Part shown: positions 1 through 59,301 of the stretch, piece by piece
Position numbering within the stretch: position 1 is the first letter of the stretch
How the letters are laid out: every line of letters begins with the position of its first letter
NCBI GenBank assembly: GCA_964349395.1
Contig: CAYGGA010000004.1
Span: 1 to 59,301 of the forward strand
Source of the DNA: an uncultured Gammaproteobacteria bacterium
Lineage (GTDB): Bacteria; Patescibacteriota; Microgenomatia; Woykebacterales; RBG-16-39-9b
Length of the DNA: 59,301 nucleotides
Reading direction: 5' to 3'
Made by a program: the position numbers and the translations under genes
Notes under the pieces: model-generated
What the model was told of the DNA's origin: nothing
The model's database searches: none
Seen by the model: only the letters and a program-made list of their open reading frames with translations

Positions 1-7
1 CCGACTA

Positions 8-1087
8 CTAATGATGAGGTATTTTAGAGTTTGCATCTCTTTTTCTCAAAACTAAGCTCACGGTTATCAAAAGCCCAAAAATCCCAGTCGCCACCAAGGC
101 TAAAGCGAACAGTTTACTTTGACTATCCAGCAGCAGTGAGACTGTGCCAAAAATAGCACACACGAAGATGTAAAACAAGGAGATTTGCGGAATGCTGAAA
201 CCTAAATCAAGCAAATGGTGATGCAGGTGGTCCCGATCTCCCCAGACCGGGGATTTCCTACTCAATAGACGTCTGATGATGGCCCAAAAAGCATCCACCA
301 GGGGTACTGTCAATACCAAAAGAGCGGTGGCGAGTTTTCCACCGGCAAGAATGGCTAGTACTGCCAAGAGAAAGCCAGCTAGGGTCGACCCCCCATACCC
401 AGGCATAATTTTTTGGGGGTAAAAACTAAAAAGCAGAAACCCTAAATAGGCTCCCATCACACTGAAAGAAAGTACGGCTACGGGAGTTTGGGTCGGGTCA
501 CTGTTTACGTATTTTAAGGCGACCATACCCATGATAAAGGTTGAGACTACGACGATTCCGGAGAGTTGTCCATCGACACCACTCGACCAGTTTAAAGCAT
601 TCATCACCCAGACAATCCAAACTAGAGCAAAGAGGTCTGCAAATAAAACTAGCTGATGCATCCCAAAAAAGTTGAAGGGTAGAATAATTTGGTCAAAACG
701 TATTTGTCCACCAAAAGGGTTGGTAATCCAAGTAATCCCGATCCCACTAGCTACTACCACTAGGGCAGCTAGAAAATTGGCAATTAGTCGCAAATATGGA
801 TTTAGGTCATATTTGTCATCTAAAACTCCGACTAGAACCAAGATAAGACCACCGATAAAAATTCCCACCAAATGCTGATCTAGAGGAGTAAAGAGCAGAG
901 TGGTTAGAAAAATAGCCAGAAAAGTCGGTATACCCCCGCCTCTGGGGATGGGTTTTTTGTGCAAAATAGCGGGGTGGGATCTTTTAGGGTTATCAACCAA
1001 ACCAAATTTTTTCGCAAGGAGAATAGTTAGGGGTGTTGTTATGACTGCCACTAAAAAACTGCCCAAGACAATGAGTAAGTAGTTCAT
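8..1087 (-). CDS. Undecaprenyl-phosphate GlcNAc-1-phosphate transferase (WecA/TagO/MraY family, GT4)
   Basis: Multi-TM; motifs PRGGG, GVLDDKYDL, NALNWSSGVDG, IMPGYGGS and DRDHLHH are typical of WecA/TagO. Confidence 0.88.
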   Translation of the reverse strand: MNYLLIVLGSFLVAVITTPLTILLAKKFGLVDNPKRSHPAILHKKPIPRGGGIPTFLAIFLTTLLFTPLDQHLVGIFIGGLILVLVGVLDDKYDLNPYLRLIANFLAALVVVASGIGITWITNPFGGQIRFDQIILPFNFFGMHQLVLFADLFALVWIVWVMNALNWSSGVDGQLSGIVVVSTFIMGMVALKYVNSDPTQTPVAVLSFSVMGAYLGFLLFSFYPQKIMPGYGGSTLAGFLLAVLAILAGGKLATALLVLTVPLVDAFWAIIRRLLSRKSPVWGDRDHLHHHLLDLGFSIPQISLFYIFVCAIFGTVSLLLDSQSKLFALALVATGIFGLLITVSLVLRKRDANSKIPHH

Positions 1088-1434
1088 ATTAAAAGCAGCG
1101 TTTTATGAATGGCAATCAAACCAATTAGCGCGGTAGCTAAGGCAGTCCAAATCAAAAGTTTGCTTAAAGCTAAATTACTGGAGGAAAAGAGATTGGCAAG
1201 GTAATGATTAATGATTAGAAAAATCAGGGCGAGAGCGGGGACTACATAGAGAGTCACCGGAGGGGTGAGGCGGTCAAGCCCCCAGGGTCGGGAATACCAC
1301 AGAGGTAGATAGGGAGGGTAATTGGTTTTTGATAAAAGCAGTGTCAAGGTTAAAAAAATAACCATCAGACTTAAAACAAAAAGTAGCAAATTGGCTGGTT
1401 TAAAAAGTCTAATTAAGTCTGTATACCTGCGCAT
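1084..1434 (-). CDS. Small 3-TM membrane protein (PLWYSRPWG motif)
   Basis: Three hydrophobic segments; overlaps both neighbours; ATG at 1434 preferred over the longer ORF-track start. Confidence 0.6.
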   Translation of the reverse strand: MRRYTDLIRLFKPANLLLFVLSLMVIFLTLTLLLSKTNYPPYLPLWYSRPWGLDRLTPPVTLYVVPALALIFLIINHYLANLFSSSNLALSKLLIWTALATALIGLIAIHKTLLLI

Positions 1435-2878
1435 CGTCAAATTCTCCTGAAAGTGAGTAATGAGTTTTAATAAAATCATCTAGCTGCAAAAAGGGGTAAG
1501 GTGCTGGTGACTCGGTAATTATAATCCTCGGCGGATGGGCATTCAATTTTTCCATCACGTCTTGGTAACCATTATAGTTATGGACGTGATACGCAGCGGT
1601 GTAACGATGAATATTACTCCTATTGGCTAAGAAGTAAATTTGGGGTTCATTGGCCCAGATAAAAAGACTATCTCTTGGGTCACTCAGTCTCTTAGCCACC
1701 TCTCCTAAGGTGTAATTTCTTGAGACTTTTCTATCAAAACTTTTGTTAAAGTCTTCTTGACTCATTTTTCCAACTAAGTAACTTACCGCATTAGGATAAT
1801 AATTCCATTTAAAGTAAGTTGGCCTAAACCCAAAGAGGGCGACTATAACCAGGCCGACTACAAGGGCAGTGATCGCCAATTTTACCTGCAGTTTTTTGAA
1901 AATAATTCCCGTTAGCAGTAGAGTCACCGGAGGGACAATTTGAATTAGGTAATGAGAGTAATTTCTACCTCCAAATAAACTTCCATAAAGAGAGAAAAAG
2001 AGCCACAAAATCAATGTACTGGTGACCATCTCTTCTTTCTTTAGAGTCCCTTTTCTCCAAGAACGCAAGATATTTCTCAGGAAGAACAGACTAATCAGCC
2101 CCAAGGCGGCAGCTTTTACAAAAAGTAGCCCATTGGGGATATTTAAAAAGCGGTTACCAAAGTCAGTGTAAGAGACATTGCTACTTACAACCGAGAAGTA
2201 AAAACTGTCCCAATGGCCGCGGAGAAAAAAGTAGACCGAAGTAATAGCCAGGGGTAGCGCAAAACCCAACCCCGTGAAAAATAAACGACGACTAATTTTT
2301 TCGACATCGTCGGTTTTTTGATGCAACAAAATAAAGAGCCCAAAAGCAAAAAAGTCAAAGATAGCGGGAGCTTTAAAAAGAACAGCCATTGCAAAACTTA
2401 ACCCTGCCAGAAAATACCTTTTCTTGAAACCATACAGGTACCCTAAACTAGTAAACAGGATAAAAAAGATTTCCCCATTACCAATATTTCCTTCTATCAG
2501 TGGGGTAGCGGTGAGCAAACCAAAAATAGCTGCTGATACTAAACCCGCTTTTTTAGAATCCCAAAGATTTTTTGCTAAAGAAAAGATAATTAGTTCTGTC
2601 ACGAGGACCCAAAGAAGAAGAACAAATCTCAACGCCCAGATGGAGTGACCAAAGATGGTCATGGCAAAAGCGCTAAGAAGATAGATCGCTGGTGGTTTAT
2701 TGTCAAAAGCCTCAGTGTAGAGGGGTAAATCATAAGTTAACGCTTGGCCGACGGCCATGTAAACTCCCTCATCCCCATACCAAAATGGTTCCAAAAGAGA
2801 AGGGATTCTCAAAATTAAAGTAAAAAAGAGAATTAAGATTAAAGGAAGATGTGGTTTGATAGCGTCAGTTTTAATCAA
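1409..2878 (-). CDS. GT-C fold membrane glycosyltransferase (ArnT/PMT_2-like)
   Basis: N-terminal DEGVY and DNKPP motifs, about 11 TM helices, soluble C-terminal tail. Confidence 0.8.
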   Translation of the reverse strand: MIKTDAIKPHLPLILILFFTLILRIPSLLEPFWYGDEGVYMAVGQALTYDLPLYTEAFDNKPPAIYLLSAFAMTIFGHSIWALRFVLLLWVLVTELIIFSLAKNLWDSKKAGLVSAAIFGLLTATPLIEGNIGNGEIFFILFTSLGYLYGFKKRYFLAGLSFAMAVLFKAPAIFDFFAFGLFILLHQKTDDVEKISRRLFFTGLGFALPLAITSVYFFLRGHWDSFYFSVVSSNVSYTDFGNRFLNIPNGLLFVKAAALGLISLFFLRNILRSWRKGTLKKEEMVTSTLILWLFFSLYGSLFGGRNYSHYLIQIVPPVTLLLTGIIFKKLQVKLAITALVVGLVIVALFGFRPTYFKWNYYPNAVSYLVGKMSQEDFNKSFDRKVSRNYTLGEVAKRLSDPRDSLFIWANEPQIYFLANRSNIHRYTAAYHVHNYNGYQDVMEKLNAHPPRIIITESPAPYPFLQLDDFIKTHYSLSGEFDDAQVYRLN

Positions 2879-4371
2879 CTTTGATGATCCTGTTTAGGGG
2901 TGACTTTGTACTCCAGTCTTTTCCCTAACAAAAGTCTAGTATGGGCGTCCATCCCTGGCAAGGCCCCAAATAGAAAAGCCGTGACCGGCATGAGTAAGTA
3001 TTGGGCGATTGTGAGTGGCAGCATTCTTTTTTTGAAAGTAACGGGCCGGGGTGGCTTGAGAAGATAATCAACTACAATGATTGATAAAATAAAGACTGTA
3101 CTGATCGTCAGAATAAACCCAGACACTTTAGGCAAATTTTGGCCATAGACGGTATATCTGAAAGCTGGGTTGATAAGTAGGGGCAAAGTGGCTCCGAGAG
3201 TAATAATCCACCAGTTTACTGGCCAAAGAATGTGTTGTTCCAGCACTCTTAAAAATCTAAACAAAAAATTGGTTTTAGAAATCTCTTTTCTTTGTTTGAG
3301 GAACTGTTTAAAAGCGTAAGCAATGTCAGTTACTCCCCAAGCCCATCTACGGTTTTGAGAATACTGAGTCATAAGTGACTGCATGTAAGTTGGGCCTTCA
3401 GCCGCGTCGGCAAAAAGAGGCAAAAAGACGGAGTCGACCTCCACCTCTCCTTTCGAGACAAAGAAACATTTAAAAAAGAGGTGCCAATCTTCAGCGATAA
3501 CGTCTGTGTCCCAAAAACCAGCTTTCTCTACTAGTTTCCAACTGGTGGAGTAGGTGGAATAGTTGAAGTTACTTTTTGGTCTCATCAAATCAGCTACTTG
3601 CTGGATAGAGTAAATAGTGTGAATGACTCGCACCGGCATGGGTACCCGCCAGATATTATTGTAAAAAAGCAGTGCTGCCTGCCAAAAGCGTTGATAAGGA
3701 TGGGCGGAAGTCAAAAATTGATAGCTTAGATTAGAAAAATACTTCGGGTGGATGGCAACATCGGCGTCACAAGAAGTCACCAAAAGATTATCAGTATCAA
3801 TTGTCGTTTCTTTGAGTTTTTCTTGGAGGATGTGAGCACTGAAGGCTAAATTGGAAGATTTACCCGCGACTTCGCCTTCGACCAATGTGTGCTGGGTAAT
3901 CCAAATATTAGCAAAAAAGTGGCCGTATTCTTTTTTAAGTTCCGCTGATTTAGTCAAAAATTCTTCTTCTCGTGCCTCTCCCGCCAGACAGATAGAAATA
4001 TTTTTCGTGGGCATCTCTTGAGCACTTAAAAAAGTGAAGGTTCTTTTCAGAATCGTCATTGGTTCTTTGTAAGTGGGGATAATAATAAGGTGGTGAGTCT
4101 TTTCCATCGGCAGATTTTCGGCTACCCCTTTGTCCCACCACCCGATCTTCGAAGTTTTTTGGATTTTGCGGTAAGCGCGGACTGAATTTACCCCCAAATG
4201 GGCGGCGCGGTAGAAAAAATACAGGTCAAAAATAATGATGAAATTAGCTACGGCAATCGGCCATAAAAAAGAGGCCCACAGAGGTAGTGTCAAAAGCGTC
4301 CAGGAGGCTAAGGCGGGAGTGATTTCCAAAAGGCGGGTAAATTGTCGATCGTATTTTTCAAAAAAGTTCAT
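2875..4371 (-). CDS. Membrane-bound GT2 family glycosyltransferase
   Basis: IPTYKEP, GKSSNL, CDADV (DxD), AEDW and QxRRWAWG motifs of processive GT2; flanking TM segments. Confidence 0.85.
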   Translation of the reverse strand: MNFFEKYDRQFTRLLEITPALASWTLLTLPLWASFLWPIAVANFIIIFDLYFFYRAAHLGVNSVRAYRKIQKTSKIGWWDKGVAENLPMEKTHHLIIIPTYKEPMTILKRTFTFLSAQEMPTKNISICLAGEAREEEFLTKSAELKKEYGHFFANIWITQHTLVEGEVAGKSSNLAFSAHILQEKLKETTIDTDNLLVTSCDADVAIHPKYFSNLSYQFLTSAHPYQRFWQAALLFYNNIWRVPMPVRVIHTIYSIQQVADLMRPKSNFNYSTYSTSWKLVEKAGFWDTDVIAEDWHLFFKCFFVSKGEVEVDSVFLPLFADAAEGPTYMQSLMTQYSQNRRWAWGVTDIAYAFKQFLKQRKEISKTNFLFRFLRVLEQHILWPVNWWIITLGATLPLLINPAFRYTVYGQNLPKVSGFILTISTVFILSIIVVDYLLKPPRPVTFKKRMLPLTIAQYLLMPVTAFLFGALPGMDAHTRLLLGKRLEYKVTPKQDHQS

Positions 4372-5147
4372 AGATTAAAAATATTTTTGGCATTTTGAGT
4401 GGTAATTTGGGCAATTTCAGATTGGGTTGTATTTTTTAAATCAGCCAGTAGTTCTGCCACAATTCTAACATTTACAGGTTCATTTCTCAAACCTCTCTTT
4501 GGGTGGGGAGACAGAAATGGACAATCAGTTTCTAGCAAAAGCCTATCTTGTGGAATCAATTTAGCCGACTCTTGGACAAAGAGAGCATTTTTAAAAGTAA
4601 CAATGCCATTAAAAGCAAAGTAAAAGTCAGTTTCTTTTAAGGCTTCTCTGGTGATATCTTCATTGTAAGTCCAGCTGTGAAAAACACCCTTTTTTAGACC
4701 AGAGTCTTTGACTATTTCTAGTGTTTCTGGCCAAGCTTCCCGGGAATGTACTATCAATGGCAGGTCTTCTTTCTTGGCAATGTCTACTTGTTTTTCAAAA
4801 AGTTCTATTTGTCTTTTTCTTTCTTCTTTATTTTCTTGTCTATAAAAGTCCAAACCACACTCCCCCACTGCCACTACTGGGTGTTGTTCAACTAACTTTT
4901 TTAACTCTGTCACCTCTTTTTCAATGTTTATGTCTGGAGAATCGGTGGGGTGAATACCAGCAGTAGCAAAAATAAAATTATATTTTTCGGCCAGCTCAAT
5001 ACTAGTTTTGCTAGTAGGCAAGTCAGTCCCCACATTGATTATTGTGGTTACCCCTTCTGCCAGGGAGGTTTTAATAACCTCTTCCAGGTCTTTTTCAAAG
5101 GCCGGAAAATTTAGATGTGCATGAGTATCAACCAGTTCCATAATCAA
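4368..5147 (-). CDS. tatD: TatD family hydrolase
   Basis: DTHAHL, GIHP, GECGLD, HSR and ETDCPFL motifs. Confidence 0.95.
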   Translation of the reverse strand: MIMELVDTHAHLNFPAFEKDLEEVIKTSLAEGVTTIINVGTDLPTSKTSIELAEKYNFIFATAGIHPTDSPDINIEKEVTELKKLVEQHPVVAVGECGLDFYRQENKEERKRQIELFEKQVDIAKKEDLPLIVHSREAWPETLEIVKDSGLKKGVFHSWTYNEDITREALKETDFYFAFNGIVTFKNALFVQESAKLIPQDRLLLETDCPFLSPHPKRGLRNEPVNVRIVAELLADLKNTTQSEIAQITTQNAKNIFNL

Positions 5148-6532
5148 TTTATTCTGGGGAAAAGAGGAATAGTGCTTTTGATCTCGGGTGCGGAATAAAT
5201 CTCAGTAATTTTCTCAGAAGTTTCTGGGAGAAACGGCTTGAGATTAAAAGCGATTTGCAGAATGCCATTTACTAAAATAGAGTAAATCTCTTCTTGATTG
5301 GTAGTTCCTTCCCAAGGTTTTTTATCTTGTAGATAGTTATCAAGTCTACTGATCTCTCTTTGGATTAAAGCCAAACCTTCATTAAATTCCAACTTCTCCA
5401 AATGACTAACCAACTCTGGATAGAATTCTACTTCCTCAATTTTTAAAAACTTAGTTTGAATATTATTGTTTTCACATAGCTTAGCCACTCTGGAGACAAG
5501 ATTGCCTAACCCATTGGCCAAATCAGAATTGTAGACTTCTTGTAGTCTATGGAAAGAAAAATCGCCATCATTACCAAAAGGAATCTCTTTTAAAAGATAA
5601 TACCTAAGTGTGTCATTACCATATTTGTTAGCTAGTTCCACAGGGTCAATGCTATTTCCCAATGATTTAGAAATTTTGACATTATCAATGGTAAAAAATC
5701 CATGGCCAAAGACTTTTTTAGGTAGCAGGTAACCTGCAGAGAGCAACATAGCTGGCCAAATCACGGTATGGAATCTCAAAATATCCTTGCCGACAATGTG
5801 TAAATCAGTTGGCCAGAACTCTTTTGGTGCTCCAGAAATATAATTGATCAAAGCATCAAACCAGACATAAATCACTTGACCACTATCATTGGGAGCAGGA
5901 ATTCCCCACCTGACACTTTCTCTGGTAATAGAGATATCCGTCAACCCACTTTTGACAAAATTCACAATCTCGTGCTTACGGTGCTCAGGTGAAATAAAAT
6001 CTGGATTGTCTTCAAAATATTTTAAAAGTTTTTCTTGATAGCCAGATAGTTTAAAAAAGTAATTCTCTTCTACAATCTTTTCTGGTTTAGTCTTGTGGTC
6101 TGGACAGAAACCATCTACTAGGTCTGACTCGGTCAAAAAAGCCTCATGACCAGTACAGTACAAGCCCTCGTACTTTCCTTTGTAGATATCACCGGACTGC
6201 AAAACTTTATTATAGAAATCAGTAACTACTTTTTTATGTTCTTCACTAGTAGTCCTTATAAAATTATCATTAGAAATATTTAGTTTTTTCCAGGTTTCTT
6301 GCCAGACTGCAGCCTGAGAATTGGCATAGTCTTCTACCGATTGGTTGGCTTTCTGCGCTGCTTGGACGGTTTTTTGAGAATTCTCATCAGTACCAGTGAG
6401 GAAAAAAGTTTTGCTGCCTTGTTGGCGGTGGAAACGAGCCAAGACATCGGCAGCAATAGTCGAGTACGCATGCCCAACATGCGGCTTGTCATTTATGTAA
6501 TATATAGGAGTTGTAACGTAGTATTTTTCCAT
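5144..6532 (-). CDS. metG: Methionine--tRNA ligase (short form, no C-terminal dimerisation domain)
   Basis: TTPIYY, HVGH (HIGH), YVWFDALINY, KISKSLGN (KMSKS). Confidence 0.96.
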   Translation of the reverse strand: MEKYYVTTPIYYINDKPHVGHAYSTIAADVLARFHRQQGSKTFFLTGTDENSQKTVQAAQKANQSVEDYANSQAAVWQETWKKLNISNDNFIRTTSEEHKKVVTDFYNKVLQSGDIYKGKYEGLYCTGHEAFLTESDLVDGFCPDHKTKPEKIVEENYFFKLSGYQEKLLKYFEDNPDFISPEHRKHEIVNFVKSGLTDISITRESVRWGIPAPNDSGQVIYVWFDALINYISGAPKEFWPTDLHIVGKDILRFHTVIWPAMLLSAGYLLPKKVFGHGFFTIDNVKISKSLGNSIDPVELANKYGNDTLRYYLLKEIPFGNDGDFSFHRLQEVYNSDLANGLGNLVSRVAKLCENNNIQTKFLKIEEVEFYPELVSHLEKLEFNEGLALIQREISRLDNYLQDKKPWEGTTNQEEIYSILVNGILQIAFNLKPFLPETSEKITEIYSAPEIKSTIPLFPRIN

Positions 6533-6931
6533 TTAAATCAACCTTGAGAAATATATCTCCAGCAGAGAGAAAATCAGGACTACAAAGAGAGTATTGACCA
6601 GACCTCCTTGACCTAACACATTCAGAAGTAAGATCCCGGTGACACTGGCTCCTACAAATATACCTCTTCGGAGGCTAGCAATCAGTACTGGTTTCCACAA
6701 GAAATTTTTAGTCATTCCTTGATGCCTCATTCTCCTGATAATTAGATGGGGGGAGTATAGCACCAGAGTGATCAACGTAGCAATGGAGAGGAGCAAGGTG
6801 ATTAGAAAAATTTCAATTATAAACAGGTTGGGTGAGTCATTCTGAACTGGGGAAATAAAAAAGTAGAGGTAGACTGCGGTGCAGCTACTTAGAAAGAAAA
6901 TTAGATCTATAAAGATGAGCAGTCTTTTCAC
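6533..6931 (-). CDS. Hypothetical 4-TM membrane protein
   Basis: Four hydrophobic helices; abuts the metG start; TATACT 6 nt upstream of GTG. Confidence 0.65.
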   Translation of the reverse strand: MKRLLIFIDLIFFLSSCTAVYLYFFISPVQNDSPNLFIIEIFLITLLLSIATLITLVLYSPHLIIRRMRHQGMTKNFLWKPVLIASLRRGIFVGASVTGILLLNVLGQGGLVNTLFVVLIFSLLEIYFSRLI

Positions 6932-6971
6932 ACCTTAAGTATACAATAGCCAGGGAAAGGGGCCCGACCCC

Positions 6972-9158
6972 CTAGCCCACCACTTCAAAGCTACTGCCAG
7001 TCGTATTTTTAGTGACTACAATTTGATTTGGGAATGCTTCTTTAAGTTCTTCCACATGAGTGACTACCAGAACTTTGGCATAATCATTTTTGATGGCATT
7101 GATAGCCTCAATCATCCGATCTCGACCTTCCGTGTCTTGAGTCCCAAACCCTTCATCAATGACTAAAAATTGCAGTTTTGCACCCGCCCTGTGAGTGAGT
7201 AATTTTGATAAAGCTAGTCTGATTGCAAAATTGACTCTAAACGCTTCTCCGCCTGAGTAGAGCTCATAAGGCCTACTGCCACTCTCATCTGAAATCACAA
7301 TATCCAATGTCTCTATAGTAGTGCCTGATTTTGCTTCTTTTTGGGTGACAAACTCTACTCGCATGCGCCCGTCAGTCAGTTTATCAAGCAGGGCATTAGC
7401 CTCAGCTTCAATCTCAGGAATGGCATTCTCGATAATCATCGCTTGAATACCTTTTTTACCAAAGGCTAAAGAAAGCTCTTCATAATCTTGTTTTTCCAAA
7501 GAAAGCCTATCTCTTTCTTTTATCTTAGTTTGCTTGAGAGTTTCTAACTGAGTGGACCTAGTTACTAGCTCCTTAGCTGCTCCCCTCTCTGATGTTTTCT
7601 CACTTTTTTGGGATCTAATTTGTTGTAAAATATTTTCTTTTTTCTGGTAATCATTTCTTAAATCTAAAAGTTGAGATTTGTATAAATCATAATCTTTTAA
7701 ATCTTCACTTTCTTTCTCAATTGTTTTTCCTCTCGCCACTAGCAGTGCTTCTAAATCTTTTAACCCTTTACTTTCTGTTTCAATCTTACCTTTGGCTTCT
7801 GATAGCTTTATCTTTAAAACATCATTTTCCCCTAGCTCCTCAATCTTCTTTTGAATCTCCTCATACTCACTAAACTCTTTTTTAAAAAGATTGATTTTTT
7901 CTTGCAGAGGAGGGATCTGCACTAAGACCCTATTTAGCTTTTTTTTCGCCTCAGTTTTTTCCACCAGGGTGTTTTTATAGTTGTTTCTTTCTTGGGCAAT
8001 CTTGTCACCAAATTCTTTCTGCAGGTGAGCTTGGGAATCTTTTTCCAATTTTTGTCCACAAGTTGGGCAAAGAGCATTATTTTTACCTGTTGTGGCTAAC
8101 TCTTTGGTTAATTTTTCTCCTCTTTCTTTGATTTCTAAAAGCTGACTCTCAATCACCGCTAGATTGCTTTTGTGATCTCCTTCTTCGGTGGTGAGCGCTA
8201 GCAGCTCTTGTTGGAGGGAATTGAGCTCCACTTGCTTTATCTGCCACTCTTTAGCTTTAGTTTTGAGCTCTTCTAAAAGCGAGGCATTTTTTTCAATTAT
8301 TTCTTCTTGGGCCAAAATAGTTTGGAAATCTTTCACCGAAATTTCTTTACTAGCTTTTTGGTTTTTTAAAGACTCAATCTCTTCCTTTAAAGACGCGATC
8401 CTTTCTTGCGCTTTCTCCAAAGTAGACACTTTAGTTCTCAAAAGTTCCCCTTGGGCTTGGATTTCTTTTAGTTTGGCCTCAGCTTCTTTCTCTTGAGCCT
8501 CAATGATTTTTAGCTCACTCTCAATTTGCGACAAAGTTACTTGCCGTTCTTCTTTTTCTCCCAGCTCATTATCTATTTCTACCAAACTATAATTTATTGC
8601 TTCGACATTCATCCCAAGAGCTTTAGCACTCTCTTTTGCCTTTTCTTCCAGGAAGTCGTATTTACTTAGGTTTAAAATCTCAGCTAAGATTCTTTTCCGA
8701 TCAGTTGCCCCTTTGACCGTAAACTCGTCCGCATTGCCTTGTCTCAAAAAAGAAGAATTAGTAAAAGTCTCATATGTCAGATGCAGTGTGTTAATGATTT
8801 TTTCTTGAGTTGATTTGATAGTGCCTTCGGTGAGATTTTTTTCTCCCCCGTAAAAATCCAGCCGGGTGAGCCCACCTCCTTTGAGAGTCCGACTTCTTAA
8901 GACTTTAAAAAGCTGGCCATCTAAGTCAAAACTGAACTCCACTTTCATTTCTTTACTTCCTTGTTTGACCAAACTATCGCTACTGTCACCAGCCCTGGAA
9001 GTACCCCAGACACACCACGTAATCGCATCTAACAAGGAGGATTTACCCGCCCCATTTCTCCCCGAGAGCACGGCGAGGTGGAAAGAGGAGAAATCTAGCG
9101 CCGGAGTATCTTCGCTATAACTAGTAAAATTGTGGAGTTTGAGGGAGACTGGGATCAT
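6972..9158 (-). CDS. sbcC: SbcC/Rad50-like SMC ATPase
   Basis: Walker A GRNGAGKSS, coiled coil with CPTCGQ zinc hook, YSGGE signature, Walker B LVIDEGFG. Confidence 0.93.
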   Translation of the reverse strand: MIPVSLKLHNFTSYSEDTPALDFSSFHLAVLSGRNGAGKSSLLDAITWCVWGTSRAGDSSDSLVKQGSKEMKVEFSFDLDGQLFKVLRSRTLKGGGLTRLDFYGGEKNLTEGTIKSTQEKIINTLHLTYETFTNSSFLRQGNADEFTVKGATDRKRILAEILNLSKYDFLEEKAKESAKALGMNVEAINYSLVEIDNELGEKEERQVTLSQIESELKIIEAQEKEAEAKLKEIQAQGELLRTKVSTLEKAQERIASLKEEIESLKNQKASKEISVKDFQTILAQEEIIEKNASLLEELKTKAKEWQIKQVELNSLQQELLALTTEEGDHKSNLAVIESQLLEIKERGEKLTKELATTGKNNALCPTCGQKLEKDSQAHLQKEFGDKIAQERNNYKNTLVEKTEAKKKLNRVLVQIPPLQEKINLFKKEFSEYEEIQKKIEELGENDVLKIKLSEAKGKIETESKGLKDLEALLVARGKTIEKESEDLKDYDLYKSQLLDLRNDYQKKENILQQIRSQKSEKTSERGAAKELVTRSTQLETLKQTKIKERDRLSLEKQDYEELSLAFGKKGIQAMIIENAIPEIEAEANALLDKLTDGRMRVEFVTQKEAKSGTTIETLDIVISDESGSRPYELYSGGEAFRVNFAIRLALSKLLTHRAGAKLQFLVIDEGFGTQDTEGRDRMIEAINAIKNDYAKVLVVTHVEELKEAFPNQIVVTKNTTGSSFEVVG

Positions 9159-10312
9159 GCTTCTCCCATGAGTTTCTGAGCCAAAGATTGCAAGTGAAGT
9201 AGGCGCTCTTTATTGAAGTTTTTACTCTCCAGATATTTCTGTAAGGCACTAGCGGGGTCAAGCTGTTCCACATTTTCCATACTGGCCACTCTTTTGGCCT
9301 GCAAAATATTACGGTGCACGCCCGCGACGAAAAAAGCATCTTTTAGACTAAGTCTGATTTTTTCCACATCCAGATCAATATTGCCATCTTGGGGTAGATC
9401 CACATTGATTTTAACGACACAGTCTTTAAGATTTTTTTCACTCAGAGCTTTTAAAACATCATCCGTGGGATGATCAGTACTTGCTTTGATATTAAAAGAG
9501 ATAAATCTCCTTGCATCTGTAGAAATAGTTTTATATTTAGTTTTAAATCCTCTACCCACAGGGGTAATATCAACATCAATAAAGACTTTATCTTCTTTTT
9601 CTTCCCCAAAATCGACTCTTTCGATGCTACCGGCATAAATCATTAGAGGTTCATGACTGATAACTTGATGTTGGTGGATATGGCCTAAGGCCACATATTG
9701 AATTTTGGGCGTTTTCCATGGCTCTTTATCCACGACTTGGTCACCACCAAGCATGACTAGCTGCTCAGACCCATATTTCGCCCCCGTCACGCTAGCATGG
9801 ATTACCCCAATGGCCGGTAAAGTCGGATCAATCTCAGAAATTAGTTTTTCTAGTCTTTCTCGGTATCCTTCGTGGTCTTTTCGAGATTGCCATGGAAAGC
9901 CCAAGACTTGGAGCTTGTCACCATTTTTCACTTCCACGGTTTGCAAAGAAAGTTCTCTGATCACGGTGGTGCGGGGAATTTCCATGACGGAATAAATATC
10001 TAAAGAATTAGCTTTACCAGCTGAATTGGGGGTATCGTGATTACCTACCAAAAGCACGGAAGGAATACCATTTTTGGATAATTTGAGGATTCTTTTTGCA
10101 AATTCGCGCTGTTGGGTGGGAGTAGGTTCTCTGGTTTTAAAAGCATCACCAGAGAAAACAAAAAGGTCAGCATTTTCAGCGATTGCATAATCAACGACTT
10201 TGTCATAAGCGCGCAGAAAGTCAGCTAGCCTCGTAGAGAGGCCAGTTTCGGGGTCAATTTTGCCATAATTTTCCACCCCAATATGAATGTCAGAAGTATG
10301 AATTAGTTTCAC
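9155..10312 (-). CDS. sbcD: SbcD/Mre11-like exonuclease
   Basis: SDIHIG, GDAF, GNHD and LGHIH metallophosphoesterase motifs; overlaps sbcC. Confidence 0.93.
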   Translation of the reverse strand: MKLIHTSDIHIGVENYGKIDPETGLSTRLADFLRAYDKVVDYAIAENADLFVFSGDAFKTREPTPTQQREFAKRILKLSKNGIPSVLLVGNHDTPNSAGKANSLDIYSVMEIPRTTVIRELSLQTVEVKNGDKLQVLGFPWQSRKDHEGYRERLEKLISEIDPTLPAIGVIHASVTGAKYGSEQLVMLGGDQVVDKEPWKTPKIQYVALGHIHQHQVISHEPLMIYAGSIERVDFGEEKEDKVFIDVDITPVGRGFKTKYKTISTDARRFISFNIKASTDHPTDDVLKALSEKNLKDCVVKINVDLPQDGNIDLDVEKIRLSLKDAFFVAGVHRNILQAKRVASMENVEQLDPASALQKYLESKNFNKERLLHLQSLAQKLMGEA

Positions 10313-10413
10313 CGTGTAATTATGTTAGTGAAAGTCAGCTTCATTGGCAAGCGTTCAAACTGGTTGTTAGGATAATTGGCCTAAGAGCCTTTCAGCTGCA
10401 AGGGCTTATAGCC

Positions 10414-10442
10414 TTGACATAGGCTTGGAAATATGTTATACT
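10414..10442 (+). promoter_or_regulatory. Near-consensus sigma70 promoter
   Basis: TTGACA-17 nt-TATACT with extended -10 TG. Confidence 0.8.
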
Positions 10443-10470
10443 ATAGGACAGTAAATTTGGGAGGGCAACT

Positions 10471-10656
10471 GTGGCTGACTTTTCCATCCTGACAGGTCCT
10501 GTTATCCGGCGCAAATCCGTGGACACTGTCGCCATCGGCGGCCAGTTGAGGGTACAGGCAAGGACAACCCCGCCCCAGTCCTACATCGCCAACGACGGGA
10601 CCCTCTGCACCAGCCGATCAGAAATGATCGACTACAACAGGGACCTCGGCCGCTAG
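10471..10656 (+). CDS. Small orphan protein (61 aa)
   Basis: GGGAGG SD 6 nt before GTG; downstream of a strong promoter; C/G-ending codons. Confidence 0.6.
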   Translation: MADFSILTGPVIRRKSVDTVAIGGQLRVQARTTPPQSYIANDGTLCTSRSEMIDYNRDLGR

Positions 10657-10734
10657 TTCGACCTCAGCCAAGGAGAGACACTTTGAAGTAACTATTCTTG
10701 AGTCTTTGCTTTCTTAGGTTGGACTAAGAAAAGT

Positions 10735-10773
10735 GGAGGTGTTTATTTGCCTAAACAGCAACTAAACACCTCC
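10735..10773 (+). terminator. Hairpin GGAGGTGTTTA...TAAACACCTCC
   Basis: 11-bp perfect inverted repeat after the small ORF, preceded by a second hairpin TTTCTTAG/CTAAGAAA; no clear U-tract. Confidence 0.45.
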
Positions 10774-10788
10774 CGAATCTTTCAAATT

Positions 10789-10863
10789 AATCTTCAGCAA
10801 TCTGCTTGAAGGCTAGAAAAACTTGGTGAAAGCCAGGTCCTTTCAGGCAGATTCTTGGAGGTT
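10789..10863 (+). ncRNA. Candidate structured RNA or leader: long stem, asymmetric internal loop, GAAA-capped hairpin
   Basis: AATCTTCAG/TTGGAGGTT and AATCTGCTTGAAGG/CCTTTCAGGCAGATT stems enclose CTTGGT-GAAA-GCCAGG; several G-U pairs favour the + strand. Confidence 0.45.
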
Positions 10864-10908
10864 AAATCCTTTCAAGAACAACCAAATAAACCAATTGGAG
10901 GAGATCTC

Positions 10909-11157
10909 GTGTCCACAACATTCATGGCTGAAGTCGGACGGTTGGTAGAGCTCTTCGAGCAGTACCCGCCGGAGGACCCAACGCTGAGCATCGACCAGAG
11001 CGAGAAGTACATTGAGTACTTCACGCATCAACCGCCCTGTCCCGAGAACCAGTCTCCATGGCTGCGCCTCGAACGCCTGATCGCCCTCCGCAACAAGACA
11101 ACGAGCGGCGGCAACGAGCGGTACGAAGGCAACAACTGGTGGTATCCCGGCCGTTAA
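10909..11157 (+). CDS. Small orphan protein (82 aa)
   Basis: GGAGGAG SD before GTG at 10909; GC3-rich codons unlike host genes. Confidence 0.65.
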   Translation: MSTTFMAEVGRLVELFEQYPPEDPTLSIDQSEKYIEYFTHQPPCPENQSPWLRLERLIALRNKTTSGGNERYEGNNWWYPGR

Positions 11158-11179
11158 CCCGAGAAACCGTCTATACCCA

Positions 11180-11218
11180 GGGGAAGTCTGTTTGACAGCA
11201 ATGTTCAACAGCTTCCCC
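11180..11218 (+). terminator. Hairpin with GCAA tetraloop
   Basis: GGGGAAG-T-CTG...GCAA...CAG-CTTCCCC directly after the ORF. Confidence 0.5.
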
Positions 11219-11223
11219 GCTAC

Positions 11224-11252
11224 TTTACCTTTAGGAAACTATTCACTAAAAT
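11224..11252 (+). promoter_or_regulatory. Putative sigma70 promoter
   Basis: TTTACC-17 nt-TAAAAT upstream of the 62-aa ORF. Confidence 0.45.
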
Positions 11253-11305
11253 GTGGCTAGTTTCTTGAGGGCAAAGCTCTTAAGAGTTTACTAAAGGAGA
11301 AGAAC

Positions 11306-11494
11306 TTGACCAGAATCAAATCCTGGTTACAGCGGGTTGGGGAGTGGTTCAAACCGCCTGCAGACATGAAGAAGTGGCGGATCAGGACCGACCCTTTCCA
11401 TCCCTTCCATCGACTCATCCCAAAGGACCATGAGGAGCTGGAAAGCCTTCATGTGAAGCACCGCCCAGATACCTACCCACCCGAGAAGGAGTAG
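11306..11494 (+). CDS. Small orphan His/Pro-rich protein (62 aa)
   Basis: AAAGGAG SD before TTG; GC3-rich codons. Confidence 0.6.
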   Translation: MTRIKSWLQRVGEWFKPPADMKKWRIRTDPFHPFHRLIPKDHEELESLHVKHRPDTYPPEKE

Positions 11495-11505
11495 TTGTCA
11501 CCACC

Positions 11506-11542
11506 GGAGGTTTGTTTACAACCTAGTTGTAGATAGGCCTCC
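11506..11542. terminator. G-U-rich 17-bp hairpin between convergent genes
   Basis: GGAGGTTTGTTTACAAC-CTA-GTTGTAGATAGGCCTCC pairs fully when G-U is allowed on the + strand. Confidence 0.6.
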
Positions 11543-11552
11543 AAAATTTTGC

Positions 11553-12440
11553 TCAGAAGGCACGATTGGCTAGCTGGAAAAGTGGACTCAATATTGGGTT
11601 GTAGACTTTTGTAAATGTCCCTACAGAGGTGAGAGTTTCCCCTCTAAACCCCTTTTTAAAATGACTAAATCCTTCCCAACTAGCAGTACTAGGAATTCTA
11701 CTATCTACAACCCCTTCTAAATCCAAGAATTTATACCCTCTTTTTTTAGAATCTTTTATTATCTCCCAAATCAAAGTGTAAGGAGCCAGGAATTCTCTTT
11801 TTTGTGCACTAGACCCAGCATAAAGATAATAGGCAGTTTTATCCCAATAGTAGACCATGGCGGTGGCCAGTGGGTCTTTGTCCAAGTAGGCTATAAAAAT
11901 CTGGGCCTTGTCCTTTTTGGAAAAAATTTCCCATCTTCTAGTTATATTTTTTTCTCCTTCAGTCCAAAATTTATTTCTCTTCGCAGTGGTCAGATAGAGT
12001 GGGTAAAAAGTATCAAAATCTTTACCTACCTCGACTCTCAAACCCGTTTTTTCTCCAAAACGGATGCTATAGCGAGTATCCTTTTCAAACCCCTTTAAAG
12101 TGTCTTCCAAGGGCTTAGAGAGGTCAATGCAGATAGTTTTAGTGGGGGCTAATGCCCATTTATCAGCGACAAAGCCACTCTTTTTAATATCTGGCAAAAT
12201 ATCATCCCCCACTGAAAAATCTGGCTCTAATTTGGCAAATAGGGAATTTTTCTCTTTAAAAAATTGGTTCGCTTGCTCAATATCTAAAGTACTATTAAAT
12301 CTTAAAATTTTGCTCAGGTGAATACCAAAAGTAGAAAAAGTGTAGGCATAGTGGTTTTGGTGTCTGTCTACTGCCCATCCCAAAGATTCCATATATTCAG
12401 CCCACAAGTCAGATTGTCGTAAGTCAGTATTAAGTAGCAT
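11553..12440 (-). CDS. FemABX-family peptidoglycan interpeptide bridge transferase
   Basis: QSDLWAEY...GW start, TRYSIR, YYLYAGS, WEIIKDSKKRGYKFLDLEG, FKKGFRG. Confidence 0.85.
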   Translation of the reverse strand: MLLNTDLRQSDLWAEYMESLGWAVDRHQNHYAYTFSTFGIHLSKILRFNSTLDIEQANQFFKEKNSLFAKLEPDFSVGDDILPDIKKSGFVADKWALAPTKTICIDLSKPLEDTLKGFEKDTRYSIRFGEKTGLRVEVGKDFDTFYPLYLTTAKRNKFWTEGEKNITRRWEIFSKKDKAQIFIAYLDKDPLATAMVYYWDKTAYYLYAGSSAQKREFLAPYTLIWEIIKDSKKRGYKFLDLEGVVDSRIPSTASWEGFSHFKKGFRGETLTSVGTFTKVYNPILSPLFQLANRAF

Positions 12441-12475
12441 GTATTAAGTATTATGCATTGGGTTGTTCCCAACAA

Positions 12476-14311
12476 CTACAAATGCAGAGGAATCAGGAGG
12501 TCTTCGGGTATGTCGGTGATGAATCTGGACACAATACCTGGAGTTCTGGTACCAAAATAAAGTCGTTCACGAGTATAAGTTAAAAAGAGTTGATCTTTGG
12601 CTCTGGTTATCCCGACGTAGGCTAAACGACGCTCTTCTTCTAGCTCTTGCAGATCCATCAGGGCCCGAGAGTGAGGGAAAAGCCCTTCTTCCATCCCCAC
12701 CATAAAAACAATGGGAAATTCCAGACCTTTGGCTGCGTGCATGGTCATGAGAGTGACTGCTTCGCCCCCTTCTTTAGAGGATTTATACTCACTTTCTACC
12801 AAGGCGACATTTTCCAAAAAATCAGTCAAGGCAGGGAATTCTGCGGCCACACTCCGCAGTTCCTTCACATTTTCAATTCTAGACAATCCTTCTGGAGTAC
12901 CATCATCTAAAAACCTTAAGTATTGGGTGGAAGCTAAAACTAGATCAATAGTTTCTAAAGAATTTAAACTCTCGGCTTTCAACCGGTGTGATTCCAAAAG
13001 TTCATGAAAAGCAGCAACTTTTGGATTGGACTTTTCCAAAAGAGCCGCCGGACCAATCCCGCGAGGGGGTACGTTGATAACTCTTTTGATCGAAACAGTG
13101 TCTTCTGGATTTACAATCAGTCGGAGGTAGGAAAGAATGTCTTTAATTTCCTTGCGGTCATAAAATCTCGTACCCCCAATCAAAGTATAAGGAATACCTT
13201 CCTGTAAAAAATGTTCCTCCAAAACTCGGGACTGAGCATTGGTGCGATACAAAACTGCAAAGTCTTTTAAAGAGTATTTTTCCGTGCTATTGAATTTAGT
13301 AATCATTTTTAAGATAAAGTCGGATTCATCAGTTTCATTTTTAGCCTCATAGACTACCACGGGAACACCCTCATCATTACTCGTCCACAGTTTCAAAATC
13401 GGGTGCGTTTTATTCATCGAGATTACAGCTTGGGCCGTATTTAGAATTGTTTTGGTAGACCGGTAGTTTTGCTCGAGATTAAAGATCTTCGCCTTTGGGA
13501 AATCTTTTTCAAAATTTAAAATATTTCTAAAATCCGCCCCGCGCCAGCCGTAGATGGCTTGGGAAGCATCCCCGACTACAAAAAGATTTTGGTGACCACC
13601 CGAGACTAGTTGGGCAAAAAGGTATTGAGCGTGGTTGGTGTCTTGGTACTCGTCAATGGCCACATACTCAAATTGGATTTGGTATTTTTCCAAGACTTCT
13701 TTTCTTTCCTGAAAAAGGTGGATGGTTTCTAGCAGCAAATCATCAAAATCCAAAGCCTGATTTTTCCGCAGTTGTTTTTGGTACTCGGCATATACCTGCG
13801 AGGCTGTCTCCTGAAAAATTCCTCTGGCTAGTTTAGAGTACTCCGCCGGACCTAAAAGCTCATTTTTAGCACTACCAATAGTGCCTAAGATGGCCCCCGG
13901 TGAGAAATTTTTCGGATTTATTCCCATTTCTTTCATAATATCTTTGACTAAAGACATCGAGTCTGAGGTGTCATAGATACTAAAGTTGGGTGACAGACCT
14001 ATTTGATGTCCATCACGCCTGAGTATTTTGGAGCAGATTGAGTGGAAAGTCCCAATCCAAGGAGGACGGGGAGTGTCTTTTCCCAAAAGATGGGTCAGTC
14101 TTTCTTTCATCTCACCAGCCGCCTTGTTGGTGAAGGTCAAAGCCAGGATTTTTTCCGGGCTGACTTTTTTCTCCACCACCAGATGGGCAATACGGTGGGT
14201 GATCACTCGGGTTTTACCACTCCCAGGACCAGAAAGGACTAAAACTGGACCTTGGATGCAAGCAGCAGCTTTTTGTTGTTCTGGGTTGAGCGCATCAAGA
14301 ATAGGAGCCAT
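12476..14311 (-). CDS. pcrA: UvrD/PcrA ATP-dependent DNA helicase
   Basis: GPGSGKT, TFTNKAA, DEYQDTN, QNYRST, LYRTNAQSR, TMHAAKGLEF and EEERRL motifs. Confidence 0.96.
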   Translation of the reverse strand: MAPILDALNPEQQKAAACIQGPVLVLSGPGSGKTRVITHRIAHLVVEKKVSPEKILALTFTNKAAGEMKERLTHLLGKDTPRPPWIGTFHSICSKILRRDGHQIGLSPNFSIYDTSDSMSLVKDIMKEMGINPKNFSPGAILGTIGSAKNELLGPAEYSKLARGIFQETASQVYAEYQKQLRKNQALDFDDLLLETIHLFQERKEVLEKYQIQFEYVAIDEYQDTNHAQYLFAQLVSGGHQNLFVVGDASQAIYGWRGADFRNILNFEKDFPKAKIFNLEQNYRSTKTILNTAQAVISMNKTHPILKLWTSNDEGVPVVVYEAKNETDESDFILKMITKFNSTEKYSLKDFAVLYRTNAQSRVLEEHFLQEGIPYTLIGGTRFYDRKEIKDILSYLRLIVNPEDTVSIKRVINVPPRGIGPAALLEKSNPKVAAFHELLESHRLKAESLNSLETIDLVLASTQYLRFLDDGTPEGLSRIENVKELRSVAAEFPALTDFLENVALVESEYKSSKEGGEAVTLMTMHAAKGLEFPIVFMVGMEEGLFPHSRALMDLQELEEERRLAYVGITRAKDQLFLTYTRERLYFGTRTPGIVSRFITDIPEDLLIPLHL

Positions 14312-14336
14312 GGACAATATCTTAACATTTTCTTTT

Positions 14337-14510
14337 CTACCTTTGTAACCAAAGGTAGAGCCAAAGTTCTGCCACGCTGCGTTCGCTATCTACACTATGC
14401 AAAAACCTTCGCAAACCCACTGGAATTCCTGCACTTCGTGCTAGTCAGTTCCAGCTTCCACTTGGTTTTTGCTAGTGCGATGACTCTCACTCCACAAGTG
14501 GCGATCTATC
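14337..14510. other. Multi-hairpin intergenic region between divergent pcrA and trxA
   Basis: Stems CTACCTTTG/CAAAGGTAG, CTGGAA/TTCCAG (enclosing GCAC/GTGC) and CCACTTG/CAAGTGG (enclosing AGTG/CACT). Confidence 0.4.
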
Positions 14511-14632
14511 TTATAAGAAAACAGGAGCTAGCTAGTTACTTGTGTCTTGTTAGTTGTTACCGTTTTGTTTACAATGATTATTGTCCCAATTTCCCCATTA
14601 AGTTAAAGTGTCGCGGGGCAAAGGTGAATTTT

Positions 14633-14899
14633 ATGGCAGTAGAACTCTTAGATTTTTATGCAGATTGGTGTGGCCCTTGTAAGGTCATGGATCCGATTAT
14701 CCACGAACTCACTCACGAGTGGGGTGACAAAGTCAAACTCACGCAGATTGATGTCGATAAAGAGCCAGAAAAAAGCACTACCCATGGAGTGATGAGTATT
14801 CCGACCTATATTGTCATGAAAGATGGCCAAGAAGTTGATCGGATCGTAGGTGCCGTGCCCAAACAAACTCTCAAAAATAAAATTGAATCAGCATTTTAA
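14633..14899 (+). CDS. trxA: Thioredoxin
   Basis: WCGPC active site, SIPT; ATG at 14633. Confidence 0.95.
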   Translation: MAVELLDFYADWCGPCKVMDPIIHELTHEWGDKVKLTQIDVDKEPEKSTTHGVMSIPTYIVMKDGQEVDRIVGAVPKQTLKNKIESAF

Positions 14900-14905
14900 T
14901 TGACT

Positions 14906-14998
14906 GCGGGTCCTGTCGCAGGTTATCCCACCTGAGCGTGCTCGCTCACGTTGTTCGTCTGCGCGCTGTCGGGATCCCTATCCACCTGCACCACCCGC
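14906..14998. repeat. 93-bp palindromic repeat, family 2, copy 1
   Basis: GCGGGTCCTG...CTCGCT...GGGATCC...CACCCGC; same length and ends as the copy at 53190. Confidence 0.7.
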
Positions 14999-15020
14999 TA
15001 ATTTCTAGTAGTATACTTAT

Positions 15021-16055
15021 ATGAGATTTCTTAAAGAAGCCTCAGTTACTGATAAAAAAGTCTTAGTCCGAGTTGGTTTTGATGTGCCAGTAGATAGCAC
15101 TGGTCAGATTAGTGACGACCTCAGGATTCAAGAATCCCTTCCGACTATAGAGTACCTGAGAAAAAATAACGCCAAAATTATTTTACTTTCTCACCGTGGC
15201 CGGCCTAATGGCCAACTTGACCCCGAAGACTCCCTACTGCCGGTTGCTCAGTATTTAGAATCTCTTTTGAGTGAGCCCGTGGAGTTTATCACGGAAAAAA
15301 TGGAAGAAAAAGTGAGCTACTTGATTGGGGAACTGCAAGACTCAGAAATTATAATGCTTGAAAATTTGCGCTTCCACGCAGGAGAAGAGGAAAATAGCCC
15401 TGAGTTTGCAAAGTGGCTAGCTAGCTTTGGAGAAGTATATGTTAATGATGCATTTTCTGATTGCCACCGCGCTCACAGTTCCATGGTGGGGCTACCCAAA
15501 CTTTTACCTTCCTTTGCTGGCTTAGCCCTAGAAAAAGAAGTTACTACCCTGACTACTTTAGTTAAAAACCCAATTCACCCGGTAGTGGCAATCATTGGTG
15601 GCGCCAAGCTAGAAAGTAAACTACCCGTGATCACTCATCTTTTACCGCTGGTTGATTCAATATTAATTGGCAGCAAATTTTTAGGAGAAAATCTTCCTCA
15701 ATCAGAAAAAATCATTACTCCGATTGATACTATCCAAGACAGCGCTGGTAGTCATATGGACATTGGGCCCAAAACAATTTCTATGTACACAGATATTTTA
15801 AAAGGGGCCAAAACTATTTTTTGGAGTGGTCCTTTGGGGATGTTTGAAGAAGAAAAATATTCTCAGGGAACCCAGTCTATTGCGCAATATGTGGGGGATA
15901 GTTCTGCTAAGACAATTGTCGGCGGAGGAGATACGATTGCCGCTCTGAGAAAATTTGGCCAGCTAGAAAAAATCAAATATACATCTACTGGTGGGAGTGC
16001 TATGCTTGATTTTATAGCGGGCAAGAAATTGCCTGGTCTAGAAGCGTTGGGCTAA
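15021..16055 (+). CDS. pgk: Phosphoglycerate kinase
   Basis: RVGFDVP, SHRGRP, LENLRF, NDAFS, GGAK, GGGDT and STGGSA motifs. Confidence 0.95.
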   Translation: MRFLKEASVTDKKVLVRVGFDVPVDSTGQISDDLRIQESLPTIEYLRKNNAKIILLSHRGRPNGQLDPEDSLLPVAQYLESLLSEPVEFITEKMEEKVSYLIGELQDSEIIMLENLRFHAGEEENSPEFAKWLASFGEVYVNDAFSDCHRAHSSMVGLPKLLPSFAGLALEKEVTTLTTLVKNPIHPVVAIIGGAKLESKLPVITHLLPLVDSILIGSKFLGENLPQSEKIITPIDTIQDSAGSHMDIGPKTISMYTDILKGAKTIFWSGPLGMFEEEKYSQGTQSIAQYVGDSSAKTIVGGGDTIAALRKFGQLEKIKYTSTGGSAMLDFIAGKKLPGLEALG

Positions 16056-16071
16056 AAAGAGTTAGAAGGGA

Positions 16072-16180
16072 AGTAAAAAGGCAAAACCCAAAAGGCAAAA
16101 ATGCAAGTTAAAACTTAAAAGTAAAAAATTTTGACTTTTGCATTGAAATTTTGAATTTTAATTTTTGATTTTTGAATTAA
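16072..16180. repeat. A-rich then T-rich short (6-7 nt) tandem repeats forming an imperfect hairpin
   Basis: AAAAGGC/AAAACCC-type units followed by TTTTGAC/TTTTGAA/TTTTTGA units; ATGCAAGTTAAAA pairs with TTTTGAC-TT-TTGCAT. Confidence 0.6.
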
Positions 16181-16182
16181 CT

Positions 16183-16860
16183 ATGATCCTACCTATTATT
16201 GTTGCCAATTTTAAAGCTAATCTAAATCTTAAAGAATCAGCGATGTGGTTTTCTCGGGCAGTGCCCCATTTGAAGGCCGAAACTCACGTAGAAATAGTGG
16301 TTTGTCCAACCTTTTTATCTTTGGAAACAGCCAGCAGCGCGCTGGTAGGTACTCAGCTATATTTAGGTGCTCAATCTGTGTCCCCCTTTCCTCATGGAAA
16401 ATACACTGGTGAAGTCCCTGCTGATTTGCTCAGAGGAGTAGTCCGATTTGCTATCGTGGGCCATTCGGAAAGACGAAAATACTTTGGCGAAGATAACCAT
16501 CTTGTAGCCGAAAAAGTAAAAAGACTAGAGGAAAATAAAATCAAACCGATTGTCTGTGTGGAGAATACCGATGATGCGAGTGAGCTTTCCAACCTGCTTA
16601 AAACTAGGGATTTGATAGTAGCTTATGAGCCTACTTTTGCAATTGGCACCGGCACTCCTGATACTCCCGAGAATGCCCAGAAAGTAGCCGAGGGTATCAA
16701 ACTTTACTTCGGCGAAAATACTCCAGTTTTGTATGGGGGGAGTGTAACTGCCGAAAACATCCAAACTTTTTTGGCTCAAAAAAGCATTGGGGGTGCTTTA
16801 GTAGGTGGGGCCAGCTTAAATCCAGAAGATTTCGTTGCTTTAGTTCGAGCAGCTAGTTAA
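16183..16860 (+). CDS. tpiA: Triosephosphate isomerase
   Basis: ANFK, TGEV, GHSERR, AYEP, LYGGSV and LVGGASL motifs. Confidence 0.96.
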   Translation: MILPIIVANFKANLNLKESAMWFSRAVPHLKAETHVEIVVCPTFLSLETASSALVGTQLYLGAQSVSPFPHGKYTGEVPADLLRGVVRFAIVGHSERRKYFGEDNHLVAEKVKRLEENKIKPIVCVENTDDASELSNLLKTRDLIVAYEPTFAIGTGTPDTPENAQKVAEGIKLYFGENTPVLYGGSVTAENIQTFLAQKSIGGALVGGASLNPEDFVALVRAAS

Positions 16861-16863
16861 GAG

Positions 16864-16931
16864 TGTCATTGCGAACATAGTGAAGCAATCTCAAACAGGA
16901 TTGCCACGTCACTTCGTTCCTCGCAATGACA
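16864..16931. repeat. RPE-like palindromic repeat, family 1, copy 1
   Basis: TGTCATTGCGA...GCAATCTC...GATTGCCACG...CGCAATGACA. Confidence 0.85.
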
Positions 16932-16962
16932 TTATTTTATGCTAAAATGTTGAGACCTCTTT

Positions 16963-18195
16963 ATGCAATATGTTGACCTAGGAACTCTAAAAACACCAAA
17001 AAGAAAAAGACCCAAGAAAAAAATCCTCAAAGTTATTTTTCTTTTTCTAGCTTTCTTTATGGGTGTCTATGTTTTGGCTACTCTCTTTTTACCCAGTGGC
17101 AATATTATCCGTGAAGTTTTAAATGCCCCGGGCACTGCTTTAAGTGTTTTAAATGACCCGCTTGCTCATCTCAAAAGCACTAACGGACGAACCAATATTT
17201 TGGTTTTAGGAATCGATAAAAGGAAAGATATACCCTACTCTTATAAAGGAGCTGGGGGTAAGATTTATCACAACGGCTTTTTGAGCGATACGATGCTCGT
17301 AGTGTCAATTGATCTGAAGACCAAAGATGTAGCTATGGTTTCTCTCCCTCGGGATTTGTGGGTAACTTTTGGAGGTAGCAACCACTTACAAGCTCAGTCC
17401 GGCAAAATCAACTCAGTTTACAGTACTGGAACTATGGCTGACTACCCAGGTGGGGGACTAGTTTTAGCTAAAGAAACGGTGAGCAAGTATTTGGGACTTG
17501 ATATTCATTATGGAGCGAGAGTAGATTTCGAGGCTTTTAGAAGAATGATAAATTCGGTGGGTGGGATTGATATCACTGTTGACAAAGCTTTTGAAGATTA
17601 TGAATATCCGATTGAAGGGAAAGAAGAGGCTGATTGTGGGGCTATCTCGGTTTTAAGTCCTGAAGGGACCCCAGTAGCCGTCCCTACCTACAGTTGTCGT
17701 TATACTACCCTGAAGTTTAAAACTGGAGAGACTCATATGGATGGTGAGACTGCTTTAGGGTTTGTTCGTAGTCGACATGGTACAAATGGCGAGGGGAGTG
17801 ATTTTGCGCGGGCGGCGCGGCAGCAAAAAGTCATTGTTGGGTTAAAAAACAAGGTTCTTTCGACGCAAACTTTGCTCGACCCAATAAAAATCGCCAAATT
17901 AGTGAACGATTTTGGTGATACTATCGAAACTGATTTTGATCTCGCGACCCTGCCTGGTCTTTTTAAACTTGGTAAAGAGTTTGATAATGATAAAGTCAGA
18001 ACTGCGGTGTTAAATATTGGGGAAAAAGAACTACTTTTTCACCCTGAAAATGGCCAGTACGGCGGAGCTTATGTCTTGGTCCCCAAAGACCCCACCTGGG
18101 GAGAGGTCAAACTGTACATCAAACAAGTTCTAGCAGGGTTAGCTCCCACTCCCAGTACCACTCCGACTCTTACCCCCACTAAAAAGGCCAGTTGA
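16963..18195 (+). CDS. LCP (LytR-CpsA-Psr) family protein
   Basis: N-terminal TM; NILVLGID, SDTMLVV, SLPRDL, FVRSRH and DFARAARQQ motifs. Confidence 0.92.
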   Translation: MQYVDLGTLKTPKRKRPKKKILKVIFLFLAFFMGVYVLATLFLPSGNIIREVLNAPGTALSVLNDPLAHLKSTNGRTNILVLGIDKRKDIPYSYKGAGGKIYHNGFLSDTMLVVSIDLKTKDVAMVSLPRDLWVTFGGSNHLQAQSGKINSVYSTGTMADYPGGGLVLAKETVSKYLGLDIHYGARVDFEAFRRMINSVGGIDITVDKAFEDYEYPIEGKEEADCGAISVLSPEGTPVAVPTYSCRYTTLKFKTGETHMDGETALGFVRSRHGTNGEGSDFARAARQQKVIVGLKNKVLSTQTLLDPIKIAKLVNDFGDTIETDFDLATLPGLFKLGKEFDNDKVRTAVLNIGEKELLFHPENGQYGGAYVLVPKDPTWGEVKLYIKQVLAGLAPTPSTTPTLTPTKKAS

Positions 18196-18196
18196 G

Positions 18197-18844
18197 ATGT
18201 TAACAGTTTTGCATGGCGACAATCTAATTGCTTCTTACAATCTTCTGCAGAAGTATAAAAAAGACTTTAGTGGTGAAATAGTAACTTTGGAGTCAAAATC
18301 TACTACCCCCAAAGAGTTGGAAGAAGTATTGGGCCAGAGTGCACTTTTTGACACTAGCAAACTGGTGATTTTAGAAGGCAATCCCAAAGCAAATTTGGTA
18401 GAGGCGATAAATGCCTTAGCTGCTTCTTTTGACCTGATTGTCTGGGCAGATAAAAAGATTACCACCACTCCTTTTAAAGGGAAGATTTTAGAACTTAAGG
18501 ACACCACTAATACTAATTTTAAATTTGCAGACAGTTTTACCAGTCGGGATTTGAAAAACTCCTTGCACGATCTACAAACGTTGCTAGATGAAAAAACCCC
18601 CAGCGAACTAATAGTGGGGATTTTAACTAGACAATTGAAACTTATAATGCAAGTTCTTGATGGTGAGGTAAGTAATATCAATCCTTATGTGGTGTCTAAA
18701 ATAAAAATTCATCTGAAGAAGTGGACTCCAGAAAAGGTCAAAAAGGGGTTGAAAGAATTGTTGGTGATTGATCACCATCTCAAAACTGGTAGAATAGACC
18801 CACAGTCAGCACTATTTAATTATCTGACTAAGACTCTTGTATGA
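18197..18844 (+). CDS. DNA polymerase III delta (HolA)-like, short
   Basis: LxxLHGD start, LFxxxKLVILE, C-terminal LLVIDHHLKTG collar motif. Confidence 0.7.
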   Translation: MLTVLHGDNLIASYNLLQKYKKDFSGEIVTLESKSTTPKELEEVLGQSALFDTSKLVILEGNPKANLVEAINALAASFDLIVWADKKITTTPFKGKILELKDTTNTNFKFADSFTSRDLKNSLHDLQTLLDEKTPSELIVGILTRQLKLIMQVLDGEVSNINPYVVSKIKIHLKKWTPEKVKKGLKELLVIDHHLKTGRIDPQSALFNYLTKTLV

Positions 18845-19560
18845 ATGACCCTTACCGTTACGAAAAACACTACCGTTACGATCGTTCCTTCTCTTTTAAA
18901 CCACTAATTGAGACTCTTTTTGCACGTAAAAAATCTTTAGGTGGCTTTACTTTAGTTTTGGGTGGGGTCTTTATTTTAAGTTATTTAACTTTTTACTACT
19001 CAAGTTATATTTTAGCTACCAGTGATTTGGGAACTGTTTCTCCTCTGGTGAAAGCTAAAAATGACTTTACCGACTACTCCCAAGAAGTTTTAGGAAAAAG
19101 TGTGGAAACGTCCCTAGTCTATCAAAATTTTACCTTGTCTATCCCAACTTTAAAGATTGCAGATGCCATCGTGACCACCAATGTGGTCTCTGATAAAAAA
19201 GAAGCTTATATGCCGGTGCTGGAAGAATCAATTGCTCACTATAAAGGCACTTCTTTGCCGGGACAAGAAGGGGATAGTTTTCTTTATGGTCACTCTGTCT
19301 CCCCTAGGTTTTTTAATACCAATGACTACATCACTATTTTTTCTACTCTTCACAAATTAAAAATTGGGGATCAAGTCTCAGTCAAATATGGCGATAAAGA
19401 ATTTAAATATGAAGTCGAAGAGATTGAGATTGTAGATCCTAAAGATTTAGAGGTGTTAGATAAAACTGGTGAAGGAGACAAAACCATGACCCTGATGACT
19501 TGTTCACCTCCTGGAGTACCCCTTAAAAGACTTTTAGTATCTACAAAGTTGGTTGAATAG
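18841..19560 (+). CDS. Sortase
   Basis: N-terminal TM; catalytic His (GHS), Cys (LMTC) and Arg (KRLLV). Confidence 0.92.
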   Translation: MNDPYRYEKHYRYDRSFSFKPLIETLFARKKSLGGFTLVLGGVFILSYLTFYYSSYILATSDLGTVSPLVKAKNDFTDYSQEVLGKSVETSLVYQNFTLSIPTLKIADAIVTTNVVSDKKEAYMPVLEESIAHYKGTSLPGQEGDSFLYGHSVSPRFFNTNDYITIFSTLHKLKIGDQVSVKYGDKEFKYEVEEIEIVDPKDLEVLDKTGEGDKTMTLMTCSPPGVPLKRLLVSTKLVE

Positions 19561-19564
19561 GAAA

Positions 19565-20275
19565 TTAAAACTTCTTAAGGATATTTTTCTCTGCTCTTCT
19601 TTTGGCCCATTTGGGGGCAAAAAGATATGGATTGGCAATAAATAGCCCACCAAAGACAAGGGTGAAAGCAATCGCAATTAGAGTGACAGCCGAGTCATAA
19701 ATCCCCGAGTCAGGTAAAGCTGCCCCACTAGCAGTCGTGCCAGTATCCCCACCCCCAGTAGTAGTGGTTCCTGAGGCGGCTGCAGCAGAGATAGTGTAGC
19801 TGCCATTTTTCAGAGCGGTGAAATTTAAAACATCAGTGCTATCTGTGCTACTGATGACTCGGGAGTCAGAAGTAAAAGTCAGAGTCGAGGTACCAGCCTG
19901 TTTGGCGCGCAGATTTAGAGTGGCCACCAAACCATTGGTCCCAGTGTAACCATTACCGCTAGCTGCCCCAGTAATATGAATCGTGCCATTTAAATTATCC
20001 GGCTCATTTTCTGTAAAAATAGTGGCCACTGACCCAGAAGTGCTTATAGAGAGAACTTCTAAGACATTGGGATCAAAAGTAAGATAGGCTTTGATGGTAT
20101 TAACAGCTTCACCGGCAGTATTTACGCGGATCTCCACTGAGAAAAGGTTATCGACTTTTTTAGCGGCCGTCAGAGGGGATAAGTCTAAAGTAGCATTACC
20201 AACTGCTAGAGCGGGAGCAGCACTAAAAAGGGAAAGTATTAGTGAAAAAAGGACAGCAGTAAGTTTTTTCATCAT
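19565..20275 (-). CDS. Secreted cohesin-domain protein with LPxTG-like (LPDSG) sorting signal
   Basis: Signal peptide ending AxA; cohesin-like beta-sandwich (LTFDPNVLEV, ATLNLRAK); T/G linker; LPDSG-TM-basic tail. Confidence 0.78.
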   Translation of the reverse strand: MMKKLTAVLFSLILSLFSAAPALAVGNATLDLSPLTAAKKVDNLFSVEIRVNTAGEAVNTIKAYLTFDPNVLEVLSISTSGSVATIFTENEPDNLNGTIHITGAASGNGYTGTNGLVATLNLRAKQAGTSTLTFTSDSRVISSTDSTDVLNFTALKNGSYTISAAAASGTTTTGGGDTGTTASGAALPDSGIYDSAVTLIAIAFTLVFGGLFIANPYLFAPKWAKRRAEKNILKKF

Positions 20276-20372
20276 TGGCCTGTTTTACCTAGGCGCAGAA
20301 GTTTTCTTGCAAGAAAACTTCTCTTAATAAATATATCAGTCAGTATACTAAGTAGTCAAGCGGTGCCCTTTA

Positions 20373-21134
20373 CTACCGTTTGGATTTGAATAATCCTTCA
20401 AAGATCTTGAAGTCGGTTTGGTCGACTTGACCGTCTTTATTCAAATCAGCCGGAGAATTGGTTGTTTTGGTACCCATCACTTTAGAAAAAAGGTGCAAAT
20501 CTTGTTCATCTACTTTAGAATCTTTATTCAAATCAGCACTCAAACTAGCAGAGGGGGTACCCTCTTCCTTTGTACCATTGGCCCCTTCCACATTAAAAGT
20601 AGCTGACCTCATTGCCGTGAGAATATTTTGGGCACTGCCTTGCTCAGTAATTTTAGTCTCTCCTTCTACAAACTTTAAAGTTGCCGTTCCGTTTTTCTTA
20701 GCTTGGAGTTTAATAGTTCCAAAAACACCTGCCCCTTTAAAAGGAGTAAAACTATTAATTGATAAGTAAATCTTATTACCCTCAACTTTGTTGGCCAAAA
20801 TTAAAGGTTTATCAAAAAAGCTTCCGGGCTGAGTTTGAACTCCACCAATATCTCGCCTTTGATCAACCACAGAAAAAACGGTGTTATCAAAACTAATCAC
20901 ACTGTCACTACCAACAATACTTTTGCCATTGGTATTGAGAAGAATTTTTATTTCTACTTCTGCTCCTCTGACAATGGTGCCTGAACTTGGATCAAAGGAA
21001 AAAGAAGCTCCTTCGCTGTCGGCCTTTTTTCTTGGGTCTAAATTACCTTGGAGCAATAAAACAGTCAAAGGAATGGCAATAACTAACAAAATAAAAGTAA
21101 TGATTAAGAGTAATTTTCGCCGCGTAATAAGCAT
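20373..21134 (-). CDS. Cohesin plus dockerin domain protein
   Basis: N-terminal TM ending AIPLTV...DPRKKA; cohesin-like domain; duplicated Ca-binding loops DLNKDSKVDEQD and DLNKDGQVDQTD. Confidence 0.82.
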   Translation of the reverse strand: MLITRRKLLLIITFILLVIAIPLTVLLLQGNLDPRKKADSEGASFSFDPSSGTIVRGAEVEIKILLNTNGKSIVGSDSVISFDNTVFSVVDQRRDIGGVQTQPGSFFDKPLILANKVEGNKIYLSINSFTPFKGAGVFGTIKLQAKKNGTATLKFVEGETKITEQGSAQNILTAMRSATFNVEGANGTKEEGTPSASLSADLNKDSKVDEQDLHLFSKVMGTKTTNSPADLNKDGQVDQTDFKIFEGLFKSKR

Positions 21135-21203
21135 AGGTTTTCTTTAAATTAACAAAGCTTGATCTTTTCCTGTGCTCAGATTTAGCATAAAGTTAGTATA
21201 TTT

Positions 21204-21398
21204 CTAATTACTTCTCTTTTCCAATCTTTCCAAAATCTGAGGATTAAAATCAGGACGCAATTCTTGGGTGTACTTGGCGTCGACATTTTCAAACGCGACA
21301 CCGCTTTTTTGCAAACGGTTGATTTGATAAATTCCCCACGATAACAAGGTAATTAGGGTTAAGATTAAAACTACAATTGTTGGTTTTGAAACTTTCAC
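21204..21398 (-). CDS. Small bitopic membrane protein (PilP position)
   Basis: Single N-terminal TM; overlaps the pilO stop. Confidence 0.55.
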   Translation of the reverse strand: MKVSKPTIVVLILTLITLLSWGIYQINRLQKSGVAFENVDAKYTQELRPDFNPQILERLEKRSN

Positions 21399-22027
21399 TC
21401 GGTTACCCCCACTGTTTTTTTGTCTGCAACCTCAGGTGAACCGTAAAAATAAGTTCGCGCTGCCAAAACTAATTTCAATTCTCCGCCAGTCTCTTTTTTA
21501 GCAGTAAAAGTAGCCGACGTAATATCTGTGAAGCGGCTCAGAGTTTCGAGCTGGTTCAACGCTTGTTTTAAGTTTTCAAAACTTCCTGAAAGAGCCAGGT
21601 TGTAATTTACCGGGATGAGTTGGGGCGGCCGTCCTTTTGAACTACTGATAAGTTGGGTTTCGTCCATTGTAATATTGGAAATAACTGCCAAGCTTCCCTG
21701 AAGTTCCGTCTCCAGGTTTTTGAGATACTCGGCGATTGATGCACTATTTGGTAAGGAGGTATCAATGGTAGTCAAACTTTCCTGCAAACTACCTAAATAT
21801 TGTTTGGCACTATCTAAATTGGTGATCTTTTCTGATAAAAGTTTATCAATCTTGCGATTGGCAGTCAGCTGACTGTTTAAGTCTAAAAGATAAAAAACTG
21901 CGGGGTAAATCATCAATACTAAAACAATCAGAGTGACCAAAGTCACCCCCAATCCTAGATAATTTTTTCTCTGCGGAGTGTCAAAATAACTGGCGTAGTT
22001 TTTTACTATTCCTGGGTAAGAAATCAT
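21395..22027 (-). CDS. pilO: Type IV pilus assembly protein PilO-like
   Basis: TM, coiled coil, LP motif, ferredoxin-like SGSFENL...RFTDI. Confidence 0.8.
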   Translation of the reverse strand: MISYPGIVKNYASYFDTPQRKNYLGLGVTLVTLIVLVLMIYPAVFYLLDLNSQLTANRKIDKLLSEKITNLDSAKQYLGSLQESLTTIDTSLPNSASIAEYLKNLETELQGSLAVISNITMDETQLISSSKGRPPQLIPVNYNLALSGSFENLKQALNQLETLSRFTDITSATFTAKKETGGELKLVLAARTYFYGSPEVADKKTVGVTE

Positions 22028-22665
22028 GGGGTACCCCCTTCTGTCTCATTAGATACGGTTGGGGCAGTGGAGCTAGATACTGGAGCTTCGATTCCGGCGC
22101 GCACTATCCCAGGTTTTAGTGTGGCTGAGGCCGTGAAAAGATAAAAAGGTTGGGCAGAAGTCGGCACGGACAGATTGGTAATGTCTAACTCCTGAAATTT
22201 CTGAGAGCTATTTAAGGAAGAAATTAGGGTTTGCAAAGATCCAGGATTCGGTAAACTGCCGGAAATTGTGAGTTTACCTCCTTCAAGCTTAATCTCATCT
22301 AGTAAGGCATCTGAAGGTAAAAGCGTGAGCAAATCAGCATAAAAACTATAGGAATTGGAATGAGAGTCTAAAAGGTCCCCGATTCTCTCTACTTTGGCTT
22401 GATAGTTACGGAAGAGATTCTCACTTGAGGCTTTTGTATCAATAATCGCCTTTTTATCGACAATGGATTCTTTGAGATTGTTTTTATCAATGGTGAATTT
22501 GACACTTAAAGCAAAAATAACCAGGGCGACAATTTCAGTAACAATCACTAAAGTCCGACCTACCCCTAAAAGCCAGTGTACTAAAATGGCTGCACTTCCT
22601 TGCCCATCACTAGTCGGGATGAGATTAATGTCTAAGTTTTGGAGAGTGTGGGCAGTTTTGGCCAT
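22024..22665 (-). CDS. pilN: Type IV pilus assembly protein PilN-like
   Basis: DINLIP (INLLP-type PilM-binding) motif, TM, coiled coil, ferredoxin-like domain. Confidence 0.8.
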   Translation of the reverse strand: MAKTAHTLQNLDINLIPTSDGQGSAAILVHWLLGVGRTLVIVTEIVALVIFALSVKFTIDKNNLKESIVDKKAIIDTKASSENLFRNYQAKVERIGDLLDSHSNSYSFYADLLTLLPSDALLDEIKLEGGKLTISGSLPNPGSLQTLISSLNSSQKFQELDITNLSVPTSAQPFYLFTASATLKPGIVRAGIEAPVSSSTAPTVSNETEGGTP

Positions 22666-22667
22666 GG

Positions 22668-22976
22668 TTAGGATTTACTAGTAACTTTTTTTGCCCTAGG
22701 TTTCTTTTTTACAGGCGCCGCAACTGTCTTTTCCGGCTTTAGTTCTTTGAGCAAATGAGCGAGCCTACTTTTTTGACGAGCTGCTTTATTTTTGTGAATC
22801 AAGTTTTTCTTGGCAGCTCTATCCAGGGCTGACATAGCATTCTGGAAATCCGCACTAGTGCTGGTTTTTTTAGCTTTGGCAATCACGGTTTTGAGATTGG
22901 TTTTCATAGCTAAATTGGACTGAGTTTTCTTAACATCAGCGCGCATTTTTTTAATTGCATTTTTTAGAATCGGCAT
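22668..22976 (-). CDS. rpsT: 30S ribosomal protein S20 with Lys-rich C-terminal extension
   Basis: MPILKNAIK...LDRAAKKNLIHKNKAARQKSRL; ATG at 22976. Confidence 0.93.
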   Translation of the reverse strand: MPILKNAIKKMRADVKKTQSNLAMKTNLKTVIAKAKKTSTSADFQNAMSALDRAAKKNLIHKNKAARQKSRLAHLLKELKPEKTVAAPVKKKPRAKKVTSKS

Positions 22977-23136
22977 CTTTTCCTTTTTTTGAATTTTGAT
23001 AATTGTTTCTAATTGAAGCAAAGCTTGGCTTTTCAAGCGCGTGCTTTGTGTCCGAAGGACCGAGCTTAGCTCCTATTCGGATTTTATCATAATCTCTCGG
23101 TTGTACGCAACCTGATGATGCACTATACTTTTTAGG

Positions 23137-24831
23137 ATGAAGAATCTGCTTAAAAGTAGCACCTCGCTTCTCTTCCGTCGGCAATCTTCCATCCTCTCTG
23201 CGGCTATCATCATGATGATTTTGATGTTGGCCTCCAGAATTTTGGGACTTATCCGTAATTGGGTATTGGCTGGAAGTTTCGGAGCGGGTAAAGAACTAGA
23301 TATTTATAACGCGGCCTTTGTCTTGCCCGACTTACTCGCCAATATTTTGATTACAGGGGCGCTCTCAGTTGCTTTTATTCCCGTCTTTACCACTTTGATT
23401 ACGGATAGAAAAGAAAAACAAGCTTGGGAGATGGCCTCCACACTGATTAATGCCTCAATCTTTATTTATCTGCTTGCTTCCTTCTTTTTTATTATCTTTG
23501 CTCCCTTTTTCGCCCGATTGCTCGTCCCTGGTTTTACCCATGATCAACAAAATGAAGTCTCCAATTTAATGAGAATGCTAATCTTTGCGGAGTTATTTTT
23601 AATTGTTGGGTCTTTTCTCACCTCAGTTTTGCAGAGTTATCACCGGTTTATTGTCTCGGCCATGGCACCTGTAGTCTATAACTTAGGAATTATTCTAGGT
23701 ATCATCTGGCTTAGCCCTCACTTTGGTATTTATGGGGTGGTAGTGGGGGTTATTTTTGGGGCGATTTTGCACCTTTTAATACAACTGCCCATTGTAAAAG
23801 GGCTAGGGTTTCACTACCAAACCGTTCTTAATTTAAAAGATTGGTCAGTCTTGAAGGTAGCTCGACTTTCTCTTCCTAGAGCGGCCGGCGTGGGGTTATC
23901 ACAGCTGGAATGGGTAGTGAGTGTCTTCTTGGCTTCTTACTTATTGTCGGGGTCAGTAACGATTTTAAAATTTGCCTCGGATTTGCAGAATTTCCCGATT
24001 GGTTTGTTTGGTATCACCATCGCGACTGCTTCCTTGCCCACCTTATCGGGTGAATGGGCCACTAATAATATTAATCATTTCAAAGCTACTTTTCTCTCTT
24101 CCCTGCACCAAATTCTTTACTTAGCTGTGCCTCTGAGTGTTATTTTGATGGTGCTGCGTATTCCAGTGGTGCGTCTGGCTTTAGGTAGTAGCGGTAAATT
24201 TACTTGGGAAGATACAGTTTTGACCGCAGTTACTTTGTCTTTTTTTGCCGTTGGTGTTTTTGCCCAAGCTGGTTATCTACTAGTCGCCCGGGCATTTTAT
24301 GCGATGCATGACACCGTCACCCCCTTGCGAGTCTCGGTAGTTTCGCTACTAGTGCATATTCTTTTAAGCACCTTTTTTATTTTTCAACCAACGGTCGCGG
24401 AAGAGTTTAAAGTCGCCTCGTTAGCTATCTCCTCGACCATTACGAGCACTATTGCCTTTCTGCTCGCCCTCTTTATTCTTAGTAAAAGGGTAGGTGGTTT
24501 TGATTCTCAAAGGCTGTATTTACCCGCGGCCAAGATTTTTGTCGCCTCCATCGTGATGGGGATAGTACTCTACTTACCTTTGCATATTCGTTTCTATGAT
24601 CGGTACTTGATTGACTATATTATTGATACCACTAGAACTTTGAATCTCTTTTTCTTAACGGCTAGTGTTGGGGTAGTTGGTTTAGTGGTTTATTTCCTGT
24701 TGACCTGGTGGTTCAAGAGTGAAGAGCTGAAAACCTTCTTAAAATTGCTAAACAAACTGCGCGGTTGGCAGAAAGCCTTTAAACTAGATGAGCCTATCGA
24801 TGGCGCCTCTACTGATAAAAGAGCTGGTTAA
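23137..24831 (+). CDS. murJ: Lipid II flippase MurJ
   Basis: SRILGLIR, AFVLPD, AFIPVF, PIGLFG, RAFYAMHDTVTP; many TM segments. Confidence 0.93.
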   Translation: MKNLLKSSTSLLFRRQSSILSAAIIMMILMLASRILGLIRNWVLAGSFGAGKELDIYNAAFVLPDLLANILITGALSVAFIPVFTTLITDRKEKQAWEMASTLINASIFIYLLASFFFIIFAPFFARLLVPGFTHDQQNEVSNLMRMLIFAELFLIVGSFLTSVLQSYHRFIVSAMAPVVYNLGIILGIIWLSPHFGIYGVVVGVIFGAILHLLIQLPIVKGLGFHYQTVLNLKDWSVLKVARLSLPRAAGVGLSQLEWVVSVFLASYLLSGSVTILKFASDLQNFPIGLFGITIATASLPTLSGEWATNNINHFKATFLSSLHQILYLAVPLSVILMVLRIPVVRLALGSSGKFTWEDTVLTAVTLSFFAVGVFAQAGYLLVARAFYAMHDTVTPLRVSVVSLLVHILLSTFFIFQPTVAEEFKVASLAISSTITSTIAFLLALFILSKRVGGFDSQRLYLPAAKIFVASIVMGIVLYLPLHIRFYDRYLIDYIIDTTRTLNLFFLTASVGVVGLVVYFLLTWWFKSEELKTFLKLLNKLRGWQKAFKLDEPIDGASTDKRAG

Positions 24832-24868
24832 TTTTGCATTATTGCACAAAATCACTTAGAATTGGTAA

Positions 24869-25708
24869 GTGGGCAGACCGAAAGTTGCTATTCCTAAAGA
24901 TGAACTCCACAAACTTTATTGGGAAGAGAAATTATCTCCGATAAAGATTGCTGTTTTATATAAGTGCAACCCAGTAACAGTCAGAACGCGAATTCGCGAA
25001 CACGGTTTAGCCACCCGTTCAAAGTCCATGGCGCAGATGCGTTATGAAAAGTATGATTTTTCAGGAGACGAAATTGAGAAAGCATATCTAATTGGTTTTA
25101 GATTAGGAGACCTAAACGTTTATCAAACTAGTGAAAGGTCGGAGCTAATCGTGGTGCGTTGTAATACCACACAACAGGCGCAAGTAAAACTAATAACAGA
25201 TCTCTTTTCTTCATACGGAAAGGTAACTCTTTCGCGAGGAAGTTATAGTACTAACATAAACTGTTTTTTAAATACCTCGTTTTCGTTCTTATTACCGAAG
25301 AGTACCGAGATACCAGAGTGGTTGGGACTAAATAAACTAACCTCTGCCGCTTTTACAGCAGGCTACATTGATGCAGAAGGAAATTTTATTCTAAACCAAG
25401 GAAAAGCAAGATTAAAAATTGATTCTTACGATAAAGAAGTCCTTCATTGGATATCTAACTGGTTGAATAAACAAGGTATAAACGTTAAAATTCGACGCAT
25501 TGCAAAACTTGGTGACATACAAAAAGGATCGATGTTGTTTAATAAAGATCTTTGGAGATTAAATATTAACGACGCCCCATCACTATTAAGGTTTATAAGT
25601 ATAGTGAAACCGTTTATTAAACACGAGACACGTTTAAAACATATTATGATTTGTGAAGATAATATAAAGCAGAGAACTCTTAAAAGAACAATTTACAATG
25701 CTAGATAA
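24869..25708 (+). mobile_element. Free-standing LAGLIDADG homing endonuclease with N-terminal HTH
   Basis: Motifs AYLIGFRLGDL and AFTAGYIDAEG; N-terminal HTH (LSPIKIAVLYKCNPVTVRTRI); overlaps the lepA start by 11 nt. Confidence 0.82.
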
Positions 25709-27464
25709 AATTAGGAACTTCGCAATTTTGGCACACATAGACCATGGTAAGTCGACCTTAGCAGACCGTATGCTCGAAATCACGGGTACGATTGCCAAAG
25801 ATAAAATGAAAGAGCAGCTCTTAGACACCATGGATATTGAAAGAGAACGGGGGATTACTATCAAACTCCAACCCGTGCGCATGCAGTTTAAAGGATATGA
25901 GCTGAATTTAATCGACACTCCGGGACATGTGGATTTTACTTACGAAGTTTCTCGTTCTTTAGCCGCGGTGGAGGGGGCAATTTTATTGGTAGATTGCACG
26001 CAAGGGATTGAAGCCCAGACTCTTTCCAATGCTTATTTAGCCATTGACCAGGGGTTGACCTTGATTCCAGTGATCAACAAAATTGACCTCCCCAATGCCC
26101 AGGTGGAGAAAACCACCCAAGATTTGATGTCTACTTTTGGTTTTAAGGAAAGTGAGATCTTGCAAGTATCCGCTAAAGAAGGTACCAATGTCGCCTCATT
26201 ATTGGACAGTGTTATCGGTCTGGTGCCACCTCCCAAAACGACCACGACTGATTTTCGGGCTTTGATTTTTGATTCCAATTTTGATTCTTTCAAAGGCGTT
26301 TTGGCTTACTGTCGCGTCATGGACGGGGAAATAAAAGCCGGCAGTGATATTGTTTCTTCGGGAACCAAACTAACTGCTAAGGTCTTGGAGGTGGGGATTT
26401 TTAATCCACAATTATGGGTAGTTGAGAGTTTAAAAGCAGGTGAGATAGGGTATATTGCCACGGGTCTAAAAGATGTCTCGCTCGTGCGCGTCGGTGACAC
26501 TTTAGCTAAAAGTGGTGAAAAAGCCTCTCCTTTAACTGGTTACCGGGAAGTCAAACCCATGGTTTTTGCAGGTATTTACCCGGTGGATAACCAAGAATAT
26601 CCTCAGCTGAGGGAGGCCTTAGAAAAACTAAAACTCAATGATGCGGCCTTGCAGTTTACACCCGAAAATTCTATTGCTTTGGGGTTTGGGTTTAGAGTGG
26701 GCTTTTTAGGACTGCTCCACCTTGAGATTGTCCAAGAAAGACTAGAAAGAGAATATAATTTAAATCTGATCACTTCGGCTCCCACGGTAGAGTACCAAAT
26801 TACCACCACCAAAAAAGAAGAGTTGGTGGTGGACTCCCCCTCCGAGCTGCCTAAAAAAGAACTAATTATGGAAATTAGAGAACCTTGGGTCAAGGGTAAT
26901 ATTATTGTACCGAGTGGTTATTTGGGGACGATCATGCAGCTGGTGACTGACCACCGGGGGCGAGTCAGCGACGTAAACTATATGGGAGATAGAGCCCAAG
27001 TGGTCATTGAAATCCCCTTGGCAGAAATTATCACCAATTTTTATGACCAACTCAAATCAAATACCTCTGGGTATGGGTCTTTTGATTATGAAATCACCGG
27101 CTTCACCCCTGTGAAAGCCGATAAACTAGATATTTTAGTAGCCGGGGAGATAGTGGACGCTTTAGGAATGATTGTGGTGAGTAGTAAGTCAGCGTCAGTG
27201 GGTCGAGATTTAATTGATAAACTAAAAGATGTCATTCCCAGGCAAAATTTTGCTGTCAGTTTACAAGCCGCAATTGGGGGAAAAATAGTGGCTAGAGAAG
27301 ATATCTCCGCTCTCAGAAAAGATGTGTTAGCAAAAATGAGTGGCGGTCACCGAGAGCGTAAGGATAAATTGTTGGAAGCCCAGAAAAAGGGTAAAAAGCG
27401 TTTAAAGAAGTTCGGTCGAGTAGAGATTCCTCAGGAAGCCTTTTTAGCCATAATGAAAAGTTAA
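25698..27464 (+). CDS. lepA: Elongation factor 4 (LepA)
   Basis: IRNFAILAHIDHGKST, ERERGITIK, DTPGHVDF, NKID, GFLGLLH, KLLEAQKKGK. Confidence 0.98.
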   Translation: MLDKIRNFAILAHIDHGKSTLADRMLEITGTIAKDKMKEQLLDTMDIERERGITIKLQPVRMQFKGYELNLIDTPGHVDFTYEVSRSLAAVEGAILLVDCTQGIEAQTLSNAYLAIDQGLTLIPVINKIDLPNAQVEKTTQDLMSTFGFKESEILQVSAKEGTNVASLLDSVIGLVPPPKTTTTDFRALIFDSNFDSFKGVLAYCRVMDGEIKAGSDIVSSGTKLTAKVLEVGIFNPQLWVVESLKAGEIGYIATGLKDVSLVRVGDTLAKSGEKASPLTGYREVKPMVFAGIYPVDNQEYPQLREALEKLKLNDAALQFTPENSIALGFGFRVGFLGLLHLEIVQERLEREYNLNLITSAPTVEYQITTTKKEELVVDSPSELPKKELIMEIREPWVKGNIIVPSGYLGTIMQLVTDHRGRVSDVNYMGDRAQVVIEIPLAEIITNFYDQLKSNTSGYGSFDYEITGFTPVKADKLDILVAGEIVDALGMIVVSSKSASVGRDLIDKLKDVIPRQNFAVSLQAAIGGKIVAREDISALRKDVLAKMSGGHRERKDKLLEAQKKGKKRLKKFGRVEIPQEAFLAIMKS

Positions 27465-27497
27465 AAAGAAAAAGCCCCAGAAGTTTTCCGAGGCCTT
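27464..27497 (-). terminator. Intrinsic terminator (GCCTC-core family, copy B)
   Basis: Minus strand AAGGCCTCGG-AAAACTT-CTGGGGCTT-TTTCTTTTT. Confidence 0.65.
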
Positions 27498-27528
27498 ATT
27501 GGTTGCAATTTGTGTCAGTAGGTTATCT

Positions 27529-27702
27529 CTACCTTGAGTGTCTACTGTTCTCCCAGCTCCTAGAACGTTTGGACAACCTGGCGTCAAATTTTGCCAGATT
27601 TTGGTCCCTCTTTCTCTGTCTCTCCGCCTCTCTTTCCCTACATTTCTTGCACGGACAACCTGGGGACGTTTCTTCGTTCCTATTGTAACCCCCGCCGACC
27701 AT
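27529..27702 (-). CDS. Small basic protein with CxCxxC motif (57 aa, below ORF-track cutoff)
   Basis: Hand-translated: MVGGGYNRNEETSPGCPCKKCREREAERQRKRDQNLAKFDARLSKRSRSWENSRHSR; GAGGTG SD; lies between two related terminators. Confidence 0.6.
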   Translation of the reverse strand: MVGGGYNRNEETSPGCPCKKCREREAERQRKRDQNLAKFDARLSKRSRSWENSRHSR

Positions 27703-27744
27703 ACTACACCTCTTTCCTTTGTAGTTAGATGTAATTATACACCC

Positions 27745-27777
27745 AAAGAAAAAGCCCCAGGTGTTTTTCTGAGGCTT
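27745..27777 (-). terminator. Intrinsic terminator (GCCTC-core family, copy C)
   Basis: Minus strand AAGCCTCAG-AAAAACAC-CTGGGGCTT-TTTCTTT; homologous to copy B. Confidence 0.65.
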
Positions 27778-27782
27778 AGGGT

Positions 27783-27992
27783 TTAGCTGAGGGTGATCGT
27801 CCAGACTCGCAGTCGCTCTTGAGCAATGCGGATAGGTACGCTATAAAGTTGGGCAAATTCCTTGAGCTGACGCTCCAACTCCTCTAAGGTTTTTGCCGAA
27901 CAATGACCAGCAGGTAGTAATCCCACCACATCCCCGCGGTAGTACCCTGCTTTGTTGGGATCAGGATAGACAAGGGCGGTGAAAGTTAGCAT
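27783..27992 (-). CDS. HicB-like antitoxin N-terminal domain protein, no HicA partner
   Basis: FTALVYPD...GYY...GLLPAGHCSAKTLEELERQLKE resembles the HicB RNase-H-like pattern; AGGAGAG SD. Confidence 0.55.
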   Translation of the reverse strand: MLTFTALVYPDPNKAGYYRGDVVGLLPAGHCSAKTLEELERQLKEFAQLYSVPIRIAQERLRVWTITLS

Positions 27993-28009
27993 CCTGCTCT
28001 CCTTCCTGA

Positions 28010-28273
28010 TTAATTTGAGGATTGTGTTTTGTCATCTTGGGGACTTGTTTTGGACACACTCAAAGTCAAGCTGTGAGCATAAACCAAAAGTCCAAAGATG
28101 GCCACCAACCCTACAATCGAGATAACTCCCACGCTTTCCCAGCTATTCATGAGAGAAAGGAAGCAAAGAGCTATAGCAGCCAGTAGTGCCCACCGGAGCC
28201 AAAACTGCCATTTCTCTAGTTTCTTGATCCTGGGATTTTTAGTCACCACAACTTCCCCTTTCTTTCTTTTCAT
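28010..28273 (-). CDS. Small 2-TM orphan membrane protein
   Basis: Basic N-terminus then two hydrophobic helices; ATG at 28273 preferred. Confidence 0.6.
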   Translation of the reverse strand: MKRKKGEVVVTKNPRIKKLEKWQFWLRWALLAAIALCFLSLMNSWESVGVISIVGLVAIFGLLVYAHSLTLSVSKTSPQDDKTQSSN

Positions 28274-28289
28274 TATTATACCAAATCTC

Positions 28290-28318
28290 TTGACATCTGT
28301 TAGCACTCGTAGTATAGT
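28290..28318 (+). promoter_or_regulatory. Sigma70 promoter of the hrcA operon
   Basis: TTGACA-17 nt-TATAGT. Confidence 0.8.
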
Positions 28319-28326
28319 TTTGCTAA
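28300..28326 (+). promoter_or_regulatory. CIRCE operator (right arm degenerate)
   Basis: TTAGCACTC-N9-TTTTGCTAA versus consensus TTAGCACTC-N9-GAGTGCTAA; overlaps the -10 upstream of hrcA. Confidence 0.8.
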
Positions 28327-28351
28327 ATTCCTACCTAAAAGGAGCCAGAAT

Positions 28352-29083
28352 ATGTCTGATTTGTCACCTAGGCAGCAAGAAATTTTAAGAGCCGTGATTG
28401 ATGAGTATATCTCTACTGCTGAGCCAGTAGGGTCAGAAAAAATTGTGGAGAAATACAATCTGGATGTTTCTCCCGCTACCGTGAGAAATGAAATGGTGGA
28501 TTTGACTGAACTTGCTTATTTAAAACAGCCACACACATCAGCCGGTAGGATCCCAACTCCCATGGCTTTGAAGTTTTACATTAATTCACTAATGAAAGAA
28601 ACTCAGCTTTCAGTTCGGGATGAGGTATCTATAAAAGAAGAACTTTGGGATCGGAGATTTGAATTTGATCGTCTGATGAGACTAGTGGCGCGTAAACTGG
28701 CCGAGCAGACTGGGTCACTCGCGGTGGCTATCAATGAAGATGGTGACGTCTATGCCGCCGGGGCAGCCTCCATGCTGGACATGCCGGAATTTTATGACAT
28801 TGATCTGACCAAGACGATTTTAACCATGCTGGATGGTGAGGATTTACTTGCTGCAATACTAGCTCGGGCAGTGGGTGAAGACTCGGTCCATGTATTGCTG
28901 GGAGACGAACTTGGGATGGAGTATTTAGAGCCGTGCGGATTTGTCTTTGCTCACTTCGGCGCCGGCAAGAAACACTCCGGCAGTATTGGAATCATTGGCC
29001 CTGCAAGGATGAGGTACGCGCGTGTGATCCCGACGGTCAGATATTTCAGTGATTTGCTAGGGGAAATGAGTGGTAGCTGGTAA
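28352..29083 (+). CDS. hrcA: Heat-inducible transcription repressor HrcA (short)
   Basis: RQQEIL...YISTAEPVGS, SPATVRNEM, PHTSAGRIPT, GIIGPARM. Confidence 0.93.
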   Translation: MSDLSPRQQEILRAVIDEYISTAEPVGSEKIVEKYNLDVSPATVRNEMVDLTELAYLKQPHTSAGRIPTPMALKFYINSLMKETQLSVRDEVSIKEELWDRRFEFDRLMRLVARKLAEQTGSLAVAINEDGDVYAAGAASMLDMPEFYDIDLTKTILTMLDGEDLLAAILARAVGEDSVHVLLGDELGMEYLEPCGFVFAHFGAGKKHSGSIGIIGPARMRYARVIPTVRYFSDLLGEMSGSW

Positions 29084-29085
29084 AA

Positions 29086-29523
29086 ATGTCTAAAGGAATG
29101 CAGAAATTGGAAGAGGAAATAAAAGATCTCAAAGCTAGATTGCTGCGCACCTTAGCTGATTATGATAATTTGCAAAAAAGGGCGTTGAGTGAAAAAGAGA
29201 ATTTAGTTAAAAGAGCTAGCTTAAATTTACTTGGGGATATCCTGCCGTTAGTAGATTTGATTAAAAAAGCACAAGAGAATTTAAACGACCCCGCATTAGA
29301 ATTGGTGGTCAAAAATTTTGAGGAGCTGTTTAAAAAAGAAGGTTTAGAAAAAATAGGTGAAGTAGGGGAGGAGTTTGATCCTGCTTTTCATGAGGTAGTA
29401 ACCGTGGTTGCGGGGAGCGACGTGGGCAAAATTGCCGAAGTCATCTCGCCTGGATACAAAGCCGGGGAGTGGGTAGTCAGACCAGCAATGGTAAAGGTAG
29501 TACAAAAAAATGATAAAAATTAG
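29086..29523 (+). CDS. grpE: Nucleotide exchange factor GrpE
   Basis: LRTLADYDNLQKR, FDPAFHEVV, GY...VRPAMV. Confidence 0.92.
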   Translation: MSKGMQKLEEEIKDLKARLLRTLADYDNLQKRALSEKENLVKRASLNLLGDILPLVDLIKKAQENLNDPALELVVKNFEELFKKEGLEKIGEVGEEFDPAFHEVVTVVAGSDVGKIAEVISPGYKAGEWVVRPAMVKVVQKNDKN

Positions 29524-29788
29524 TTCTCTTCTATGGTCTCTGTTAGCAGGTCTGATTGTGAGTTCGGTTAGCTATTTCTATATTACCAGGGAAGGCAGCC
29601 ATGGGTTTCCTTTTAGATTTGTGCAAGAAGCCACTCAAAGTGCTTCGGCAACTTTAGACATTGGGGCCAAAGGGTACGAAAAGATTAATTTTAGCTTTTT
29701 AGTTTTTGCACTAGATTTACTTTTTTGGTGGCTGCTCTTTTCAATTGTCTTAGTGGTTATCAAAAATTATGTCTTTAATAAAGATTAA
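29510..29788 (+). CDS. Small 2-TM membrane protein within the dnaK operon
   Basis: Two TM helices with an HGFPF loop; overlaps the grpE stop. Confidence 0.6.
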   Translation: MIKISSLLWSLLAGLIVSSVSYFYITREGSHGFPFRFVQEATQSASATLDIGAKGYEKINFSFLVFALDLLFWWLLFSIVLVVIKNYVFNKD

Positions 29789-29793
29789 CCATT

Positions 29794-29867
29794 TGTCATT
29801 GCGAGCTTTAGCGAAGCAATCTCGACCTAAAGGGATTGCCACGGAACTAAAGTTCCGCGCAATGACA
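29794..29867. repeat. RPE-like palindromic repeat, family 1, copy 2
   Basis: TGTCATTGCGAGCTTTAGCGAAGCAATCTC...GATTGCCACG...CGCAATGACA. Confidence 0.85.
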
Positions 29868-29884
29868 TTAAAGGAGGAAAAATT

Positions 29885-31777
29885 ATGGGAAAAATTTTAG
29901 GAATAGATTTAGGAACTACTAATTCAGTGATGGCGGTCATGGAGGGTGGTAAACCCAAAGTGATCCATAGCTCTGAGGGAGAAAATATTATCCCATCGGT
30001 AGTTGACCCAGTTAAAAAAATTGTGGGCCGAGCTGCTAAAAGACAGGCGGTCTTAAATCCCAAAAGCACTATTTTTTCCATCAAAAGATTGATGGGCCGC
30101 AAGAACTCTGACAGTCAGGTCCAAGAGGATAGAAAATGGCTTCCCTATGAAATCGTTGCGGGGCAAAACGGTATGGCCGCAGTTAAAATCGAGGATAAAG
30201 TGCTTACTCCCCAAGAAATCTCGGCCCAGATTTTGCAGAAGATAAAAACCGACAGCGAAAGCTACTTAGGTGAAAAAGTCACTGAGGCGGTGATCACCGT
30301 GCCAGCTTATTTTGATGACGCCCAAAGACAAGCTACTAAACAAGCAGGAGAGATCGCCGGGTTTGAGGTGAAAAGAATCATCAATGAACCTACCGCGGCG
30401 GCTTTAGCTTACGGACTGGACAAAAGTAAAGCTCATACGATTATGGTTTATGATTTGGGTGGTGGTACTTTTGACGTCTCCGTACTAGAACTGGGAGAAG
30501 GTGTTTTTGAGGTAAAATCTACCTCAGGAGATACCCACTTAGGTGGGGACGATTTTGACCAAAGAGTCATTGATTTTTTGATCGAGGAGTTCAAAAAGGA
30601 CCAAGGAGTGGACCTCAGAGGTGACAAACAAGCTCTGCAGAGACTTCGAGACAGCAGTGAGAAAGCTAAGATTGAGCTTTCCAGTACCCAAGAAACCAAA
30701 ATCTCTATTCCTTATCTGACAGCGGATTCAACCGGACCCAAACATCTGGATGTCACTTTAACTCGAGCCAAACTCGAGCAGCTGACCCAAGATTTAGTTG
30801 ATAAGACTTTCGAAGCTGTTAAGACAGCTTTAAAAGATGCTGGGGTTACTAAAGAAAAAATCGATGAGATTGTTTTTGTTGGTGGTCAGACGAGAATGCC
30901 GAAGATCTTTGACGAAGTCAAAAGCTTTTTTTCTAAAGAACCGCACCGCGGTATTAATCCGGACGAGGTTGTCGCTATTGGCGCGGCTATCCAAGGAGGA
31001 GTGCTAGCCGGAGAAGTTAAAGACGTTTTACTGTTAGATGTCACCCCACTTTCTTTAGGGATTGAGACTTTGGGTGATGTGAGCACGGTTCTTATTCCCA
31101 AAAATACGACTATTCCGACTGCCAAAACTGAAACTTTTTCGACTGCCTCTGATAACCAACCCGGAGTAGAGGTCCATGTCCTGCAGGGTGAGCGCGGTAT
31201 GGCCGCAGACAATAAATCTCTAGGGAGATTTAATCTCGATGGGATTCCACCCGCTCCTCGGGGTGTGCCCCAAATTGAGGTGACTTTTGATATTGACGCC
31301 AATGGTATCTTAAATGTTCATGCCAAAGATAAAGCGACTGGTAAAGAACAAAAAATCACCATCACTGGTTCGACTGGTTTAAGTAGCGAAGAGGTCGAAA
31401 AAATGACCCAAGATGCTGAAGCAAACGCTTCTGAAGATCAAAAGAAAAAAGAGACAATTGAAGCTCGTAATTTCGCTGATAATTTAGTTTACCAAGCAGA
31501 AAAGGCCTTGAAAGAAGCTGGGGAAAAAGTGCCCACCGAAGTTAAAACCGAGGTTGAAGACAAGATTAAAAATCTAAAAGAGAAAGTCGCAACCGCGGAG
31601 CTGGAAGAACTAAAGACACTAACTCAAGAGCTAAGCACCAGTCTCCAAAAAGTCGGGGCCAGTATGTATGAGCAAAAACCTCCTGAAGGCACTGCCGAAA
31701 AAACTGAACCAACTGAAAATAAACCCGTGGAAGGTGAGATTATGGACGACCCCAAAGCAGAAGCTAAACCTTCCTAA
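29885..31777 (+). CDS. dnaK: Chaperone DnaK
   Basis: [39 protein letters not shown]. Confidence 0.98.
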
Positions 31778-31780
31778 TCC

Positions 31781-31843
31781 ATGGCCACTAAGAGGGACTT
31801 AGTTCACGAAGTAGGCGCAGGATTTTTAAAATATGGATACTAA
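31781..31843 (+). pseudogene. Out-of-frame duplicate or remnant of the dnaJ 5' end (MATKRD...)
   Basis: ATG GCC ACT AAG AGG GAC..ACGAAGT parallels ATG GAT ACT AAA AAA TCC TAC TACGAAGT 52 nt downstream; 20-codon ORF. Confidence 0.5.
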
Positions 31844-32921
31844 AAAATCCTACTACGAAGTTTTAGGTGTCAGTAAGACAGCTTCCAGTGAGGATATTAA
31901 GAAAGCATATCGAAATCTTGCGCGCAAACACCACCCGGACGTCGATAAATCCCCTGACAGTGGCACCAAATTCAAAGAAATAAATGAAGCTTACCAAGTT
32001 TTATCGGACCCTCAGAAAAAAAGTGCCTATGACCAGTTTGGCCACAGTGCTTTTTCACCGGGTGGGGGACCTGGTCGCAGTTCGGGTAGTTATCAGACCT
32101 ACAATTGGGAGGATCTAGGAGGCTTTCGTGATCCTTTTGAGATTTTTGAAGAATTTTTTGGTGGCAGAGGTTTTGCAGGAAGTACCCGCACTTCTAGAAA
32201 TCGTGGCGAAGATTTACATTTTGAAATCACCTTACCTTTTTCCGAGGCTATTTTTGGGGTAGAAAAAAAAGTTACAGTTGATAAATATGTGGCCTGTACC
32301 AACTGCCTGGGTAGTGGTAAGACTAAAGATAGTGTCGAAAATACCTGTTCTCAGTGTAGTGGTCGTGGAGAAATAAGTGGTAGCACCCAAACTATTTTTG
32401 GTAATTTTGCCACTCGCCAAGTCTGCCCCACTTGCAATGGGGTTGGTAAAACGGTCAAAAATCCTTGTTCTAAATGTAGGGGTTCAGGACGAATAAAAGA
32501 CCGAGTCGAGATTACCTTGAAAATACCCGCTGGGGTAGATGATGGTCAGACGATCCGTTTTCCTACTCTTGGGAACATGGGTGGAAAAGGGGAAAGTGCT
32601 GGAGATTTGTATCTCCAAGTTCATGTTTTAGGTGATAAAAACTTTCAGCGCGACGGGAACAATATTTACTGCACTTTACCGATCAGTATGACCCAAGCTG
32701 CTATTGGCGACGTTATTTCCGTACCCACAGTGGATGGGGAAGTAAACCTAAAAATTCCCGCGGGGACTCAGCCTGAGACTGAGTTTAGACTCACTGGTCA
32801 TGGCGCCACTGTTCTGGGTACCAAGAACAGAGGTGACCAAATTGTTAAAGTGAAGGTTCAGATTCCATCCAAATTGAGTAGAAGACAACAAGAGATCCTT
32901 AAAGAATTTGAAGATAGTTAG
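31833..32921 (+). CDS. dnaJ: Chaperone DnaJ
   Basis: YYEVLG, HPD, four CxxCxGxG repeats. Confidence 0.97.
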
Positions 32922-32925
32922 CAAT

Positions 32926-33021
32926 TGTTATATTTCACGTTTTTTATAAAAATTAGCCTCAAAGTTTTCTGGATAAAAAATCTGAGGCTAAGAAAATTCA
33001 CTTTTTCAGTAAAATAGGACA
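32926..33021. repeat. About 96-bp palindromic element, copy 1 (MITE-like)
   Basis: TGTTATATTTCAC...TTAGCCTCA/TGAGGCTAA...GTAAAATAGGACA; direct repeat of 33474-33573. Confidence 0.8.
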
Positions 33022-33022
33022 C

Positions 33023-33124
33023 TTGTGTCTAGGTGTTGCGCTGGGGCTATCTCGGGTAGAAATGGACAACCTGCTGTACGCCGCCGACTACAAGCCCATC
33101 ACCCTGCCGCAGTCAGTGCGGTAG
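33023..33124 (+). pseudogene. 3' fragment of a probable XRE/HTH regulator gene
   Basis: Hand-translated LCLGVALGLSRVEMDNLLYAADYKPITLPQSVR*; GC3-rich; begins at the edge of the repeat; stop abuts that of the convergent ORF. Confidence 0.45.
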
Positions 33125-33382
33125 TCATCGGGTAGGCTGACTGGCCCGTCCTCCTCGCTTTTCTGCAGAGCCGCTGGTCTTCCATTGCCAAATTTGTCGT
33201 ACGACTAGCCAGATAAGAACCACAATCGACCAGGCACCCGATAATAGGAGAACCAAATACGCTGTAAGTCCTCCGGAATGTTCCTGCATGACGAGGAAGA
33301 AAAAGAGGCCAATAAGTGCTAGCCATATTCCGTAGATAATGGTGCTCACTATTCTTGAAAGAGACATAACTCTCATAAACAT
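33125..33382 (-). CDS. Small 2-TM orphan membrane protein (85 aa)
   Basis: Two hydrophobic helices with a basic C-tail; lies between the two repeats. Confidence 0.6.
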   Translation of the reverse strand: MFMRVMSLSRIVSTIIYGIWLALIGLFFFLVMQEHSGGLTAYLVLLLSGAWSIVVLIWLVVRQIWQWKTSGSAEKRGGRASQPTR

Positions 33383-33473
33383 ACAAGCGTCATAGTCAGC
33401 TTGTCAAATATCACCCATTTTAAGAAGGTCATTAGGCCCATTTTAGTGGAATCACAAATCAACGCAGTCAATG

Positions 33474-33573
33474 TGTCATATTTCACGTTTTTTATAAAAA
33501 ATTTAGCCTCAAAGTTTTCATTGCATGAAAAATCTGAGGCTAAAAAAATTCAGTTTTTCAGTGAGATATGACA
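33474..33573. repeat. 100-bp palindromic element, copy 2, with 13-bp terminal inverted repeats
   Basis: Ends TGTCATATTTCAC / GTGAGATATGACA (12 of 13 complementary); internal TAGCCTCA/TGAGGCTA stem. Confidence 0.8.
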
Positions 33574-33637
33574 GAGACAAAATTAAAACAAGCACCTGCA
33601 GGTTTAAAAACAGGGAAATTTAAAGGAGTTAAAGAGA

Positions 33638-33892
33638 TTAATTAGTTCTGAAGGCGCGGACCACTGCTAAGAGTATAACTGAGCCAAGCATAGCTACAAT
33701 CAATGAGTAGAGATTGAAGCCCACTGTACCTGGACCACCTAAAATTGTAATTACAAATCCACCGACCAAAGCACCCATTACTCCGACAATAATATCAAAG
33801 ATGGGTCCTTGCTCTTCATGCATAATCATAGACGCAATCCAACCAGCCATAGCACCAAAGACAATCCACATGACAAATTCCACCACTACCAC
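33638..33892 (-). CDS. GlsB/YeaQ/YmgE family (transglycosylase-associated) membrane protein
   Basis: WIVFGAMAGWIAS...DIIVGVMGALVGG...GSVILL; AGGAGGT SD. Confidence 0.9.
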   Translation of the reverse strand: MVVVEFVMWIVFGAMAGWIASMIMHEEQGPIFDIIVGVMGALVGGFVITILGGPGTVGFNLYSLIVAMLGSVILLAVVRAFRTN

Positions 33893-33999
33893 CTCCTAAC
33901 TAACAATCAGTAATATATATTATGTTACAGTAATAATATAATGCTACTTGGTTAGTTGTAAAGGACCAACCAAGCTAAACTTTGTGACTAGCTCACTAC

Positions 34000-34028
34000 T
34001 TGACCTTAGAGGCTCTTAGAGTTATACT
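34000..34028 (+). promoter_or_regulatory. Sigma70 promoter of the nusA-infB operon
   Basis: TTGACC-17 nt-TATACT. Confidence 0.75.
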
Positions 34029-34058
34029 CGCCTTACTAGTTAGATTACGACGATTTAG

Positions 34059-34081
34059 AAGTGGGTTTGCGCCCACTTTTT
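34059..34081 (+). promoter_or_regulatory. rimP-leader-like terminator hairpin
   Basis: AAGTGGG-TTTGCG-CCCACTT-TTT in the nusA leader; resembles the GUGGG/CCCAC leader known upstream of rimP-nusA-infB. Confidence 0.7.
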
Positions 34082-34092
34082 AAATATTAAAA

Positions 34093-34165
34093 GTAATAAG
34101 AGATAAGAGAAAAGCGATAAGAAGTGAATGAAATTTCTTTTCGCCTATTGCTTCTCGCTTATTGC
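34093..34165. repeat. Heptamer-repeat hairpin upstream of nusA
   Basis: TAATAAG-AGATAAG-AGAAAAG-CGATAAG followed by complementary TTTTCGC-CTATTGC-TTCTCGC-TTATTGC. Confidence 0.55.
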
Positions 34166-34180
34166 CAAAAGGAGTTATAC

Positions 34181-35452
34181 ATGGCCCTTAGAACTGAATT
34201 TGCAGCCGCACTAAATCAAGCCGCTTCCGAGCGGGGTATTGACGTGGAGGAGATTGTTTCCATCATGCAGGAAGCCATCAAGGCGGCTTACCGAAAGGAT
34301 TTTGGTGGGGAATTAGAGAATTTAGAAGTAACTCTAGATGATAGTAGTGGGGAAGCGAGAGTTTTTGAAGATGGCAAAGATGTCACCCCGGGTGGTTTTG
34401 GGAGAATTGCCGCCCAAACTGCCAAACAAGTGCTATTGCAAAGAATCAGGGAAGCAGAAAAAACCGCTATTTTGACAGAATTTGAAAAAAGAGTAGGTAC
34501 GATTATCAATGGTATGATCCAGAGGATTGAAGGACCAAATATTGTAGTCGACTTGGGTAAAACCGAAGGGCTGATGCCGCAAAGTGACCAATCTCAAGGT
34601 GAAAGCTATCGTTTAAATCAAAGACTCAAATTTTATATTGTTGGTATTAAGGAAGGCCCTCGGGGCCAAGACATCTTAGTCTCGCGCGCTCACAAAGGGT
34701 TAGTCGAAGGACTTTTCAAACTAGAAGTGCCGGAGATTGGTTCTGGCATCGTGGAAGTAAAAGCAGTAAGTCGGGAAGCGGGAGTGCGCTCCAAAGTAGC
34801 AGTTTCTTCGAAACAAGCTGGAGTGGATCCGGTGGGTAGTTGTGTAGGTCAAAAAGGGGTTCGGGTCCAAGCCGTGATTGCTGAACTTGGCAATGAAAAA
34901 ATTGATGTAATCCAGTACTCCGAAGAGACTTCTAAATTTATTTCGGCCGCTCTTTCTCCGGCCAAAGTGGACAACGTGAAGCTGGAAGAAGAGGGAAAAA
35001 CCGCCCATGTAGAAGTACCGGAAGATCAGCTCTCTTTAGCAATTGGAAAAGATGGACAGAATGTGCGCCTCGCGGCCAAACTCACTGGCTGGAGGATTGA
35101 CATCCAGGGTGCGAATGTCATTGCGAGCAATAGCGCGGCAATCTTAAAGCAGGAAGAGGAAGTTAAAGAGAAAAAAACTAAGAAGAGTGTGAAGGCTAAG
35201 AAAATCGATAAAGTAGAAAAAGAACCAAAAAAGAAGGTTGCTAAGAAAACAACTAAAACCAAAAAGAAAGATGAAGAGATCACCACGGCTTCGACTGACA
35301 GCCAGCCTCGTGATGACAAGGATACAAGTGAACCAAAAGATGAACAGGAAGAAAAAGTTGAAGCTGCTTTGGAGGCCCAAGAAGAAGAAAAAGCCTCCGG
35401 GGACACTGAGGAGCAGTTAAAAGTTATTGAGGATGGTCAGAAAAATGGCTAA
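34181..35452 (+). CDS. nusA: Transcription factor NusA with long Lys/Glu-rich C-tail
   Basis: FGRIAAQTAKQV, S1 and KH domains, REAGVRSKVAV, LAIGKDGQNVRLA; AAGGAG SD before ATG 34181. Confidence 0.96.
   Translation: MALRTEFAAALNQAASERGIDVEEIVSIMQEAIKAAYRKDFGGELENLEVTLDDSSGEARVFEDGKDVTPGGFGRIAAQTAKQVLLQRIREAEKTAILTEFEKRVGTIINGMIQRIEGPNIVVDLGKTEGLMPQSDQSQGESYRLNQRLKFYIVGIKEGPRGQDILVSRAHKGLVEGLFKLEVPEIGSGIVEVKAVSREAGVRSKVAVSSKQAGVDPVGSCVGQKGVRVQAVIAELGNEKIDVIQYSEETSKFISAALSPAKVDNVKLEEEGKTAHVEVPEDQLSLAIGKDGQNVRLAAKLTGWRIDIQGANVIASNSAAILKQEEEVKEKKTKKSVKAKKIDKVEKEPKKKVAKKTTKTKKKDEEITTASTDSQPRDDKDTSEPKDEQEEKVEAALEAQEEEKASGDTEEQLKVIEDGQKNG
35117..35317 (+). repeat. Family-1 RPE-like repeat split and embedded in frame in nusA
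   Basis: Left arm GTCATTGCGAGCAATAGCGCGGCAATCT (24 of 28 identical to the copy at 29795); right arm GAGATCACCACG...CTCGTGATGAC at 35276-35317. Confidence 0.75.
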
Positions 35453-36908
35453 AGGCGAGTCTGTAACCCAAGTAAAAACTGCCACTCGACCGCCAGTTGT
35501 GACCATCATGGGCCATGTTGATCATGGAAAAACCACTCTTCTAGACAACATTAGAAAAACTCATGTGGCCGATCGTGAGTATGGTGGGATTACCCAACAC
35601 ATCGGTGCTTACCAAGTGGAAGTGAATGGCAAATTAATGACTTTTATTGACACTCCTGGCCATGAAGCATTTGCACAAATGAGAGCTAGAGGGTCCCAAG
35701 TAACTGATATCGTCGTTTTAGTCGTGGCTGCTGATGACTCGGTCATGCCCCAAACCAAAGAATCAATTGCTCATATCCAAGAAGCCAAGGTCCCTTTTGT
35801 AGTCGCGGTCAACAAGATTGATACTCCGGGGGCCAACCTCGAAAGAGTAAAAAAACAGTTATCAGAAAATAGTGTTTTAGTAGAAGGGTACGGGGGTAAT
35901 GTTCCCCTTGTCAGTCTGTCTGCTAAAACTGGAGAGGGGATTAAGGAACTTTTAGAAATTATTCAACTTCTAGCTGACTTAGAAGAGTTGGAAAGTGACC
36001 CTAAGGCCCCTTTTCAAGGGGTAGTGATTGAATCCCAACTTGATAAATTCCGTGGCCCAGTCGCTTCTATATTAGTAAAACAAGGAACTTTGAAATTTGG
36101 CGACCCGTTGATTGCTGGAAATGCCCGAGGGAAAGTTAAAGCACTTATTAATGATAAAGGGGTGCAAGTAAAAGAAGCTCTGCCCAGTGCTCCCGTCGAA
36201 GTTATGGGTTTTAGCCAAGTCCCTCCGGTCGGAACGATTGTAGGTGAGACCACAACTGCGGTTGAGGAAAAGAAAGTGGAGGAAGAAACCCCTACTGATT
36301 TATTTGCGAGCGAGAAACAAGAGCTAAAACTTTTGATGAAAGCTGATCGTTTAGGGTCTTTGGAAGCGCTTGATTACGCCATTAATCAAATTCCAACCGG
36401 AGACTTGAAGGTGAGACTTATTTTGAAAGAAACTGGGGATATTACGGAATCTGATGTATTGCTAGCTGCCTCTTCTAAAGCAATTATCATTGGCTTTAAT
36501 ATCAAAGTTTCCCCCAGTGTGCAGAAACTAGCGGATATTGAAAAAGTAAATATCCGTACCTTTAATGTTATTTACGAACTTCTAGATGAGTTAAAAGATG
36601 GTCTGGAAGTCTTGCTCAAACCAGTAGAGACTGAAGAAATTCTAGGTCAAGCTAAAGTCAAAGCAGTTTTCGAATCTTCCAAAGGACCAGTGGCTGGTTG
36701 TGAAGTAGTCGATGGTAGTCTCAGAAAAGGCGATCTAGCTAGAATTACGCGTAGTGAAGTAGAAATTGGTCAGGGTCGGATCAAATCTCTCAGGTACCAA
36801 AAAGAAGATATTCCTAAAGCTGAGAAGGGGGAAGAGTGCGGTGTCATCTTGGACCCTTCCTTTGAAGTTGCCATTGGTGATATAATCATAGCCATTAAAA
36901 AATTGTAA
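35445..36908 (+). CDS. infB: Translation initiation factor IF-2 (lacking N-terminal domains)
   Basis: [38 protein letters not shown]. Confidence 0.97.
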
Positions 36909-37018
36909 GGCTATGATTTTTTTGCTTCGCTTTAGCTAAAGCTTGCAAAAATAATTCACGCATTGAAAAATAATCATCGCTATTATTAGTTTAACCCTCT
37001 GCCACTGCCCCCAAAAAC

Positions 37019-37849
37019 ATGCAAGACATAATGAATGAAAACAAATTAAAAGAGTTAATCACGAGTAGTTCTAAAATACTATTAGTTACTCGGGAGCGAC
37101 CGTCAGTTGATGGTTTAGCTAGTATGCTCGCTTTAGGGAATGCCTTAAAAGAGAATCATAAAGTGGTTTTCTTTGCTACCAGTGGCGATATTCCAGAAGA
37201 GGCCAAGAGTCTGCCCGGTATTGAAAATATTTCTAAAGAACTTCAAAGCACCAACTTAATTATTTCTTTTGACTACGTCAGCGGGCAAGTAGAGAAAGTT
37301 AGCTACAATATTGATGGCGATCATTTTAACTTAATTTTAACTGGTAAAGACAGCACCATTGATCCAGATAAGATTGAATTTAAGGAACAAGGGGCAGAAT
37401 TTGATTTAATCATCATTGTGGACACACCCAAGCTTGAATACTTAGGGAAACTTTTGGAACGGGATCAAGATTTGTATGCCAAGCTACCGACGGTGAACAT
37501 TGACTATCACCCGAGCAACACCGGGCATTCGAACTATAAATGGGTAAATGATAATGAACAGTCGACATCGGAGATAGTTTTCGATATAATCTCACTTCTT
37601 GGGTTAGCCTTATCGCGTGAAAGCGCCGAATTACTCCTGGCTGGTATTAAAGATGCAACGAGCAATTTCGCTAAAAACGTGAGTGCGCAGACCCTTGAGA
37701 GAGCGGCTGCTTGTATGCGTGCCTTAGGACAAGTAGATAAAAACCGTGGTAATAGTAGTGAGGAGGATAAAGTTGAAGCTCCTCATCAGAGCCCGGATGA
37801 ATCCTGGTTTGCCCCTAAGATTTATCGCAGTTCTAAAATTATTGAATGA
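37019..37849 (+). CDS. DHH-family phosphoesterase-like protein, degenerate
   Basis: DHH fold signs (DGLASMLAL, IIIVDT, NIDYH); catalytic motifs altered; no DHHA1 domain. Confidence 0.7.
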   Translation: MQDIMNENKLKELITSSSKILLVTRERPSVDGLASMLALGNALKENHKVVFFATSGDIPEEAKSLPGIENISKELQSTNLIISFDYVSGQVEKVSYNIDGDHFNLILTGKDSTIDPDKIEFKEQGAEFDLIIIVDTPKLEYLGKLLERDQDLYAKLPTVNIDYHPSNTGHSNYKWVNDNEQSTSEIVFDIISLLGLALSRESAELLLAGIKDATSNFAKNVSAQTLERAAACMRALGQVDKNRGNSSEEDKVEAPHQSPDESWFAPKIYRSSKIIE

Positions 37850-37957
37850 TTTGCTCTTTAGAGCAATTTAAATGATAGCCTGTCTTCGTTTTGGGTTACT
37901 AGATGTAACCATTGTACGAGAAACTCTACCTCTGATATAATTGAGGCAAGGATTATT

Positions 37958-38227
37958 ATGGCACTACTGAAGGACGAAAAGAAAAAAATATTAGATAGCT
38001 TTGCTCAACATGAAGGTGACACTGGTTCACCGGAAGTTCAGGTGGCTCTCTTAACGGAGAGAATTACCAAATTAACTGGCCATCTCAAAGATCATAAAAG
38101 CGACGTCCACTCTCGTCGTGGGCTTTTGCAGATGGTAAACAAACGAAGAAGACTACTATTGTATCTTACCAAAAAGGATCCGGACCGATATAAAAAAATT
38201 GTGGAAAAATTAGGATTAAATAAGTAG
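37958..38227 (+). CDS. rpsO: 30S ribosomal protein S15
   Basis: [29 protein letters not shown]. Confidence 0.98.
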
Positions 38228-38300
38228 CTTTTTGCTTTGCAAAAACTACTTGCGCCAGTTTGATAACTGGCTAAAGTAATTATAAATAATTGAAAGGAAT

Positions 38301-38351
38301 GGAGTTTGGGGGTTTAGTTCAGGTATCACTTGAACCAAGCACCCAATCTCC
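38301..38351 (+). promoter_or_regulatory. Long hairpin in the pnp 5' leader
   Basis: GGAG-T-TTGGG-G-GTTT-A-GTTCAG...TGAAC-C-AAGC-A-CCCAA-T-CTCC, ending 11 nt before the ATG. Confidence 0.6.
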
Positions 38352-38362
38352 GCAAAAGAAAA

Positions 38363-40438
38363 ATGGCAAAAAAATTAATCAAAAAAGAACTTAAATGGGG
38401 TGAGCGCACCCTCACTCTGGAAACTGGTAAATTAGCCAATCAAGCAGACGCTTCGGTACTTGCTCGCTATGGTGACACCGTGGTTTTAGCTACGGTAGTG
38501 GCTGTTCCCGCTAAAGAAGATATTAGTTTCTTTCCACTGGCTGTTGACTACGAAGAAAGACTTTACGCTTCCGGAAGGATCTCAGGCTCTCGTTTCATCA
38601 AAAGAGAAGGCCGACCCACTGAGGAAGCAATTTTAACGGGTAGACTGGTTGACAGATCTGTTCGCCCTCTTTTCCCTAAAGACTATATTGAAGAAGTTCA
38701 GGTGATTATCACGGTCTTGTCTTATGATAATGAAAACGACCCCGATGTTTTGGCTATTGTTGCCTCGTCAGCAGTTTTGACTATGAGTGATATTCCTTGG
38801 AAAGGCCCCCTTGGGGCTGTGAAGGTAGGTCTTAAAGACGGGGAGTTTGTTTTAAATCCAACTCGCAGTGAACTAGAAACTTCTGACCTGGAGCTAGTTG
38901 TCTCTTCTTCCACTGGCAAAACTGTCATGCTGGAAGCTGGTGCTAAAGAAGTACCCGAAGACATCATGTTTAAAGCGATCCAATTCGCGCACGAAAATAC
39001 CAAACCAGTTTTGGACTTTATCGAGGACTTTGTTAAAGAAGCAGGAAAACCTAAAAAGGAATACGTCTCCGCTTTAGAAAAAAGCGAAGTTCATGAAGCA
39101 ATTACCAACCACATTAAAGAGAATTTTAAAGAGCAGATTTTTAATCCGGATCGGGCCTCAAGGGAAGCTGCGTGGAAAGAGTTTAAAGAATCTATTTACG
39201 TAGTTTTCGAAGGTAAATTGACCAAAGCACAAATGAGCGACATTTTTGATGACACCGTGAAAAAAATGGTCCGTCACGCGATTATTGACGAGAAGAAACG
39301 TCCTGATGGTCGAAAAATGGATGAAGTTCGCGAGATCGAAACCGAAGTTGGTTTACTACCAAGAACACATGGATCAGGTCTGTTTAGACGTGGGGATACA
39401 CAAGTTTTAAATGTCGCTACTCTCGGATCTACTTCTTTGGAACAGTTAATTGACGGTATGCAGGGTGAGATGACCAAAAGGTACATGCATCACTACACCT
39501 TCCCTCCTTATTCAACTGGTGAAACCAAAAGAATGATGTCCCCCGGAAGACGGGAAATCGGTCACGGTGCTTTAGCCGAACGAGCTTTATTACCGGTTAT
39601 TCCAGATACTGAGAAGTTTCCTTATACTATTCGATTGGTCTCAGAGGTTCTCTCTTCTTCTGGCTCAACCTCAATGGGAGCAACATGTGCTTCAACTCTA
39701 GCCCTAATGGATGCCGGTGTACCAATCTCAGCACCTGTGTCTGGTATTGCCATGGGTTTGGTGACTGAAGAAGACAAGTGGGAAATTTTAACTGATATTC
39801 AAGCACTGGAGGATTTCTTTGGTGACATGGACTTTAAAATCGCGGGGACTCAAAAAGGTATCACCGCTATTCAAATGGATACCAAGATTGATGGTTTAAC
39901 AAACGAGATGATTGAGAAGACCTTTAAAGATGGCAAAGTAGCCAGAGCCTTTATCCTTGGAAAAATGCTAGAAGCTCTGCCCGAATCAAGGAAAGAGCTT
40001 TCAGAATTTGCTCCGAAAGTGATCGTGGTGATGATTCCACCGAAAAAAATCGGTGAAGTTATTGGTACTGGTGGTAAGGTCATCAACAAAATCATTGAAG
40101 AAACAGGTGTTGCCATCGACATTGATGATGACGGTACGGTGATGATCTCCGGTGTTGACCCGGTTGCAACGGAGAAAGCTAAAGCTTGGATTGAAGGTAT
40201 TACCAAAGAACCTAAACCAGGGGAAGTCTATGAAGGTACCGTCAAAAGATTAATGAATTTTGGGGCCTTCGTGGAAATTTTGCCTGGTAAAGAAGGTCTA
40301 GTGCACGTCTCTCAAATCTCAGAAGAGAGAGTCGAAGACATTAACACCGTTCTAAAAGTTGGTGACAGCCTTAAAGTCAAAGTTTTAGAAATTGACGCCC
40401 AAGGTCGACTGAATCTAACGGCTAAAGGTGTGAATTAG
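38363..40438 (+). CDS. pnp: Polyribonucleotide nucleotidyltransferase
   Basis: RSVRPLFP, RPDGR, RTHGS, RREIGHG, SSGSTSM, GDMDFK; KH and S1 domains. Confidence 0.98.
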   Translation: MAKKLIKKELKWGERTLTLETGKLANQADASVLARYGDTVVLATVVAVPAKEDISFFPLAVDYEERLYASGRISGSRFIKREGRPTEEAILTGRLVDRSVRPLFPKDYIEEVQVIITVLSYDNENDPDVLAIVASSAVLTMSDIPWKGPLGAVKVGLKDGEFVLNPTRSELETSDLELVVSSSTGKTVMLEAGAKEVPEDIMFKAIQFAHENTKPVLDFIEDFVKEAGKPKKEYVSALEKSEVHEAITNHIKENFKEQIFNPDRASREAAWKEFKESIYVVFEGKLTKAQMSDIFDDTVKKMVRHAIIDEKKRPDGRKMDEVREIETEVGLLPRTHGSGLFRRGDTQVLNVATLGSTSLEQLIDGMQGEMTKRYMHHYTFPPYSTGETKRMMSPGRREIGHGALAERALLPVIPDTEKFPYTIRLVSEVLSSSGSTSMGATCASTLALMDAGVPISAPVSGIAMGLVTEEDKWEILTDIQALEDFFGDMDFKIAGTQKGITAIQMDTKIDGLTNEMIEKTFKDGKVARAFILGKMLEALPESRKELSEFAPKVIVVMIPPKKIGEVIGTGGKVINKIIEETGVAIDIDDDGTVMISGVDPVATEKAKAWIEGITKEPKPGEVYEGTVKRLMNFGAFVEILPGKEGLVHVSQISEERVEDINTVLKVGDSLKVKVLEIDAQGRLNLTAKGVN

Positions 40439-40477
40439 AAAAAAGGTCGTGTGGTAAAATTAAGGTAAAACTTCTCT

Positions 40478-41512
40478 ATGGATTTAGCTGCTGCTCAAAA
40501 CAGTATTGAAACTGCCAATTTACCCGTAAAATTAAAAGAAACGGTCCAAGAAACATTAGACCGACTCAAAAATCTATCTCAAGGCAAAGAGTATTATACT
40601 GAGTACGATTCTCTACTACGCTACATTGACTGGGTAGTCAATCTTCCCTGGGAAAAAGAGAGTCAAGATCAGCTTGATTTAAAACAAGCTAAAGAAATTT
40701 TAGACCAAGGCCATTTTGGCCTAGAACCGATTAAAGAGAGGATCTTGGAGTATCTATCAGTTAGGAAACTCCAGAATCGGGTTGAAGGTAGTGTCTTTAA
40801 AGCTCCGATTCTGTGTTTTGCTGGTTTGCAAGGTAGTGGTAAAACTACTTTGGCAAAATCTATTGCTAAAGCTCTAAACCGTAAGTTTGAGCGTGTATCT
40901 TTAGGAGCGATTGGAAGTACGTCCCAATTGCGTGGCCGCCCCAGGTCAGAACCAGATAGCGAACCAGGTCAGATCATCAAGTCACTCAGACGGGCAGAAA
41001 CCAGAAATCCAGTCATCTTGCTTGACGAGATTGATAAGGTGAGTGGTGAGACTTCTCTGCGCAATGACGTCATGGCCGCTCTTTTAGAGATTTTAGATCC
41101 CGAGCAGAACCCCACTTTTAGGGATCACTACGTTGATTTTCCTTTTGACTTGAGGCATGTGATTTTTGTCTGCACGGCCAATGATCTGGTGACAGTTTCT
41201 CCAGCTTTGTTAGATCGTATGGAGGTAGTGCAAATGCCGTCTTACTCTGACAGCGAGAAAATCACCATTGGTAAGGACTACTTACTACCGCAAATTGCCA
41301 AAGAGAATGGCCTTAAGGATAAAGAAATCACTATTACCGAGTCTCTTTGGCCCAAAATTGTGCGTCCCCTGGGATTTGATGCGGGACTTAGGACTTTGGA
41401 AAGAAATTTGGATACCATTACCCGCAAGGTAGCTAAAAAAATTGTCACGGGAGAAGGCCAGAATTTTACTATTACTGAAAACAACCTCAAGGAGTTTCTC
41501 GAGAGTTACTAA
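40478..41512 (+). CDS. Lon-type AAA+ ATPase module only (no N-domain, no protease domain)
   Basis: DQGHFGLEPIKERILEYL, GLQGSGKTT, LLDEIDK, DPEQN, LLDRME; ends at the AAA lid. Confidence 0.85.
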   Translation: MDLAAAQNSIETANLPVKLKETVQETLDRLKNLSQGKEYYTEYDSLLRYIDWVVNLPWEKESQDQLDLKQAKEILDQGHFGLEPIKERILEYLSVRKLQNRVEGSVFKAPILCFAGLQGSGKTTLAKSIAKALNRKFERVSLGAIGSTSQLRGRPRSEPDSEPGQIIKSLRRAETRNPVILLDEIDKVSGETSLRNDVMAALLEILDPEQNPTFRDHYVDFPFDLRHVIFVCTANDLVTVSPALLDRMEVVQMPSYSDSEKITIGKDYLLPQIAKENGLKDKEITITESLWPKIVRPLGFDAGLRTLERNLDTITRKVAKKIVTGEGQNFTITENNLKEFLESY

Positions 41513-41536
41513 AGATAATTTTTCTATCTACTACTT

Positions 41537-42151
41537 ATGAGTAATAAAGCAGAATTATTAAAACAAGTCGAAGACAGACTTAAAGCCGAAGATTTTCCGC
41601 TTAAAAAAACAGCCACTAACCTAGTTTTTGGCGAAGGCGATCCAGGTAGCAAAGTTGTTTTTATTGGCGAAGCACCTGGTTTCCATGAAGACAAAACTGG
41701 GCGGCCGTTTGTGGGCGTGGCGGGTAGGCTTTTGGAAAAACTACTTGCTGCCACTAATTTAAAGAGAGAGGCTGTGTATATTACCAATATGGTCAAATAC
41801 CGTCCGCCAGAGAACCGCGATCCTTTGCCTTCGGAATTAGAAATCTTTGGTCCTTATTTGGATCAGCAGCTCGAAATTATTAATCCGGAGGTAATTGTGA
41901 CTTTGGGTAGATTTTCCATGGCAAGGTTTTTGCCCGGAGCCAAAATCGGCCAAGTTCATGGTAAACCAATCAGAAAGAATGGTAAAATTATTCTGCCCCT
42001 TTATCACCCCGCGGCGGCTCTAAGAAATGGAGCAGTACTGCGCGAGTTAGAAAAAGATTTCGCGGTGCTGCCGCTGGTTCTGCAAGATCCAAGCATCGTC
42101 GCAATGGAAAAAGTTACAAACAATGATCCCAATCAGATAGGACTCTTCTAA
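41537..42151 (+). CDS. Uracil-DNA glycosylase, family 4
   Basis: [34 protein letters not shown]. Confidence 0.93.
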
Positions 42152-43956
42152 TGGAAATAAAATTTAACCCTAACCAAAAACCAAATCAAAAAAACGAGCG
42201 GCCCAACTTTGCACAAGGTAGACCCCAGCACCCAAGCCAACAACATCAACAACCTCCCAAAAAGGGGATGGTGCCAAGGTTTTCTCCTCAAGATAAAGGG
42301 GGGAGCAAAAACACTTTGAAATTTATTCCTCTCGGGGGCAATGGGTTAGTAACGAAAAACTTCTTTATCTACCAGTATGGTGATGACATTTTGATCGTGG
42401 ATTGTGGTATGGGGTTCCCATCAGAGGAGATGTACGGCATTGATATTATCATCCCAGACATCAGCTATTTAAAAGATAAAATTCACAAGATCAGAGGGAT
42501 TTTGATCACTCATGGGCATGAAGACCACATTGGGGCGATTCCTTATTTGATTGATACCTTAGCCCCGGTGCCAATTTATACCGCCAAATTAACGGCTGGT
42601 TTGATCAAGCAAAAACTAACTGAGGTAGATAAGCTGCGCCATGCCCGTATCAATGAAGTAAAGCCCGGCCAAAAACTACAACTGGGGCAATTTTTAGTTG
42701 AACCTTTTCACGTCAACCACTCCATTCCTGATTCTATGGGTTATGCCATTACCACCAAAATGGGAACGACGATTCATACTGGGGACTACAAATTTGACTG
42801 GACACCCGTCGATAAAGTACCTGCTGATATCAGAATTTTGGCGGAGTATGGAGAAAAAGGAGTTTTGGCTCTGATGAGTGATTGTCTGAGGAGTGAAAAA
42901 CCTGGGTATACTCATTCAGAAATGCTGATCCAAGAAAGATTCGAAGAAGTGATGGAGCAGGCAGGAGGGAGAGTACTAATCACTACTTTTTCTTCCAATG
43001 TCTCGCGCATTCAGCAGGCGATCAATGCCTCACAAAAATTCGGGCGTAAAGTCGCCGTGGCTGGGCGCAGTATGGAAAACAATATCATGGTCGCTCGAGA
43101 TTTGAATTATTTATCCCTACCGCAAGATATTATTGTTAAAATCGACCAAATTGGCAGAATTCCTCCTTCTAAACTTACCATTTTAGTCTCTGGAGCTCAA
43201 GGGCAACCCGGGAGTGCCCTAAATCGTATTGCCAACGCGGAGCATCGGTTTATCTCGATTCAGGAAGGAGATGAGGTAGTTTTTAGTGCCGACCCTATTC
43301 CTGGTAATCAAGACGCCGTCTATAACACGATTGATAATCTTTCCCGCCTTGGCGCCAATGTACGCTACTCTGATATTACCAATGACTTTCACGTCTCCGG
43401 CCACGCTGCTCAGAATGAGCTGATGCTGATGATTTCGCTCACCAAACCCAAATACTTAGTCCCAATCTCGGGCATGATGCGCCAGATGCAGCAGTATGCC
43501 AATATGGCGGAGAAAAGCGGTTACCGGAAAGACCAAATATTTCTAGTTGATGAGGGTGAGATTTTGGAGTTTAGTCCCGGGGGTGTGAAGAAAACAGGCA
43601 AATTAGAAGTAGAAAACATTATGGTCGATGGTCTCGGGGTAGGAGATGTAGGCAGCGTTGTCTTGCGTGACCGTCAAGTACTAGCCGAAGAAGGAATCGT
43701 GGTAGTGATTATCAGTATGTCCCATTCTACTAGCCAACTAGTCGGCGACCCAGAAATTGTCTCTCGTGGGTTTGTTTACATGAAAGAAGCTGAGCATTTG
43801 ATTGACAAAGCTAAAGAGATAGTTAAAAAAACTCTCAGTGGTAAGCAATTAAAAGGCCAATTTGCTCGGGAAAAAGTCACCAATGATTTAGAAAGGTTTC
43901 TTTATGAGCAGACTCAGCGCCGTCCTATGGTCATCCCCGTCATTATCGAGGTCTAA
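42151..43956 (+). CDS. rnj: Ribonuclease J with Q/P/N-rich N-terminal extension
   Basis: THGHEDHIG, NHSIPD, TGDYK, HVSGHA, RRPMVIPVI. Confidence 0.96.
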   Translation: MEIKFNPNQKPNQKNERPNFAQGRPQHPSQQHQQPPKKGMVPRFSPQDKGGSKNTLKFIPLGGNGLVTKNFFIYQYGDDILIVDCGMGFPSEEMYGIDIIIPDISYLKDKIHKIRGILITHGHEDHIGAIPYLIDTLAPVPIYTAKLTAGLIKQKLTEVDKLRHARINEVKPGQKLQLGQFLVEPFHVNHSIPDSMGYAITTKMGTTIHTGDYKFDWTPVDKVPADIRILAEYGEKGVLALMSDCLRSEKPGYTHSEMLIQERFEEVMEQAGGRVLITTFSSNVSRIQQAINASQKFGRKVAVAGRSMENNIMVARDLNYLSLPQDIIVKIDQIGRIPPSKLTILVSGAQGQPGSALNRIANAEHRFISIQEGDEVVFSADPIPGNQDAVYNTIDNLSRLGANVRYSDITNDFHVSGHAAQNELMLMISLTKPKYLVPISGMMRQMQQYANMAEKSGYRKDQIFLVDEGEILEFSPGGVKKTGKLEVENIMVDGLGVGDVGSVVLRDRQVLAEEGIVVVIISMSHSTSQLVGDPEIVSRGFVYMKEAEHLIDKAKEIVKKTLSGKQLKGQFAREKVTNDLERFLYEQTQRRPMVIPVIIEV

Positions 43957-43962
43957 GGTGCT

Positions 43963-44028
43963 TGTCATTGCGAACGAAGTGAAGCAATCTCAGATTGCCA
44001 CGTCGGCTTAAGCCTGCTCGCAATGACA
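43963..44028. repeat. RPE-like palindromic repeat, family 1, copy 3
   Basis: TGTCATTGCGAACGAAGTGAAGCAATCTC-AGATTGCCACG...CTCGCAATGACA. Confidence 0.85.
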
Positions 44029-44125
44029 TAATAAAGACTTATAGTACTTGACAAAGTGATATTATTGTGCTTAAATGAGGAGAGTAGGGGTTGATCGTAT
44101 TTGGAGCCCCGAGTATACTGTCTTT

Positions 44126-46273
44126 ATGCCAAAAAGAGTTCGAGTCAGACGAAACAGGAGTCCCTTTAAATTCAGACTGAAAAAGAAAACTGCTCAGGGT
44201 ATCTTTGCTGTGGTCTTGATAGCTACCTCCCTTCTTTTTTTCCTTTCCTACTTTCTTCAGGGTGAAGTCGCCAGTCAAATCAAAACTACGCTATTTGACA
44301 CTTTTGGTTTGGGGGCGGTTTTGCTCCCGGTACTACTACTAGTATCCGGGTTGATGTTAACTCGTCTTAAAATAAAATTCCTTCAAGCCAATCTGCTTAT
44401 TGGTTTAGCCTTGATTATAATTTCCTTAATTACCTTGATGGCGCCACTTTCCACCGAAGCCGGTGGGGTTGTGGGTCTCACTATCTGGGAAAATCTTACG
44501 TCGGTGATTGGTGGGCCTTTTTCTTCCCTTTTCTTAACCGCCACCTTTATCTTAGGTTTAATTATCTTTTTTAACACTCCGATTGAAGATGTCTTCGCCG
44601 CCGTTGGTAAAAGTGTTTCGTACTTAGGTCTTTCGGTGGCCCAAGTCTTTGAAAGAAAAGAAAAAGAGGCTGCTTTTGCCCAGAAACCAAAACTAGATAT
44701 CAAGGTGGCCCAGGAGCCAGCCCCTTCTCGTATTGATAAACCAGTAACTGCGGGAGGGGACATACCGGCTCTGGGGACTGGGATAGTGAGCAACCTACCC
44801 GGTAGCTCTCAAGTTTGGAATTACCCACCACTTGAGCTTTTAAGTGAAAATTCTGGTAGTAAAGCGGCTCGGGGAGATTTAAAAAATAGCGCGGCGATTA
44901 TTGAAAAAACATTAGAAAGTTTTGGTATCCAGGCTCGAGTGGTAGAAGTAAACTCCGGTCCCTCAGTTACCCAATACGCACTAGAAATTTCTTTGGGGAC
45001 CAAACTAAATAAAATTACCTCTCTTGCTGACAATATTGCCCTTTCTTTAGCAGCTCCGACTGGGACCGTCCGAATCGAAGCCCCAATTCCTGGGAAATCT
45101 CTAGTTGGGATTGAGGTACCAAATCTCAGCCCAGAAACGGTCATGCTTAAATCTCTTTTGGCCTCCGCGACTATGCAGAAAAACAAAAGCAAACTGGCTT
45201 TAGCCTTAGGACTAGATGTTTCTGGTTCTCCGGTGGTTGGCGATTTAGCCAAAATGCCCCACCTTTTGATTGCCGGGTCCACGGGATCTGGTAAAAGTGT
45301 GGCGGTGAATGGTTTTATCGCGAATCTTTTGTTTAGAACTACTCCGACTGAAGTAAAATTAATTTTGGTGGATCCAAAGATTGTAGAACTCTCTCAGTGG
45401 AACGGTATCCCTCATCTGCTTACTCCCGTGATAAATGAACCAGAAAAAGTACTATCTGCGCTTAAATGGGCGACGGCGGAGATGGACAGGCGGTATAAAC
45501 TTTTTGCCTCAATTGGGGCAAGAAATATCGATTCTTACAATGAGATGAGTGGTTTCCAGGCTCTGCCATATATTGTTATTATTTTGGACGAATTAGCAGA
45601 TTTGATGATGTTTGCTCCAGTCGAGATCGAAGATAGCGTGGTTCGTCTGGCCCAAATGGCTCGGGCAGTGGGGCTTCACCTTGTACTGGCTACCCAGAGA
45701 CCAAGTGTCGATGTTATCACCGGTTTGATCAAAGCTAATATTCCTTCTCGCATTGCTTTTAATGTTGTTTCCCAAATTGATTCTCGAGTTATTATTGACC
45801 AAGTTGGAGCTGAAAAACTACTTGGTAAAGGGGATATGCTGTATGTTCCACCAGATGCTTCTAAACCCTATCGTATCCAGGGAGTTTACGTGTCTGACAA
45901 TGAAATTAATAAACTAATCGACTTTTTGAAGAAAAGTGGGGTGGAGCCTCAATACACTGAAGAGATTGTCACCATGCCCATTTCCAAACTATCCAGAGGG
46001 GGGAGTATTGGTGCCAGTGGAGATGATAAAGATGAACTTTTTGAGGAAGCAGTCAAAGTCATTGTGCAGTATGACCGCGCCTCCGCTTCCCTTTTGCAAA
46101 GACGCTTGCGAGTCGGCTATGCCCGTGCCGCCAGGTTGCTTGACGAGCTAGAAAGTGCGGGGGTGGTAGGGGTCGCGGATGGCAGTAAAGCTCGTGACGT
46201 GTTAGTTCGGGATGTAAATCGAGCTTTGGGTGGAAGTCCAGCGGAGGGAGGACTGCCCCCTGAAATGGGATGA
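44126..46273 (+). CDS. ftsK: DNA translocase FtsK/SpoIIIE
   Basis: N-terminal TMs; PHLLIAGSTGSGKS, IILDELADLM, ATQRPSVDV; gamma domain LLQRRLRVGYARAARL. Confidence 0.96.
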   Translation: MPKRVRVRRNRSPFKFRLKKKTAQGIFAVVLIATSLLFFLSYFLQGEVASQIKTTLFDTFGLGAVLLPVLLLVSGLMLTRLKIKFLQANLLIGLALIIISLITLMAPLSTEAGGVVGLTIWENLTSVIGGPFSSLFLTATFILGLIIFFNTPIEDVFAAVGKSVSYLGLSVAQVFERKEKEAAFAQKPKLDIKVAQEPAPSRIDKPVTAGGDIPALGTGIVSNLPGSSQVWNYPPLELLSENSGSKAARGDLKNSAAIIEKTLESFGIQARVVEVNSGPSVTQYALEISLGTKLNKITSLADNIALSLAAPTGTVRIEAPIPGKSLVGIEVPNLSPETVMLKSLLASATMQKNKSKLALALGLDVSGSPVVGDLAKMPHLLIAGSTGSGKSVAVNGFIANLLFRTTPTEVKLILVDPKIVELSQWNGIPHLLTPVINEPEKVLSALKWATAEMDRRYKLFASIGARNIDSYNEMSGFQALPYIVIILDELADLMMFAPVEIEDSVVRLAQMARAVGLHLVLATQRPSVDVITGLIKANIPSRIAFNVVSQIDSRVIIDQVGAEKLLGKGDMLYVPPDASKPYRIQGVYVSDNEINKLIDFLKKSGVEPQYTEEIVTMPISKLSRGGSIGASGDDKDELFEEAVKVIVQYDRASASLLQRRLRVGYARAARLLDELESAGVVGVADGSKARDVLVRDVNRALGGSPAEGGLPPEMG

Positions 46274-47190
46274 GGACTGTTGGCGAAATATTAAGTGAAA
46301 AAAGAAATAAACTGGGCCTCAGTCTAGAAGAAGTTGAGAAAAAGACAAAAATCCGGCGCAATCTTTTAGAATCAATTGAAAAAGGGGAATGGGAAAAATT
46401 ACCTCCGCCTACTTTTACCAAAGGGTTTATCAGCAATTATGGTGAGTTTTTAGGGTTAAACTCCCCTGAGTTGCTCGCTTTCTTTCGACGCGAGTATGAC
46501 GAGAAGAAAAATCCTAAACTTACTACAATGGCCATGGTCAACCACCCTCGGTTTGCTGTCACTTCTACCACCGTCGTCGTGGGTTTTATCTCTTTAGTAC
46601 TACTTTTTGTTTTTGGCTATCTTTTTATCCAATATCGCTCTTTCACTGGTGCCCCGCTGCTAGATATCTCCGAACCTAAAAACAACTTAAAAACTTCGGT
46701 TTCTGATGTCTTGGTAGTTGGAAGAACCTACTCGGATGCTACTCTAAAAATCAATGGTCAAGATGTCCAGCTTTCCCCTGGGGGAGCGTTTTCAGTGGCG
46801 GTAGCTCTAGTAGATGGGGTAAATGAATTGATTATCACCTCTTCGAATCGGTTTGGTAAAATCGCGACTGTGAAAAGAACCGTGGTGGTCGAAATTCCCC
46901 CCGCGGCGATCACACAATCTCCCACGGCTACCTCCTCAGCTAGTCAGGCTGACCCCCTAACATTAGTCTTAAAGATTGGTCCGCAGAGTAGTTGGGTGCA
47001 CGTGGAGGTGGATGGAAATCTAAATTTTGAGGGGGTTTTGGTGTCAGGAAATACCAAGACTTTTGAAGCCAAAGAAAGTATTAAAATCACTACTGGTAAT
47101 GCGGGGAGTACTCAAGTCAGTGTGAATGGTGGGGCAGAGGAAATTTTGGGTAGTACTGGGCAGCGAGTAGAGAAAGAGTTTAGGAAATAA
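46270..47190 (+). CDS. RodZ-like protein (HTH, TM, Ig-like and DUF4115-like domains)
   Basis: TVGEIL...GLSLEEV...TKIR...IEKG...KGFISNY; single TM; C-terminal SWVHVEVDG...GNAG; downstream of ftsK. Confidence 0.85.
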   Translation: MRTVGEILSEKRNKLGLSLEEVEKKTKIRRNLLESIEKGEWEKLPPPTFTKGFISNYGEFLGLNSPELLAFFRREYDEKKNPKLTTMAMVNHPRFAVTSTTVVVGFISLVLLFVFGYLFIQYRSFTGAPLLDISEPKNNLKTSVSDVLVVGRTYSDATLKINGQDVQLSPGGAFSVAVALVDGVNELIITSSNRFGKIATVKRTVVVEIPPAAITQSPTATSSASQADPLTLVLKIGPQSSWVHVEVDGNLNFEGVLVSGNTKTFEAKESIKITTGNAGSTQVSVNGGAEEILGSTGQRVEKEFRK

Positions 47191-47332
47191 ATTTCCTAGG
47201 CCTTTGGCGCAAGGAGTAGTGCATTAAATTTAACTAAGCTTGTCCACTTTTGACCTAGTTGGTACTATATTGACTGTCTTGACCAGCCAACCTTTCCTCT
47301 GTTAACCTAAGATACAAGGTATACAGCTGCTC

Positions 47333-47632
47333 ATGGACACATCTATTTTTCTTCTCATAATTATTTTTCTTGTGGTTATTATCCTCACTGCTGTAGGTGT
47401 CTATATCATTATTGTTCTGAGAGAAGTGAAATCAAATCTGGAGAGAATTGGCAAAATTTTAGACCACTTTGAAAATATTGCTGACACTTTGGATAATAAA
47501 ATTGTGGGCCCTACTAGCTCGGCAATGGGAATGATCTCGGCTATCAAAGAAGGATTTGAAATCTTTAAAGCTTTTAAAGGTGAACATTTAGGCAAGAAAG
47601 AAAAAAGAGAGGACTATGAGGAGGCACTCTAA
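47333..47632 (+). CDS. DUF948/YoxC-like small membrane protein
   Basis: N-terminal TM plus helical domain; paired with a YtxH-like gene. Confidence 0.6.
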   Translation: MDTSIFLLIIIFLVVIILTAVGVYIIIVLREVKSNLERIGKILDHFENIADTLDNKIVGPTSSAMGMISAIKEGFEIFKAFKGEHLGKKEKREDYEEAL

Positions 47633-47955
47633 TGCCTCATTCCCATCCTGAACACAAAAACGGCCATCCTGACGATTCCCTTTTCAAAGGGTTAGTCATG
47701 GGGGCAGTGATCGGGGCCGGAGTTTTGTGGCTCTTAGGAACAGAAGAAGGAAAAAAGATAAAAAAACAAGTTTTGGGCAGCGGGGAAGATTTGTTAACTA
47801 AAGCTAAAGATAAGGTCGAAGACTTGGTAGATGAGGATGATGTGGAAGAAGAACTCCCTAAAGTAGTCAGCTCCGCCCCTGTTAGAAAAGCAGTCAAACC
47901 GCTCAAAAAACCAGTCACCACTAAAAGATTTTTCAGAAAAAACGTTAACCTCTAG
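47632..47955 (+). CDS. YtxH-domain protein
   Basis: FKGLVMGAVIGAGVLWLLGTEEGKKIK. Confidence 0.75.
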   Translation: MPHSHPEHKNGHPDDSLFKGLVMGAVIGAGVLWLLGTEEGKKIKKQVLGSGEDLLTKAKDKVEDLVDEDDVEEELPKVVSSAPVRKAVKPLKKPVTTKRFFRKNVNL

Positions 47956-47987
47956 ATACAGATTAGTCTTACTGGTATACTTCTCTC

Positions 47988-49772
47988 ATGAAAAAATTGA
48001 ACACCTCTGAACTTCGCGAAGAATTTCAGAAATTTTTTGAAAGTAAGGGCCATAAACGAATTCCTAGTGCTTCCCTAGTTCCTGAAAATGACCCAACCGC
48101 CCTTTTTACTACTGCGGGTATGCATCCTCTAGTTCCTTATCTGATGGGTCAAGAACATCCATCTGGAAAAAGACTAACCAATTCCCAAAAAAGTTTTCGA
48201 ACTGATGATATTGAAGAAGTTGGAGATCACTCCCACGCCACTTTTTTTGAGATGCTGGGCAATTGGTCTCTTGGAGATTACTGGAAAAAAGAAGCTATTT
48301 CTTGGAGCTGGGAATTTTTAACTAAAGTTCTGGATATTCCAGAAGAAAGAATCTTTGTCACTATTTTTGCCGGAGACGAGGACGCTCCCAAAGACACCGA
48401 AAGTAAAGAAATCTGGAAAAGTATTGGGGTGCCAGAAAATAGAATTTTTGAATATCCCAAAGAGAAAAACTGGTGGGGGCCAGTCGGGGACTCCGGTCCC
48501 TGCGGGCCAGATACAGAGATGTTTTATGACACTGTGGGTGGGCCACTAAATGAGGGTCACCCCAATGATGAGACAGGGAGATTTGTGGAGTTTTGGAATG
48601 ATGTCTTTATGCAGTATGAAAGACGTGCCCACGGGGAAAGTAAGAGTGAGCATGTTGATGGGCATTATGAATACATTCCCTTGAAACAACAGAATGTAGA
48701 CACCGGTATGGGTCTAGATAGAATGGTGTCTATTCTGCAAGGATTACCAAGTATTTATGAGGTGGATGTGTACCAAGACGCCATGGCTAAACTCAAAAGT
48801 TGGGCCGATATCACAGGCAACGACGATCGTATAATTGCTGATCATATGCGTGCCACCTTATTTCTTATTTCAGACGGGGTCATGCCCTCCAACGTCGGGC
48901 GTGGGTACATTTTGAGAAGATTGATTCGCCGTGCCCTTAAACTCGCTAGACGATGGGGGTTCCAAGGAAATCTTCACGAATTAATTGATAGTTTTGTACT
49001 GGCCTACAAAGAAGCTTTCCCAGAGGTAATTGAGGGTGCCAAGGTGGCCAAACAAATTGTAGTTGAGGAAAAAACCAAATTTCTCCAAGCTTTGGAAAAA
49101 GGCGAAGAAGTTTTTCATAAATATACGGCGGATAAAGATTTTTTGACCGGAGAGGAAATTTTTAACCTCTACACCACTTATGGTTTGCAGCCCGAAATTA
49201 CTCATGAGCTAGCCGAAGCCAAGAAAATAAAAATTGAGAAAGTGGAGTCAGAAAAATCAGAGAAAATGTTTAAAGCCCACCAAGCTAAATCAAGGACAGC
49301 CAGTTCTGGGATGTTTGCAGGGGGCCTGTCTGATCATTCTGAAATAGTCACCCGGATGCATACTGCCACTCATTTACTTCATCAAGCCCTTAGAGACGTG
49401 TTGGGCGACCATGTTTATCAACGGGGGTCAAATATTACTCCGGAAAGACTAAGATTTGACTTTTCGCACAGCGAGAAGCTGACTCCAGAACAACTGGCCA
49501 GGGTGGAGGAGATTGTAAACAAGCGGGTTAAAGAAGACCTGACTGTTCACAAACACATTATGAGTTTGGAAGAAGCTAAAAAAATTGGTGCCATTGGGCT
49601 TTTTGGTGAAAAATATGGAGAAACAGTGAGTGTCTATACCATGGGGGACTATAGTAAAGAATTCTGTGGTGGCCCTCACGTGGAGCACACTTCAAAAGTT
49701 GGAACTTTTAAAATTCTAAAAGAAGAAGCTCTCGGCGCAGGTCTAAGAAGAATCAAAGCGGTTGTTAATTAA
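47988..49772 (+). CDS. alaS: Alanine--tRNA ligase (no C-Ala domain)
   Basis: FTTAGMHPL, FFEMLGNWS, DTGMGLDR; editing motifs HTATHLLH and CGGPHV; ends after the editing domain. Confidence 0.97.
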   Translation: MKKLNTSELREEFQKFFESKGHKRIPSASLVPENDPTALFTTAGMHPLVPYLMGQEHPSGKRLTNSQKSFRTDDIEEVGDHSHATFFEMLGNWSLGDYWKKEAISWSWEFLTKVLDIPEERIFVTIFAGDEDAPKDTESKEIWKSIGVPENRIFEYPKEKNWWGPVGDSGPCGPDTEMFYDTVGGPLNEGHPNDETGRFVEFWNDVFMQYERRAHGESKSEHVDGHYEYIPLKQQNVDTGMGLDRMVSILQGLPSIYEVDVYQDAMAKLKSWADITGNDDRIIADHMRATLFLISDGVMPSNVGRGYILRRLIRRALKLARRWGFQGNLHELIDSFVLAYKEAFPEVIEGAKVAKQIVVEEKTKFLQALEKGEEVFHKYTADKDFLTGEEIFNLYTTYGLQPEITHELAEAKKIKIEKVESEKSEKMFKAHQAKSRTASSGMFAGGLSDHSEIVTRMHTATHLLHQALRDVLGDHVYQRGSNITPERLRFDFSHSEKLTPEQLARVEEIVNKRVKEDLTVHKHIMSLEEAKKIGAIGLFGEKYGETVSVYTMGDYSKEFCGGPHVEHTSKVGTFKILKEEALGAGLRRIKAVVN

Positions 49773-50196
49773 TCTTGGTTAAATCTTGATTAATGATAAT
49801 GGGATTAATACCCATAATCTCTTCGTAAAGCGGTGAATTTTTGGCTGGAGGCCTCCAGAGATAGATTTTTTTCTTCAAATAAAAAGCCACGGTCATCTCC
49901 ATTAGGACATTACCCCCGATGTAACCTTCTTGATCATGTTTCAAAGCATTAATTACCAGAATACTATCTCCCATCGCCACTTTCTTAAGGTGACCTTTGA
50001 TTAGGTTAGTCTTGAGTTTCCAATCTTTGGGGTCAGTAAACCAAGTTTTGTTGTAGTTAAAGTTGTTGCGTTTTATTTTTGCCGCCGTGGCGGGGACTAA
50101 AACCTTAAGACCACGTTTTTTAAGCTCGGTGGCTATTTCTAGAAGTTCTTTGTAAAAAGAAAAGCTGGCACAAAGAGTAATTACCTTTGTTTTCAT
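49765..50196 (-). CDS. Nucleoside 2-deoxyribosyltransferase-like protein
   Basis: ITLCAS start, D-S-I-L-V-I-N, GYIGGNVLMEM...AFYLKKKIY pattern. Confidence 0.55.
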   Translation of the reverse strand: MKTKVITLCASFSFYKELLEIATELKKRGLKVLVPATAAKIKRNNFNYNKTWFTDPKDWKLKTNLIKGHLKKVAMGDSILVINALKHDQEGYIGGNVLMEMTVAFYLKKKIYLWRPPAKNSPLYEEIMGINPIIINQDLTKIN

Positions 50197-50215
50197 GATT
50201 TTACTTTACCATAAA

Positions 50216-50428
50216 ATGAGTGCCTACCGACTTGCTTTTATAGGTGTAAAAAAGTATCATCAAGAGAGCCTTGAGGCTCAAGTACTTGCCCATATGAAAT
50301 TTACTTTAAAGAACTTTCTTCCACAAAAAGAGGATCCTGATTTTATATTCAGCTTGCTGAAAACTCTGATTTTTAGGTCAGGGTTGCAAGCAAATGAATA
50401 CATACTCCCCGGAGATTACGGTAGATGA
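50216..50428 (+). CDS. Hypothetical 70-aa protein coupled to the ftsA-like gene
   Basis: ATGA stop/start overlap with 50425. Confidence 0.45.
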   Translation: MSAYRLAFIGVKKYHQESLEAQVLAHMKFTLKNFLPQKEDPDFIFSLLKTLIFRSGLQANEYILPGDYGR

Positions 50429-51444
50429 CCTCAATTTTCAGCAACGTCATTAAACTTTTGAAGAACCCCCGGTCCACAGGACCGGAGGAGTTTATTGTTA
50501 TTGATATTGGTCTGCAAAGACTTACTGCCGCAGTTTTTAAACCATCGGCCGTGGGTCCTACTATCGTTCCCAAACTCATGGGTTTGAGCCGTAAAACAGG
50601 TTTAGATGAAGAGAATGTTTTTGCCTTGACTAGTGATGCTCTTAAAACAGTAGAATCAATCGTCATGCACCTACCCAAGAAAGTCTTGTTGGGTGTCAGT
50701 GGGTTGGGTTCCAAAACAGCCACCGTGGTGGCTAGAGTCCAGAGAGCAGACAGCACTAAACCAATAACCGAGTATGAGCTGCAAGAAATTTTGGAAAAAA
50801 GTGCCCAAAGCCAGACCCTCTTCTCTGTCGAAGAACAAAAAGACTACAAATTATTTTTCTCCTCCGTGGTGTGGGCCAATATTGATGGTGCCAAGATAAA
50901 TAATCCCGTAGGAAGTCGTGGCAGTAGCATGGAAGTAAGCTGTTTTCACGCCTACAAAAAAACTAATGAGCTAGACAATTGGGACCGTCAACTCCAAGAC
51001 ATGGGGCTGGAGATCAAAAAAATCATCCCCGCTGCTTTTGCTTTAAGTAAGATTATTATTAGAAATGGGATTCAAAGTCTGATTCTGATCCGAATTTCCG
51101 AAGAAAAAACTGAGGTGAGTTTTATCACTGACACCAATATTGCCGAGATTGCCACCTTTGATTTAGGTTATGAGAACCTAGATCTGTGGACCCAAGCTAT
51201 TTCCATCCTTTTTACCGAGGTAAATTTGCCTAAAGGGCTGCCAGATGTGATTTGGGTTTATCCTGAGGGAAAAGAAGAGGTTGGGGAAAGAGTCCGAACC
51301 AATTTGCTAGAAATAAACTGGACGAGAGACTTTAAAAGAGAAATTCCCAATGTGAAGCTTGGGCAGAAGCCCGAAGGGTTTAGTGTGGAAGATACCCCGC
51401 TGATCTCACTAGGGATGGAGGGAATAAGTAGTGGACTCGCTTAA
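50425..51444 (+). CDS. FtsA-like actin-fold protein, degenerate ATP motifs
   Basis: IVIDIG phosphate-1 remnant; FtsA 1C-like segment IDGAKINNPVG; phosphate-2 replaced by RISEEKT. Confidence 0.7.
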   Translation: MTSIFSNVIKLLKNPRSTGPEEFIVIDIGLQRLTAAVFKPSAVGPTIVPKLMGLSRKTGLDEENVFALTSDALKTVESIVMHLPKKVLLGVSGLGSKTATVVARVQRADSTKPITEYELQEILEKSAQSQTLFSVEEQKDYKLFFSSVVWANIDGAKINNPVGSRGSSMEVSCFHAYKKTNELDNWDRQLQDMGLEIKKIIPAAFALSKIIIRNGIQSLILIRISEEKTEVSFITDTNIAEIATFDLGYENLDLWTQAISILFTEVNLPKGLPDVIWVYPEGKEEVGERVRTNLLEINWTRDFKREIPNVKLGQKPEGFSVEDTPLISLGMEGISSGLA

Positions 51445-53161
51445 ATTTGATCGTAGCAGTACTTTAGCTGACATTATTAAGAAAATTACCTCTACCGAAA
51501 GTGAGAAAATCACTATTGTGATTGATAGTGACTCTCCGGTTTTAAAAAATCCTCTTAACTATAAAATTTTGGAGAAATTAGCAGCTGAAAAAGGAAAAGA
51601 AATTGAACTCACTGAACTTACTCCTAGTGGACAGATTGAAGAAGTTCCAGCTCAGGAACTAGAAGAGAATTTAGGCTTTGTGGAAGAGGGAAGTGATAAA
51701 GAGGTCATGAAAGAAGCCCAGACTGCAGAGGAAGCGGTGCAGGAGGGAACGCTAGCTTCAGAGTCAGAAACTTTAGAACTAAGTCCAGAATCTGACGTAG
51801 TGCAAACTTTGGGAGAAGACCTACCTAAATTTGGAATTGAGCCGCCGGATCAACCTTTAAACACCTCTCTACCTGACGAAGAGGTGTCCCGTGAAGAGGG
51901 AGCTGCGCCTGGATTTCTTCCTATAAAGGGTTTTAAATTTCCTAGTTTAAATTTTAAAAACCTGAAAAATTTTAAATTCACGCGCCAACGTCTGCTTATC
52001 GGCGGGGGAGCAGTAGGCTTTTTACTCGTGGTCTTTATCCTCTTTTACTTACTACCTTCTGCCCAAGTAACTCTTTACGTGGCTGCCCAGAATTTGGAGA
52101 AACAGGCCACCGTTACCGCTACCCCCAGGCTAAATGATATTAATGTCCCCTCCTCCTCAATTCCTCTCACTACCGTGGAAGTAAGAGAAAGTGGTTCTCT
52201 GTCAACCAAAGTCTTTGGTAAGAAAAATATTGGTGATCCTGCCAAGGGTAAAGTCACAATCAGAAATTACTCTACCAGTAAGGAAAAAGCCCTTCCTAAA
52301 GGTAGTACCTTAAGAGTTGTGGGTAAGTCTCCAGTCGTAGAGTTTAGTCTAGATCGTGCAGTCACGGTGCCCAGTGGGACGGCCTCTTCTTCGATAGATT
52401 CGTCCGGTCGCCAGGTAACTGTGGTTGATCCTGGAAGACTAGATGTCGAATCCACAGCCAGTAAAATCGGCACTGAGGGGAATATTAGTTCCGGTACCAG
52501 ACTAGCTATTAGTAATGAAGGGCTAGATGTAGTGGACGCCATTGCTGCTTCTGATTTTTCTGGGGGTAGCAGCAAGGAAGTGACGGTAGTTTCAGCTGCG
52601 GATCGTAATAATCTTTTGGCCACGCTCTCGGCCCAGCTGACTGACAAAGCCAAAGAAGAAGTGATGAAGAAATTAACTGACGGTCAAAAACTACCGGATG
52701 GGGGAGTAGAGACTACCGAAGTTAAAAAGGTTTTCAGTAAAGATATTGATCAAGAAGCTAGTGATTTGAATTTAAACCTGGAGATTTCTGCTAAAGCTAG
52801 CGTCTACAATGAAAAAGATTTAGCCAAACTTTTGGTAGAAATTCTTGCAGAAGATGTCTCGGAAGGATATAAAATCAGTGAAAAAGAAACTGAAGCCACA
52901 GCGGAAGTTTTGAAAGTAAATGATGATAAAACGGTTACTCTGGGCGCCAAGATAAAAAGTAAATTGGTTCCTGATCTAGATAATAGTGAAATAGCTAAAA
53001 ATTTGCAGGGTAAAAGTATTGATAAAGCTAAAGAGTATTTAGAATCCCTTAAAAATATTGATGATGTGGAGATTGCACTTGAGCCCCAGGCGCTGAATAT
53101 TTTTAAAATCTTTCCTCAAAATAGCAGTCGGATAAAAATCGAAATTGTTTCTAAGAATTAG
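51431..53161 (+). CDS. Bitopic membrane protein with baseplate J/gp47-like extracytoplasmic region
   Basis: Cytoplasmic N-domain, acidic linker, one TM, then AKGKVTIRN...LPKG...GTEGNI...FSGGSS pattern. Confidence 0.65.
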   Translation: MDSLKFDRSSTLADIIKKITSTESEKITIVIDSDSPVLKNPLNYKILEKLAAEKGKEIELTELTPSGQIEEVPAQELEENLGFVEEGSDKEVMKEAQTAEEAVQEGTLASESETLELSPESDVVQTLGEDLPKFGIEPPDQPLNTSLPDEEVSREEGAAPGFLPIKGFKFPSLNFKNLKNFKFTRQRLLIGGGAVGFLLVVFILFYLLPSAQVTLYVAAQNLEKQATVTATPRLNDINVPSSSIPLTTVEVRESGSLSTKVFGKKNIGDPAKGKVTIRNYSTSKEKALPKGSTLRVVGKSPVVEFSLDRAVTVPSGTASSSIDSSGRQVTVVDPGRLDVESTASKIGTEGNISSGTRLAISNEGLDVVDAIAASDFSGGSSKEVTVVSAADRNNLLATLSAQLTDKAKEEVMKKLTDGQKLPDGGVETTEVKKVFSKDIDQEASDLNLNLEISAKASVYNEKDLAKLLVEILAEDVSEGYKISEKETEATAEVLKVNDDKTVTLGAKIKSKLVPDLDNSEIAKNLQGKSIDKAKEYLESLKNIDDVEIALEPQALNIFKIFPQNSSRIKIEIVSKN

Positions 53162-53189
53162 TAAACTATACATTGTTGAACTTATTCTA

Positions 53190-53282
53190 GCGGGTCCTGC
53201 CTCACCTTGTCCCTCCCATCGTACGTCCTCGCTAATCGCTTGCGGGCGGTGCGATGGGATCCTTTCCAGGTGAGTCACCCGC
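53190..53282. repeat. 93-bp palindromic repeat, family 2, copy 2
   Basis: GCGGGTCCTG...CTCGCT...GGGATCC...CACCCGC. Confidence 0.7.
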
Positions 53283-53297
53283 CTTAATTGGAAAATT

Positions 53298-53672
53298 ATG
53301 AAATTATTGGGTGTGGATTATGGCTTAAAAAGAATTGGTCTTGCTTACTCTGAGGGTAGTCTAGCTCAACCCATGGGCAAACTTACGGTTGATTCTACTA
53401 CAGACGCGTTGCAGAAGGTTTTGCGCAGTGTTCATACTTACGAGGTAGATACTGTGGTCATTGGCGTGCCAGATCCAGATTCGATTGGCGCTCGTGAATT
53501 TGGGGAGAAATTAAGAGAAGTAGGGGATTTGGAAGTCGAATTTGTGGATGAGACCATGACATCTCTTGATGCTCAAGAGCGACTAAAATCCCATCCTCAG
53601 AAAAAAAGAAAAGAACTACTGGATTCCGCGGCCGCAACCTTAATACTAACTTCCTATTTGGAGCGTCAGTGA
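53298..53672 (+). CDS. yqgF: YqgF/RuvX family nuclease
   Basis: LGVDYGLKRIGLA, VIGVP, VDETMTS, DSAAATLIL. Confidence 0.93.
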   Translation: MKLLGVDYGLKRIGLAYSEGSLAQPMGKLTVDSTTDALQKVLRSVHTYEVDTVVIGVPDPDSIGAREFGEKLREVGDLEVEFVDETMTSLDAQERLKSHPQKKRKELLDSAAATLILTSYLERQ

Positions 53673-54676
53673 GAATATCGACGATGATGATAGATGGCTC
53701 TCTACCACCAAAAAAAAATTACAAAAAATGGCTCCTAGTTAGCTTGCCGATTTTATTAGTCCTGATTGGGGTACTAGTGGTTTTGTGGTACCACACCAAT
53801 CTTTTAGCCCCTTCAAAACAGGACACCCAGAAAGTTTTTATTATTCATGAAGGGGAGTCGGTGAAAGAAATTGCGGATCGGTTAGAGAGTGAGGGGCTCA
53901 TAAAAAATAGTCTCGTTTTTAGAATCTATCTGAGATTTGGGGGGAAAGATATTAATATCCAAACTGGAGATTTTAAACTAAAGACCAATATGACTGCCCC
54001 AAAACTAGCTCAAAATTTAGAGACGGGGGTGATTGATGTTTGGGTGACCCTTTTTGAAGGATGGAGAGTCGAGGAGATGGGAAAAGCGCTTAAAAGTAAA
54101 TTAGGTATTGATGAAGAAGCCTTTATCAACACTGCCCAAGAAGGGTACATGTTCCCGGATACTTATCTGGTTCCCAAAGACGCTACCGCTGAAGAGATAA
54201 TTACAATTTTGAAAAATAATTTTGACAAAAGACTAAAGGATAATAATTTGACCCCTACTAGTGGGACTAAGGAGTTGACCCTGGAAGAAAAAGTTACTCT
54301 CGCCTCTCTCCTAGAAAGAGAATCTAAAGGTGGTTTGGAAGAGAGAAGTACAATTGCAGGTATTTTGCTAAATAGATTAAGACAAAGTATGCCTTTGCAG
54401 GTGGATGCCACTATCCAATATGATTTGGGTCATGATGGGAATTGGTGGCCGGAGATAGTACCTCAAGATTATGAAAAAAATACTCCCAATAGCACTTATG
54501 CTCATCTTGGTTTACCACCCGCGCCCATCTGTAATCCGGGGATTGATAGTTTGAAGGCCGCTTTTAACCCTAGTATTACTGACTACTTATACTATCTTCA
54601 TGGCACCGACGGGAAAATCCATTACGCTAAGACTTTAGAAGACCATAACCAAAATAAAGCAATGTATACTCGTTAA
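53669..54676 (+). CDS. mltG: Endolytic transglycosylase MltG
   Basis: TM, EGYMFPDTY, LASLLERE, NRL...MPLQVDAT, GLPPAPICNPG, YLYY. Confidence 0.94.
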   Translation: MRISTMMIDGSLPPKKNYKKWLLVSLPILLVLIGVLVVLWYHTNLLAPSKQDTQKVFIIHEGESVKEIADRLESEGLIKNSLVFRIYLRFGGKDINIQTGDFKLKTNMTAPKLAQNLETGVIDVWVTLFEGWRVEEMGKALKSKLGIDEEAFINTAQEGYMFPDTYLVPKDATAEEIITILKNNFDKRLKDNNLTPTSGTKELTLEEKVTLASLLERESKGGLEERSTIAGILLNRLRQSMPLQVDATIQYDLGHDGNWWPEIVPQDYEKNTPNSTYAHLGLPPAPICNPGIDSLKAAFNPSITDYLYYLHGTDGKIHYAKTLEDHNQNKAMYTR

Positions 54677-55221
54677 GAGTTTCTAGGTCGAGCACTCAGT
54701 ACTTTGGCAAAGATTTCTCTAAGGTAAGGGTGAGTAAGATGGGTTTGCGTATTATCAAAGAACTCAGTTAAATTTTTACCAAATTCAATCTCGTACTCCA
54801 AGGCTTGGATAGCCATTTCTAATTTATCCAGCTGTTTAAACACCCTAGCTTCAGGAGTCTGGACTTCTTGCATTTCTTTAAAAAGGTCAATATAGGTTTG
54901 GCTTTCTCCCTCAAATAGTTCTCGTATTGCTTCTAATTCGAGCTTATCTTTTTGTTCTCTAATACTCGCCATTTTTTCTTTACCTCTTTCCACAATCAAA
55001 TCCCCTGTTTTAGTTTCAGAAATATCATGAATTAGAGCCATTCTGACTAGTTTTTCTCTGTCCACACCTAGTTTTGGTCCCAAAACCATAGCTAAAAAGA
55101 CCGTCCCAAAGATATGTTCCGCCACACTTTCTGGATCAGGAATATTCTCTCTGACCCAACCAGTTCTTTTAATTCTTTTTGACAGATTTACTTGTCTGAT
55201 CAAATCCAAAATTTCCATCAC
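54673..55221 (-). CDS. HD-domain phosphohydrolase (YfbR/HDDC2-like)
   Basis: KRTGW, ESVAEH, ALIHDISE, DKLE. Confidence 0.88.
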   Translation of the reverse strand: MMEILDLIRQVNLSKRIKRTGWVRENIPDPESVAEHIFGTVFLAMVLGPKLGVDREKLVRMALIHDISETKTGDLIVERGKEKMASIREQKDKLELEAIRELFEGESQTYIDLFKEMQEVQTPEARVFKQLDKLEMAIQALEYEIEFGKNLTEFFDNTQTHLTHPYLREIFAKVLSARPRNS

Positions 55222-55279
55222 CTGTAGTTTACTACATCAGGTGTTTGACTTATAGGTAAGGGAGTTTTAATCTAAATCT

Positions 55280-58237
55280 GTGGGTATCCTAAAATCCTTT
55301 TTATCCTTACTTTTCTTTTTTATCCTCACTACCCTACTATTTTCCAAACCTACTTTTGCACAGGCCGTTGATTTTGAAGTAAACAATGAATACAAATCTG
55401 GAATAAACTTCACTTTTTTTGTTCCCAAGGATAAAGCTACTCTTGGAGTTCCTTTTAAAGTAGGGACAAAAGGCAGTTATAAAGATTTTCAGTTTATGCT
55501 TCAGCAAGGTCAGTACGTGGGCCGAGGATTTGGCTATCCAGTTTCTACCCCCTATTTTGACCCAGTGACCCTCTACCCAACTCAAGGGTATTTTGACCAC
55601 CTTAAATTAGCAATTCTGCCAACCAAGGTTCCTAGTAGTGGGAACTATCCACAGTCACCTGAGTACCCCTATTGGCAAGATTATGGGCATACCGCGGGGT
55701 CTATAGCAATCTTCTCTAAACCAACACTCTTGGAGCCAGAATTTATAAAAGATAGCACGAGGTTTAAATGGCTACAGTTTAATTCCCCCACTGGAGTAAC
55801 TTTAGATACAGATACTTGGTATTGGCTGATAATGTACTCCGACAATAATCCCGTGGGCACTCAAGAATGGGAGTACACGGGCATGAAATTCAGTGTTGGA
55901 TATTCTAAGGGGGTAGAGGCCACTAATAACTTTGGGGTGGTCAAGGGGTGGCATGACCAAATTAAGTGGCATTATATAAATAATGGTGACTATATTGGGT
56001 TTAGAATTGGGAAGTCATCCCCTCTTCCAGTAGATAAAACTCCAGTAATTATTATTCCTGGAATTGGAGGAAGTGAGTTTAGAGCTGCTCAAGATTTTCA
56101 GTCAACCATAAGGGAATGTGGGGACAGTGGGGCTTCCCCTTACTATTATCTGAAAGATGAGGTTATTTGGGTGAATGAGCTAAAAGCAGCTGATATTGCC
56201 TGTGATGACTATTTTGATGTGCTTAAGTTAAAAATAGATGGAGTCACCCCAGATTATCCTGAAGTAGTTCTAAGTGGAGATATATATTCTGGTACTTATT
56301 CTAAACTGATTAAATTCTTGGTAGACAATGGGTATGAGCAGAATAAGACCCTTTTTGTTTTTCCTTATGACTGGAGAAAAGATGTAGCTTTAACTAGCTC
56401 CCAACTTCAGAATCTAATTACAAGTATTAAAAACCAGACAGGTGCAGCTAAAGTGGATATCATAGCCCACAGCATGGGTGGGCTAGTAGCCAGAAACTAC
56501 ATCAAGGACGCGGATAAAGCATCCAATGTTAGAAAATTAATCACTCTTGGAACACCATATCTAGGCAGTGTCGAATTTCTCAAGGCAATTTTGTATGGGA
56601 AGAGAATTGGACCTGACGAGATCGGAAAGATGTTAGCTGTTCAATCTAGTGAGACTAAAGATATCTTCCAAAACATGACTGGGGGGTTTAACTTAATACC
56701 CAATAAAAAATACTATCAATTTTATGACGGTACTAACTCTAGATATCCAAAGCCCTTTAATGATAAACGAGATATTGACTCCAATAATATTACCGGGGCA
56801 CTGAACTATGATCAGTTAAAGGAATTACTTACAAATAAAAGTTACAATACAAGTTTGTTTACCTCGTCCGAGAGCTTACATCAGTCAATCGGTGATTTTA
56901 ATCAAACCCACGGCATTGCGATCACACAAATCGTAGGGTCTGGGATAAGAACAGCAGGAGAACTCATTGAAGGCTATTGGGTAGACTTTGGTGGTATCAA
57001 GATTAATCGATTTGATGAAAATACAGTTAATGGGGATGAATCTGTACCCCTTTTCAGTGCATCACTAAATGATTCTGAGAGGGGCATAAGTTTATTCAAC
57101 AATGGTGAAATTGCTTACATTAAACATAAGCACGGGGATCTACCAAACTCTAACTTAGCACAGGAATTAATTAAGAATACACTGGAGGGAAACAATAGCC
57201 TACCCGAAGGAATTCAAACTACACCGTTTGCCTTAAACGGACAGCAAGTCTCAGTGCATTCCCCCATCGATATACATGCTTATGATTCCCTTGGAAATCA
57301 CACTGGGCCACTTCCAAATGGAGAATTTGAAACAAACATCCCTGAAAGTTCTTACGACACTTTAGAAGATTCCAAATATATTTGGCTGCCAAAAGGAGAG
57401 TTTACCGTTGAATTTGAAGCAACTGATAATGGCCATTTTGATTTTAAAATCAGAGAATACGTTGATGATATAAATACCGAGACAACTACTTACCAAGAGG
57501 TCCCTATTCAAAAAGAAACTCAAGGGGAGATATTTCTAAATTCTGATTCTACCGAACCACCAGTTTTAGAGCTGGATAAAGAGGGAAATGGCTCCCTTGA
57601 AACACAAGTAGTAGCCAGTAGTGTTTTAAACTCCGAAGAAAACCAAGATCAAACACCTCCAACTACCACTACCCATTTGGCAGGCACCCAGGGTAATAAT
57701 AGCTGGTATAAATCAGATGTTTTAGTTACTTTGGAAGCAAAAGATGAAAATTCAGGGGTTTTAAAAACAGAGTACACTTTAGACAATGGGACCACTACCC
57801 AACTTTACTCCGGACCTTTTTATGTGAGCAAAGAAATTATAAATACTTTGTTTGCGAAATCTACTGACCAAGCTGGGAATCAAGAATCACCATTGAGTCA
57901 ACAAATAAAAATTGATAAAACTAATCCTGTGGTAAAAATCTCTGCCTCTCCAACTACTTTATGGCCTCCCCTACTGCAAAAAGTAAAAGTCAAAGTTTCA
58001 GGTGATGCTACTGATAGTGGTTCTGGGGTATTGGGTAAAGTTTTTGAGGTAGTAGATGAGTATGACAAAGTAGAGCCCAAATTCACTGACTTTGGTCAAA
58101 CTATTAGTTTAGAGAGTTGGAGGAGGATTTTAGATTGGGATGGAAGAATTTATACTATCAAGGTAAAGGTGACTGATTTGGCGGGCCATACTACTGAAGC
58201 CCAAACAGAAGTCCGAGTTCCTTATTTTAGGAAATAG
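55280..58237 (+). CDS. Large secreted alpha/beta-hydrolase (LCAT/PGAP1-like lipase) with C-terminal Ig-like domains
   Basis: Signal peptide; IIIPGIGGS, PYDWR, AHSMGG nucleophile elbow, GTPYLGS, GDESVP; DQTPPTTT...YTLD and IDKTNP Ig-like repeats. Confidence 0.85.
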   Translation: MGILKSFLSLLFFFILTTLLFSKPTFAQAVDFEVNNEYKSGINFTFFVPKDKATLGVPFKVGTKGSYKDFQFMLQQGQYVGRGFGYPVSTPYFDPVTLYPTQGYFDHLKLAILPTKVPSSGNYPQSPEYPYWQDYGHTAGSIAIFSKPTLLEPEFIKDSTRFKWLQFNSPTGVTLDTDTWYWLIMYSDNNPVGTQEWEYTGMKFSVGYSKGVEATNNFGVVKGWHDQIKWHYINNGDYIGFRIGKSSPLPVDKTPVIIIPGIGGSEFRAAQDFQSTIRECGDSGASPYYYLKDEVIWVNELKAADIACDDYFDVLKLKIDGVTPDYPEVVLSGDIYSGTYSKLIKFLVDNGYEQNKTLFVFPYDWRKDVALTSSQLQNLITSIKNQTGAAKVDIIAHSMGGLVARNYIKDADKASNVRKLITLGTPYLGSVEFLKAILYGKRIGPDEIGKMLAVQSSETKDIFQNMTGGFNLIPNKKYYQFYDGTNSRYPKPFNDKRDIDSNNITGALNYDQLKELLTNKSYNTSLFTSSESLHQSIGDFNQTHGIAITQIVGSGIRTAGELIEGYWVDFGGIKINRFDENTVNGDESVPLFSASLNDSERGISLFNNGEIAYIKHKHGDLPNSNLAQELIKNTLEGNNSLPEGIQTTPFALNGQQVSVHSPIDIHAYDSLGNHTGPLPNGEFETNIPESSYDTLEDSKYIWLPKGEFTVEFEATDNGHFDFKIREYVDDINTETTTYQEVPIQKETQGEIFLNSDSTEPPVLELDKEGNGSLETQVVASSVLNSEENQDQTPPTTTTHLAGTQGNNSWYKSDVLVTLEAKDENSGVLKTEYTLDNGTTTQLYSGPFYVSKEIINTLFAKSTDQAGNQESPLSQQIKIDKTNPVVKISASPTTLWPPLLQKVKVKVSGDATDSGSGVLGKVFEVVDEYDKVEPKFTDFGQTISLESWRRILDWDGRIYTIKVKVTDLAGHTTEAQTEVRVPYFRK

Positions 58238-58755
58238 TCATTACTGCTTTTCAGGTATTTTTTTAAAAAACCTTGGGTAAATAGCACCACTTCAAACCAA
58301 AAAACTAAATTAAAAGCGAGTGCGTAGAATTGAATATCCCTCTCATATGAGCAAACGGGTATAGGGATACCAGTAAATAAACAATCTGGACCCCCGAAAC
58401 TCAATGGACCAGGAAAAAATATCATGAATGCAAAAAACACTACGTAAGACATACCAACCCAAATAAGTGGGGTACAAATAAAAGCAAACATTACAAACCC
58501 AAGTTTCTTAGTATGAACTATACTTTTTAAGTGCTTCCAAAAGAAGTATGTAAATAAAAAAACAATAAGTAAATTTAAAAGCGACGACACGAGGAAAACT
58601 GGAGTTGCTAAACAGTTAAATGTAGAATCAGACTCGCAAACCAGGTATGTAGATGTTAAATATTGAAGGGGTCCTTTCTCTGGGAATATAAGTCCAGTAA
58701 GTACCCAAACTCCCACTGAAACAATAATAATAATGCTGAGTTCTTTTTTCTTCAT
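58222..58755 (-). CDS. Hypothetical 4-TM membrane protein with Cys pairs in loops
   Basis: Four hydrophobic helices; 3' end overlaps the lipase gene. Confidence 0.6.
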   Translation of the reverse strand: MKKKELSIIIIVSVGVWVLTGLIFPEKGPLQYLTSTYLVCESDSTFNCLATPVFLVSSLLNLLIVFLFTYFFWKHLKSIVHTKKLGFVMFAFICTPLIWVGMSYVVFFAFMIFFPGPLSFGGPDCLFTGIPIPVCSYERDIQFYALAFNLVFWFEVVLFTQGFLKKYLKSSNDYFLK

Positions 58756-58814
58756 GGCAGATGTTTAAACTATATTTCAAGATAAAGGTTTTGTCCAGAA
58801 AAGAAAAAAGGGGG

Positions 58815-58843
58815 TTGACTGTTGTCAAAAGATTACTTACAGT
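58815..58843 (+). promoter_or_regulatory. Putative sigma70 promoter
   Basis: TTGACT-17 nt-TACAGT upstream of a structured non-coding stretch. Confidence 0.5.
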
Positions 58844-58856
58844 GGTATTAACAAAC

Positions 58857-59156
58857 AATCTATAAATCCAAAATGGGATTATAGATTTAAATTGGCCTCC
58901 ACGTTCTAGCCCGTCTTACCCAGGGCGCAGAAGTTTGCAAAGCAAAGCTTCTACATACGAGAGTTTGATTTATCTAAATCCCCGCAGAATGGGGATTTGT
59001 GTGTTTCGAGGAGGTGATAACTATAAAAGTCCTAAAGAAAACCAGACTACTGCTTTTAGCTAAGCCCAAAAGGAGATTGATCAGGATGAGAAGTAAACTC
59101 TTAAATAGCTGGAGTATCTACCGTCTAGGTAAACGCAGCCTGACTTGATCACCTCT
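58857..59156 (+). ncRNA. Candidate structured RNA (three hairpins plus a ~147-nt rod)
   Basis: Hairpins at 58857-58887, 58929-58952 and 58976-58998; GAGGTGAT (59011) pairs with ATCACCTC (59148), enclosing further stems. Confidence 0.4.
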
Positions 59157-59158
59157 AG

Positions 59159-59229
59159 TGTCATTGCGAACGAAGTGAAGCAATCTCAGAGATCGCCACG
59201 CCTTCGTTGCCCTCAGGCTCGCGAGGACA
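59159..59229. repeat. RPE-like palindromic repeat, family 1, copy 4
   Basis: TGTCATTGCGAACGAAGTGAAGCAATCTC-AGAGATCGCCACG...CTCGCGAGGACA. Confidence 0.8.
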
Positions 59230-59301
59230 TTGACCCACACGCTTTTTCTTGTTAGAATTCCCATCTGTTATGCCAACAACTCACGAAGTAAAAAAATTAG
59301 G

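Follow-up and report, generated by a model that had tools for sequence, protein, structure and literature searches.

The island between sbcD and femAB, in the window analyzed here (the whole stretch of 59,301 nucleotides), appears to be a single small operon, a long-term resident of its lineage, whose spacer hairpins act in RNA, a reading that we rate at about an even chance of being correct. Its spacers contain an RNA hairpin motif of about 70 nt that is previously undescribed and is conserved across the family. From the nucleotide sequence, we infer transcription, processing and translation of the island along the following lines. A near-consensus extended -10 promoter (10414-10442) would drive a transcript ending at a hairpin at 11506-11542 and carrying three translated micro-cistrons, whose products (61, 82 and 62 aa) are hydrophilic and probably located in the cytoplasm. 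The long structured RNA spacers between them would each close with a copy of the conserved hairpin (about 22 bp), at some 30-40 nt from the start codon that follows. These intercistronic hairpins may act at the RNA level in processing, stabilization or translation control, putatively as RNase III-type processing sites and/or 5′/3′ stabilizers, so that each micro-cistron would sit on a protected mRNA segment that can be tuned separately. The small proteins could be fast-evolving accessory factors, and the ORFs between the conserved hairpins probably turn over fast, by divergence or replacement. The features of the island are as follows:

10414..10442, + strand: sigma-70-type promoter, TTGACA-17-TATACT with TG extension; 11/12 positions match
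10459..10465, + strand: ORF1 Shine-Dalgarno (SD) site GGGAGGG, 5 nt before GTG
10471..10656, + strand: ORF1, 61 aa, GTG start, GC3 0.77, pI 9.2, basic, hydrophilic
10657..10723, + strand: hairpin A, from the first base after the ORF1 stop codon; z -4.80 (10657-10790)
10735..10773, + strand: hairpin B, 16-nt arms 94% complementary; z -6.87 (10725-10785)
10784..10868, + strand: hairpin motif copy 1, core AAUCUGCU ... AGCAGAUU; 72.6 bits; ends 40 nt before the ORF2 start
10897..10903, + strand: ORF2 SD site GGAGGAG, 5 nt before GTG
10909..11157, + strand: ORF2, 82 aa, GTG start, GC3 0.77, pI 4.9, acidic
11180..11218, + strand: hairpin D, GC-rich base, partly U-rich stretch after it; z -5.19 (11158-11305)
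11221..11277, + strand: hairpin motif copy 2, shorter, with compensatory changes; E 1.1e-6; 61.6 bits; ends 28 nt before ORF3
11293..11299, + strand: ORF3 SD site AAAGGAG, 6 nt before TTG
11306..11494, + strand: ORF3, 62 aa, TTG start, GC3 0.70, pI 9.5, basic; rich in Pro, His and Trp
11506..11542, + strand: terminal hairpin, 17 bp, then AAAAUUUUG; z -5.95 (11495-11552); MFE frequency in the ensemble 0.88

The earlier note on this DNA had described strong SD motifs ahead of non-ATG starts and a codon style differing from that of host genes, and both descriptions were borne out. Each of the three plus-strand ORFs (starts GTG, GTG and TTG) has its SD 5-6 nt before the start, and GC3 is 0.70-0.77 (0.774, 0.771 and 0.698 for ORF1, ORF2 and ORF3) versus 0.36-0.43 in the flanking genes (sbcD 0.36, femAB 0.358, sbcC 0.366, uvrD 0.427). 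The genome norm is a mean of 0.405 with a standard deviation of 0.070 (588 ORFs of at least 200 aa). GC is non-uniform across codon positions (chi-square p = 0.0054, 4.1e-5 and 0.0027 for ORF1, ORF2 and ORF3), and the position-3 maximum falls in the ORF frame in all three, giving a period-3 signal. A model of codon use, trained on 34 other GC3-rich ORFs from this genome, gives its best score to the plus frame, at 8.8, 15.9 and 10.3 bits, respectively, with the antisense frames of ORF2 and ORF3 scoring almost as high.

Could the locus instead be mainly a non-coding RNA, with the hairpins as its functional product and ORF1 and ORF3 untranslated? An open frame by itself is weak evidence of coding, and such frames are not rare in GC-rich sequence: the given frame stays open in 16%, 7% and 8% of mononucleotide shuffles of ORF1, ORF2 and ORF3. 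The RNA motif alone is conserved across genera, and neither ORF1 nor ORF3 was ever called as a gene in a set of 5.8 billion proteins. We nevertheless consider a non-coding locus quite unlikely, as all three frames coincide with a GC3 maximum, a correctly spaced SD and a start codon, and the ORF bodies are unstructured, with no excess folding (z +1.3 to -1.8) against z -4.7 to -6.9 for the spacers. Protein homologues of ORF2 exist as well, and SD-led GC3-rich micro-ORFs occur at the same position in relatives, one family of them clearly conserved.

The homologues of ORF2 came from an exhaustive phmmer search and are metagenomic: P0003 (E 5.6e-10, 54% identity) and P0004 (E 3.3e-6). Although the ORF2 frame is already open at TTG 10855, which would give 100 aa, the GTG at 10909 is supported as the start because P0003 shares the N-terminus encoded from there (MSTTFMAEVG in ORF2, MPTTFMGEVG in P0003). 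Toward the C-terminus, the residues of a motif SPWxRxE ... GGNERxE ... W..P are invariant in ORF2, P0003 and P0004 (alignment A1). Furthermore, the last 22 residues of ORF2 match a 1138-aa orphan ORF on C23 (hhalign probability 87%; hmmsearch E 2.5e-4), a protein with no match of its own in genome contigs, viral contigs or 300 class genomes. No loci related to the ORF2 alignment were found in genome contigs or metagenome contigs, and an AlphaFold model built from the three sequences has a mean pLDDT of 50.7. A match to P0002, a 1515-aa repeat protein, was judged spurious since it arises only via a repeated 23-residue stretch. Likewise, a likeness seen by eye between the ORF2 N-terminus and a micro-protein family of three relatives (G005, G015 and G008) was rejected (hhalign probability 0.07%; no BLASTP alignment).

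ORF1 has no word-level homologue. It weakly resembles its positional counterpart in G002, the first micro-ORF there (BLASTP E 0.002; 60 of 5000 shuffles score as high), and its likeness to a micro-ORF of G010 is not significant (798 of 5000). No homologue of ORF3 was found, and the micro-protein family of the three relatives gave nothing against ORF1 or ORF3. A search of 40 genomes added no members to alignments A6 and A7. The ORFs that lie between the hairpins are lineage-specific.

The region holds 6 promoter-like sites versus 1.1 ± 1.1 in shuffles. Of the two promoters proposed earlier, the near-perfect one stands (11/12), with ATAG 2 nt upstream of its -35 hexamer; the second (11224-11252) matches at only 9/12 positions and lies inside a conserved hairpin. 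The same promoter design heads a sister operon on C6 of this genome and the syntenic units of G002, G402, G005 and G018. The promoter scan of the region found no promoter-like site before ORF2. The claim that the ORFs are independently expressed is not supported: there is one strong promoter, before ORF1, none before ORF2, and for ORF3 only the 9/12 site within the hairpin. Hairpins B and D are terminator-like in appearance, and if they were efficient terminators, ORF2 and ORF3 would need promoters, of which the scan found none. A simple terminator scan of the region returned 0 sites. The terminal hairpin likely marks the end of the unit, facing the 3′ end of the convergent femAB.

Hairpins with G-U pairs or GNRA loops had also been reported, at least five of them, and the analysis agrees: there are six or seven strong ones, G-U pairs are seen, and the apical loop of hairpin C is GAAA. 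For the z-scores of the hairpins and spacers, 0 of 200 shuffles fold as well; that of 10780-10910 is -4.69. Hairpin B carries GGAGG in its 5′ arm and is followed by a weak U-rich tail; its stem pattern recovered two unrelated terminator-like palindromes in metagenome contigs and none in viral contigs. An Rfam covariance search of 10200-11700 (to E 10) gave four chance-level matches, at 13.5-19.1 bits against gathering thresholds of 40-117. The view of SD-led small-protein genes embedded in RNA structure is supported.

The motif itself, a duplex of 22-23 pairs in consensus, is present in four copies in the genome (nhmmer, E 3e-14 to 1e-6), two in the island and two on C6, where the sister operon has the same promoter and leader and carries one motif copy ahead of its second ORF and another ahead of its third. 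Among 8 copies from 4 genomes, 15 of 22 predicted pairs show compensatory changes, and 91.4% of cells are paired versus 71.4 ± 2.2 in shuffles (0 of 500 reach it) and 30-52% with slid partner columns, counts that are inflated because half of the copies were chosen by a structure-aware model. Conserved G-U pairs and the much lower scores of the antisense motif (about 25-28 bits versus 62-80 for sense) indicate a sense-strand RNA. A covariance model (R2) matches 8 of 16 other family genomes, 1 of 1 from family f3 and 1 of 22 from other families. Where checked, the family matches lie at the same locus, adjoining femAB in five (the femAB 3′ end in G005, G002, G015, G012 and G008) and following a helicase-nuclease gene, identified by eye, in three; in G018, the motif is located in a 5′ leader. 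A perfect SD-like sequence (AAAGGAGGUGA) with no start codon after it occupies the apical part of 8 of 14 family motif copies, with GGAGG in their central part, as against 0 of the 2 window copies. A gapped pattern of the motif gave 8 matches in genome contigs (unrelated phyla; chance estimate about 4) and 1 in viral contigs, which we treated as chance.

An imperfect duplex of about two helical turns, together with an encoded enzyme, makes the motif a predicted RNase III site: a gene with an RNase III domain is located at C2:55515-55904 (136 bits versus a cut-off of 35), and the genome also has genes for RNase J and RNase Y.

The structured RNA after ORF1 could also be read as a regulatory leader, in which ORF1, and perhaps the others, would be a sensor whose peptide sequence matters little; a ribosome at the ORF1 stop would select among the A/B/C folds and so control read-through or translation. 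Hairpin A begins right after the ORF1 stop, hairpin B is terminator-like, and the RNA is conserved while ORF sequences are poorly so. In relatives, too, the same promoter is followed first by a short ORF (26-57 aa) and then by a long structured RNA. However, a leader peptide of 61 aa would be long, ORF2 and the micro-proteins of G005, G015 and G008 keep residues along their whole length, and no mutually exclusive alternative folds were identified. In G012, G008 and G015, moreover, little would be left to regulate because only the femAB end lies downstream of the motif. We regard a leader function as distinctly doubtful, and favor hairpins that serve the individual cistrons of an operon.

Upstream of the femAB-adjoining motifs, relatives carry SD-led GC3-rich micro-ORFs, including one micro-protein family common to three genera (G005, G015 and G008; 36-44% identity over about 57 aa). 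Frame-disrupting changes at homologous loci had been named beforehand as a sign against coding; the outcome is mixed, in that no recognizable copies of the three ORFs exist there, yet other intact SD-led GC3-rich micro-ORFs do. The promoter-plus-hairpin scaffold recurs at the same place in other genera, so the locus is old, and we read this non-coding scaffold as vertically inherited. Although the locus is old, the ORFs are not conserved and are of foreign-looking composition. At the DNA level, the island gave two chance-level short matches and nothing more among 60 relatives, and no match to the genomes behind L042-L046; its spacer gave short matches only in 400 class genomes (per-genome E 4e-5 to 0.01). 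Since sbcD was not found in 16 family genomes (E 1e-10), it is unusable for synteny. In other samples from the same study, contigs cross the island junctions without differences.

The earlier note had instead inferred independently expressed units, such as horizontally acquired effectors or toxin-like modules under RNA control, and in the rival reading built on it the three units were acquired recently. The composition invites such a view, with GC3 far off the genome norm, as do the lack of ORF homologues in the 400 class genomes and the different ORFs carried by relatives at the same site. Furthermore, the ORFs belong to a genome-wide GC3-rich class that lacks Pfam families (0 of 18 tested versus 17 of 18 GC3-poor controls). 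Recent transfer is hard to reconcile, however, with a promoter and hairpin scaffold conserved at one locus across genera and with host-like spacer GC (0.40-0.43 in the four island spacers), and the single strong promoter argues against independent units. As to toxins or effectors, the peptides are hydrophilic (GRAVY -0.34, -0.94 and -1.27 for ORF1, ORF2 and ORF3; top 19-residue Kyte-Doolittle windows 0.69, 0.25 and -0.62) and contain no membrane segment, and with GRAVY negative throughout they do not resemble the small hydrophobic membrane-active peptides of type I toxin-antitoxin systems. The gaps of 252 nt (ORF1-ORF2) and 148 nt (ORF2-ORF3) are unlike those of toxin-antitoxin pairs, and Pfam, NCBIfam and PADLOC, searched for type II toxin-antitoxin and defense models, gave no match for the three ORFs. 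PHROGs likewise gave none for the ORFs and Rfam yielded no family, in keeping with the previous remark that no family is recognizable. We accordingly give these transferred, toxin-like units a small probability and drop the labels "horizontally acquired" and "toxin-like" in favor of a resident operon.

About 8% of the genome's ORFs reach a GC3 of 0.55 or more. The codon bias that goes with high expression was considered as a cause and rejected (EF-Tu 0.34, EF-G 0.35, GroEL 0.44). The operon reading does not account for GC3-rich ORFs in a scaffold that is host-like and vertically conserved.

Homologous hairpins flank unrelated ORFs here, on C6 and in relatives, which could also suggest a cassette array in which the hairpins are recombination sites (attC-like or other single-strand sites) and the ORF units between them are swapped. 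A contig from run X5 joins 10865 to 11223 and thereby skips the ORF2 unit precisely from one motif copy to the other, a weak indication with a shorter side of 27 nt; this joint and another from X4 (10857-11712, side 20) are both below the reliability mark, and parts of the stretch that X5 leaves without cover were left out of the interpretation. Against swapping by attC-type recombination, the core boxes RYYYAAC ... GTTRRRY are not conserved: among the 8 copies, GTTAAAT is confined to the 3′ end of copy 1 and ATCTAAC to the 5′ end of one C6 copy, and none carries the two together. The genome's three tyrosine recombinase (Phage_integrase-domain) genes lie on C12, C7 and C17, with none in the window. 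An SD site precedes every ORF, a copy of the motif stands in the G018 5′ leader, and G-U pairs and strand asymmetry fit RNA. We hold a recombining array to be highly improbable and retain RNA-level action of the hairpins.

A more far-reaching but unlikely possibility is that the motif defines an expression platform particular to this CPR family, a conserved promoter with repeated hairpins at a fixed locus and a few satellites, between which GC3-rich micro-protein genes would be rapidly exchanged or rewritten. Many of the hairpins would then present a perfect anti-16S sequence in the loop. If so, the platform would amount to a cassette-like system for hypervariable small proteins whose codon style is kept distinct from that of the genome, and these proteins may serve dealings with the organism's host or with phages. 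The small proteins and cis-acting RNAs of CPR bacteria are almost unmapped, and the portions of the literature available to us on CPR/Patescibacteria genomic islands, GC content, small proteins and codon usage contain no description of such a unit. The covarying motif can join RNA family libraries and help to find others. A fixed locus with different SD-led micro-ORFs in relatives makes small-gene turnover testable, and the finding also provides a link to a wider class of GC3-rich genes lacking known families. Should the hairpins process or stabilize mRNA, they would offer a first handle on the control of mRNA decay in these uncultured organisms.

Several known systems resemble the island in part. 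In mobile elements, strong promoters can drive groups of small orphan genes, as in anti-defense or moron loci. The island shares their small hydrophilic orphans, atypical composition, rapid turnover and strong promoters, but it has no mobile-element genes nearby and no PHROG match, and its scaffold is fixed at a chromosomal locus. Integron cassettes and CALINs hold small, mostly unknown ORFs in one orientation with imperfect conserved hairpins between them, and here too the ORFs in one orientation vary while the imperfect hairpins separating them are conserved. Unlike those arrays, the island has neither conserved AAC/GTT core boxes nor a neighboring integrase, its signals are of the RNA type, and its own promoter stands directly before the first ORF.

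Other parallels concern mRNA stability. STAB-SD, which Agaisse and Lereclus are said to have described in 1996, is reportedly a 5′ stabilizer of Gram-positive bacteria. The GGAGG that lies remote from a start codon in 8 of 14 family motif copies may be comparable to it, and this genome has genes for RNase J and RNase Y. Ribosome-bound 5′ stabilizers in Gram-positive bacteria are also a subject of a published article (PMC5737220). In the window, unlike STAB-SD, the two copies have no loop GGAGG, which is found instead in the stem of hairpin B.

Xu et al. reportedly described in 2015 the selective RNA processing and stabilization of the Clostridium cellulolyticum cip-cel operon by intergenic stem-loops. 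As there, the stem-loops between the cistrons of the island may determine how much of each mRNA segment accumulates; unlike there, the cistrons are micro-ORFs and the stem-loop is sequence-conserved and repeated within and between operons. The early operon of phage T7 has a strong host-type promoter and small genes, and its long imperfect hairpins are cut by RNase III and then protect the mRNA ends. The island differs in being chromosomal, at one conserved locus in a bacterial family and with no phage genes nearby; its hairpin, unlike the T7 sites, has its own conserved sequence core, and cleavage is predicted. The two nonetheless share a strong promoter, small genes and intercistronic hairpins, and the duplex of 22-23 pairs would suit the RNase III encoded by this genome (rnc).

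The three plus-strand micro-ORFs, ORF1 to ORF3, lie between two minus-strand genes in the host genome (952,772 bases in 35 contigs, GC 0.425, completeness 100%), of which the window is contig C4.

Features of the ORF1-3 region (window coordinates)
9155-10312, minus strand: sbcD-like gene, its start bordering the region
10414-10442, plus strand: promoter TTGACA-17-TATACT with TG extension, matching the consensus at 11 of 12 positions
10471-10656, plus strand: ORF1, 61 aa, GTG start, Shine-Dalgarno (SD) motif GGGAGGG
10657-10723: hairpin A, in the spacer after ORF1
10735-10773: hairpin B, in the spacer after ORF1
10784-10868: long hairpin before ORF2, a copy of the conserved motif
10909-11157, plus strand: ORF2, 82 aa, GTG start, SD GGAGGAG
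11180-11218: hairpin D, in the spacer after ORF2
11221-11277: shorter hairpin before ORF3, a copy of the conserved motif
11306-11494, plus strand: ORF3, 62 aa, TTG start, SD AAAGGAG
11506-11542: terminal hairpin of 17 bp, after ORF3
11553-12440, minus strand: FemAB-family gene, its 3' end bordering the region on the other side

Each SD motif stands 5-6 nt from its start codon, and promoter-like sites number 6 in the region versus 1.1 +/- 1.1 in shuffles. Of the features that the earlier note had described (ORFs, SD motifs, non-ATG starts, promoter and hairpins), every checkable item was correct except a second promoter: the weak candidate at 11224-11252 matches at only 9 of 12 positions and lies within a conserved hairpin.

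Composition separates the ORFs from their surroundings. GC3 is 0.774, 0.771 and 0.698 in ORF1, ORF2 and ORF3, versus 0.36-0.43 in four neighboring genes and a genome norm of 0.405 (sd 0.070; 588 ORFs of at least 200 aa), and the four spacers around the ORFs have a GC of 0.40-0.43. The GC excess falls on codon position 3 of each ORF's own frame (p 0.0054, 4.1e-5 and 0.0027, respectively), and under a codon table trained on 34 further GC3-rich ORFs from this genome that frame scores best in all three, with nearly equal scores for the direct antisense frames of ORF2 and ORF3. That a frame is open says little by itself, because 7-16% of shuffles keep it open. Folding within the ORF bodies does not exceed that of shuffles (z +0.90, -1.76, -0.51, +1.32, -1.41 and -1.10); the spacers are much more strongly folded (z -4.69 to -6.87; matched by 0 of 200 shuffles). 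The three peptides are all hydrophilic and free of membrane segments, and none fits a family in Pfam, PHROGs, NCBIfam or PADLOC.

ORF2 has two real homologues, both metagenomic proteins found by exhaustive phmmer against 1.84 billion representatives: P0003 (101 aa; 54% identity, E 5.6e-10) and P0004 (103 aa; E 3.3e-6). Each is a singleton, lies on a short metagenome contig and has the motif SPWxRxE ... GGNERxE ... W..P in common with ORF2; furthermore, the P0003 N-terminus fits the ORF2 GTG start at 10909 and not the gene caller's ATG or an upstream TTG. For ORF1 and ORF3, a set of 5.8 billion proteins contains neither the sequences themselves nor a word-level homologue.

ORF1-3 belong to a genome-wide class of GC3-rich ORFs. 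In a simple non-overlapping ORF set, GC3 is at least 0.60 in 42 of 1079 ORFs and at least 0.55 in 8.2%; these ORFs are dispersed over many contigs in groups of 1-5.

Example regions with GC3-rich ORFs elsewhere in the host genome
C15:1376-8830
C5:24363-26213
C13:11292-14644
C23:7559-10975
C1:101867-103324
C9:8094-11399

Of 18 GC3-rich ORFs put to the test (124-1138 aa), none reached the Pfam cut-off (one gave a sub-threshold match), whereas 17 of 18 GC3-poor controls (the window's first 18, 120-850 aa) carried a Pfam family. The codon bias of highly expressed genes was rejected as the source of GC3 richness (EF-Tu 0.34, EF-G 0.35, GroEL 0.44). Many class members stand behind consensus-like promoters. 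An intergenic TTGAC-N17-20-TANNNT lies no more than 250 nt upstream of 114 genes, 24 of them GC3-rich, and 8 of these 24, versus 5 of the 90 others, have ATAG 1-4 nt ahead of the -35 hexamer (Fisher p 8e-4), an enrichment that is only a lead because the motif was chosen after examples had been seen. The C23 example is a 1138-aa orphan (locus L011 4063-7476, minus strand) with a GGNER ... WWWPG motif in common with ORF2; the ORF2 C-terminal motif aligns to it over 22 columns (hhalign probability 87%), and searches of Pfam, PHROGs, 300 class genomes, genome contigs and viral contigs gave no match to it. The C15 and C5 islands have a paralogous first gene and leader in common, and a second conserved intergenic hairpin (CTTAAGCCTGCAA ... 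TTGTTGGTTTAAGG) precedes at least four of their GC3-rich ORFs (C15, locus L008, about 7640-7660 and 8140-8170, minus strand; C5, upstream of 24809 and 26213). Elsewhere in the window, adjacent minus-strand ORFs at 19568-21134 match Cohesin (E 2.7e-10) and Dockerin_1 (E 1.2e-8), a pairing of note in a genome of 0.95 Mb.

The conserved hairpin motif occurs four times in the host genome, twice in the window and twice on contig C6 (nhmmer E 3e-14 to 1.1e-6), the remaining matches being antisense to these copies or at E of at least 2. Covariance models built from known copies retrieved further ones in other genomes; with one such model (R2, E up to 0.05), matches were found in 8 of 16 other family genomes, in 1 of 1 of family f3 and in 1 of 22 in the remaining families. 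Across eight copies from four genomes, RNAalifold predicts 22 pairs, 15 of them kept through two-sided changes; paired cells make up 91.4%, compared with 71.4 +/- 2.2 for column shuffles (that figure is reached in 0 of 500) and 30-52% when the 3' partners slide by 1-3 columns. These counts contain some circularity, as a structure-aware model supplied four of the eight copies. The motif core (AAYCUGSU ... ASCAGAUU) and the genomic positions of the copies are free of this circularity. In most copies several pairs are G-U, and antisense scores are far lower (about 25-28 bits versus 62-80 for the sense strand), which points to action of the motif in sense-strand RNA, not in double-stranded DNA. 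Rfam holds nothing resembling it.

On C6, an operon of the same promoter and leader design as the ORF1-3 unit (TTGACAT ... TGcTATACTATAGG; C6:11291-13745, minus strand; L005 2292-4745) lies between a penicillin-binding-protein-like and a DprA-like gene (both named by eye from translations). It holds four GC3-rich orphan ORFs of 146, 132, 42 and 311 aa, parted by three-hairpin spacers, the first two of which contain the motif copies, before the second and third ORFs. The 42-aa ORF carries CxxC ... CxxC. Cysteine-rich, GC3-rich ORFs with repeated CxxC pairs occur both in this operon (42 and 311 aa; L005 2292-3441, minus strand) and in the syntenic unit of the relative G002 (295 aa; L128 3272-4159, minus strand).

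The nearest UvrD relatives include Daviesbacteria, Levybacteria and Patescibacteria group members, and the closest of them retain the uvrD-femAB order. G002 (the same genome as G401, as coordinates agree) has a like-designed unit directly after femAB: a promoter (TTGACA-17-TATAGT, with CCTATAG ahead of it), a GC-rich 31-aa micro-ORF with a GTG start, ~350 nt of hairpins including one motif copy, and an SD-led, GC-rich ORF of 295 aa, also with a GTG start. A comparable unit in G402 has a micro-ORF of 54 aa, and the CTATAG-TTGACA arrangement of window 10408-10442 also heads the units of G002, G402 and G018. In G005, the 1.25-kb interval from a helicase-nuclease gene to femAB holds a promoter, a 57-aa micro-ORF, the motif, a 112-aa ORF and a terminator. 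The motif abuts the femAB 3' end or lies within ~170 nt of it in G015, G012 and G008, and follows the apparent end of the same helicase-nuclease gene (read by eye) in G010, G016 and G003. At window 6972-10312, sbcC and sbcD stand where relatives have a UvrD-type helicase with a PD-(D/E)XK nuclease domain (~980-1030 aa, beside the unit: L128 4815-7757, L129 6433-9369, L142 4602-7703); a search of 16 family genomes at E 1e-10 returned no sbcD.

On the motif strand, the loci of relatives have micro-ORFs of their own, all intact, SD-led and GC3-rich; a weak ORF1/G002 likeness apart, ORF1-3 have no protein or DNA similarity there. That likeness has a BLASTP E of 0.002 (single comparison), with 60 of 5000 shuffles scoring as high; ORF1 against the G010 micro-ORF is not significant (798 of 5000), and G002 and G010 have first micro-ORFs that are related to each other (0 of 5000). 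One clear family (36-44% identity over ~57 aa; consensus ... GCTxRQQHHxAIYRLRLDTGE ...) has members in only 3 of 40 genomes (G005, G015 and G008); two of the three members combine an SD site with a GC3 of 0.74-0.79.

Micro-protein family at the syntenic locus (three genera, 55-57 aa)
L142:8086-8256, plus strand
L145:312-476, plus strand
L150:1767-1937, minus strand

With promoter and motif at the same locus and the ORFs dissimilar, the scaffold is old and inherited; the coding content between the hairpins would diverge or be replaced quickly. Recent transfer might account for the contrast between GC3-rich ORFs and a host-like scaffold, but it does not fit a scaffold conserved across relatives. 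Alternatively, cassettes may be replaced at the hairpins, which is possible, although this explanation fails the integron tests applied. Selection on third positions would be a further candidate. As far as it goes, contig comparison across samples agrees with an inherited scaffold and fast-changing ORFs: contigs of three other samples, from the source's own study and not independent of the source, cover the ORF1-3 junctions without differences, and a run from another study yielded a 151-nt contig on spacer 10687-10837 with 3 differences and a second contig that diverges after matching 33 nt at the start of ORF2.

The favored reading, held at even odds, is that ORF1-3 form one operon with RNA hairpins acting post-transcriptionally. 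The motif hairpin, conserved and strand-specific, lies ~30-40 nt ahead of each downstream start (ORF2 and ORF3), and the genome encodes RNase III, RNase J and RNase Y. The ~22-bp hairpins could be cut or bound, which would make each micro-cistron its own protected, individually tuned mRNA segment. Fast turnover and small size would suit the ORF1-3 proteins as candidate accessory or conflict-related factors. In 8 of 14 family motif copies, though in neither of the two window copies, the loop displays AAAGGAGGUGA that no ORF follows, a feature reminiscent of the ribosome-binding stabilizers of Gram-positive mRNAs.

Follow-up and report, generated by a model that had tools for sequence, protein, structure and literature searches.

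Predicted cohesin and dockerin proteins occupy the last, variable position of an orphan, lineage-wide pilN-pilO operon in the stretch of DNA analysed here (the window, 59,301 nucleotides). Judging from gene content and order, this operon is conserved across the CPR class (Microgenomatia-type). We read the locus as a minimal, non-cellulosomal cohesin-dockerin plug-and-socket in the variable wall-anchor slot of a pilN'-pilO'-small-TM operon, where it would serve that platform, and we hold this reading with about even confidence. The membrane-to-wall tether or display joint that it would form is best read as a variation on ScaE-type anchoring.

Locus layout and conservation

The minus-strand gene run comprises rpsT and the genes for a PilN-like protein (PilN'), a PilO-like protein (PilO'), a 64-aa membrane protein, a TM-cohesin-dockerin protein (the adaptor) and a signal-cohesin protein with an LPDSG sorting signal (the LPDSG protein). 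A sortase gene converges on the last of these, with 4 bp between both stops. The genes named in an earlier note on this DNA, including the nearby FemAB, LCP and MurJ, were all recovered at their claimed positions. The features of the locus are:

11553..12440, minus strand: FemAB-family transferase (PF02388, E 5e-25)
16963..18195, plus strand: LCP (PF03816, E 2e-35), co-directional with the sortase
18197..18844, plus strand: holA (PF21694, E 2.3e-12), co-directional with the sortase
18841..19560, plus strand: sortase, 239 aa (PF04203, E 7e-24)
19565..20275, minus strand: signal-cohesin-LPDSG putative wall-socket protein, 236 aa (PF00963, 41 bits against a cut-off of 24.1, E 2.7e-10)
19568-19702, minus strand: TM helix and basic tail of the LPDSG protein
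19703-19717, minus strand: LPDSG motif
19829-20167, minus strand: cohesin of the LPDSG protein, residues 37-149
20201-20275, minus strand: N-terminal signal peptide (AxA) of the LPDSG protein
20297..20322, no strand: 26-bp perfect palindrome AGAAGTTTTCTTG/CAAGAAAACTTCT, between the promoter-like site and the LPDSG start codon
20330..20359, minus strand: TG-extended promoter-like site preceding the LPDSG gene, TTGACT-18-TATATT (matches the consensus at 10 of 12 positions)
20373..21134, minus strand: TM-cohesin-dockerin putative adaptor, 253 aa (Dockerin_1, 35.4 bits against a cut-off of 22.9)
20385-20537, minus strand: dockerin of the adaptor, residues 200-250
20586-21008, minus strand: cohesin of the adaptor, residues 43-183
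21042-21122, minus strand: signal-anchor helix of the adaptor, residues 5-31
21204..21398, minus strand: 64-aa single-pass membrane protein, third conserved module member
21395..22027, minus strand: PilO', orphan PilO-like protein, 210 aa (PF04350, 35.4 bits against a cut-off of 22)
22024..22665, minus strand: PilN', orphan PilN-like bitopic membrane protein, 213 aa (PF05137, 25.1 bits against a cut-off of 22.8)
22615..22632, minus strand: DINLIP, PilM-binding-type N-terminal motif of PilN', residues 12-17
22668..23036, minus strand: rpsT, ribosomal protein S20 (PF01649, E 1.3e-14), first gene of the run
23137..24831, plus strand: murJ (PF03023, E 1.6e-80), divergent from rpsT

As previously noted, no pilM precedes pilN'; rpsT stands there instead, 2 bp ahead, and there is an overlap of 4 bp between the pilN' stop and the pilO' start. 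rpsT lies upstream of pilN' in all 25 loci examined, the order rpsT-pilN'-pilO'-small TM holds in 25/25, and murJ adjoins the module in 22 of the 25, the other three being two short contigs (L006, L007) and a cut locus (L065). LCP and holA are kept beside the module across the family and order, L006 and the genomes G019 and G017 have the sortase in this place too, and L006 also has a FemAB gene. The peptidoglycan cross-bridge, to which FemAB proteins relate, is the usual sortase nucleophile. A synteny check found the arrangement again in relatives with proteins 57-85% identical, and it is therefore not due to chance. Among close relatives, the gaps from the small TM gene to the cohesin-dockerin gene and on to the cohesin gene are just 15-60 bp, and those to the small TM gene only 15-18 bp. 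The sequence is present in DNA metagenomes only.

The orphan module and the type IV pilus cluster

Sequence comparison identifies the window's pilN' and pilO' as distant orphan paralogs in a class-wide module beside rpsT and murJ. A single complete type IV pilus cluster, with pilM-pilN-pilO, is present in the 0.95-Mb genome, on another contig (C2); the genome's only pilB, pilT, pilC, pilD, pilM and pilins are all found there, with a separate pilN and pilO. In BLASTP, the match between PilN' and the pilus-cluster PilN is confined to the DINL(I/L)P motif (DINLLP in the latter), and the two PilO proteins share 20% identity (E 1e-5). Across 25 aligned PilN' orthologues, the motif is kept as ININL(L/I/M)P with few variants. 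The 64-aa protein has no family in Pfam or NCBIfam; an orthologue is encoded behind pilO' in all 25 loci, and the L(N/D)PxLD tail is kept. A search with profile A2 found pilN' in 55 of 61 relatives, and in 60 of the 61 there is one copy of PilM, encoded far from pilN'. The earlier proposal of a scaffold tied to type IV pili is not supported, as the genes of the pilus cluster, its separate pilN and pilO included, are on another contig. The tie is further weakened because in most relatives the module is followed by FN3/Ig proteins or nothing rather than by cohesins, and because the class's cohesin cassettes are mostly elsewhere in the genome.

The variable slot behind the module

In-operon cohesin genes behind pilN' occur in three families (G000; G019 and G020; G022). 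Other families have in the same slot a ~450-aa FN3/CarboxypepD_reg/Big_13 protein with an (I/L/V)PxxG sorting signal. The pilN' operons of seven sister genera of the same family stop at the small TM gene or at a 167-188-aa TM-FN3 stump, with neither a cohesin nor a sortase at the operon end, and thus the wall tether is not obligatory for the module. Wherever the slot is filled, the proteins in it are beta-sandwich proteins of one shared topology, anchored in the membrane or to the wall. Elsewhere in the class, sortase-signal cohesins are adjoined by TM-FN3-dockerin-tail proteins. The N-terminus profile of the slot FN3 protein matches six such proteins with E-values of 1e-18 to 1e-29 and two more with 7e-11 to 3.5e-8, and this homology suggests a stalk that may be fixed either by its own sorting signal or by a dockerin-like tail and a cohesin. 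In relatives, the TM-FN3 proteins have dockerin-like tails that are half-length and under the Pfam cut-off; FN3/Ig domains were not found anywhere in the window's genome.

Cohesins, dockerin and sorting signal

Profile matches and motif conservation identify both predicted cohesins and the dockerin as genuine. The adaptor's cohesin reaches only 20.5 bits, below the Pfam Cohesin cut-off; its presence, claimed in the earlier note, is nevertheless borne out by the AF2 model of the adaptor (pLDDT 78.6), for which the best 41 PDB matches in Foldseek are cohesins, led by 6kgf_C (E 6.7e-11, TM 0.79) and with the non-cellulosomal Archaeoglobus cohesin 2xdh as hit 6. The AF2 model of the LPDSG-protein cohesin is poor (pLDDT 54). 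The adaptor's dockerin profile matches solved dockerins (4fl4_A, E 1.7e-10), and the domain has two complete, conserved Ca2+ loops, in which seven residues (D201, D205, D212, D230, N232, D234 and D241) are invariant across 12 homologues and N203 almost so. The N-terminal membrane helix of the adaptor looks uncleaved in the AF2 model, and it is followed by IPLTV and GNLDxRK(K)A motifs that are kept in the close homologues.

The LPDSG protein carries a predicted canonical sortase sorting signal, in which ALPDSG is followed by a 30-residue hydrophobic stretch and KWAKRRAEKNILKKF. ALPx(S/A)G and the TM helix are kept in 10 of 10 homologues, and the long basic tail in 8 of 10. The adjacent sortase, with His151, Cys221 (in TLMTC) and Arg230 all present, is catalytically intact as far as its residues indicate. 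The enzyme reaches the generic model TIGR01076 and no class-specific cut-off, its best class-specific score being class C (72 bits vs. a cut-off of 160). The neighbouring sortase probably attaches the LPDSG protein to the cell wall.

The promoter-like site of the LPDSG gene recurs in two relatives' loci (L006 and L007; n = 2), where GCTTGACT and TGATATATT are unchanged and in the same place. Having its own conserved promoter-like element, the gene may be regulated separately from the module. The 26-bp palindrome occurs once in the genome and was not found in L006 or L007.

Inventory and proposed mechanism

The earlier note had called for a list of dockerin proteins, and the genome yields three, alongside two cohesins, both at the locus. 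The other two dockerin proteins are a 460-aa exported protein without a recognisable domain (contig C11) and a 110-aa TM-dockerin protein that is a membrane stub (C21); no carbohydrate-active domain was detected in any of the three. This small inventory makes a chain of wall socket, adaptor and cargo plausible. Gene neighbourhoods in relatives fit such a chain, as large dockerin proteins adjoin TM-cohesins and dockerin-tailed membrane proteins adjoin sortase-signal cohesins. The dockerin-bearing proteins of relatives are proteases and adhesin-like proteins.

We propose that the 236-aa protein would be exported by its Sec signal peptide, cut by the adjacent sortase at LPDS|G and joined to peptidoglycan, giving a wall-fixed cohesin socket. 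The 253-aa protein would be kept in the membrane by its N-terminal signal-anchor helix, and its C-terminal Ca2+-dockerin would plug into the socket to form a membrane-to-wall bridge, leaving its own cohesin free for the 460-aa exported or the 110-aa TM-dockerin protein. The dockerin-cohesin pairing, the specificity of the sortase for LPDSG and co-transcription are what we infer here. Because both genes lie directly behind pilN'-pilO'-small TM, the bridge would most likely serve the membrane platform formed by these three proteins. As PilN' keeps the PilM-binding motif, this platform could engage the cell's single PilM; any physical contact of the bridge with PilN'/PilO' or the pilus machine would likewise be presumptive.

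Alternative explanations

An independent sortase-anchored surface-display cassette that landed in an envelope neighbourhood (murJ, LCP, sortase, FemAB), with PilN'/PilO' functionally unlinked, is a tentative but real possibility. Cohesin genes occur in 49 of the 61 relatives and within 5 kb of pilN' in only nine, so proximity to the module is clearly not needed for the cassette to work. The class's cohesin cassettes are mostly far from pilN', and several adjoin murJ instead: those of G041, G035, G047, G040 and G050 lie across murJ from the module, and those of G043 are beside rpsT-murJ, ~16 kb from pilN'. The set [TM-cohesin]-[cohesin-sorting signal]-[TM-FN3-dockerin tail] also recurs with large dockerin proteins that have subtilase, GH39-like, CARDB, fn3 or TIG domains. 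The LPDSG gene's conserved promoter-like site and the retention of pilN'-pilO' without a cohesin in sister genera point the same way. However, cohesins are enriched within 5 kb of the orphan pilN (9/55 genomes vs. 1.4-2.8 expected; genomes drawn from one family or order lack phylogenetic independence), and four of these nine cases are directly downstream on the same strand. The short gaps to the small TM gene in relatives, the constant topology of the anchored beta-sandwich proteins in the slot, and the homology of the operon FN3 protein to the cassette's TM-FN3-dockerin-tail protein also argue for a link with the module.

The presence of a cohesin and a dockerin in one protein could instead suggest an outward, chain-forming adhesion scaffold on the type IV pilus, in which the cohesin-dockerin protein polymerises head-to-tail on the wall cohesin and holds host-attachment adhesins. 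Such proteins are common in relatives, some with up to three cohesin-profile matches, PilN' retains its PilM-binding motif, and a cultivated Saccharibacterium has an essential dockerin-domain protein (PMC10633639). Yet the uncleaved-looking helix and the conserved motifs after it indicate a membrane-tethered adaptor that cannot grow outward into a chain, the genome has just two other dockerin proteins, neither with a recognisable adhesin domain, and the window's pilN/pilO are outside the pilus cluster; we consider this scaffold unlikely. Highly improbable is a sortase-polymerised (Gram-positive-type) or Pam-type pilus with the LPDSG protein as a sortase-joined or donor-strand-exchanged pilin, for which one could cite the sortase's weak similarity to the pilin-polymerising class C and the beta-sandwich Pam pili built by CPR bacteria (PMC13278184). 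The class C score is far under its cut-off, chaperone-like genes are absent, and the LPDSG protein is a single ~140-residue cohesin domain, its nearest fold and sequence family, without a Pam-type second domain or linker strand.

Comparison with known systems

Cohesins with sortase signals include ScaE of Ruminococcus flavefaciens and R. champanellensis and Sca2 of R. bromii (PMC4611034). The LPDSG protein resembles these in combining a single cohesin with a signal peptide and, at the C-terminus, a sorting signal of LPXTG type, and may share their role, which is thought to be that of a sortase-fixed wall socket for a dockerin-bearing adaptor or cargo (PMC4611034). In contrast to these proteins, it is only 236 aa long, lacks an X module, has the motif LPDSG (LPx(S/A)G across homologues), and is encoded behind an orphan pilN-pilO operon and beside a sortase in a 0.95-Mb CPR host whose dockerin proteins lack a detected carbohydrate-active domain. 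Its predicted partner is also membrane-anchored.

A cohesin and a dockerin share one chain in Acetivibrio cellulolyticus ScaA and Archaeoglobus fulgidus AF2375. Work on Ruminococcus likewise describes a chain in which a dockerin comes after a cohesin, with R. bromii Sca1/Amy4 as adaptors of this kind (PMC4611034). The adaptor is similar in that its type-I-like dockerin, with two Ca2+ loops, lies C-terminal to the cohesin, and in its non-cellulosomal context. It differs in its N-terminal signal-anchor, the lack of an enzyme or CBM module and its small size (253 aa), and it would bridge membrane and wall instead of extending a scaffold.

Pam pili of Candidatus Mycosynbacter amalyticus consist of two-domain 38-55 kDa pilins assembled by donor-strand exchange with PapD-like chaperones (PMC13278184). 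Both these pili and the system predicted here are CPR-specific beta-sandwich surface structures with membrane-helix-anchored accessory proteins and without a trans-envelope machine, but the window proteins show neither homology nor comparable architecture to Pam pilins.

The module itself recalls the PilM-PilN-PilO-PilP(-PilQ) subcomplex of Pseudomonas, Myxococcus and Thermus: PilN' and PilO' score above the Pfam cut-offs, PilN' carries the N-terminal INLLP-type PilM-binding motif of the T4aP alignment subcomplex, and the order N-O-small membrane protein-beta-sandwich echoes the N-O-P-Q order of type IVa pili. Unlike that subcomplex, the module is fused to the rpsT-murJ synteny, lacks an adjacent pilM, a secretin and detectable PilP homology, and stands apart from the pilus cluster, which has PilN and PilO; its downstream proteins are predicted to be wall-anchored by sortase or cohesin-dockerin. 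The FN3/Ig 'g4-g6' genes of other families (loci L056-L067) share the operon slot and the topology, which runs from a membrane helix or signal at the N-terminus through beta-sandwich domains to a sortase-type signal at the C-terminus. Next to sortase-signal cohesins, the N-terminal TM-FN3 part of g4-g6 is found again, joined there to a dockerin-like tail. In the window, by contrast, a cohesin replaces FN3, and the predicted wall fixation is indirect, via dockerin and cohesin rather than by a sorting signal on the stalk itself.

Gene content and order of the pilN'-pilO' locus

The source genome comprises 952,772 bp in 35 contigs with an estimated completeness of 100%, and the window (contig C4) carries housekeeping genes typical of a small genome. 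Scans of the window for tRNAs and Rfam families gave no match, and its sequence was matched by DNA metagenomes only. Six minus-strand genes spanning 23036-19565 form a run that converges on a sortase gene.

Genes of the minus-strand run and the convergent sortase
Minus strand, first gene of the run: rpsT
Minus strand: pilN', PilN-family protein, 213 aa (PF05137, 25.1 against a cut-off of 22.8)
Minus strand: pilO', PilO-family protein, 210 aa (PF04350, 35.4 against a cut-off of 22)
Minus strand: small TM, single-pass membrane protein, 64 aa
Minus strand: adaptor, N-terminal membrane helix, cohesin and dockerin, 253 aa
Minus strand: socket (LPDSG protein), signal peptide, cohesin, ALPDSG, hydrophobic stretch and basic tail, 236 aa
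18841-19560, convergent with the run: sortase

The spacing is 2 bp between rpsT and pilN', and pilN'/pilO' and pilO'/small TM each overlap by 4 bp. The intergenic gaps ahead of the adaptor and socket genes measure 69 and 97 bp, respectively, and the stop codon of the socket gene lies 4 bp from that of the sortase. Genes for MurJ, LCP, HolA (holA) and a FemAB-family protein are located in the neighbourhood of the run.

PilN' and PilO' are orphan paralogs conserved across the class

Gene calls and Pfam searches reproduced every item of the earlier note's gene-by-gene description, but the link to type IV pili that it drew from pilN and pilO does not hold at the level of gene clusters. A complete type IV pilus cluster, with pilB, pilT, pilC, pilD, seven prepilins and its own pilM-pilN-pilO, is located on contig C2, and a whole-genome search found no second copies of pilB, pilT, pilC, pilD or pilM. 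The window's pair thus lies outside any pilMNO(PQ) operon that includes pilM and other pilus genes. PilN' has only the N-terminal DINL(I/L)P motif in common with the cluster PilN, and PilO' is 20% identical to the cluster PilO, which identifies pilN'/pilO' as a distant orphan paralog pair.

The motif of PilN' reads DINLIP (residues 12-17; DINLLP in the cluster protein), and INL(L/I/M)P is kept at this position, with few variants, across 25 orthologues. As INLLP-type motifs are the peptide by which PilN binds PilM, the orphan pair could plausibly use the cell's single PilM. An FtsA-like gene at 50425-51444 was considered as a missing pilM and rejected, as it belongs to no Pfam family and the PilM_2 scan finds a true PilM only on C2. 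This 339-aa reading frame is followed, within 50425-53161, by a gene for a membrane protein of 576 aa that weakly matches Baseplate_J.

Of 61 related genomes from the same class, 55 each gave one strong match to the PilN' profile. In 60 of the 61, pilM occurs once; it is always encoded away from pilN', and canonical pilN, where it appears as a weaker second profile match, directly adjoins pilM. Outside the class, about a third of Patescibacteria genomes match the profile, weakly. The gene murJ neighbours the module in 22 of the 25 loci examined, the exceptions being two short contigs and one locus cut by a contig end. The order rpsT-pilN'-pilO'-small TM is conserved in all 25 loci; the gene content that follows varies, and most cohesin gene sets are found elsewhere.

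Cohesins, dockerin and sorting signal

The LPDSG protein scores 41 bits against PF00963 (gathering score 24.1, E 2.7e-10; 43.7 bits in the genome-wide scan) and is classified as a cohesin above the Pfam cut-off. Its AF2 model (pLDDT 54) was too poor for a fold search, and a PDB sequence search with this domain stayed below significance, with cohesins as the two best matches. The adaptor cohesin reaches 20.5 bits against PF00963, which is under the cut-off by sequence alone. However, its AF2 model, built on an alignment of 12 homologues (mean pLDDT 78.6; 86-94 across most of the sandwich), retrieved cohesins as all top 41 Foldseek matches in the PDB, the best being CohA2 of C. acetobutylicum (6kgf_C, E 6.7e-11, TM 0.79). 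The domain is thus predicted to be a jelly-roll beta-sandwich superposable on solved cohesins. The top 41 also include 2xdh of Archaeoglobus fulgidus, an example of the non-cellulosomal cohesins of archaea.

The C-terminal 55 residues of the adaptor match Dockerin_1 (PF00404) with 35.4 bits (cut-off 22.9). Type I dockerins consist of two repeats of ~22 residues, each with a Ca2+ loop (D/N at positions 1, 3, 5, 9 and 12) followed by a helix. Both loops are complete in the adaptor (DLNKDSKVDEQD, residues 201-212; DLNKDGQVDQTD, residues 230-241). D201, D205, D212, D230, N232, D234 and D241 do not vary among the 12 homologues, N203 and D238 hardly vary, and the AF2 model places the two expected helices at 210-219 and 239-252. 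The dockerin profile also matches solved dockerins (4fl4_A, E 1.7e-10). By sequence, loops and helices, this region is a type I dockerin.

The LPDSG protein has the layout MMKKLTAVLFSLILSLFSAAPALA/V ... ALPDSG-IYDSAVTLIAIAFTLVFGGLFIANPYLFAP-KWAKRRAEKNILKKF and thereby all features of a sortase substrate, namely an N-terminal signal peptide, an LPXTG-like motif, a hydrophobic stretch and a basic tail. Ser replaces the Thr of LPXTG, and the motif is kept as LPx(S/A)G among homologues. The window sortase matches PF04203 with 84 bits and, as read from its sequence, contains the catalytic residues H151, C221 (in TLMTC) and R230; no class-specific NCBIfam cut-off was reached. Based on adjacency, it is predicted to process the LPDSG protein. 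The genome encodes two clear sortases (C4 and C9) and a weak one (C2), and five candidate sorting-signal proteins, of which three have LPNTG, one LPDTG and one LPDSG.

Genome-wide scans identified two cohesins, both in the window locus, and three dockerin proteins, which gives the complete dockerin list called for in the earlier note: the adaptor, a 110-aa protein on C21 composed only of a membrane helix and a dockerin (50.9 bits), and an exported 460-aa protein on C11 whose C-terminal dockerin is its sole recognisable Pfam domain. Domain searches of these three proteins detected nothing carbohydrate-active, so the system is no cellulosome or amylosome, in line with the non-cellulolytic character that the note had proposed.

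On C21 (9990-14173), the TM-dockerin gene adjoins a cluster encoding Asn/Thr/Ser-rich repeat surface proteins of 173, 299 (with LPNTG) and 757 aa; these proteins could likewise be clients of the cohesin system, or its neighbours. In addition, an anchor motif recurs at the N-terminus of many of the class's cohesin and dockerin proteins, in which a membrane helix that ends in (I/V)P(L/A)(T/G)V precedes a short spacer and Q(E/D)(I/L)R(K/S)(K/R)A. It is found in the relatives' loci L038, L060, L061 and L062 and in one protein of the window's genome, the adaptor (20373-21134), where the motif, within residues 1-40, reads IPLTVLLLQGNLDPRKKA. The motif may act as a dedicated signal for processing or sorting.

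A variable slot and two versions of a membrane stalk

The operon position after the small TM gene, here called the slot, differs between families. In other families of the class, the operon continues past small TM with three genes. The class also has a recurrent cohesin gene set (cassette), and cohesin-family matches occur in 49 of the 61 relatives.

Genes of the slot in other families and of the cohesin cassette
Slot gene 1: ~450 aa, signal or TM, FN3 (PAP_N-like), CarboxypepD_reg, Big_13 and (I/L/V)PxxG sorting signal
Slot gene 2: ~400-aa membrane protein
Slot gene 3: 150-260 aa, signal and sorting signal
Cassette gene 1: ~190 aa, TM-cohesin
Cassette gene 2: ~220 aa, signal-cohesin-sorting signal
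Cassette gene 3: 180-250 aa, TM-FN3-short dockerin-like tail

The ~450-aa slot proteins of three genomes (G052, G050 and G025) had been called as cohesins by an HMM that spanned signal peptide, PT-rich linker and sorting signal; these calls were rejected, as Pfam assigns the proteins to FN3, CarboxypepD_reg and Big_13. In seven sister genera of the window's family, the operon ends at small TM or at a 167-188-aa TM-FN3 stump and runs into convergent holA-LCP, and neither a cohesin nor a sortase gene was present at the operon end in these loci. The slot is filled by cohesin proteins in the window's genus (three loci) and in G019, G020 and G022. A profile search of the window's genome retrieved no homologue of the FN3 slot protein.

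Larger dockerin proteins, with subtilase, GH39-like, CARDB, fn3 or TIG domains, are often encoded directly upstream of the TM-cohesin. The FN3 profile built from the operon matched six TM-FN3 proteins of cassette gene 3 with E 1e-18 to 1e-29 (profile positions ~4-144) and two further cassette proteins with E 7e-11 and 3.5e-8. Pfam confirmed the FN3/PAP_N domain of the gene 3 proteins and detected a half-length, sub-threshold dockerin tail in three of the five scanned. The tail sequence, FGTNxPxYDLNKDGxVNxxD, is very similar to repeat 2 of the window dockerin. Together, homology and tail indicate one membrane stalk in two versions, which by sequence differ in that one has its own sortase signal and resides in the pilN' operon, while the other has a dockerin-like tail and is encoded beside a sortase-signal cohesin. 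The window unites a membrane-anchored beta-sandwich with dockerin, a sortase-signal cohesin and a sortase directly behind pilN'-pilO'-small TM. Set against the two stalk versions, this combination is our main comparative argument that the dockerin pairs with the wall-anchored cohesin and that together they serve the PilN'/PilO' platform. The pairing itself is predicted from gene neighbourhoods in relatives, and some cassettes (L033, L041), which consist only of the sortase-signal cohesin and the TM-FN3-dockerin-tail gene, point in the same direction.

Linkage to pilN' and putative regulatory elements

Of 55 genomes, 9 have a cohesin gene no more than 5 kb from pilN': in four (G000, G019, G020 and G022) it follows immediately downstream on the pilN' strand, and in five (G041, G035, G047, G040 and G050) it lies across murJ. 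Random placement would yield 1.4-2.8 such cases (P 1e-5 to 2e-3, a calculation that ignores phylogenetic non-independence). As most cassettes are found elsewhere and the sister genera have no slot gene, the linkage is facultative. In G043, a cassette (L040, G043:C4:60800-68166) lies beside rpsT-murJ, with pilN' ~16 kb away (G043:C4:46577-47074); the murJ region may attract the cassette whether or not pilN' is near.

In close relatives, the small TM, adaptor and socket genes are separated by gaps of 15-60 bp, which fits a single operon. The socket gene probably also has its own transcription start, predicted from a promoter-like GCTTGACT-17/18-TGATATATT with extended -10 (window 20330-20359; L006 ~2540-2570; L007 ~3235-3270). 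All three loci of the genus have this element unchanged ahead of the socket gene, although the proteins they encode share just 68-71% identity. The -10 of L006 and L007 is 9-14 nt from the ATG, so that the mRNA would have no leader or almost none. Between the promoter-like site and the start of the LPDSG gene, the window contains a 26-bp perfect palindrome (AGAAGTTTTCTTG/CAAGAAAACTTCT, 20297-20322) that is unique in the genome and sits in a ~45-bp insertion absent from L006 and L007. This palindrome might act as an operator or form a hairpin in the 5'-UTR.

Proposed mechanism and alternative explanations

We propose that the socket protein would be exported, cut by the sortase after the Ser of LPDSG and joined to the peptidoglycan cross-bridge, a FemAB-type gene being present. 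The adaptor would stay in the membrane and bind the wall-fixed cohesin through its dockerin, its own cohesin might take the dockerin of the C11 or C21 protein, and the assembly would associate with PilN', PilO' and the small membrane protein and, via PilM, with the pilus motor. The interpretation in the earlier note is partly supported. The locus is best read as a minimal, non-cellulolytic, membrane-to-wall form of ScaE-type anchoring by a sortase-fixed cohesin and a dockerin in a conserved orphan PilN/PilO operon, a reading about as likely as not. In Ruminococcus, a sortase-signal cohesin is an established wall socket in the case of ScaE and a predicted one in that of R. bromii Sca2, and R. 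bromii Sca1/Amy4 has a cohesin and, after it, a dockerin within a single chain (PMC4611034).

The main competing explanation is that the cassette serves surface display on its own, functionally unconnected to pilN'; this is quite possible, though less likely than the tether. It is compatible with facultative linkage, and the excess of cohesin genes near pilN' and the two-version stalk speak for the membrane-to-wall tether. The earlier note had instead proposed an adhesion scaffold that chains outward. Its cohesins and dockerin are real, as confirmed by Pfam for the LPDSG cohesin and the dockerin and by Foldseek for the adaptor cohesin, and its sorting signal also stands, while its pilN and pilO belong to no pilus cluster; the membrane tether of the adaptor makes outward chaining less likely. 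We consider a pilus of the sortase-polymerised or Pam type unlikely. Pam pilins are two-domain proteins (a nine-strand N-domain, a linker strand and a truncated Ig C-domain) with PapD-like chaperones (PMC13278184); this described architecture sets them apart from the window's single-domain cohesins (236 and 253 aa), and the window locus contains no chaperone-like gene.

An extension of the tether is more speculative. PilN', PilO' and the 64-aa protein might serve, via PilM, as a second base-plate of the cell's only type IV pilus motor, strapped to peptidoglycan by an interchangeable strut as a monoderm replacement of PilP-PilQ in a bacterium that has a wall and lacks an outer membrane. The strut here would be a reversible, Ca2+-dependent cohesin-dockerin joint, in which the membrane-anchored adaptor plugs into the sortase-fixed socket cohesin. 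We regard this as unlikely on present evidence, and we know of no pilus machine with a cohesin-dockerin joint.

Implications for surface construction in CPR bacteria

CPR bacteria (Patescibacteria) account for a large share of bacterial diversity and live attached to other cells, depending on envelope and pili, and the construction of their surface is little understood. Within one CPR class, the cohesin-dockerin connector, familiar chiefly from cellulosomes, is a widespread component of the envelope, present in 49 of the 61 genomes sampled; in relatives, proteases and adhesin-like proteins are among those that bear dockerins. In the window's genome, the network is minimal and fully enumerable (two cohesins, three dockerins and a sortase), making in vitro reconstitution possible. 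Its position as wall anchor in a class-wide orphan PilN/PilO operon yields the testable hypothesis of a membrane platform tied to the wall without outer membrane or secretin. If the PilM link is true, this would bear on how monoderm-like CPR cells pass type IV pili through the wall and brace them.

A full-text literature search found no cohesin-dockerin system linked to pilN/pilO or to a sortase in CPR, nor any account of this connector as a part found generally in the envelope of a CPR class or of its placement in an orphan pilN-pilO operon. The only related published item found was an essential dockerin-domain protein in the cultivated Saccharibacterium Southlakia (PMC10633639).

Other genes of the window

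Three further genes of the window were noted. A free-standing LAGLIDADG-type gene (24869-25708) separates murJ from lepA, whose start it overlaps. A RodZ-like protein (46270-47190; HTH_25 and RodZ_C) contains an inserted Glucodextran_B-like beta domain. Finally, a 985-aa protein (55280-58237) combines an LCAT/lipase-type alpha/beta-hydrolase domain with Ig-like C-terminal repeats and is likely a surface lipase or acyltransferase.

What the first reader, a model, noticed from the sequence alone, without database searches (positions are those of the whole stretch)
27464..28273. Array of three small orphan ORFs separated by homologous terminators related to the 33-kb element core
Seen: behind lepA, three minus-strand ORFs (2-TM protein, HicB-like, 57-aa CxCxxC protein) lie in tandem. 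The last two are SD-led and each is followed by a near-identical hairpin, AAG(G)CCTC(A/G)G-AAAA(A)C..-CTGGGGCTTTTTCTTT. The same GCCTCAG...GAAAAC...TGAGGC core follows both small minus-strand genes at 33 kb, giving four copies, each 3' of a small accessory gene. Inference: gene-plus-hairpin modules accumulate at ends of housekeeping operons in a cassette-like way that does not use canonical attC sites.
Basis: partly seen in the sequence, partly recalled or inferred. Interest (0 to 1): 0.66.

Follow-up and report, generated by a model that had tools for sequence, protein, structure and literature searches.

The report
Duplicated terminator behind tiny orphan genes
Between the lepA and hrcA genes of an uncultured candidate-phyla bacterium lie three tiny orphan genes, two of them ending in sister copies of one transcription-stop hairpin; this looks like a local 280-base gain, probably a tandem duplication, and nothing shows a mobile gene-cassette system.

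Summary
H1 (27745-27777) and H2 (27465-27497) are minus-strand-specific intrinsic terminators. They match at 27 of 31 positions, which puts them in the top 0.01% of about 100,000 terminator pairs in this genome.

A covariance model built from the four hairpins finds only those four in the 953-kb genome and nothing comparable in 60 relatives. The motif is a local family, not a dispersed element.

A close relative (HrcA 85% identical) has one diverged orthologue of ORF B at this locus. It has a single hairpin with the same stem, abutting the lepA stop codon. It has no ORF A and no ORF C. G000 therefore differs by a 280-bp unit: TGTATAAT box, SD, ORF C and a second hairpin.

ORF B and ORF C share weak similarity (p about 1e-3). 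ORF C has non-genic codon usage. Elsewhere in the genome, neighbouring same-strand terminators are often homologous (9 of 157 pairs; P = 4e-13), twice behind proven tandem paralogues. Tandem duplication followed by decay fits best.

The link to the 33-kb repeats is modest but probably real: they share an 11-mer with the relative's hairpin. "HicB-like" is not supported. I found no integron integrase, no attC features and no population variants. Interest is low to moderate.

The parts
25698..27464 (+). lepA (EF4), convergent housekeeping gene; its stop codon abuts H2
   Evidence: 588-aa ORF. Pfam GTP_EFTU/LepA_C on the identical public contigs. 54-61% identical orthologues in syntenic relatives.
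27465..27497 (-). H2: intrinsic terminator of the ORF C unit; the ancestral lepA-proximal hairpin
   Evidence: 12-bp stem plus TTTTTCTTT. Folds at -14.8 kcal/mol on the minus strand and only -4.3 on the plus strand. An orthologous hairpin with the same stem abuts the lepA stop in relative L036.
27529..27702 (-). ORF C, 57 aa, basic, CPCKKC; probably a degenerate copy of ORF B or a very young gene
   Evidence: No homologue in 5.8 bn protein clusters. Codon score -0.16, below every in-frame 60-codon piece sampled from long ORFs. Smith-Waterman (SW) score 39 against ORF B: 1/5000 shuffles, and top of 833 real ORFs. Absent in the close relative.
27734..27741 (-). TGTATAAT promoter box of the ORF C unit, 3 nt after the H1 T-tract
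   Evidence: The octamer occurs only 18 times in the genome (66 expected); 10 of the 18 are followed within 45 nt by an SD-like motif and a start codon.
27745..27777 (-). H1: intrinsic terminator of the ORF A-ORF B operon; sister copy of H2, 280 nt away
   Evidence: 9-bp stem plus TTTTTCTTT. -14.6 kcal/mol. 27/31 identical to H2. 10-nt exact match to the relative's hairpin, the best of 442 terminators.
27783..27992 (-). ORF B, 69 aa: a real, fast-evolving, clade-restricted orphan gene
   Evidence: Gene-like codon score 0.19. Called in eight public assemblies. A syntenic diverged orthologue in L036 shares ALVYPDPN (BLASTP E 6e-4; SW 42, 8/3000 shuffles). AlphaFold2 (AF2) pLDDT 73 with strand/helix order b-b-b-a-b-b.
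28010..28249 (-). ORF A, about 79 aa, two-TM orphan (ATG 28273 unlikely as start); first gene of the A-B operon
   Evidence: ORF list. Only sub-threshold membrane DUF hits. No homologues. Ambiguous codon score 0.035. Absent in the relative.
28275..28303 (-). Promoter of the ORF A-B operon (CTAACA-17-TATAAT with TG); its -35 overlaps CIRCE
   Evidence: 10/12 match.
28300..28326 (.). CIRCE operator (TTAGCACTC-N9-TTTTGCTAA) in the hrcA promoter (TTGACA-17-TATAGT, 28290-28318)
   Evidence: The only part of 27440-28350 conserved at DNA level in relatives. Coordinates; promoter.
32926..33021 (-). E2: about 100-nt hairpin repeat, 5 nt after the dnaJ stop
   Evidence: -16.7 kcal/mol. Shares the 11-mer AGCCTCAGATT with the relative's lepA hairpin.
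33474..33573 (-). E1: sister copy of E2, behind the GlsB/YeaQ-family gene (33638-33892)
   Evidence: -21.2 kcal/mol. Pfam Transgly_assoc for the upstream gene.

Best explanation
H1 and H2 are rho-independent terminators of two tiny minus-strand transcription units. These units sit in a fast-turnover junction between the 3' end of lepA and the CIRCE-controlled hrcA-grpE-dnaK-dnaJ operon.

Unit 1 runs from a promoter overlapping CIRCE through ORF A and ORF B to H1. Unit 2 runs from a TGTATAAT box through ORF C to H2. H2 also shields lepA from antisense read-through.

The lepA-proximal hairpin is ancestral: a close relative has one hairpin with the same stem on the lepA stop codon, ending a single orthologue of ORF B.

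In this lineage a 280-bp unit (promoter box, SD, ORF C, second hairpin) is extra. It most likely arose by tandem duplication of the ORF B-plus-terminator unit. Selection then kept the stems and the U-tract, while the loop and the coding part drifted. ORF C would therefore be a decayed copy, or at best a very young gene.

Shown here: the terminator anatomy and strand specificity, the homology of H1 and H2, the restriction to four local copies, and the presence/absence difference against the relative.

Inferred: duplication rather than insertion, the direction of change (gain here versus loss in the relative), and expression of the units.
For: Terminator anatomy:
- Stems of 9-12 bp with G.U pairs, followed by TTTTTCTTT, lie 5 and 31 nt after the stop codons.
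- They are stable only on the minus strand.

Homology of H1 and H2:
- 27/31 identity, and differences concentrated in the loop.
- Top 9 of 103,268 pairs.

Genome-wide pattern:
- 9 of 157 same-strand neighbour pairs within 1.5 kb score at least 15, against 0.12% of other pairs (binomial P = 4e-13).
- At C9:22.3 kb and C11:25-26 kb the genes upstream of such pairs are BLAST-proven paralogues (E 4e-32 and 5e-10). Their terminators match at 25/33 (76%; C9) and 24 of 32 overlapping positions (C11), while the proteins are only 32-38% identical.

ORF B versus ORF C:
- A near full-length collinear alignment scores 39. This is reached by 1/5000 and 0/5000 shuffles, and is the best of 833 and of 560 real ORFs of matching length.
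- Both have similar GC (0.52 and 0.51).
- ORF C has a non-genic codon score and was not called in full-length public contigs.

Outgroup L036:
- It has a single hairpin and a single ORF B orthologue.
- H1 and H2 share a derived G.U pair and a U-tract that the outgroup lacks.
Against: - Outside the hairpin there is no DNA-level similarity between the two 280-nt units.
- A profile built from ORF B plus its orthologue does not detect ORF C (hhalign).
- ORF C lacks the ALVYPDPN motif, the best-conserved part of the ORF B family.
- ORF C has a well-formed promoter box, SD and ATG. A decaying copy would have had to acquire or keep these.
- With one outgroup, gain here cannot be told from loss in the relative by recombination between two hairpins.
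- The sequence link to the 33-kb repeats, which show the same gene-hairpin-odd ORF-hairpin-housekeeping stop layout, is not explained by two independent tandem duplications.
Confidence: 0.55

Rival explanations
1. Hairpin-targeted insertion. A self-expressed promoter-ORF C unit carrying its own copy of the hairpin recombined with the chromosomal lepA terminator. That left the hairpin duplicated on both sides, as attL and attR. A related event at a similar hairpin behind dnaJ produced the 33-kb pair.
For: - Homology is confined sharply to the hairpin plus about 8 nt.
- The unit is absent from the close relative, with boundaries at the hairpin.
- ORF C and the 85-aa ORF at 33 kb both have non-host codon scores.
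- Both second hairpins abut the stop codon of a housekeeping gene.
- E1/E2 share the 11-mer AGCCTCAGATT with the relative's hairpin, a longer match than any of 442 terminators gives.
- The decamer CAGGTTGTCC occurs in the window only inside the two inner segments (3 copies against 0.09 expected).
- An unrelated candidate cassette array exists next to tRNA-His on contig C1.
Against: - Only four copies, all within 6 kb, and none in 60 relatives.
- No recombinase on the contig; the three in the genome are Xer-type.
- The hairpins are RNA-type, strand-specific, and only 21-27 nt long.
- No variants or joints in four metagenome runs or eight contigs, nor at the analogous mfd locus.
- The inner segments are not significantly similar to each other.
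- No match to phages or plasmids.
- The ORF B / ORF C similarity favours duplication.
Confidence: 0.2
2. The two terminators arose independently, or only the hairpin was duplicated. They are kept alike by short-tract gene conversion or by selection for one favoured stem. ORF C would then be an unrelated de novo or spurious ORF in the spacer.
For: - At the mfd locus two terminators are 27/27 identical although the proteins upstream are barely alignable. This suggests homogenisation or strong constraint on the hairpins.
- CCTC/GAGG-type stems recur among this genome's terminators.
Against: - The similarity includes part of the loop (AAAAC), the exact U-tract TTTTTCTTT and about 8 nt of 5' flank. 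Convergence does not predict these.
- The ORF B / ORF C alignment is unexpected under this model.
Confidence: 0.15
3. Chance: two ordinary terminators that happen to look alike.
For: Terminator-like sites are no more frequent in 24-36 kb than in shuffled sequence (12 found against 13 expected).
Against: - Pair identity lies in the top 0.01% of all pairs.
- Similar terminators are enriched among neighbours, P = 4e-13.
- The stem is conserved in the orthologous position of a relative.
Confidence: 0.02

Closest known systems
Rho-independent (intrinsic) transcription terminators
   Same: A GC-rich stem-loop with G.U pairs, followed immediately by a U-tract, lying a few nucleotides after the stop codon on the coding strand and stable on that strand only.
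   Different: Nothing functional differs. What is unusual is that the two neighbours are sister copies, and that the stem is conserved across species while the genes in front of it diverge beyond easy recognition.
Tandem duplicates of small gene-plus-terminator units (for example the Clp-N-domain pair at C9:21.6-23.0 kb and the pair at C11:24.4-26.5 kb of this genome)
   Same: Head-to-tail units, each with its own terminator. The terminators stay about 75-90% alike while the coding parts diverge quickly.
   Different: At the lepA locus the paralogy of the two ORFs is only weakly detectable, and the second copy looks non-genic.
Integron gene cassettes, and CALIN clusters of attC sites without an integrase (Cury et al. 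2016; cited from my own knowledge)
   Same: An array of co-oriented small genes, each followed by a related imperfect palindrome, with content that varies between relatives.
   Different: - No attC architecture: no 57-141-nt site, no R''/L''-L'/R' boxes, no GTTRRRY.
- No integron integrase.
- The added unit carries its own promoter.
- Only two sites per locus.
Site-specific integrative elements that duplicate their att core, including the tRNA-His-linked array on contig C1 of this genome
   Same: Direct repeats of a short core flank an inserted segment at the 3' end of a conserved gene.
   Different: - No integrase and no element genes remain.
- The core is a terminator hairpin, not a tRNA end.
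- H and E do not resemble the C1 site.
REP / BIME / REPIN and MITE-like palindromic repeats that double as terminators
   Same: Extragenic palindromes at gene ends.
   Different: They are not dispersed: four copies in 6 kb and none elsewhere or in relatives. The genome's one Y1 transposase-like gene lies on another contig.
HicB antitoxins
   Same: A small protein with a b-b-b-a order of elements and a G-Y...LPG-like stretch.
   Different: No family-model hit, no structural hit, and no HicA partner.

Membership tests
Intrinsic terminator | GC-rich stem-loop followed directly by a U-rich tract | tested here: met
   H1 has a 9-bp stem (5 GC pairs) and H2 a 12-bp stem (5 GC pairs); each is followed by TTTTTCTTT. 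Folding energies are -14.6 and -14.8 kcal/mol, z -2.5 and -3.8.
Intrinsic terminator | Lies just downstream of a stop codon, on the coding strand, and is stable on that strand | tested here: met
   The hairpins start 5 nt and 31 nt after the stops of ORF B and ORF C. The plus-strand fold of H2 is only -4.3 kcal/mol, z +0.4.
Intrinsic terminator | Transcripts end at the U-tract | not testable with these tools
   No RNA run holds this stretch.
Integron cassette array / CALIN | attC sites: 57-141 nt imperfect palindromes with R''/L''-L'/R' boxes and GTTRRRY | tested here: not met
   The H1 and H2 palindromes are 21-27 nt and contain no GTTRRRY or RYYYAAC.
Integron cassette array / CALIN | Integron integrase in the genome or nearby (not required for CALIN) | tested here: not met
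   There are three PF00589 proteins, on C12, C7 and C17. All hit XerC/XerD best. Against TIGR02249 they score at most 134.5 bits, below the 265-bit cut-off.
Integron cassette array / CALIN | Cassettes mostly promoterless, expressed from Pc | tested here: not met
   ORF C is preceded by a TGTATAAT box. This octamer occurs 18 times in the genome, and 10 of those are followed within 45 nt by an SD-like motif and a start codon.
REP/REPIN/MITE-type dispersed palindromes | Many dispersed copies in the genome and in relatives | tested here: not met
   Covariance model R1 scores the four training copies at 37-43 bits; the next hit scores 24 bits and is a generic terminator. The best hit in 60 relatives is 30 bits.
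REP/REPIN/MITE-type dispersed palindromes | Associated RAYT / Y1 transposase | tested here: not met
   The single Y1_Tnp hit is at C8:20450, not on the window's contig.
Tandem duplication of a gene-terminator unit | Head-to-tail homologous 3' ends at unit spacing | tested here: met
   A 34-nt direct repeat at a spacing of 280 nt; 27/31 identity.
Tandem duplication of a gene-terminator unit | The two genes are paralogues | tested here: inconclusive
   Smith-Waterman score 39: reached by 1/5000 shuffles, and the best of 833 and of 560 real ORFs. BLASTP finds nothing, hhalign finds nothing, and there is no DNA-level similarity.
Tandem duplication of a gene-terminator unit | Single-copy state in an outgroup | tested here: met
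   L036 has one ORF B orthologue and one hairpin between lepA and hrcA.
HicB antitoxin (ORF B) | Match to HicB/UPF0150 family models | tested here: not met
   No Pfam hit at E <= 1. The only NCBIfam hit is an unrelated family at E 0.16. No PADLOC hit.
HicB antitoxin (ORF B) | HicB-like fold | tested here: inconclusive
   The single-sequence AlphaFold2 model has pLDDT 73. The best Foldseek PDB hit is E 0.33, a generic alpha/beta fold, and no HicB is among the top 50.
HicB antitoxin (ORF B) | Adjacent HicA toxin gene | tested here: not met
   The neighbours are a two-TM orphan and a basic 57-aa orphan, neither with a family hit.

The most novel reading that the evidence does not exclude
A hairpin with the stem AGCCUCAGA/UCUGAGGCU, kept at the 3' ends of housekeeping genes in this candidate-phyla (CPR) lineage, serves as a landing site. 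Self-expressed single-gene units are gained there, and the hairpin is duplicated at each gain. This would be a terminator-anchored gene-capture mechanism that works without attC sites or a linked integrase. The lepA and dnaJ loci would be two decayed examples, and the conserved-terminator / diverged-gene pairs elsewhere in the genome would be its wider footprint.
Probability: 0.12. Interest if true: 0.7.

Novelty: new member of a known kind. Interest (0 to 1): 0.27.

Why it matters
As it stands this is ordinary biology: intrinsic terminators, orphan micro-genes and a local duplication in a variable junction between operons.

Two points have some value. First, they give a calibrated example of how fast small accessory genes turn over in a reduced CPR genome. 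HrcA is 85% identical between two relatives, whereas the neighbouring small protein retains only a short motif. Second, terminator stems here outlast the genes they serve. Neighbouring terminators are homologous far more often than chance allows. That makes them usable as markers of old tandem duplications when the proteins are no longer alignable.

If the minority reading were right, it would describe a new way of capturing genes at terminators.

Tried and rejected
Homology and family searches that found nothing:
- Pfam, NCBIfam and PADLOC for ORFs A, B and C.
- Word-indexed homology search for ORF A and ORF C.
- Exhaustive phmmer of ORF B against 1.84 bn representatives. It returned only ORF B itself and two spurious repeat proteins.
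- PDB sequence search for ORF B: chance-level hits only.
- Rfam on 27300-28450.
- blastn against phages and plasmids.
- A homologue search with the relative's 115-aa protein: itself only.

The HicB idea: the single-sequence AlphaFold2 model followed by Foldseek gave no HicB.

Population evidence:
- Eight contigs are 99.8-100% identical to the window.
- Logan contigs of four runs show no joints or alternative junctions at the lepA locus or the mfd locus. Depth is only 5-10x and only contigs were available, so absence is weak evidence.
- No RNA run holds this stretch.

Comparisons that were not significant:
- DNA similarity between the two 280-nt units outside the hairpin.
- The inner segments of the lepA and 33-kb loci against each other.
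- H and E hairpins against the approximately 80-nt site of the tRNA-His array on C1.
- ORF A against the relative's protein.

H2 as a bidirectional terminator for lepA: rejected, because the plus-strand fold is weak and has no U-tract.

Full report
SETTING

The window is contig C4 of a 953-kb, 35-contig genome. On the plus strand lie murJ, a free-standing LAGLIDADG gene and lepA (25698-27464). After an 887-nt gap come hrcA (28352), grpE, a 92-aa gene, dnaK and dnaJ.

The gap holds three minus-strand ORFs:
- ORF A, 28010-28273 as listed.
- ORF B, 27783-27992.
- ORF C, 27529-27702.

OBSERVATION

- H1: AAGCCTCAGAAAAACACCTGGGGCTTTTTCTTT, 27745-27777.
- H2: AAGGCCTCGGAAAACTTCTGGGGCTTTTTCTTT, 27465-27497.

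They are the two strongest terminator-like sites in 24-36 kb. On the minus strand they fold at -14.6 and -14.8 kcal/mol. On the plus strand H2 reaches only -4.3 kcal/mol (z +0.4), because the stems use G.U pairs. So they act at the RNA level, on the strand of the small ORFs. H2 is not a terminator for lepA.

A promoter for ORF A-B (CTAACA-17-TATAAT with an upstream TG) lies at 28303-28275. Its -35 overlaps the CIRCE operator of hrcA (28300-28326). The ATG at 28273 falls 2 nt after that -10 box. ORF A therefore more likely starts at GTG 28249, behind the SD AAGGGGA.

ORF B starts 17 nt after the ORF A stop, so A and B form one operon ending at H1. Three nucleotides after the H1 T-tract comes TGTATAAT (27734-27741), then an SD and the ORF C start. 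That octamer occurs only 18 times in the genome against 66 expected. Ten of the 18 are followed within 45 nt by an SD-like motif and a start codon.

IS THE HAIRPIN SIMILARITY MORE THAN CHANCE?

I collected 455 terminator-like hairpins genome-wide.
- H1/H2 anchored identity is 24/34. Only 9 of 103,268 pairs reach that.
- With one gap they match at 27/31, and most differences lie in the loop.
- Same-strand neighbours within 1.5 kb are enriched for similar terminators. Nine of 157 pairs score at least 15, against 0.12% of other pairs (P = 4e-13).

At two such loci the upstream genes are clear tandem paralogues:
- C9:21.6-23.0 kb, BLASTP E 4e-32.
- C11:24.4-26.5 kb, BLASTP E 5e-10.

There the proteins are only 32-38% identical, while the terminators match at 25/33 (76%; C9) and 24 of 32 overlapping positions (C11). 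Behind mfd (C6:40.1-41.35 kb) two small ORFs end in 27/27-identical terminators. Adjacent members of that three-ORF array align weakly (z about 3). In this genome, then, terminator stems outlast fast-evolving small genes, and tandem duplication is the documented source of such pairs.

A covariance model built from the four hairpins scores them at 37-43 bits. The next hits in the own genome score 24 bits or less. They are generic terminators with different stems, behind ordinary genes. Sixty relatives give at most 30 bits. The motif is therefore neither a common terminator type nor a dispersed element. It exists as four copies within 6 kb.

THE SMALL ORFS

None of the three hits Pfam, NCBIfam or PADLOC. 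ORF A and ORF C have no homologue among 5.8 bn protein clusters. ORF B finds only itself and two spurious repeat proteins among 1.84 bn representatives.

A codon-usage log-likelihood score trained on long ORFs gives:
- ORF B: 0.19, gene-like.
- ORF A: 0.035, ambiguous.
- ORF C: -0.16, below every in-frame 60-codon piece sampled from long ORFs.

Gene callers on eight public contigs called only ORF B between hrcA and lepA.

"HicB-like" is not supported. The single-sequence AlphaFold2 model (pLDDT 73; strand/helix order b-b-b-a-b-b) has no Foldseek match better than E 0.33 and no HicB among the top 50. PDB sequence hits are at chance level.

RELATIVES

No same-genus genome is held. At DNA level only the CIRCE/promoter stretch of the gap is conserved.

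Family-level relatives keep murJ-lepA-[gap]-hrcA-grpE-dnaK. They fill the gap with 0.67-4.7 kb of unrelated genes (NTPase, membrane proteins, phosphatase, NUDIX, glycosyltransferase, P-type ATPase) and no similar hairpins.

The informative case is a close relative with HrcA 85% identical (contigs L026 and L036). Between lepA and hrcA it has:
- CIRCE and a TGTATAAT box.
- One minus-strand 115-aa ORF.
- One perfect hairpin, AAGCCTCAGATTCACCTCTGAGGCTT, overlapping the lepA stop codon.

The 115-aa protein is a diverged, syntenic orthologue of ORF B. It shares the WAALFYPDPN/FTALVYPDPN motif (BLASTP E 6e-4; Smith-Waterman score 42, reached by 8/3000 shuffles) and a collinear C-terminus ending ...LR.W.

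The relative has no ORF A and no ORF C. H2 is therefore the orthologue of an ancestral lepA-proximal hairpin. G000 differs by a 280-bp unit bounded by hairpin copies. H1 and H2 share a G.U pair and the TTTTTCTTT tract that the relative lacks, so they are each other's closest relatives.

DUPLICATION OR INSERTION?

For duplication:
- ORF B residues 16-64 align collinearly with ORF C residues 5-50. The score is 39, reached by 1/5000 and 0/5000 shuffles (my own Karlin-Altschul estimate gives E about 0.005).
- That score is the best of 833 and of 560 real ORFs of matching length, although other ORFs reach 38.
- ORF B and ORF C have similar GC (0.52 and 0.51).
- Proven paralogue pairs elsewhere in the genome show the same pattern.

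Against duplication:
- No DNA-level similarity outside the hairpin.
- hhalign with a profile of ORF B plus its orthologue detects nothing in ORF C.
- ORF C lacks the YPDPN motif.
- ORF C has a tidy promoter box, SD and ATG.

I put tandem duplication followed by decay at about 0.55. Hairpin-targeted insertion is about 0.2. Hairpin-only duplication or gene conversion is about 0.15.

LINK TO THE 33-KB PAIR

E1 (33474-33573) and E2 (32926-33021) are about 100-nt repeats, about 88-90% identical, with a compound 20-bp stem. They are much larger than H1 and H2.

Within G000 the longest exact match of E1 to H1 is 9 nt (rank 5 of 442 terminators) and to H2 is 8 nt (rank 16). That is weak. The relative's hairpin, however, shares the 11-mer AGCCTCAGATT with E1 and E2. 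No G000 terminator matches it that well: H1 reaches 10 nt and the next best reach 8. A sequence relationship is therefore likely (roughly p 0.005).

The two loci also share a layout: real gene, hairpin, ORF with non-host codon usage, hairpin, stop codon of a housekeeping gene. The inner segments are not significantly similar to each other. They do contain all three window copies of CAGGTTGTCC, against 0.09 expected. I cannot explain this. It keeps the insertion model alive.

TESTS OF THE CASSETTE MODEL
- The hairpins have no attC architecture.
- The genome's three tyrosine recombinases are Xer-type. They lie on other contigs and score far below the integron-integrase cut-off.
- The single Y1 transposase-like gene is on C8.
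- Eight contigs from the same study are 99.8-100% identical to the window.
- Logan contigs of four runs show no joints at this locus or at the mfd locus. Depth is only 5-10x, so this is weak evidence of absence.
- The candidate cassette array next to tRNA-Arg/tRNA-His on C1 uses an unrelated site of about 80-97 nt.

VERDICT

The features are intrinsic terminators of orphan micro-gene units in a rapidly turning-over junction. One unit is lineage-specific and most likely arose by local duplication.

Noticed in passing
window 24869-25708: A free-standing LAGLIDADG endonuclease gene (Pfam LAGLIDADG_3, E 2e-8) sits between murJ and lepA and overlaps the lepA start. In family relatives murJ and lepA lie about 33 nt apart with no such gene.
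   Followed up: partly
window 28275-28326: The -35 box of the ORF A-B promoter overlaps the CIRCE operator of the divergent hrcA promoter. HrcA may therefore co-repress the small-ORF operon. One CIRCE arm is degenerate (TTTTGCTAA).
   Followed up: no
genome contig C6:40140-41350 (locus L039): Behind mfd lie three small plus-strand orphan ORFs that look like diverged paralogues. Two of them end in 27/27-identical terminators (40851-40877 and 41321-41347). ORFs 1 and 3 also share a leader (TATAAT...GCACC..TGGAGGA.GAAA). No population variants were seen.
   Followed up: partly
genome contig C1:113600-116357: Four copies of an imperfect-inverted-repeat element, up to about 97 nt long, separate small genes next to tRNA-Arg and tRNA-His (C1:112854-113058). 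Its site is unrelated to H1/H2 and E1/E2.
   Followed up: partly
window 27571-27580, 27653-27662, 33064-33073: The decamer CAGGTTGTCC occurs three times in the window (0.09 expected). All three copies lie inside the two segments enclosed by hairpin pairs, in different reading frames. Five of the six other genomic copies lie in one repeat family (next item).
   Followed up: partly
genome C2:52223, C7:31816, C9:33088, C10:1667, C14:15551: A dispersed GC-rich palindromic intergenic repeat of about 88 nt (GCGGGTCCTGTCGCAGGTTGTCCCTCCCGCC...CCACCTGCACCACCCGC), five copies, not characterised.
   Followed up: no
window 29794-29822 and 35116-35144: A 29-nt repeat (TGTCATTGCGAGC..AGCG..GCAATCT, 86% identical). 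One copy lies between the 92-aa gene and dnaK; the other lies inside the 3' part of nusA.
   Followed up: no
loci L018, L019 (relatives G010, G022): The dnaK-dnaJ junction, 55 nt in this genome, holds 1.9-2.2 kb of extra DNA in two relatives. The chaperone operon has several variable junctions.
   Followed up: no
genome contig C26:5716-6178: 37-38-nt perfect direct repeats at a spacing of about 71 nt, probably a CRISPR array.
   Followed up: no
whole genome: TGTATAAT and TATAAT are strongly under-represented (18 against 66 expected; 412 against 1079 expected). Surviving TGTATAAT copies mostly sit in front of genes, which makes the octamer a usable promoter marker for this lineage.
   Followed up: partly

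Follow-up and report, generated by a model that had tools for sequence, protein, structure and literature searches.

A pair of palindromic repeats around apparently foreign DNA in the dnaJ–nusA spacer of a Patescibacterium

The dnaJ gene of the Patescibacterium described here is followed by two palindromic repeats of about 100 bp, and the short piece of DNA that they enclose does not resemble the genes on either side. The question is whether the repeats had a part in bringing this DNA into the genome, and if so, by what kind of event. The genomes of Patescibacteria are tiny and contain few recognisable mobile elements, which is why the uptake of foreign DNA by these organisms is poorly understood. 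An earlier note, made from the letters of the window (by which we mean the whole stretch of DNA that was analysed, 59,301 nucleotides), read the repeats as miniature elements acting together as a composite unit that had captured or moved foreign DNA. The features that we discuss below are collected in Table 1.

Table 1. Coordinates, in the window, of the two palindromic elements, of the DNA between them and of the neighbouring genes.
Feature	Positions	Strand	Remarks
dnaJ	31833-32921	+	conserved left anchor of the variable spacer
Palindromic element, copy 1	32926-33021	.	96 nt; degenerate; starts 4 nt after the dnaJ stop codon
Copy 1, inner hairpin	32953-32991	-	-16.7 kcal/mol, then UUUUUAU; downstream of the 85-aa ORF; putative function
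DNA between the copies (cargo)	33022-33473	.	452 bp; left part GC-rich, right 90 bp AT-rich
Gene remnant, 3' end	33023-33124	+	codon-phase GC; no family assignment
85-aa ORF	33125-33382	-	two hydrophobic segments; no homologues; gene status doubtful
Possible third, degenerate left half-copy	33402-33461	+	starts TGTCAAATATCAC; 12 nt before copy 2; tentative
Palindromic element, copy 2	33474-33573	.	100 nt; near-perfect palindrome
Copy 2, inner hairpin	33502-33544	-	-21.2 kcal/mol, then UUUUUUAU; downstream of glsB; putative function
glsB-like gene (GlsB/YeaQ/YmgE, Pfam Transgly_assoc)	33638-33892	-	in the dnaJ–nusA variable spacer
nusA	34124-35452	+	conserved right anchor of the variable spacer

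The two repeats of 96–100 bp reported in the earlier note are present after dnaJ. They are direct repeats whose starts are 548 bp apart, and they are about 90% identical: 12 of the 100 aligned columns differ, as a result of 8 substitutions and two 2-nt indels. The similarity begins at TGT(T/C)AT, to the left of which the copies have only a shifted CAAT in common, and it stops at (G/T)GACA. To within a base or two, the homology between the copies thus ends at the 13-bp terminal inverted repeats. In copy 2, these inverted repeats (TGTCATATTTCAC and GTGAGATATGACA) are complementary at 12 of 13 positions, and the two arms of the inner hairpin, 20 nt each, at 90%, which agrees with the termini and the internal stem that had been described. 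Copy 1 was said to be a degenerate version, and it is one: its termini, read from the sequence, are complementary at 10 of 13 positions, and the z score of its fold is -2.8. The fold of copy 2 as single-stranded DNA has an energy of -22.4 kcal/mol compared to -7.3 kcal/mol for shuffled sequences (z = -7.0), and none of 200 shuffles folds as well. Since the similarity of the copies ends at the inverted-repeat termini, and since copy 2 folds far better than shuffled sequences, the palindrome of about 100 bp is a discrete, non-coding hairpin unit.

The best named relatives of the DnaJ protein are from Candidatus Woykebacteria (about 55% identity), which places the host among the Patescibacteria, in or near that group. 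The spacer in which the repeats lie separates two conserved operons, dnaK–dnaJ and nusA–infB. Its variable content extends here from 32922 to approximately 34000 and consists of copy 1, the cargo, copy 2 and the glsB-like gene, which has a host-like codon usage and a strong coding periodicity (z = 7.9), and whose stop codon is 64 nt upstream of copy 2.

The empty site that the earlier note proposed to look for does exist: in Woykebacteria RBG_13_40_7b, nusA–infB begins 185 bp after dnaJ and the spacer contains nothing. In another, more distant relative, one ORF of 72 aa lies between dnaJ and nusA. The three closest relatives (whose DnaJ proteins are 81%, 69% and 66% identical to that of the host) each have a small minus-strand gene directly after dnaJ, a different one in each case, and the palindromic element was not found at their loci using sensitive blastn and nhmmer searches. 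As the spacer is either empty or occupied by a different small gene in each relative, we consider from these comparisons that the dnaJ–nusA spacer is a hot spot for lineage-specific DNA.

The arrangement is not the product of a faulty assembly. Contigs that exactly encode the DnaJ and GlsB proteins were found in ENA and in Logan, in several samples of one study, and the Logan contigs of four runs were aligned to positions 32300–34300. Independently assembled contigs from several runs (at least three samples, all from the one study) cross both junctions with 100% identity, which rejects the hypothesis of an assembly chimera. No alternative joint was seen at the junctions in the contigs of the four runs; neither did the source contigs show a cargo-free allele, an empty-site allele or a circular junction, the repeat itself being the only joint. 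These data consist of contigs with a depth of approximately 2–13x, which could hide rare variants.

The composition of the cargo supports a foreign origin, as the earlier note had it. The GC content reaches 0.60–0.61 at positions 33050–33200, compared to approximately 0.42 for the host genes, and a stretch of about 119 nt (33038–33156) is 93% identical to a contig of 151 nt from a soil metagenome that belongs to a different, unrelated study. Beyond this match, the sequence of the soil contig is still similar, with indels. The match indicates that this piece of DNA has relatives outside the host organism and outside its habitat. On the other hand, no match to the cargo was found in phages, plasmids or E. 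coli genomes.

The left part of the cargo contains the GC3-rich plus-strand fragment that had been noticed at the edge of the repeat. The open frame starts 2 nt past copy 1 and runs up to the minus-strand ORF of 85 aa, the two stop codons being adjacent, as described. The GC contents at codon positions 1, 2 and 3 of this fragment are 0.67, 0.39 and 0.73, respectively, and the value for position 3 reaches 0.8–0.9 across 33041–33145. Judging by this composition, the fragment has the signature of a protein-coding gene of GC-rich origin, of which only the 3' stump is left and which would have been cut at the terminus of copy 1. The earlier note suspected an XRE helix-turn-helix (HTH) protein, an assignment that our searches do not support. 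The fragment matched nothing in Pfam or NCBIfam at E ≤ 1 and, in the PDB, none of the XRE chains at E ≤ 10, a tblastn search of plasmids found nothing, and there was no candidate among 5.8 billion proteins; at 33 aa, the stump is not long enough for HTH homology to be tested fairly. The motif ALGLSxxE...LLxAA-Y of the stump resembles the last helices of actinobacterial XRE regulators, a likeness that we take as a lead and nothing else.

The minus-strand ORF of 85 aa is present between the copies and has the two hydrophobic segments for which it was described as a two-TM protein. It has no homologue in collections of 5.8 billion and 1.84 billion proteins, and the two matches returned by an exhaustive search both reflect a likeness of several hydrophobic stretches. 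Its score for host codon usage, -0.085, is lower than that of every one of 38 host genes (mean 0.274, minimum 0.000), and an ORF of this length arises in 22% of the shuffles of the cargo. Its 3-base periodicity (z = 2.3, p ~0.025) compares with a z value of 7.9 for glsB. The ORF could nevertheless be a real, recently acquired gene, given its well-formed hydrophobic segments and its weak periodicity. We also considered that it may be a diverged duplicate of glsB, the locus then being made of tandem gene-plus-terminator modules; this idea was abandoned, the two having different compositions and giving no alignment at E ≤ 100.

To the right of this ORF, in the AT-rich end of the cargo, an alignment whose score of 30.5 was reached by 3 of 300 shuffles points to a possible left half-copy of the element, now decayed. 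On the minus strand, the terminus of this half-copy reads TTGACA, a hexamer like that of the -35 box, upstream of the 85-aa ORF; it belongs to the only promoter-like match found there. Taken as a whole, the cargo is apparently non-functional, a decaying patchwork that came from elsewhere.

The element may not stand alone in the window, which contains four other palindromes of 66–74 bp (at 16864, 29794, 43963 and 59159), referred to as family 1. Their termini, TGTCATTGCGA(A/G)C ... ATGACA, are 13 bp long and enclose an inner stem. The ends of the family-1 palindrome are TGTCATTGCGAGC ... GCTCGCAATGACA. The earlier note held that the hexamers TGTCAT and ATGACA end both kinds of repeat, and this is so for three of the four family-1 copies, whereas the fourth ends with GGACA. 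The element and family 1 also have in common the length of the inverted repeats, 13 bp, and the layout, an outer plus an inner stem; three family-1 copies start 3–6 nt after the upstream stop codon, copy 1 starting 4 nt after that of dnaJ. The internal sequences of the two are unrelated. Judging by the terminal hexamer, the length of the termini, the two stems and the placement, it is plausible that the element and family 1 are akin.

A mobile unit should have left traces, either here or elsewhere, and we looked for several of them. In the 59-kb window, the sensitive blastn and nhmmer searches showed the two copies of the element and no other. At a likeness of at least 80%, the search of all the contigs of the four source metagenome runs returned the contigs of this locus and one chance piece of 36 nt. 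Among 185,579 GTDB species genomes, and also in the JGI metagenomes, the exact 22-base pattern of the inner stem was present only in unrelated terminator-like hairpins; neither this pattern nor that of the terminus was found in IMG/VR. Because these scans of the collections relied on an exact core of 22 bases, they would miss diverged relatives. No second copy of the 648-bp unit (the two elements and the DNA between them) was found in the window, the four source runs, the GTDB representatives, the JGI metagenomes or IMG/VR. Last, the literature, searched with the sequence as well as by subject, contained no mention of these elements in Patescibacteria, and only general papers on REPs were returned.

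The flanks of the copies are ...AGCAAT|element|CTTGTG for copy 1 and ...CAATG|element|GAGACA for copy 2. Neither the individual copies nor the unit as a whole (32925/33574) is flanked by a target-site duplication, and neither a transposase nor an integrase was seen among the ORFs of the 59-kb window, so that both of the absences mentioned in the earlier note are confirmed. A RAYT gene (coding for a Y1 HUH transposase) and a tRNA or tmRNA attachment site were likewise searched for in the 59-kb window and not found. The only nuclease-like extra in the window is a LAGLIDADG ORF, 8 kb away.

These results bear on the proposal of the earlier note, according to which two miniature elements, moved by a transposase that is encoded elsewhere and possibly shared with family 1, carried the foreign segment in. 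This proposal accounts for the fact that like elements bracket compositionally foreign DNA, in a spacer that is variable and in a unit that is absent from the relatives; the inverted-repeat termini of copy 2 are good, and its terminal hexamer TGTCAT is that of the multi-copy family 1. However, there is no duplication of the target around either copy or the unit, neither the unit nor the element was found elsewhere in the collections searched, the 59 kb showed neither a transposase nor an integrase, copy 1 has decayed termini (10/13), and the source contigs contain no population variant. We therefore consider it quite unlikely that the locus is a composite mobile unit: with no second 648-bp copy, target duplication, transposase, integrase or cargo-free variant seen in what was searched, the unit appears to be inert now. 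The earlier note had named three observations that would speak against its proposal. Two of them were made, since the element was found at this locus only (with exact-core scans in the case of the collections) and the fragment showed no HTH homology in profile and sequence searches; the third was not, since the relatives lack the arrangement.

It may be that the elements serve the genes next to them. The 12 differing columns of the alignment are all outside the 33 columns of the inner stem, which would happen with P = 0.008 if the differences were evenly spread; the divergence is in the loop and in the outer termini. This distribution suggests that the inner stem is under functional constraint. 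The stem is directly followed by a T-run on the minus strand, where the plus strand has an A-run, and both minus-strand hairpins thus have the stable stem-loop and the subsequent U-run that define a Rho-independent terminator. A scan with a simple consensus for terminators called neither of them, because of the two internal mismatches in the stems. A search for known RNA families gave nothing at the gathering score in the whole window, and only chance matches below the threshold at 32800–33700. Considering that the stem is identical in the two copies and that a T-run follows it on the minus strand, the inner stem-loop looks like a Rho-independent terminator for that strand.

It has to be asked whether this signal is all there is to the element. 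The repeat could be a purely regulatory 3'-end module, a terminator or an RNA-stabilising hairpin, which was duplicated locally by slippage or unequal recombination and trapped some filler DNA without any mobility. The perfect conservation of the inner stem alongside a diverging loop and diverging termini is what one would predict from this explanation, as are the T-run after this stem, which is on the same strand as the upstream ORFs, and the restriction of the element to this locus. It does not explain why the duplicated segment stops where it does: a random duplication is not expected to end at both of the 13-bp inverted-repeat tips, and a terminator needs neither an outer inverted repeat nor a terminus TGTCAT like that of family 1. 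We regard a regulatory origin without any mobility as rather unlikely for these reasons.

The limits of the gene stump have to be considered too. This stump starts no more than two bases from the terminus of the element, as would be the case if the element had inserted into a gene or had mediated a deletion next to itself, and the possible third, decayed half-copy suggests repeated events at the site. Both observations would fit with an active miniature element having entered an existing foreign island, by two separate insertions or by a local hop, the island having later been trimmed to 452 bp. On the contrary, the element is present in only two copies, 452 bp apart, which is improbable in the absence of a strong site preference, and target duplications are absent. 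Beyond copy 1, which directly abuts dnaJ, the 5' half of the truncated gene is moreover missing, so that this explanation needs at least one further precise deletion. Separate insertions are unlikely in our opinion.

The account that we favour, and to which we give an even chance of being correct, is that the locus contains a pair of low-copy palindromes, like REPs or MITEs and with a terminator-like stem, which a single local recombination event has left around foreign and now decayed cargo in a hot spot. A small DNA segment carrying one copy of the element, or joined to one, would have recombined with a copy that was resident at the 3' end of dnaJ or glsB. This could have been an insertion of the Campbell type, similar to that of a translocatable unit, and either homologous or site-specific; it would leave a direct repeat on each side of the inserted DNA, and copy 1 would have decayed afterwards. 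It is the anatomy of the locus that leads us to infer an event of the kind that forms direct repeats. We favour a single local event because there are only two copies, 452 bp apart, and foreign DNA abuts both termini without any duplication of the target. Two independent transpositions at this distance would be improbable, and one would not predict that the limits of a random segmental duplication coincide with the tips of a palindrome. No circular intermediate, donor locus, single-element allele or recombinase was seen in the window, the source contigs or the collections searched.

A broader hypothesis would link the element to the other palindromes. Palindromes of the family-1 type are also present in two GC-rich contigs of IMG/VR, from which it appears that family 1 is widespread. 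It is conceivable, although in our view very unlikely, that the TGTCAT...ATGACA palindromes form one class of hairpins that crosses phyla and is served by an enzyme acting in trans, direct pairs of such hairpins capturing small pieces of foreign DNA and integrating them as cassette-like units. In this class, the element would stand beside family 1 as a second member. The setting of this hypothesis would be the transposase-poor Patescibacteria, and the captured DNA would include that of a GC-rich host or neighbour.

If pairs of palindromes really mediate the capture of DNA, they would offer a simple, enzyme-light route of gene gain. The present case is a single locus that gives no sign of activity. 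What makes it worth describing is the junction, where a GC-rich gene stump lies against the end of a palindromic repeat, in a variable spacer between conserved operons. Its main value is to provide an annotated example, and to point to the much commoner palindromes of family 1.

How does this pair of repeats compare with the systems that are already described? One of these systems is that of the attC sites of integrons. CALINs are clusters of attC sites that lack an integrase, with at least two sites in the same orientation within 4 kb. The two elements are also imperfect palindromes in the same orientation, in the size range of 60–140 bp, each after a small ORF and with a spacing of about 0.5 kb. 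The small ORFs associated with attC sites and CALINs often have no known homologue, as is the case of the 85-aa ORF. One could then describe the locus as a cassette array of the integron or dif type, that is, as units made of a small minus-strand gene and a palindrome of about 100 bp, inserted by a recombinase. The units would be glsB with copy 2, and the 85-aa ORF with copy 1. The orientation and attC-like size of the palindromes, each after a small ORF on one strand, the length of the unit, about 550 bp and typical of a cassette, and the lack of target duplications, which site-specific insertion predicts, all go in this direction. However, neither strand of either copy contains the core site R'' (RYYYAAC) or R' (GTTRRRY), the 59-kb window contains neither an integrase nor an Xer-like gene, there are only two sites and the site was found nowhere else, and the codon usage of glsB is host-like. 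A cassette array is highly improbable on these grounds.

Transposons offer other points of comparison. A composite transposon is recognised from the occurrence of the unit in more than one context and from a flanking duplication, neither of which was observed here. There is a likeness with the pseudo-compound transposons of the IS26 type, in which direct copies bracket a passenger, a truncated gene abuts the end and the whole unit is not duplicated at its flanks. Such an anatomy is expected when a circle made of one element and adjacent DNA joins a resident copy, as does the translocatable unit of IS26, and it is this anatomy that the account we favour is modelled on. IS26, however, is an element of 820 bp that encodes its own transposase, while the flanking units are here non-coding palindromes of 100 bp, and neither an enzyme nor a circle was seen.

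MITEs that carry terminators or promoters resemble the element in their size (100–150 bp), their terminal inverted repeats, their strong hairpin, their intergenic location and their possible effects on the ends of transcripts. The inverted repeats expected of a MITE are found in copy 2 (12/13) as well as in copy 1 (10/13). The Correia elements of Neisseria and the ERIC/IRU elements of enterobacteria occur in many dispersed copies and have a defined target duplication, TA in the case of Correia. The element differs from MITEs in having neither dispersed copies, in the window and the four source runs, nor a target duplication.

REPs and REPINs are extragenic, non-coding palindromes that form hairpins in single-stranded DNA or RNA; they occur a short way past the 3' ends of coding regions, where the neighbouring genes are co-directional or convergent, and are not flanked by target-site duplications (PMC3116915, PMC3733652). 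The roles proposed for REPs include termination and the stabilisation of mRNA, and REPINs consist of two inverted ends and a spacer, which together form a hairpin of about 100 nt (PMC3116915, PMC3733652). REPs themselves have 20–40 bp, tens to hundreds of copies and a link to RAYTs (PMC3116915, PMC3733652), and they bear a tag, GTAG or CGTC, at one end (PMC3733652). The element is likewise an extragenic hairpin that lies just downstream of genes without a target-site duplication. Contrary to REPs, it has two copies, starts with TGTC and is not accompanied by a RAYT in the 59-kb window; GTAG and CGTC are absent from both strands of both copies. Since the element departs from REPs, MITEs, composite transposons and attC sites in the features that define each of them, we file it as a new low-copy palindromic extragenic repeat that belongs to no named family. 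By analogy, the systems that its mode of operation would most resemble are REPs and REPINs, together with the MITEs that carry terminators.

The site directly after dnaJ is occupied by a different minus-strand gene in each of the three closest relatives (table), which ends a few bases from the dnaJ stop codon or, in L010, overlaps it. Because the gene differs in each relative and ends at or near this codon, the site undergoes repeated turnover.

Regarding the GC-rich fragment between the two repeat copies of the window, positions 33038-33156 are 93% identical to a 151-nt soil-metagenome contig from a different study (run X6), and both listed differences are non-synonymous in the plus frame (N to D and A to V). 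The match goes on beyond 33156, but only with small indels; these would disturb the frame of the 85-aa ORF (33125-33382, minus strand).

Immediately upstream of the ribosome-binding site of nusA there is a short, GC-rich hairpin with a T-run after it. This hairpin is found at the same position in two distant relatives, the dnaJ-nusA loci L014 (Woykebacteria RBG_13_40_7b, about 6238-6262) and L013 (about 1808-1832). A role as a conserved terminator or attenuator in the leader of the nusA-infB operon is possible.

Coordinates of the features discussed
Feature	Location	Strand	Remark
78-aa ORF	L008 (DnaJ 81% identical) 1165-1401	minus	directly after dnaJ
92-aa membrane ORF	L009 (69%) 3008-3286	minus	directly after dnaJ
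224-aa hydrolase-like ORF	L010 (66%) 3019-3693	minus	directly after dnaJ
Hairpin, T-run	window 34060-34081		upstream of nusA
Family-1 palindromes	window 16864-16931; 29794-29867; 43963-44028; 59159-59229
Family-1 palindromes	outside window: L015 4291-4372; L016 3912-3996
Family-1 left half (TGTCATTGCGAGCAATAGCGCGGCAATCT)	window 35116-35144		within nusA, in frame
LAGLIDADG-type homing-endonuclease-like ORF, 279 aa	window 24869-25708	plus	free-standing; Pfam LAGLIDADG_3, E = 2e-8
121-aa ORF	window 10843-11208	minus	no Pfam match

Elsewhere in the window, the LAGLIDADG-type ORF lies directly upstream of a lepA-like GTPase gene, whose start it overlaps. The GC content is raised to 0.49-0.54, compared to about 0.41, over 1.2 kb (10313-11552), where no host-like gene is found and the 121-aa ORF is the sole long one; it may be that this stretch is another foreign or non-coding insert. 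After lepA, the gene-poor stretch 27465-28009 (GC 0.50) includes two 34-nt direct repeats, at 27465 and 27745, which are 79% identical (AAAGAAAAAGCCCCAG...GAGGC.TTA). Neither stretch had a match in Rfam at E <= 0.1.

The family-1 palindromes, the more numerous ones of the window, measure 66-74 bp. Their termini are of 13 bp (TGTCATTGCGA(A/G)C ... ATGACA), their inner stem is GCAATC/GATTGC, and three of the four window copies start 3-6 nt past a stop codon. We know of no name for them, and the literature searched by sequence gave no match. Where the left half lies inside nusA, the protein has 7 aa (about NVIASNS) inserted in comparison with the Woykebacteria NusA of L014, and this insertion is at the beginning of the variable Lys/Glu-rich C-terminal tail. 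Since two GC-rich IMG/VR contigs, L015 and L016, also carry this palindrome type, family 1 spans very different genomes.
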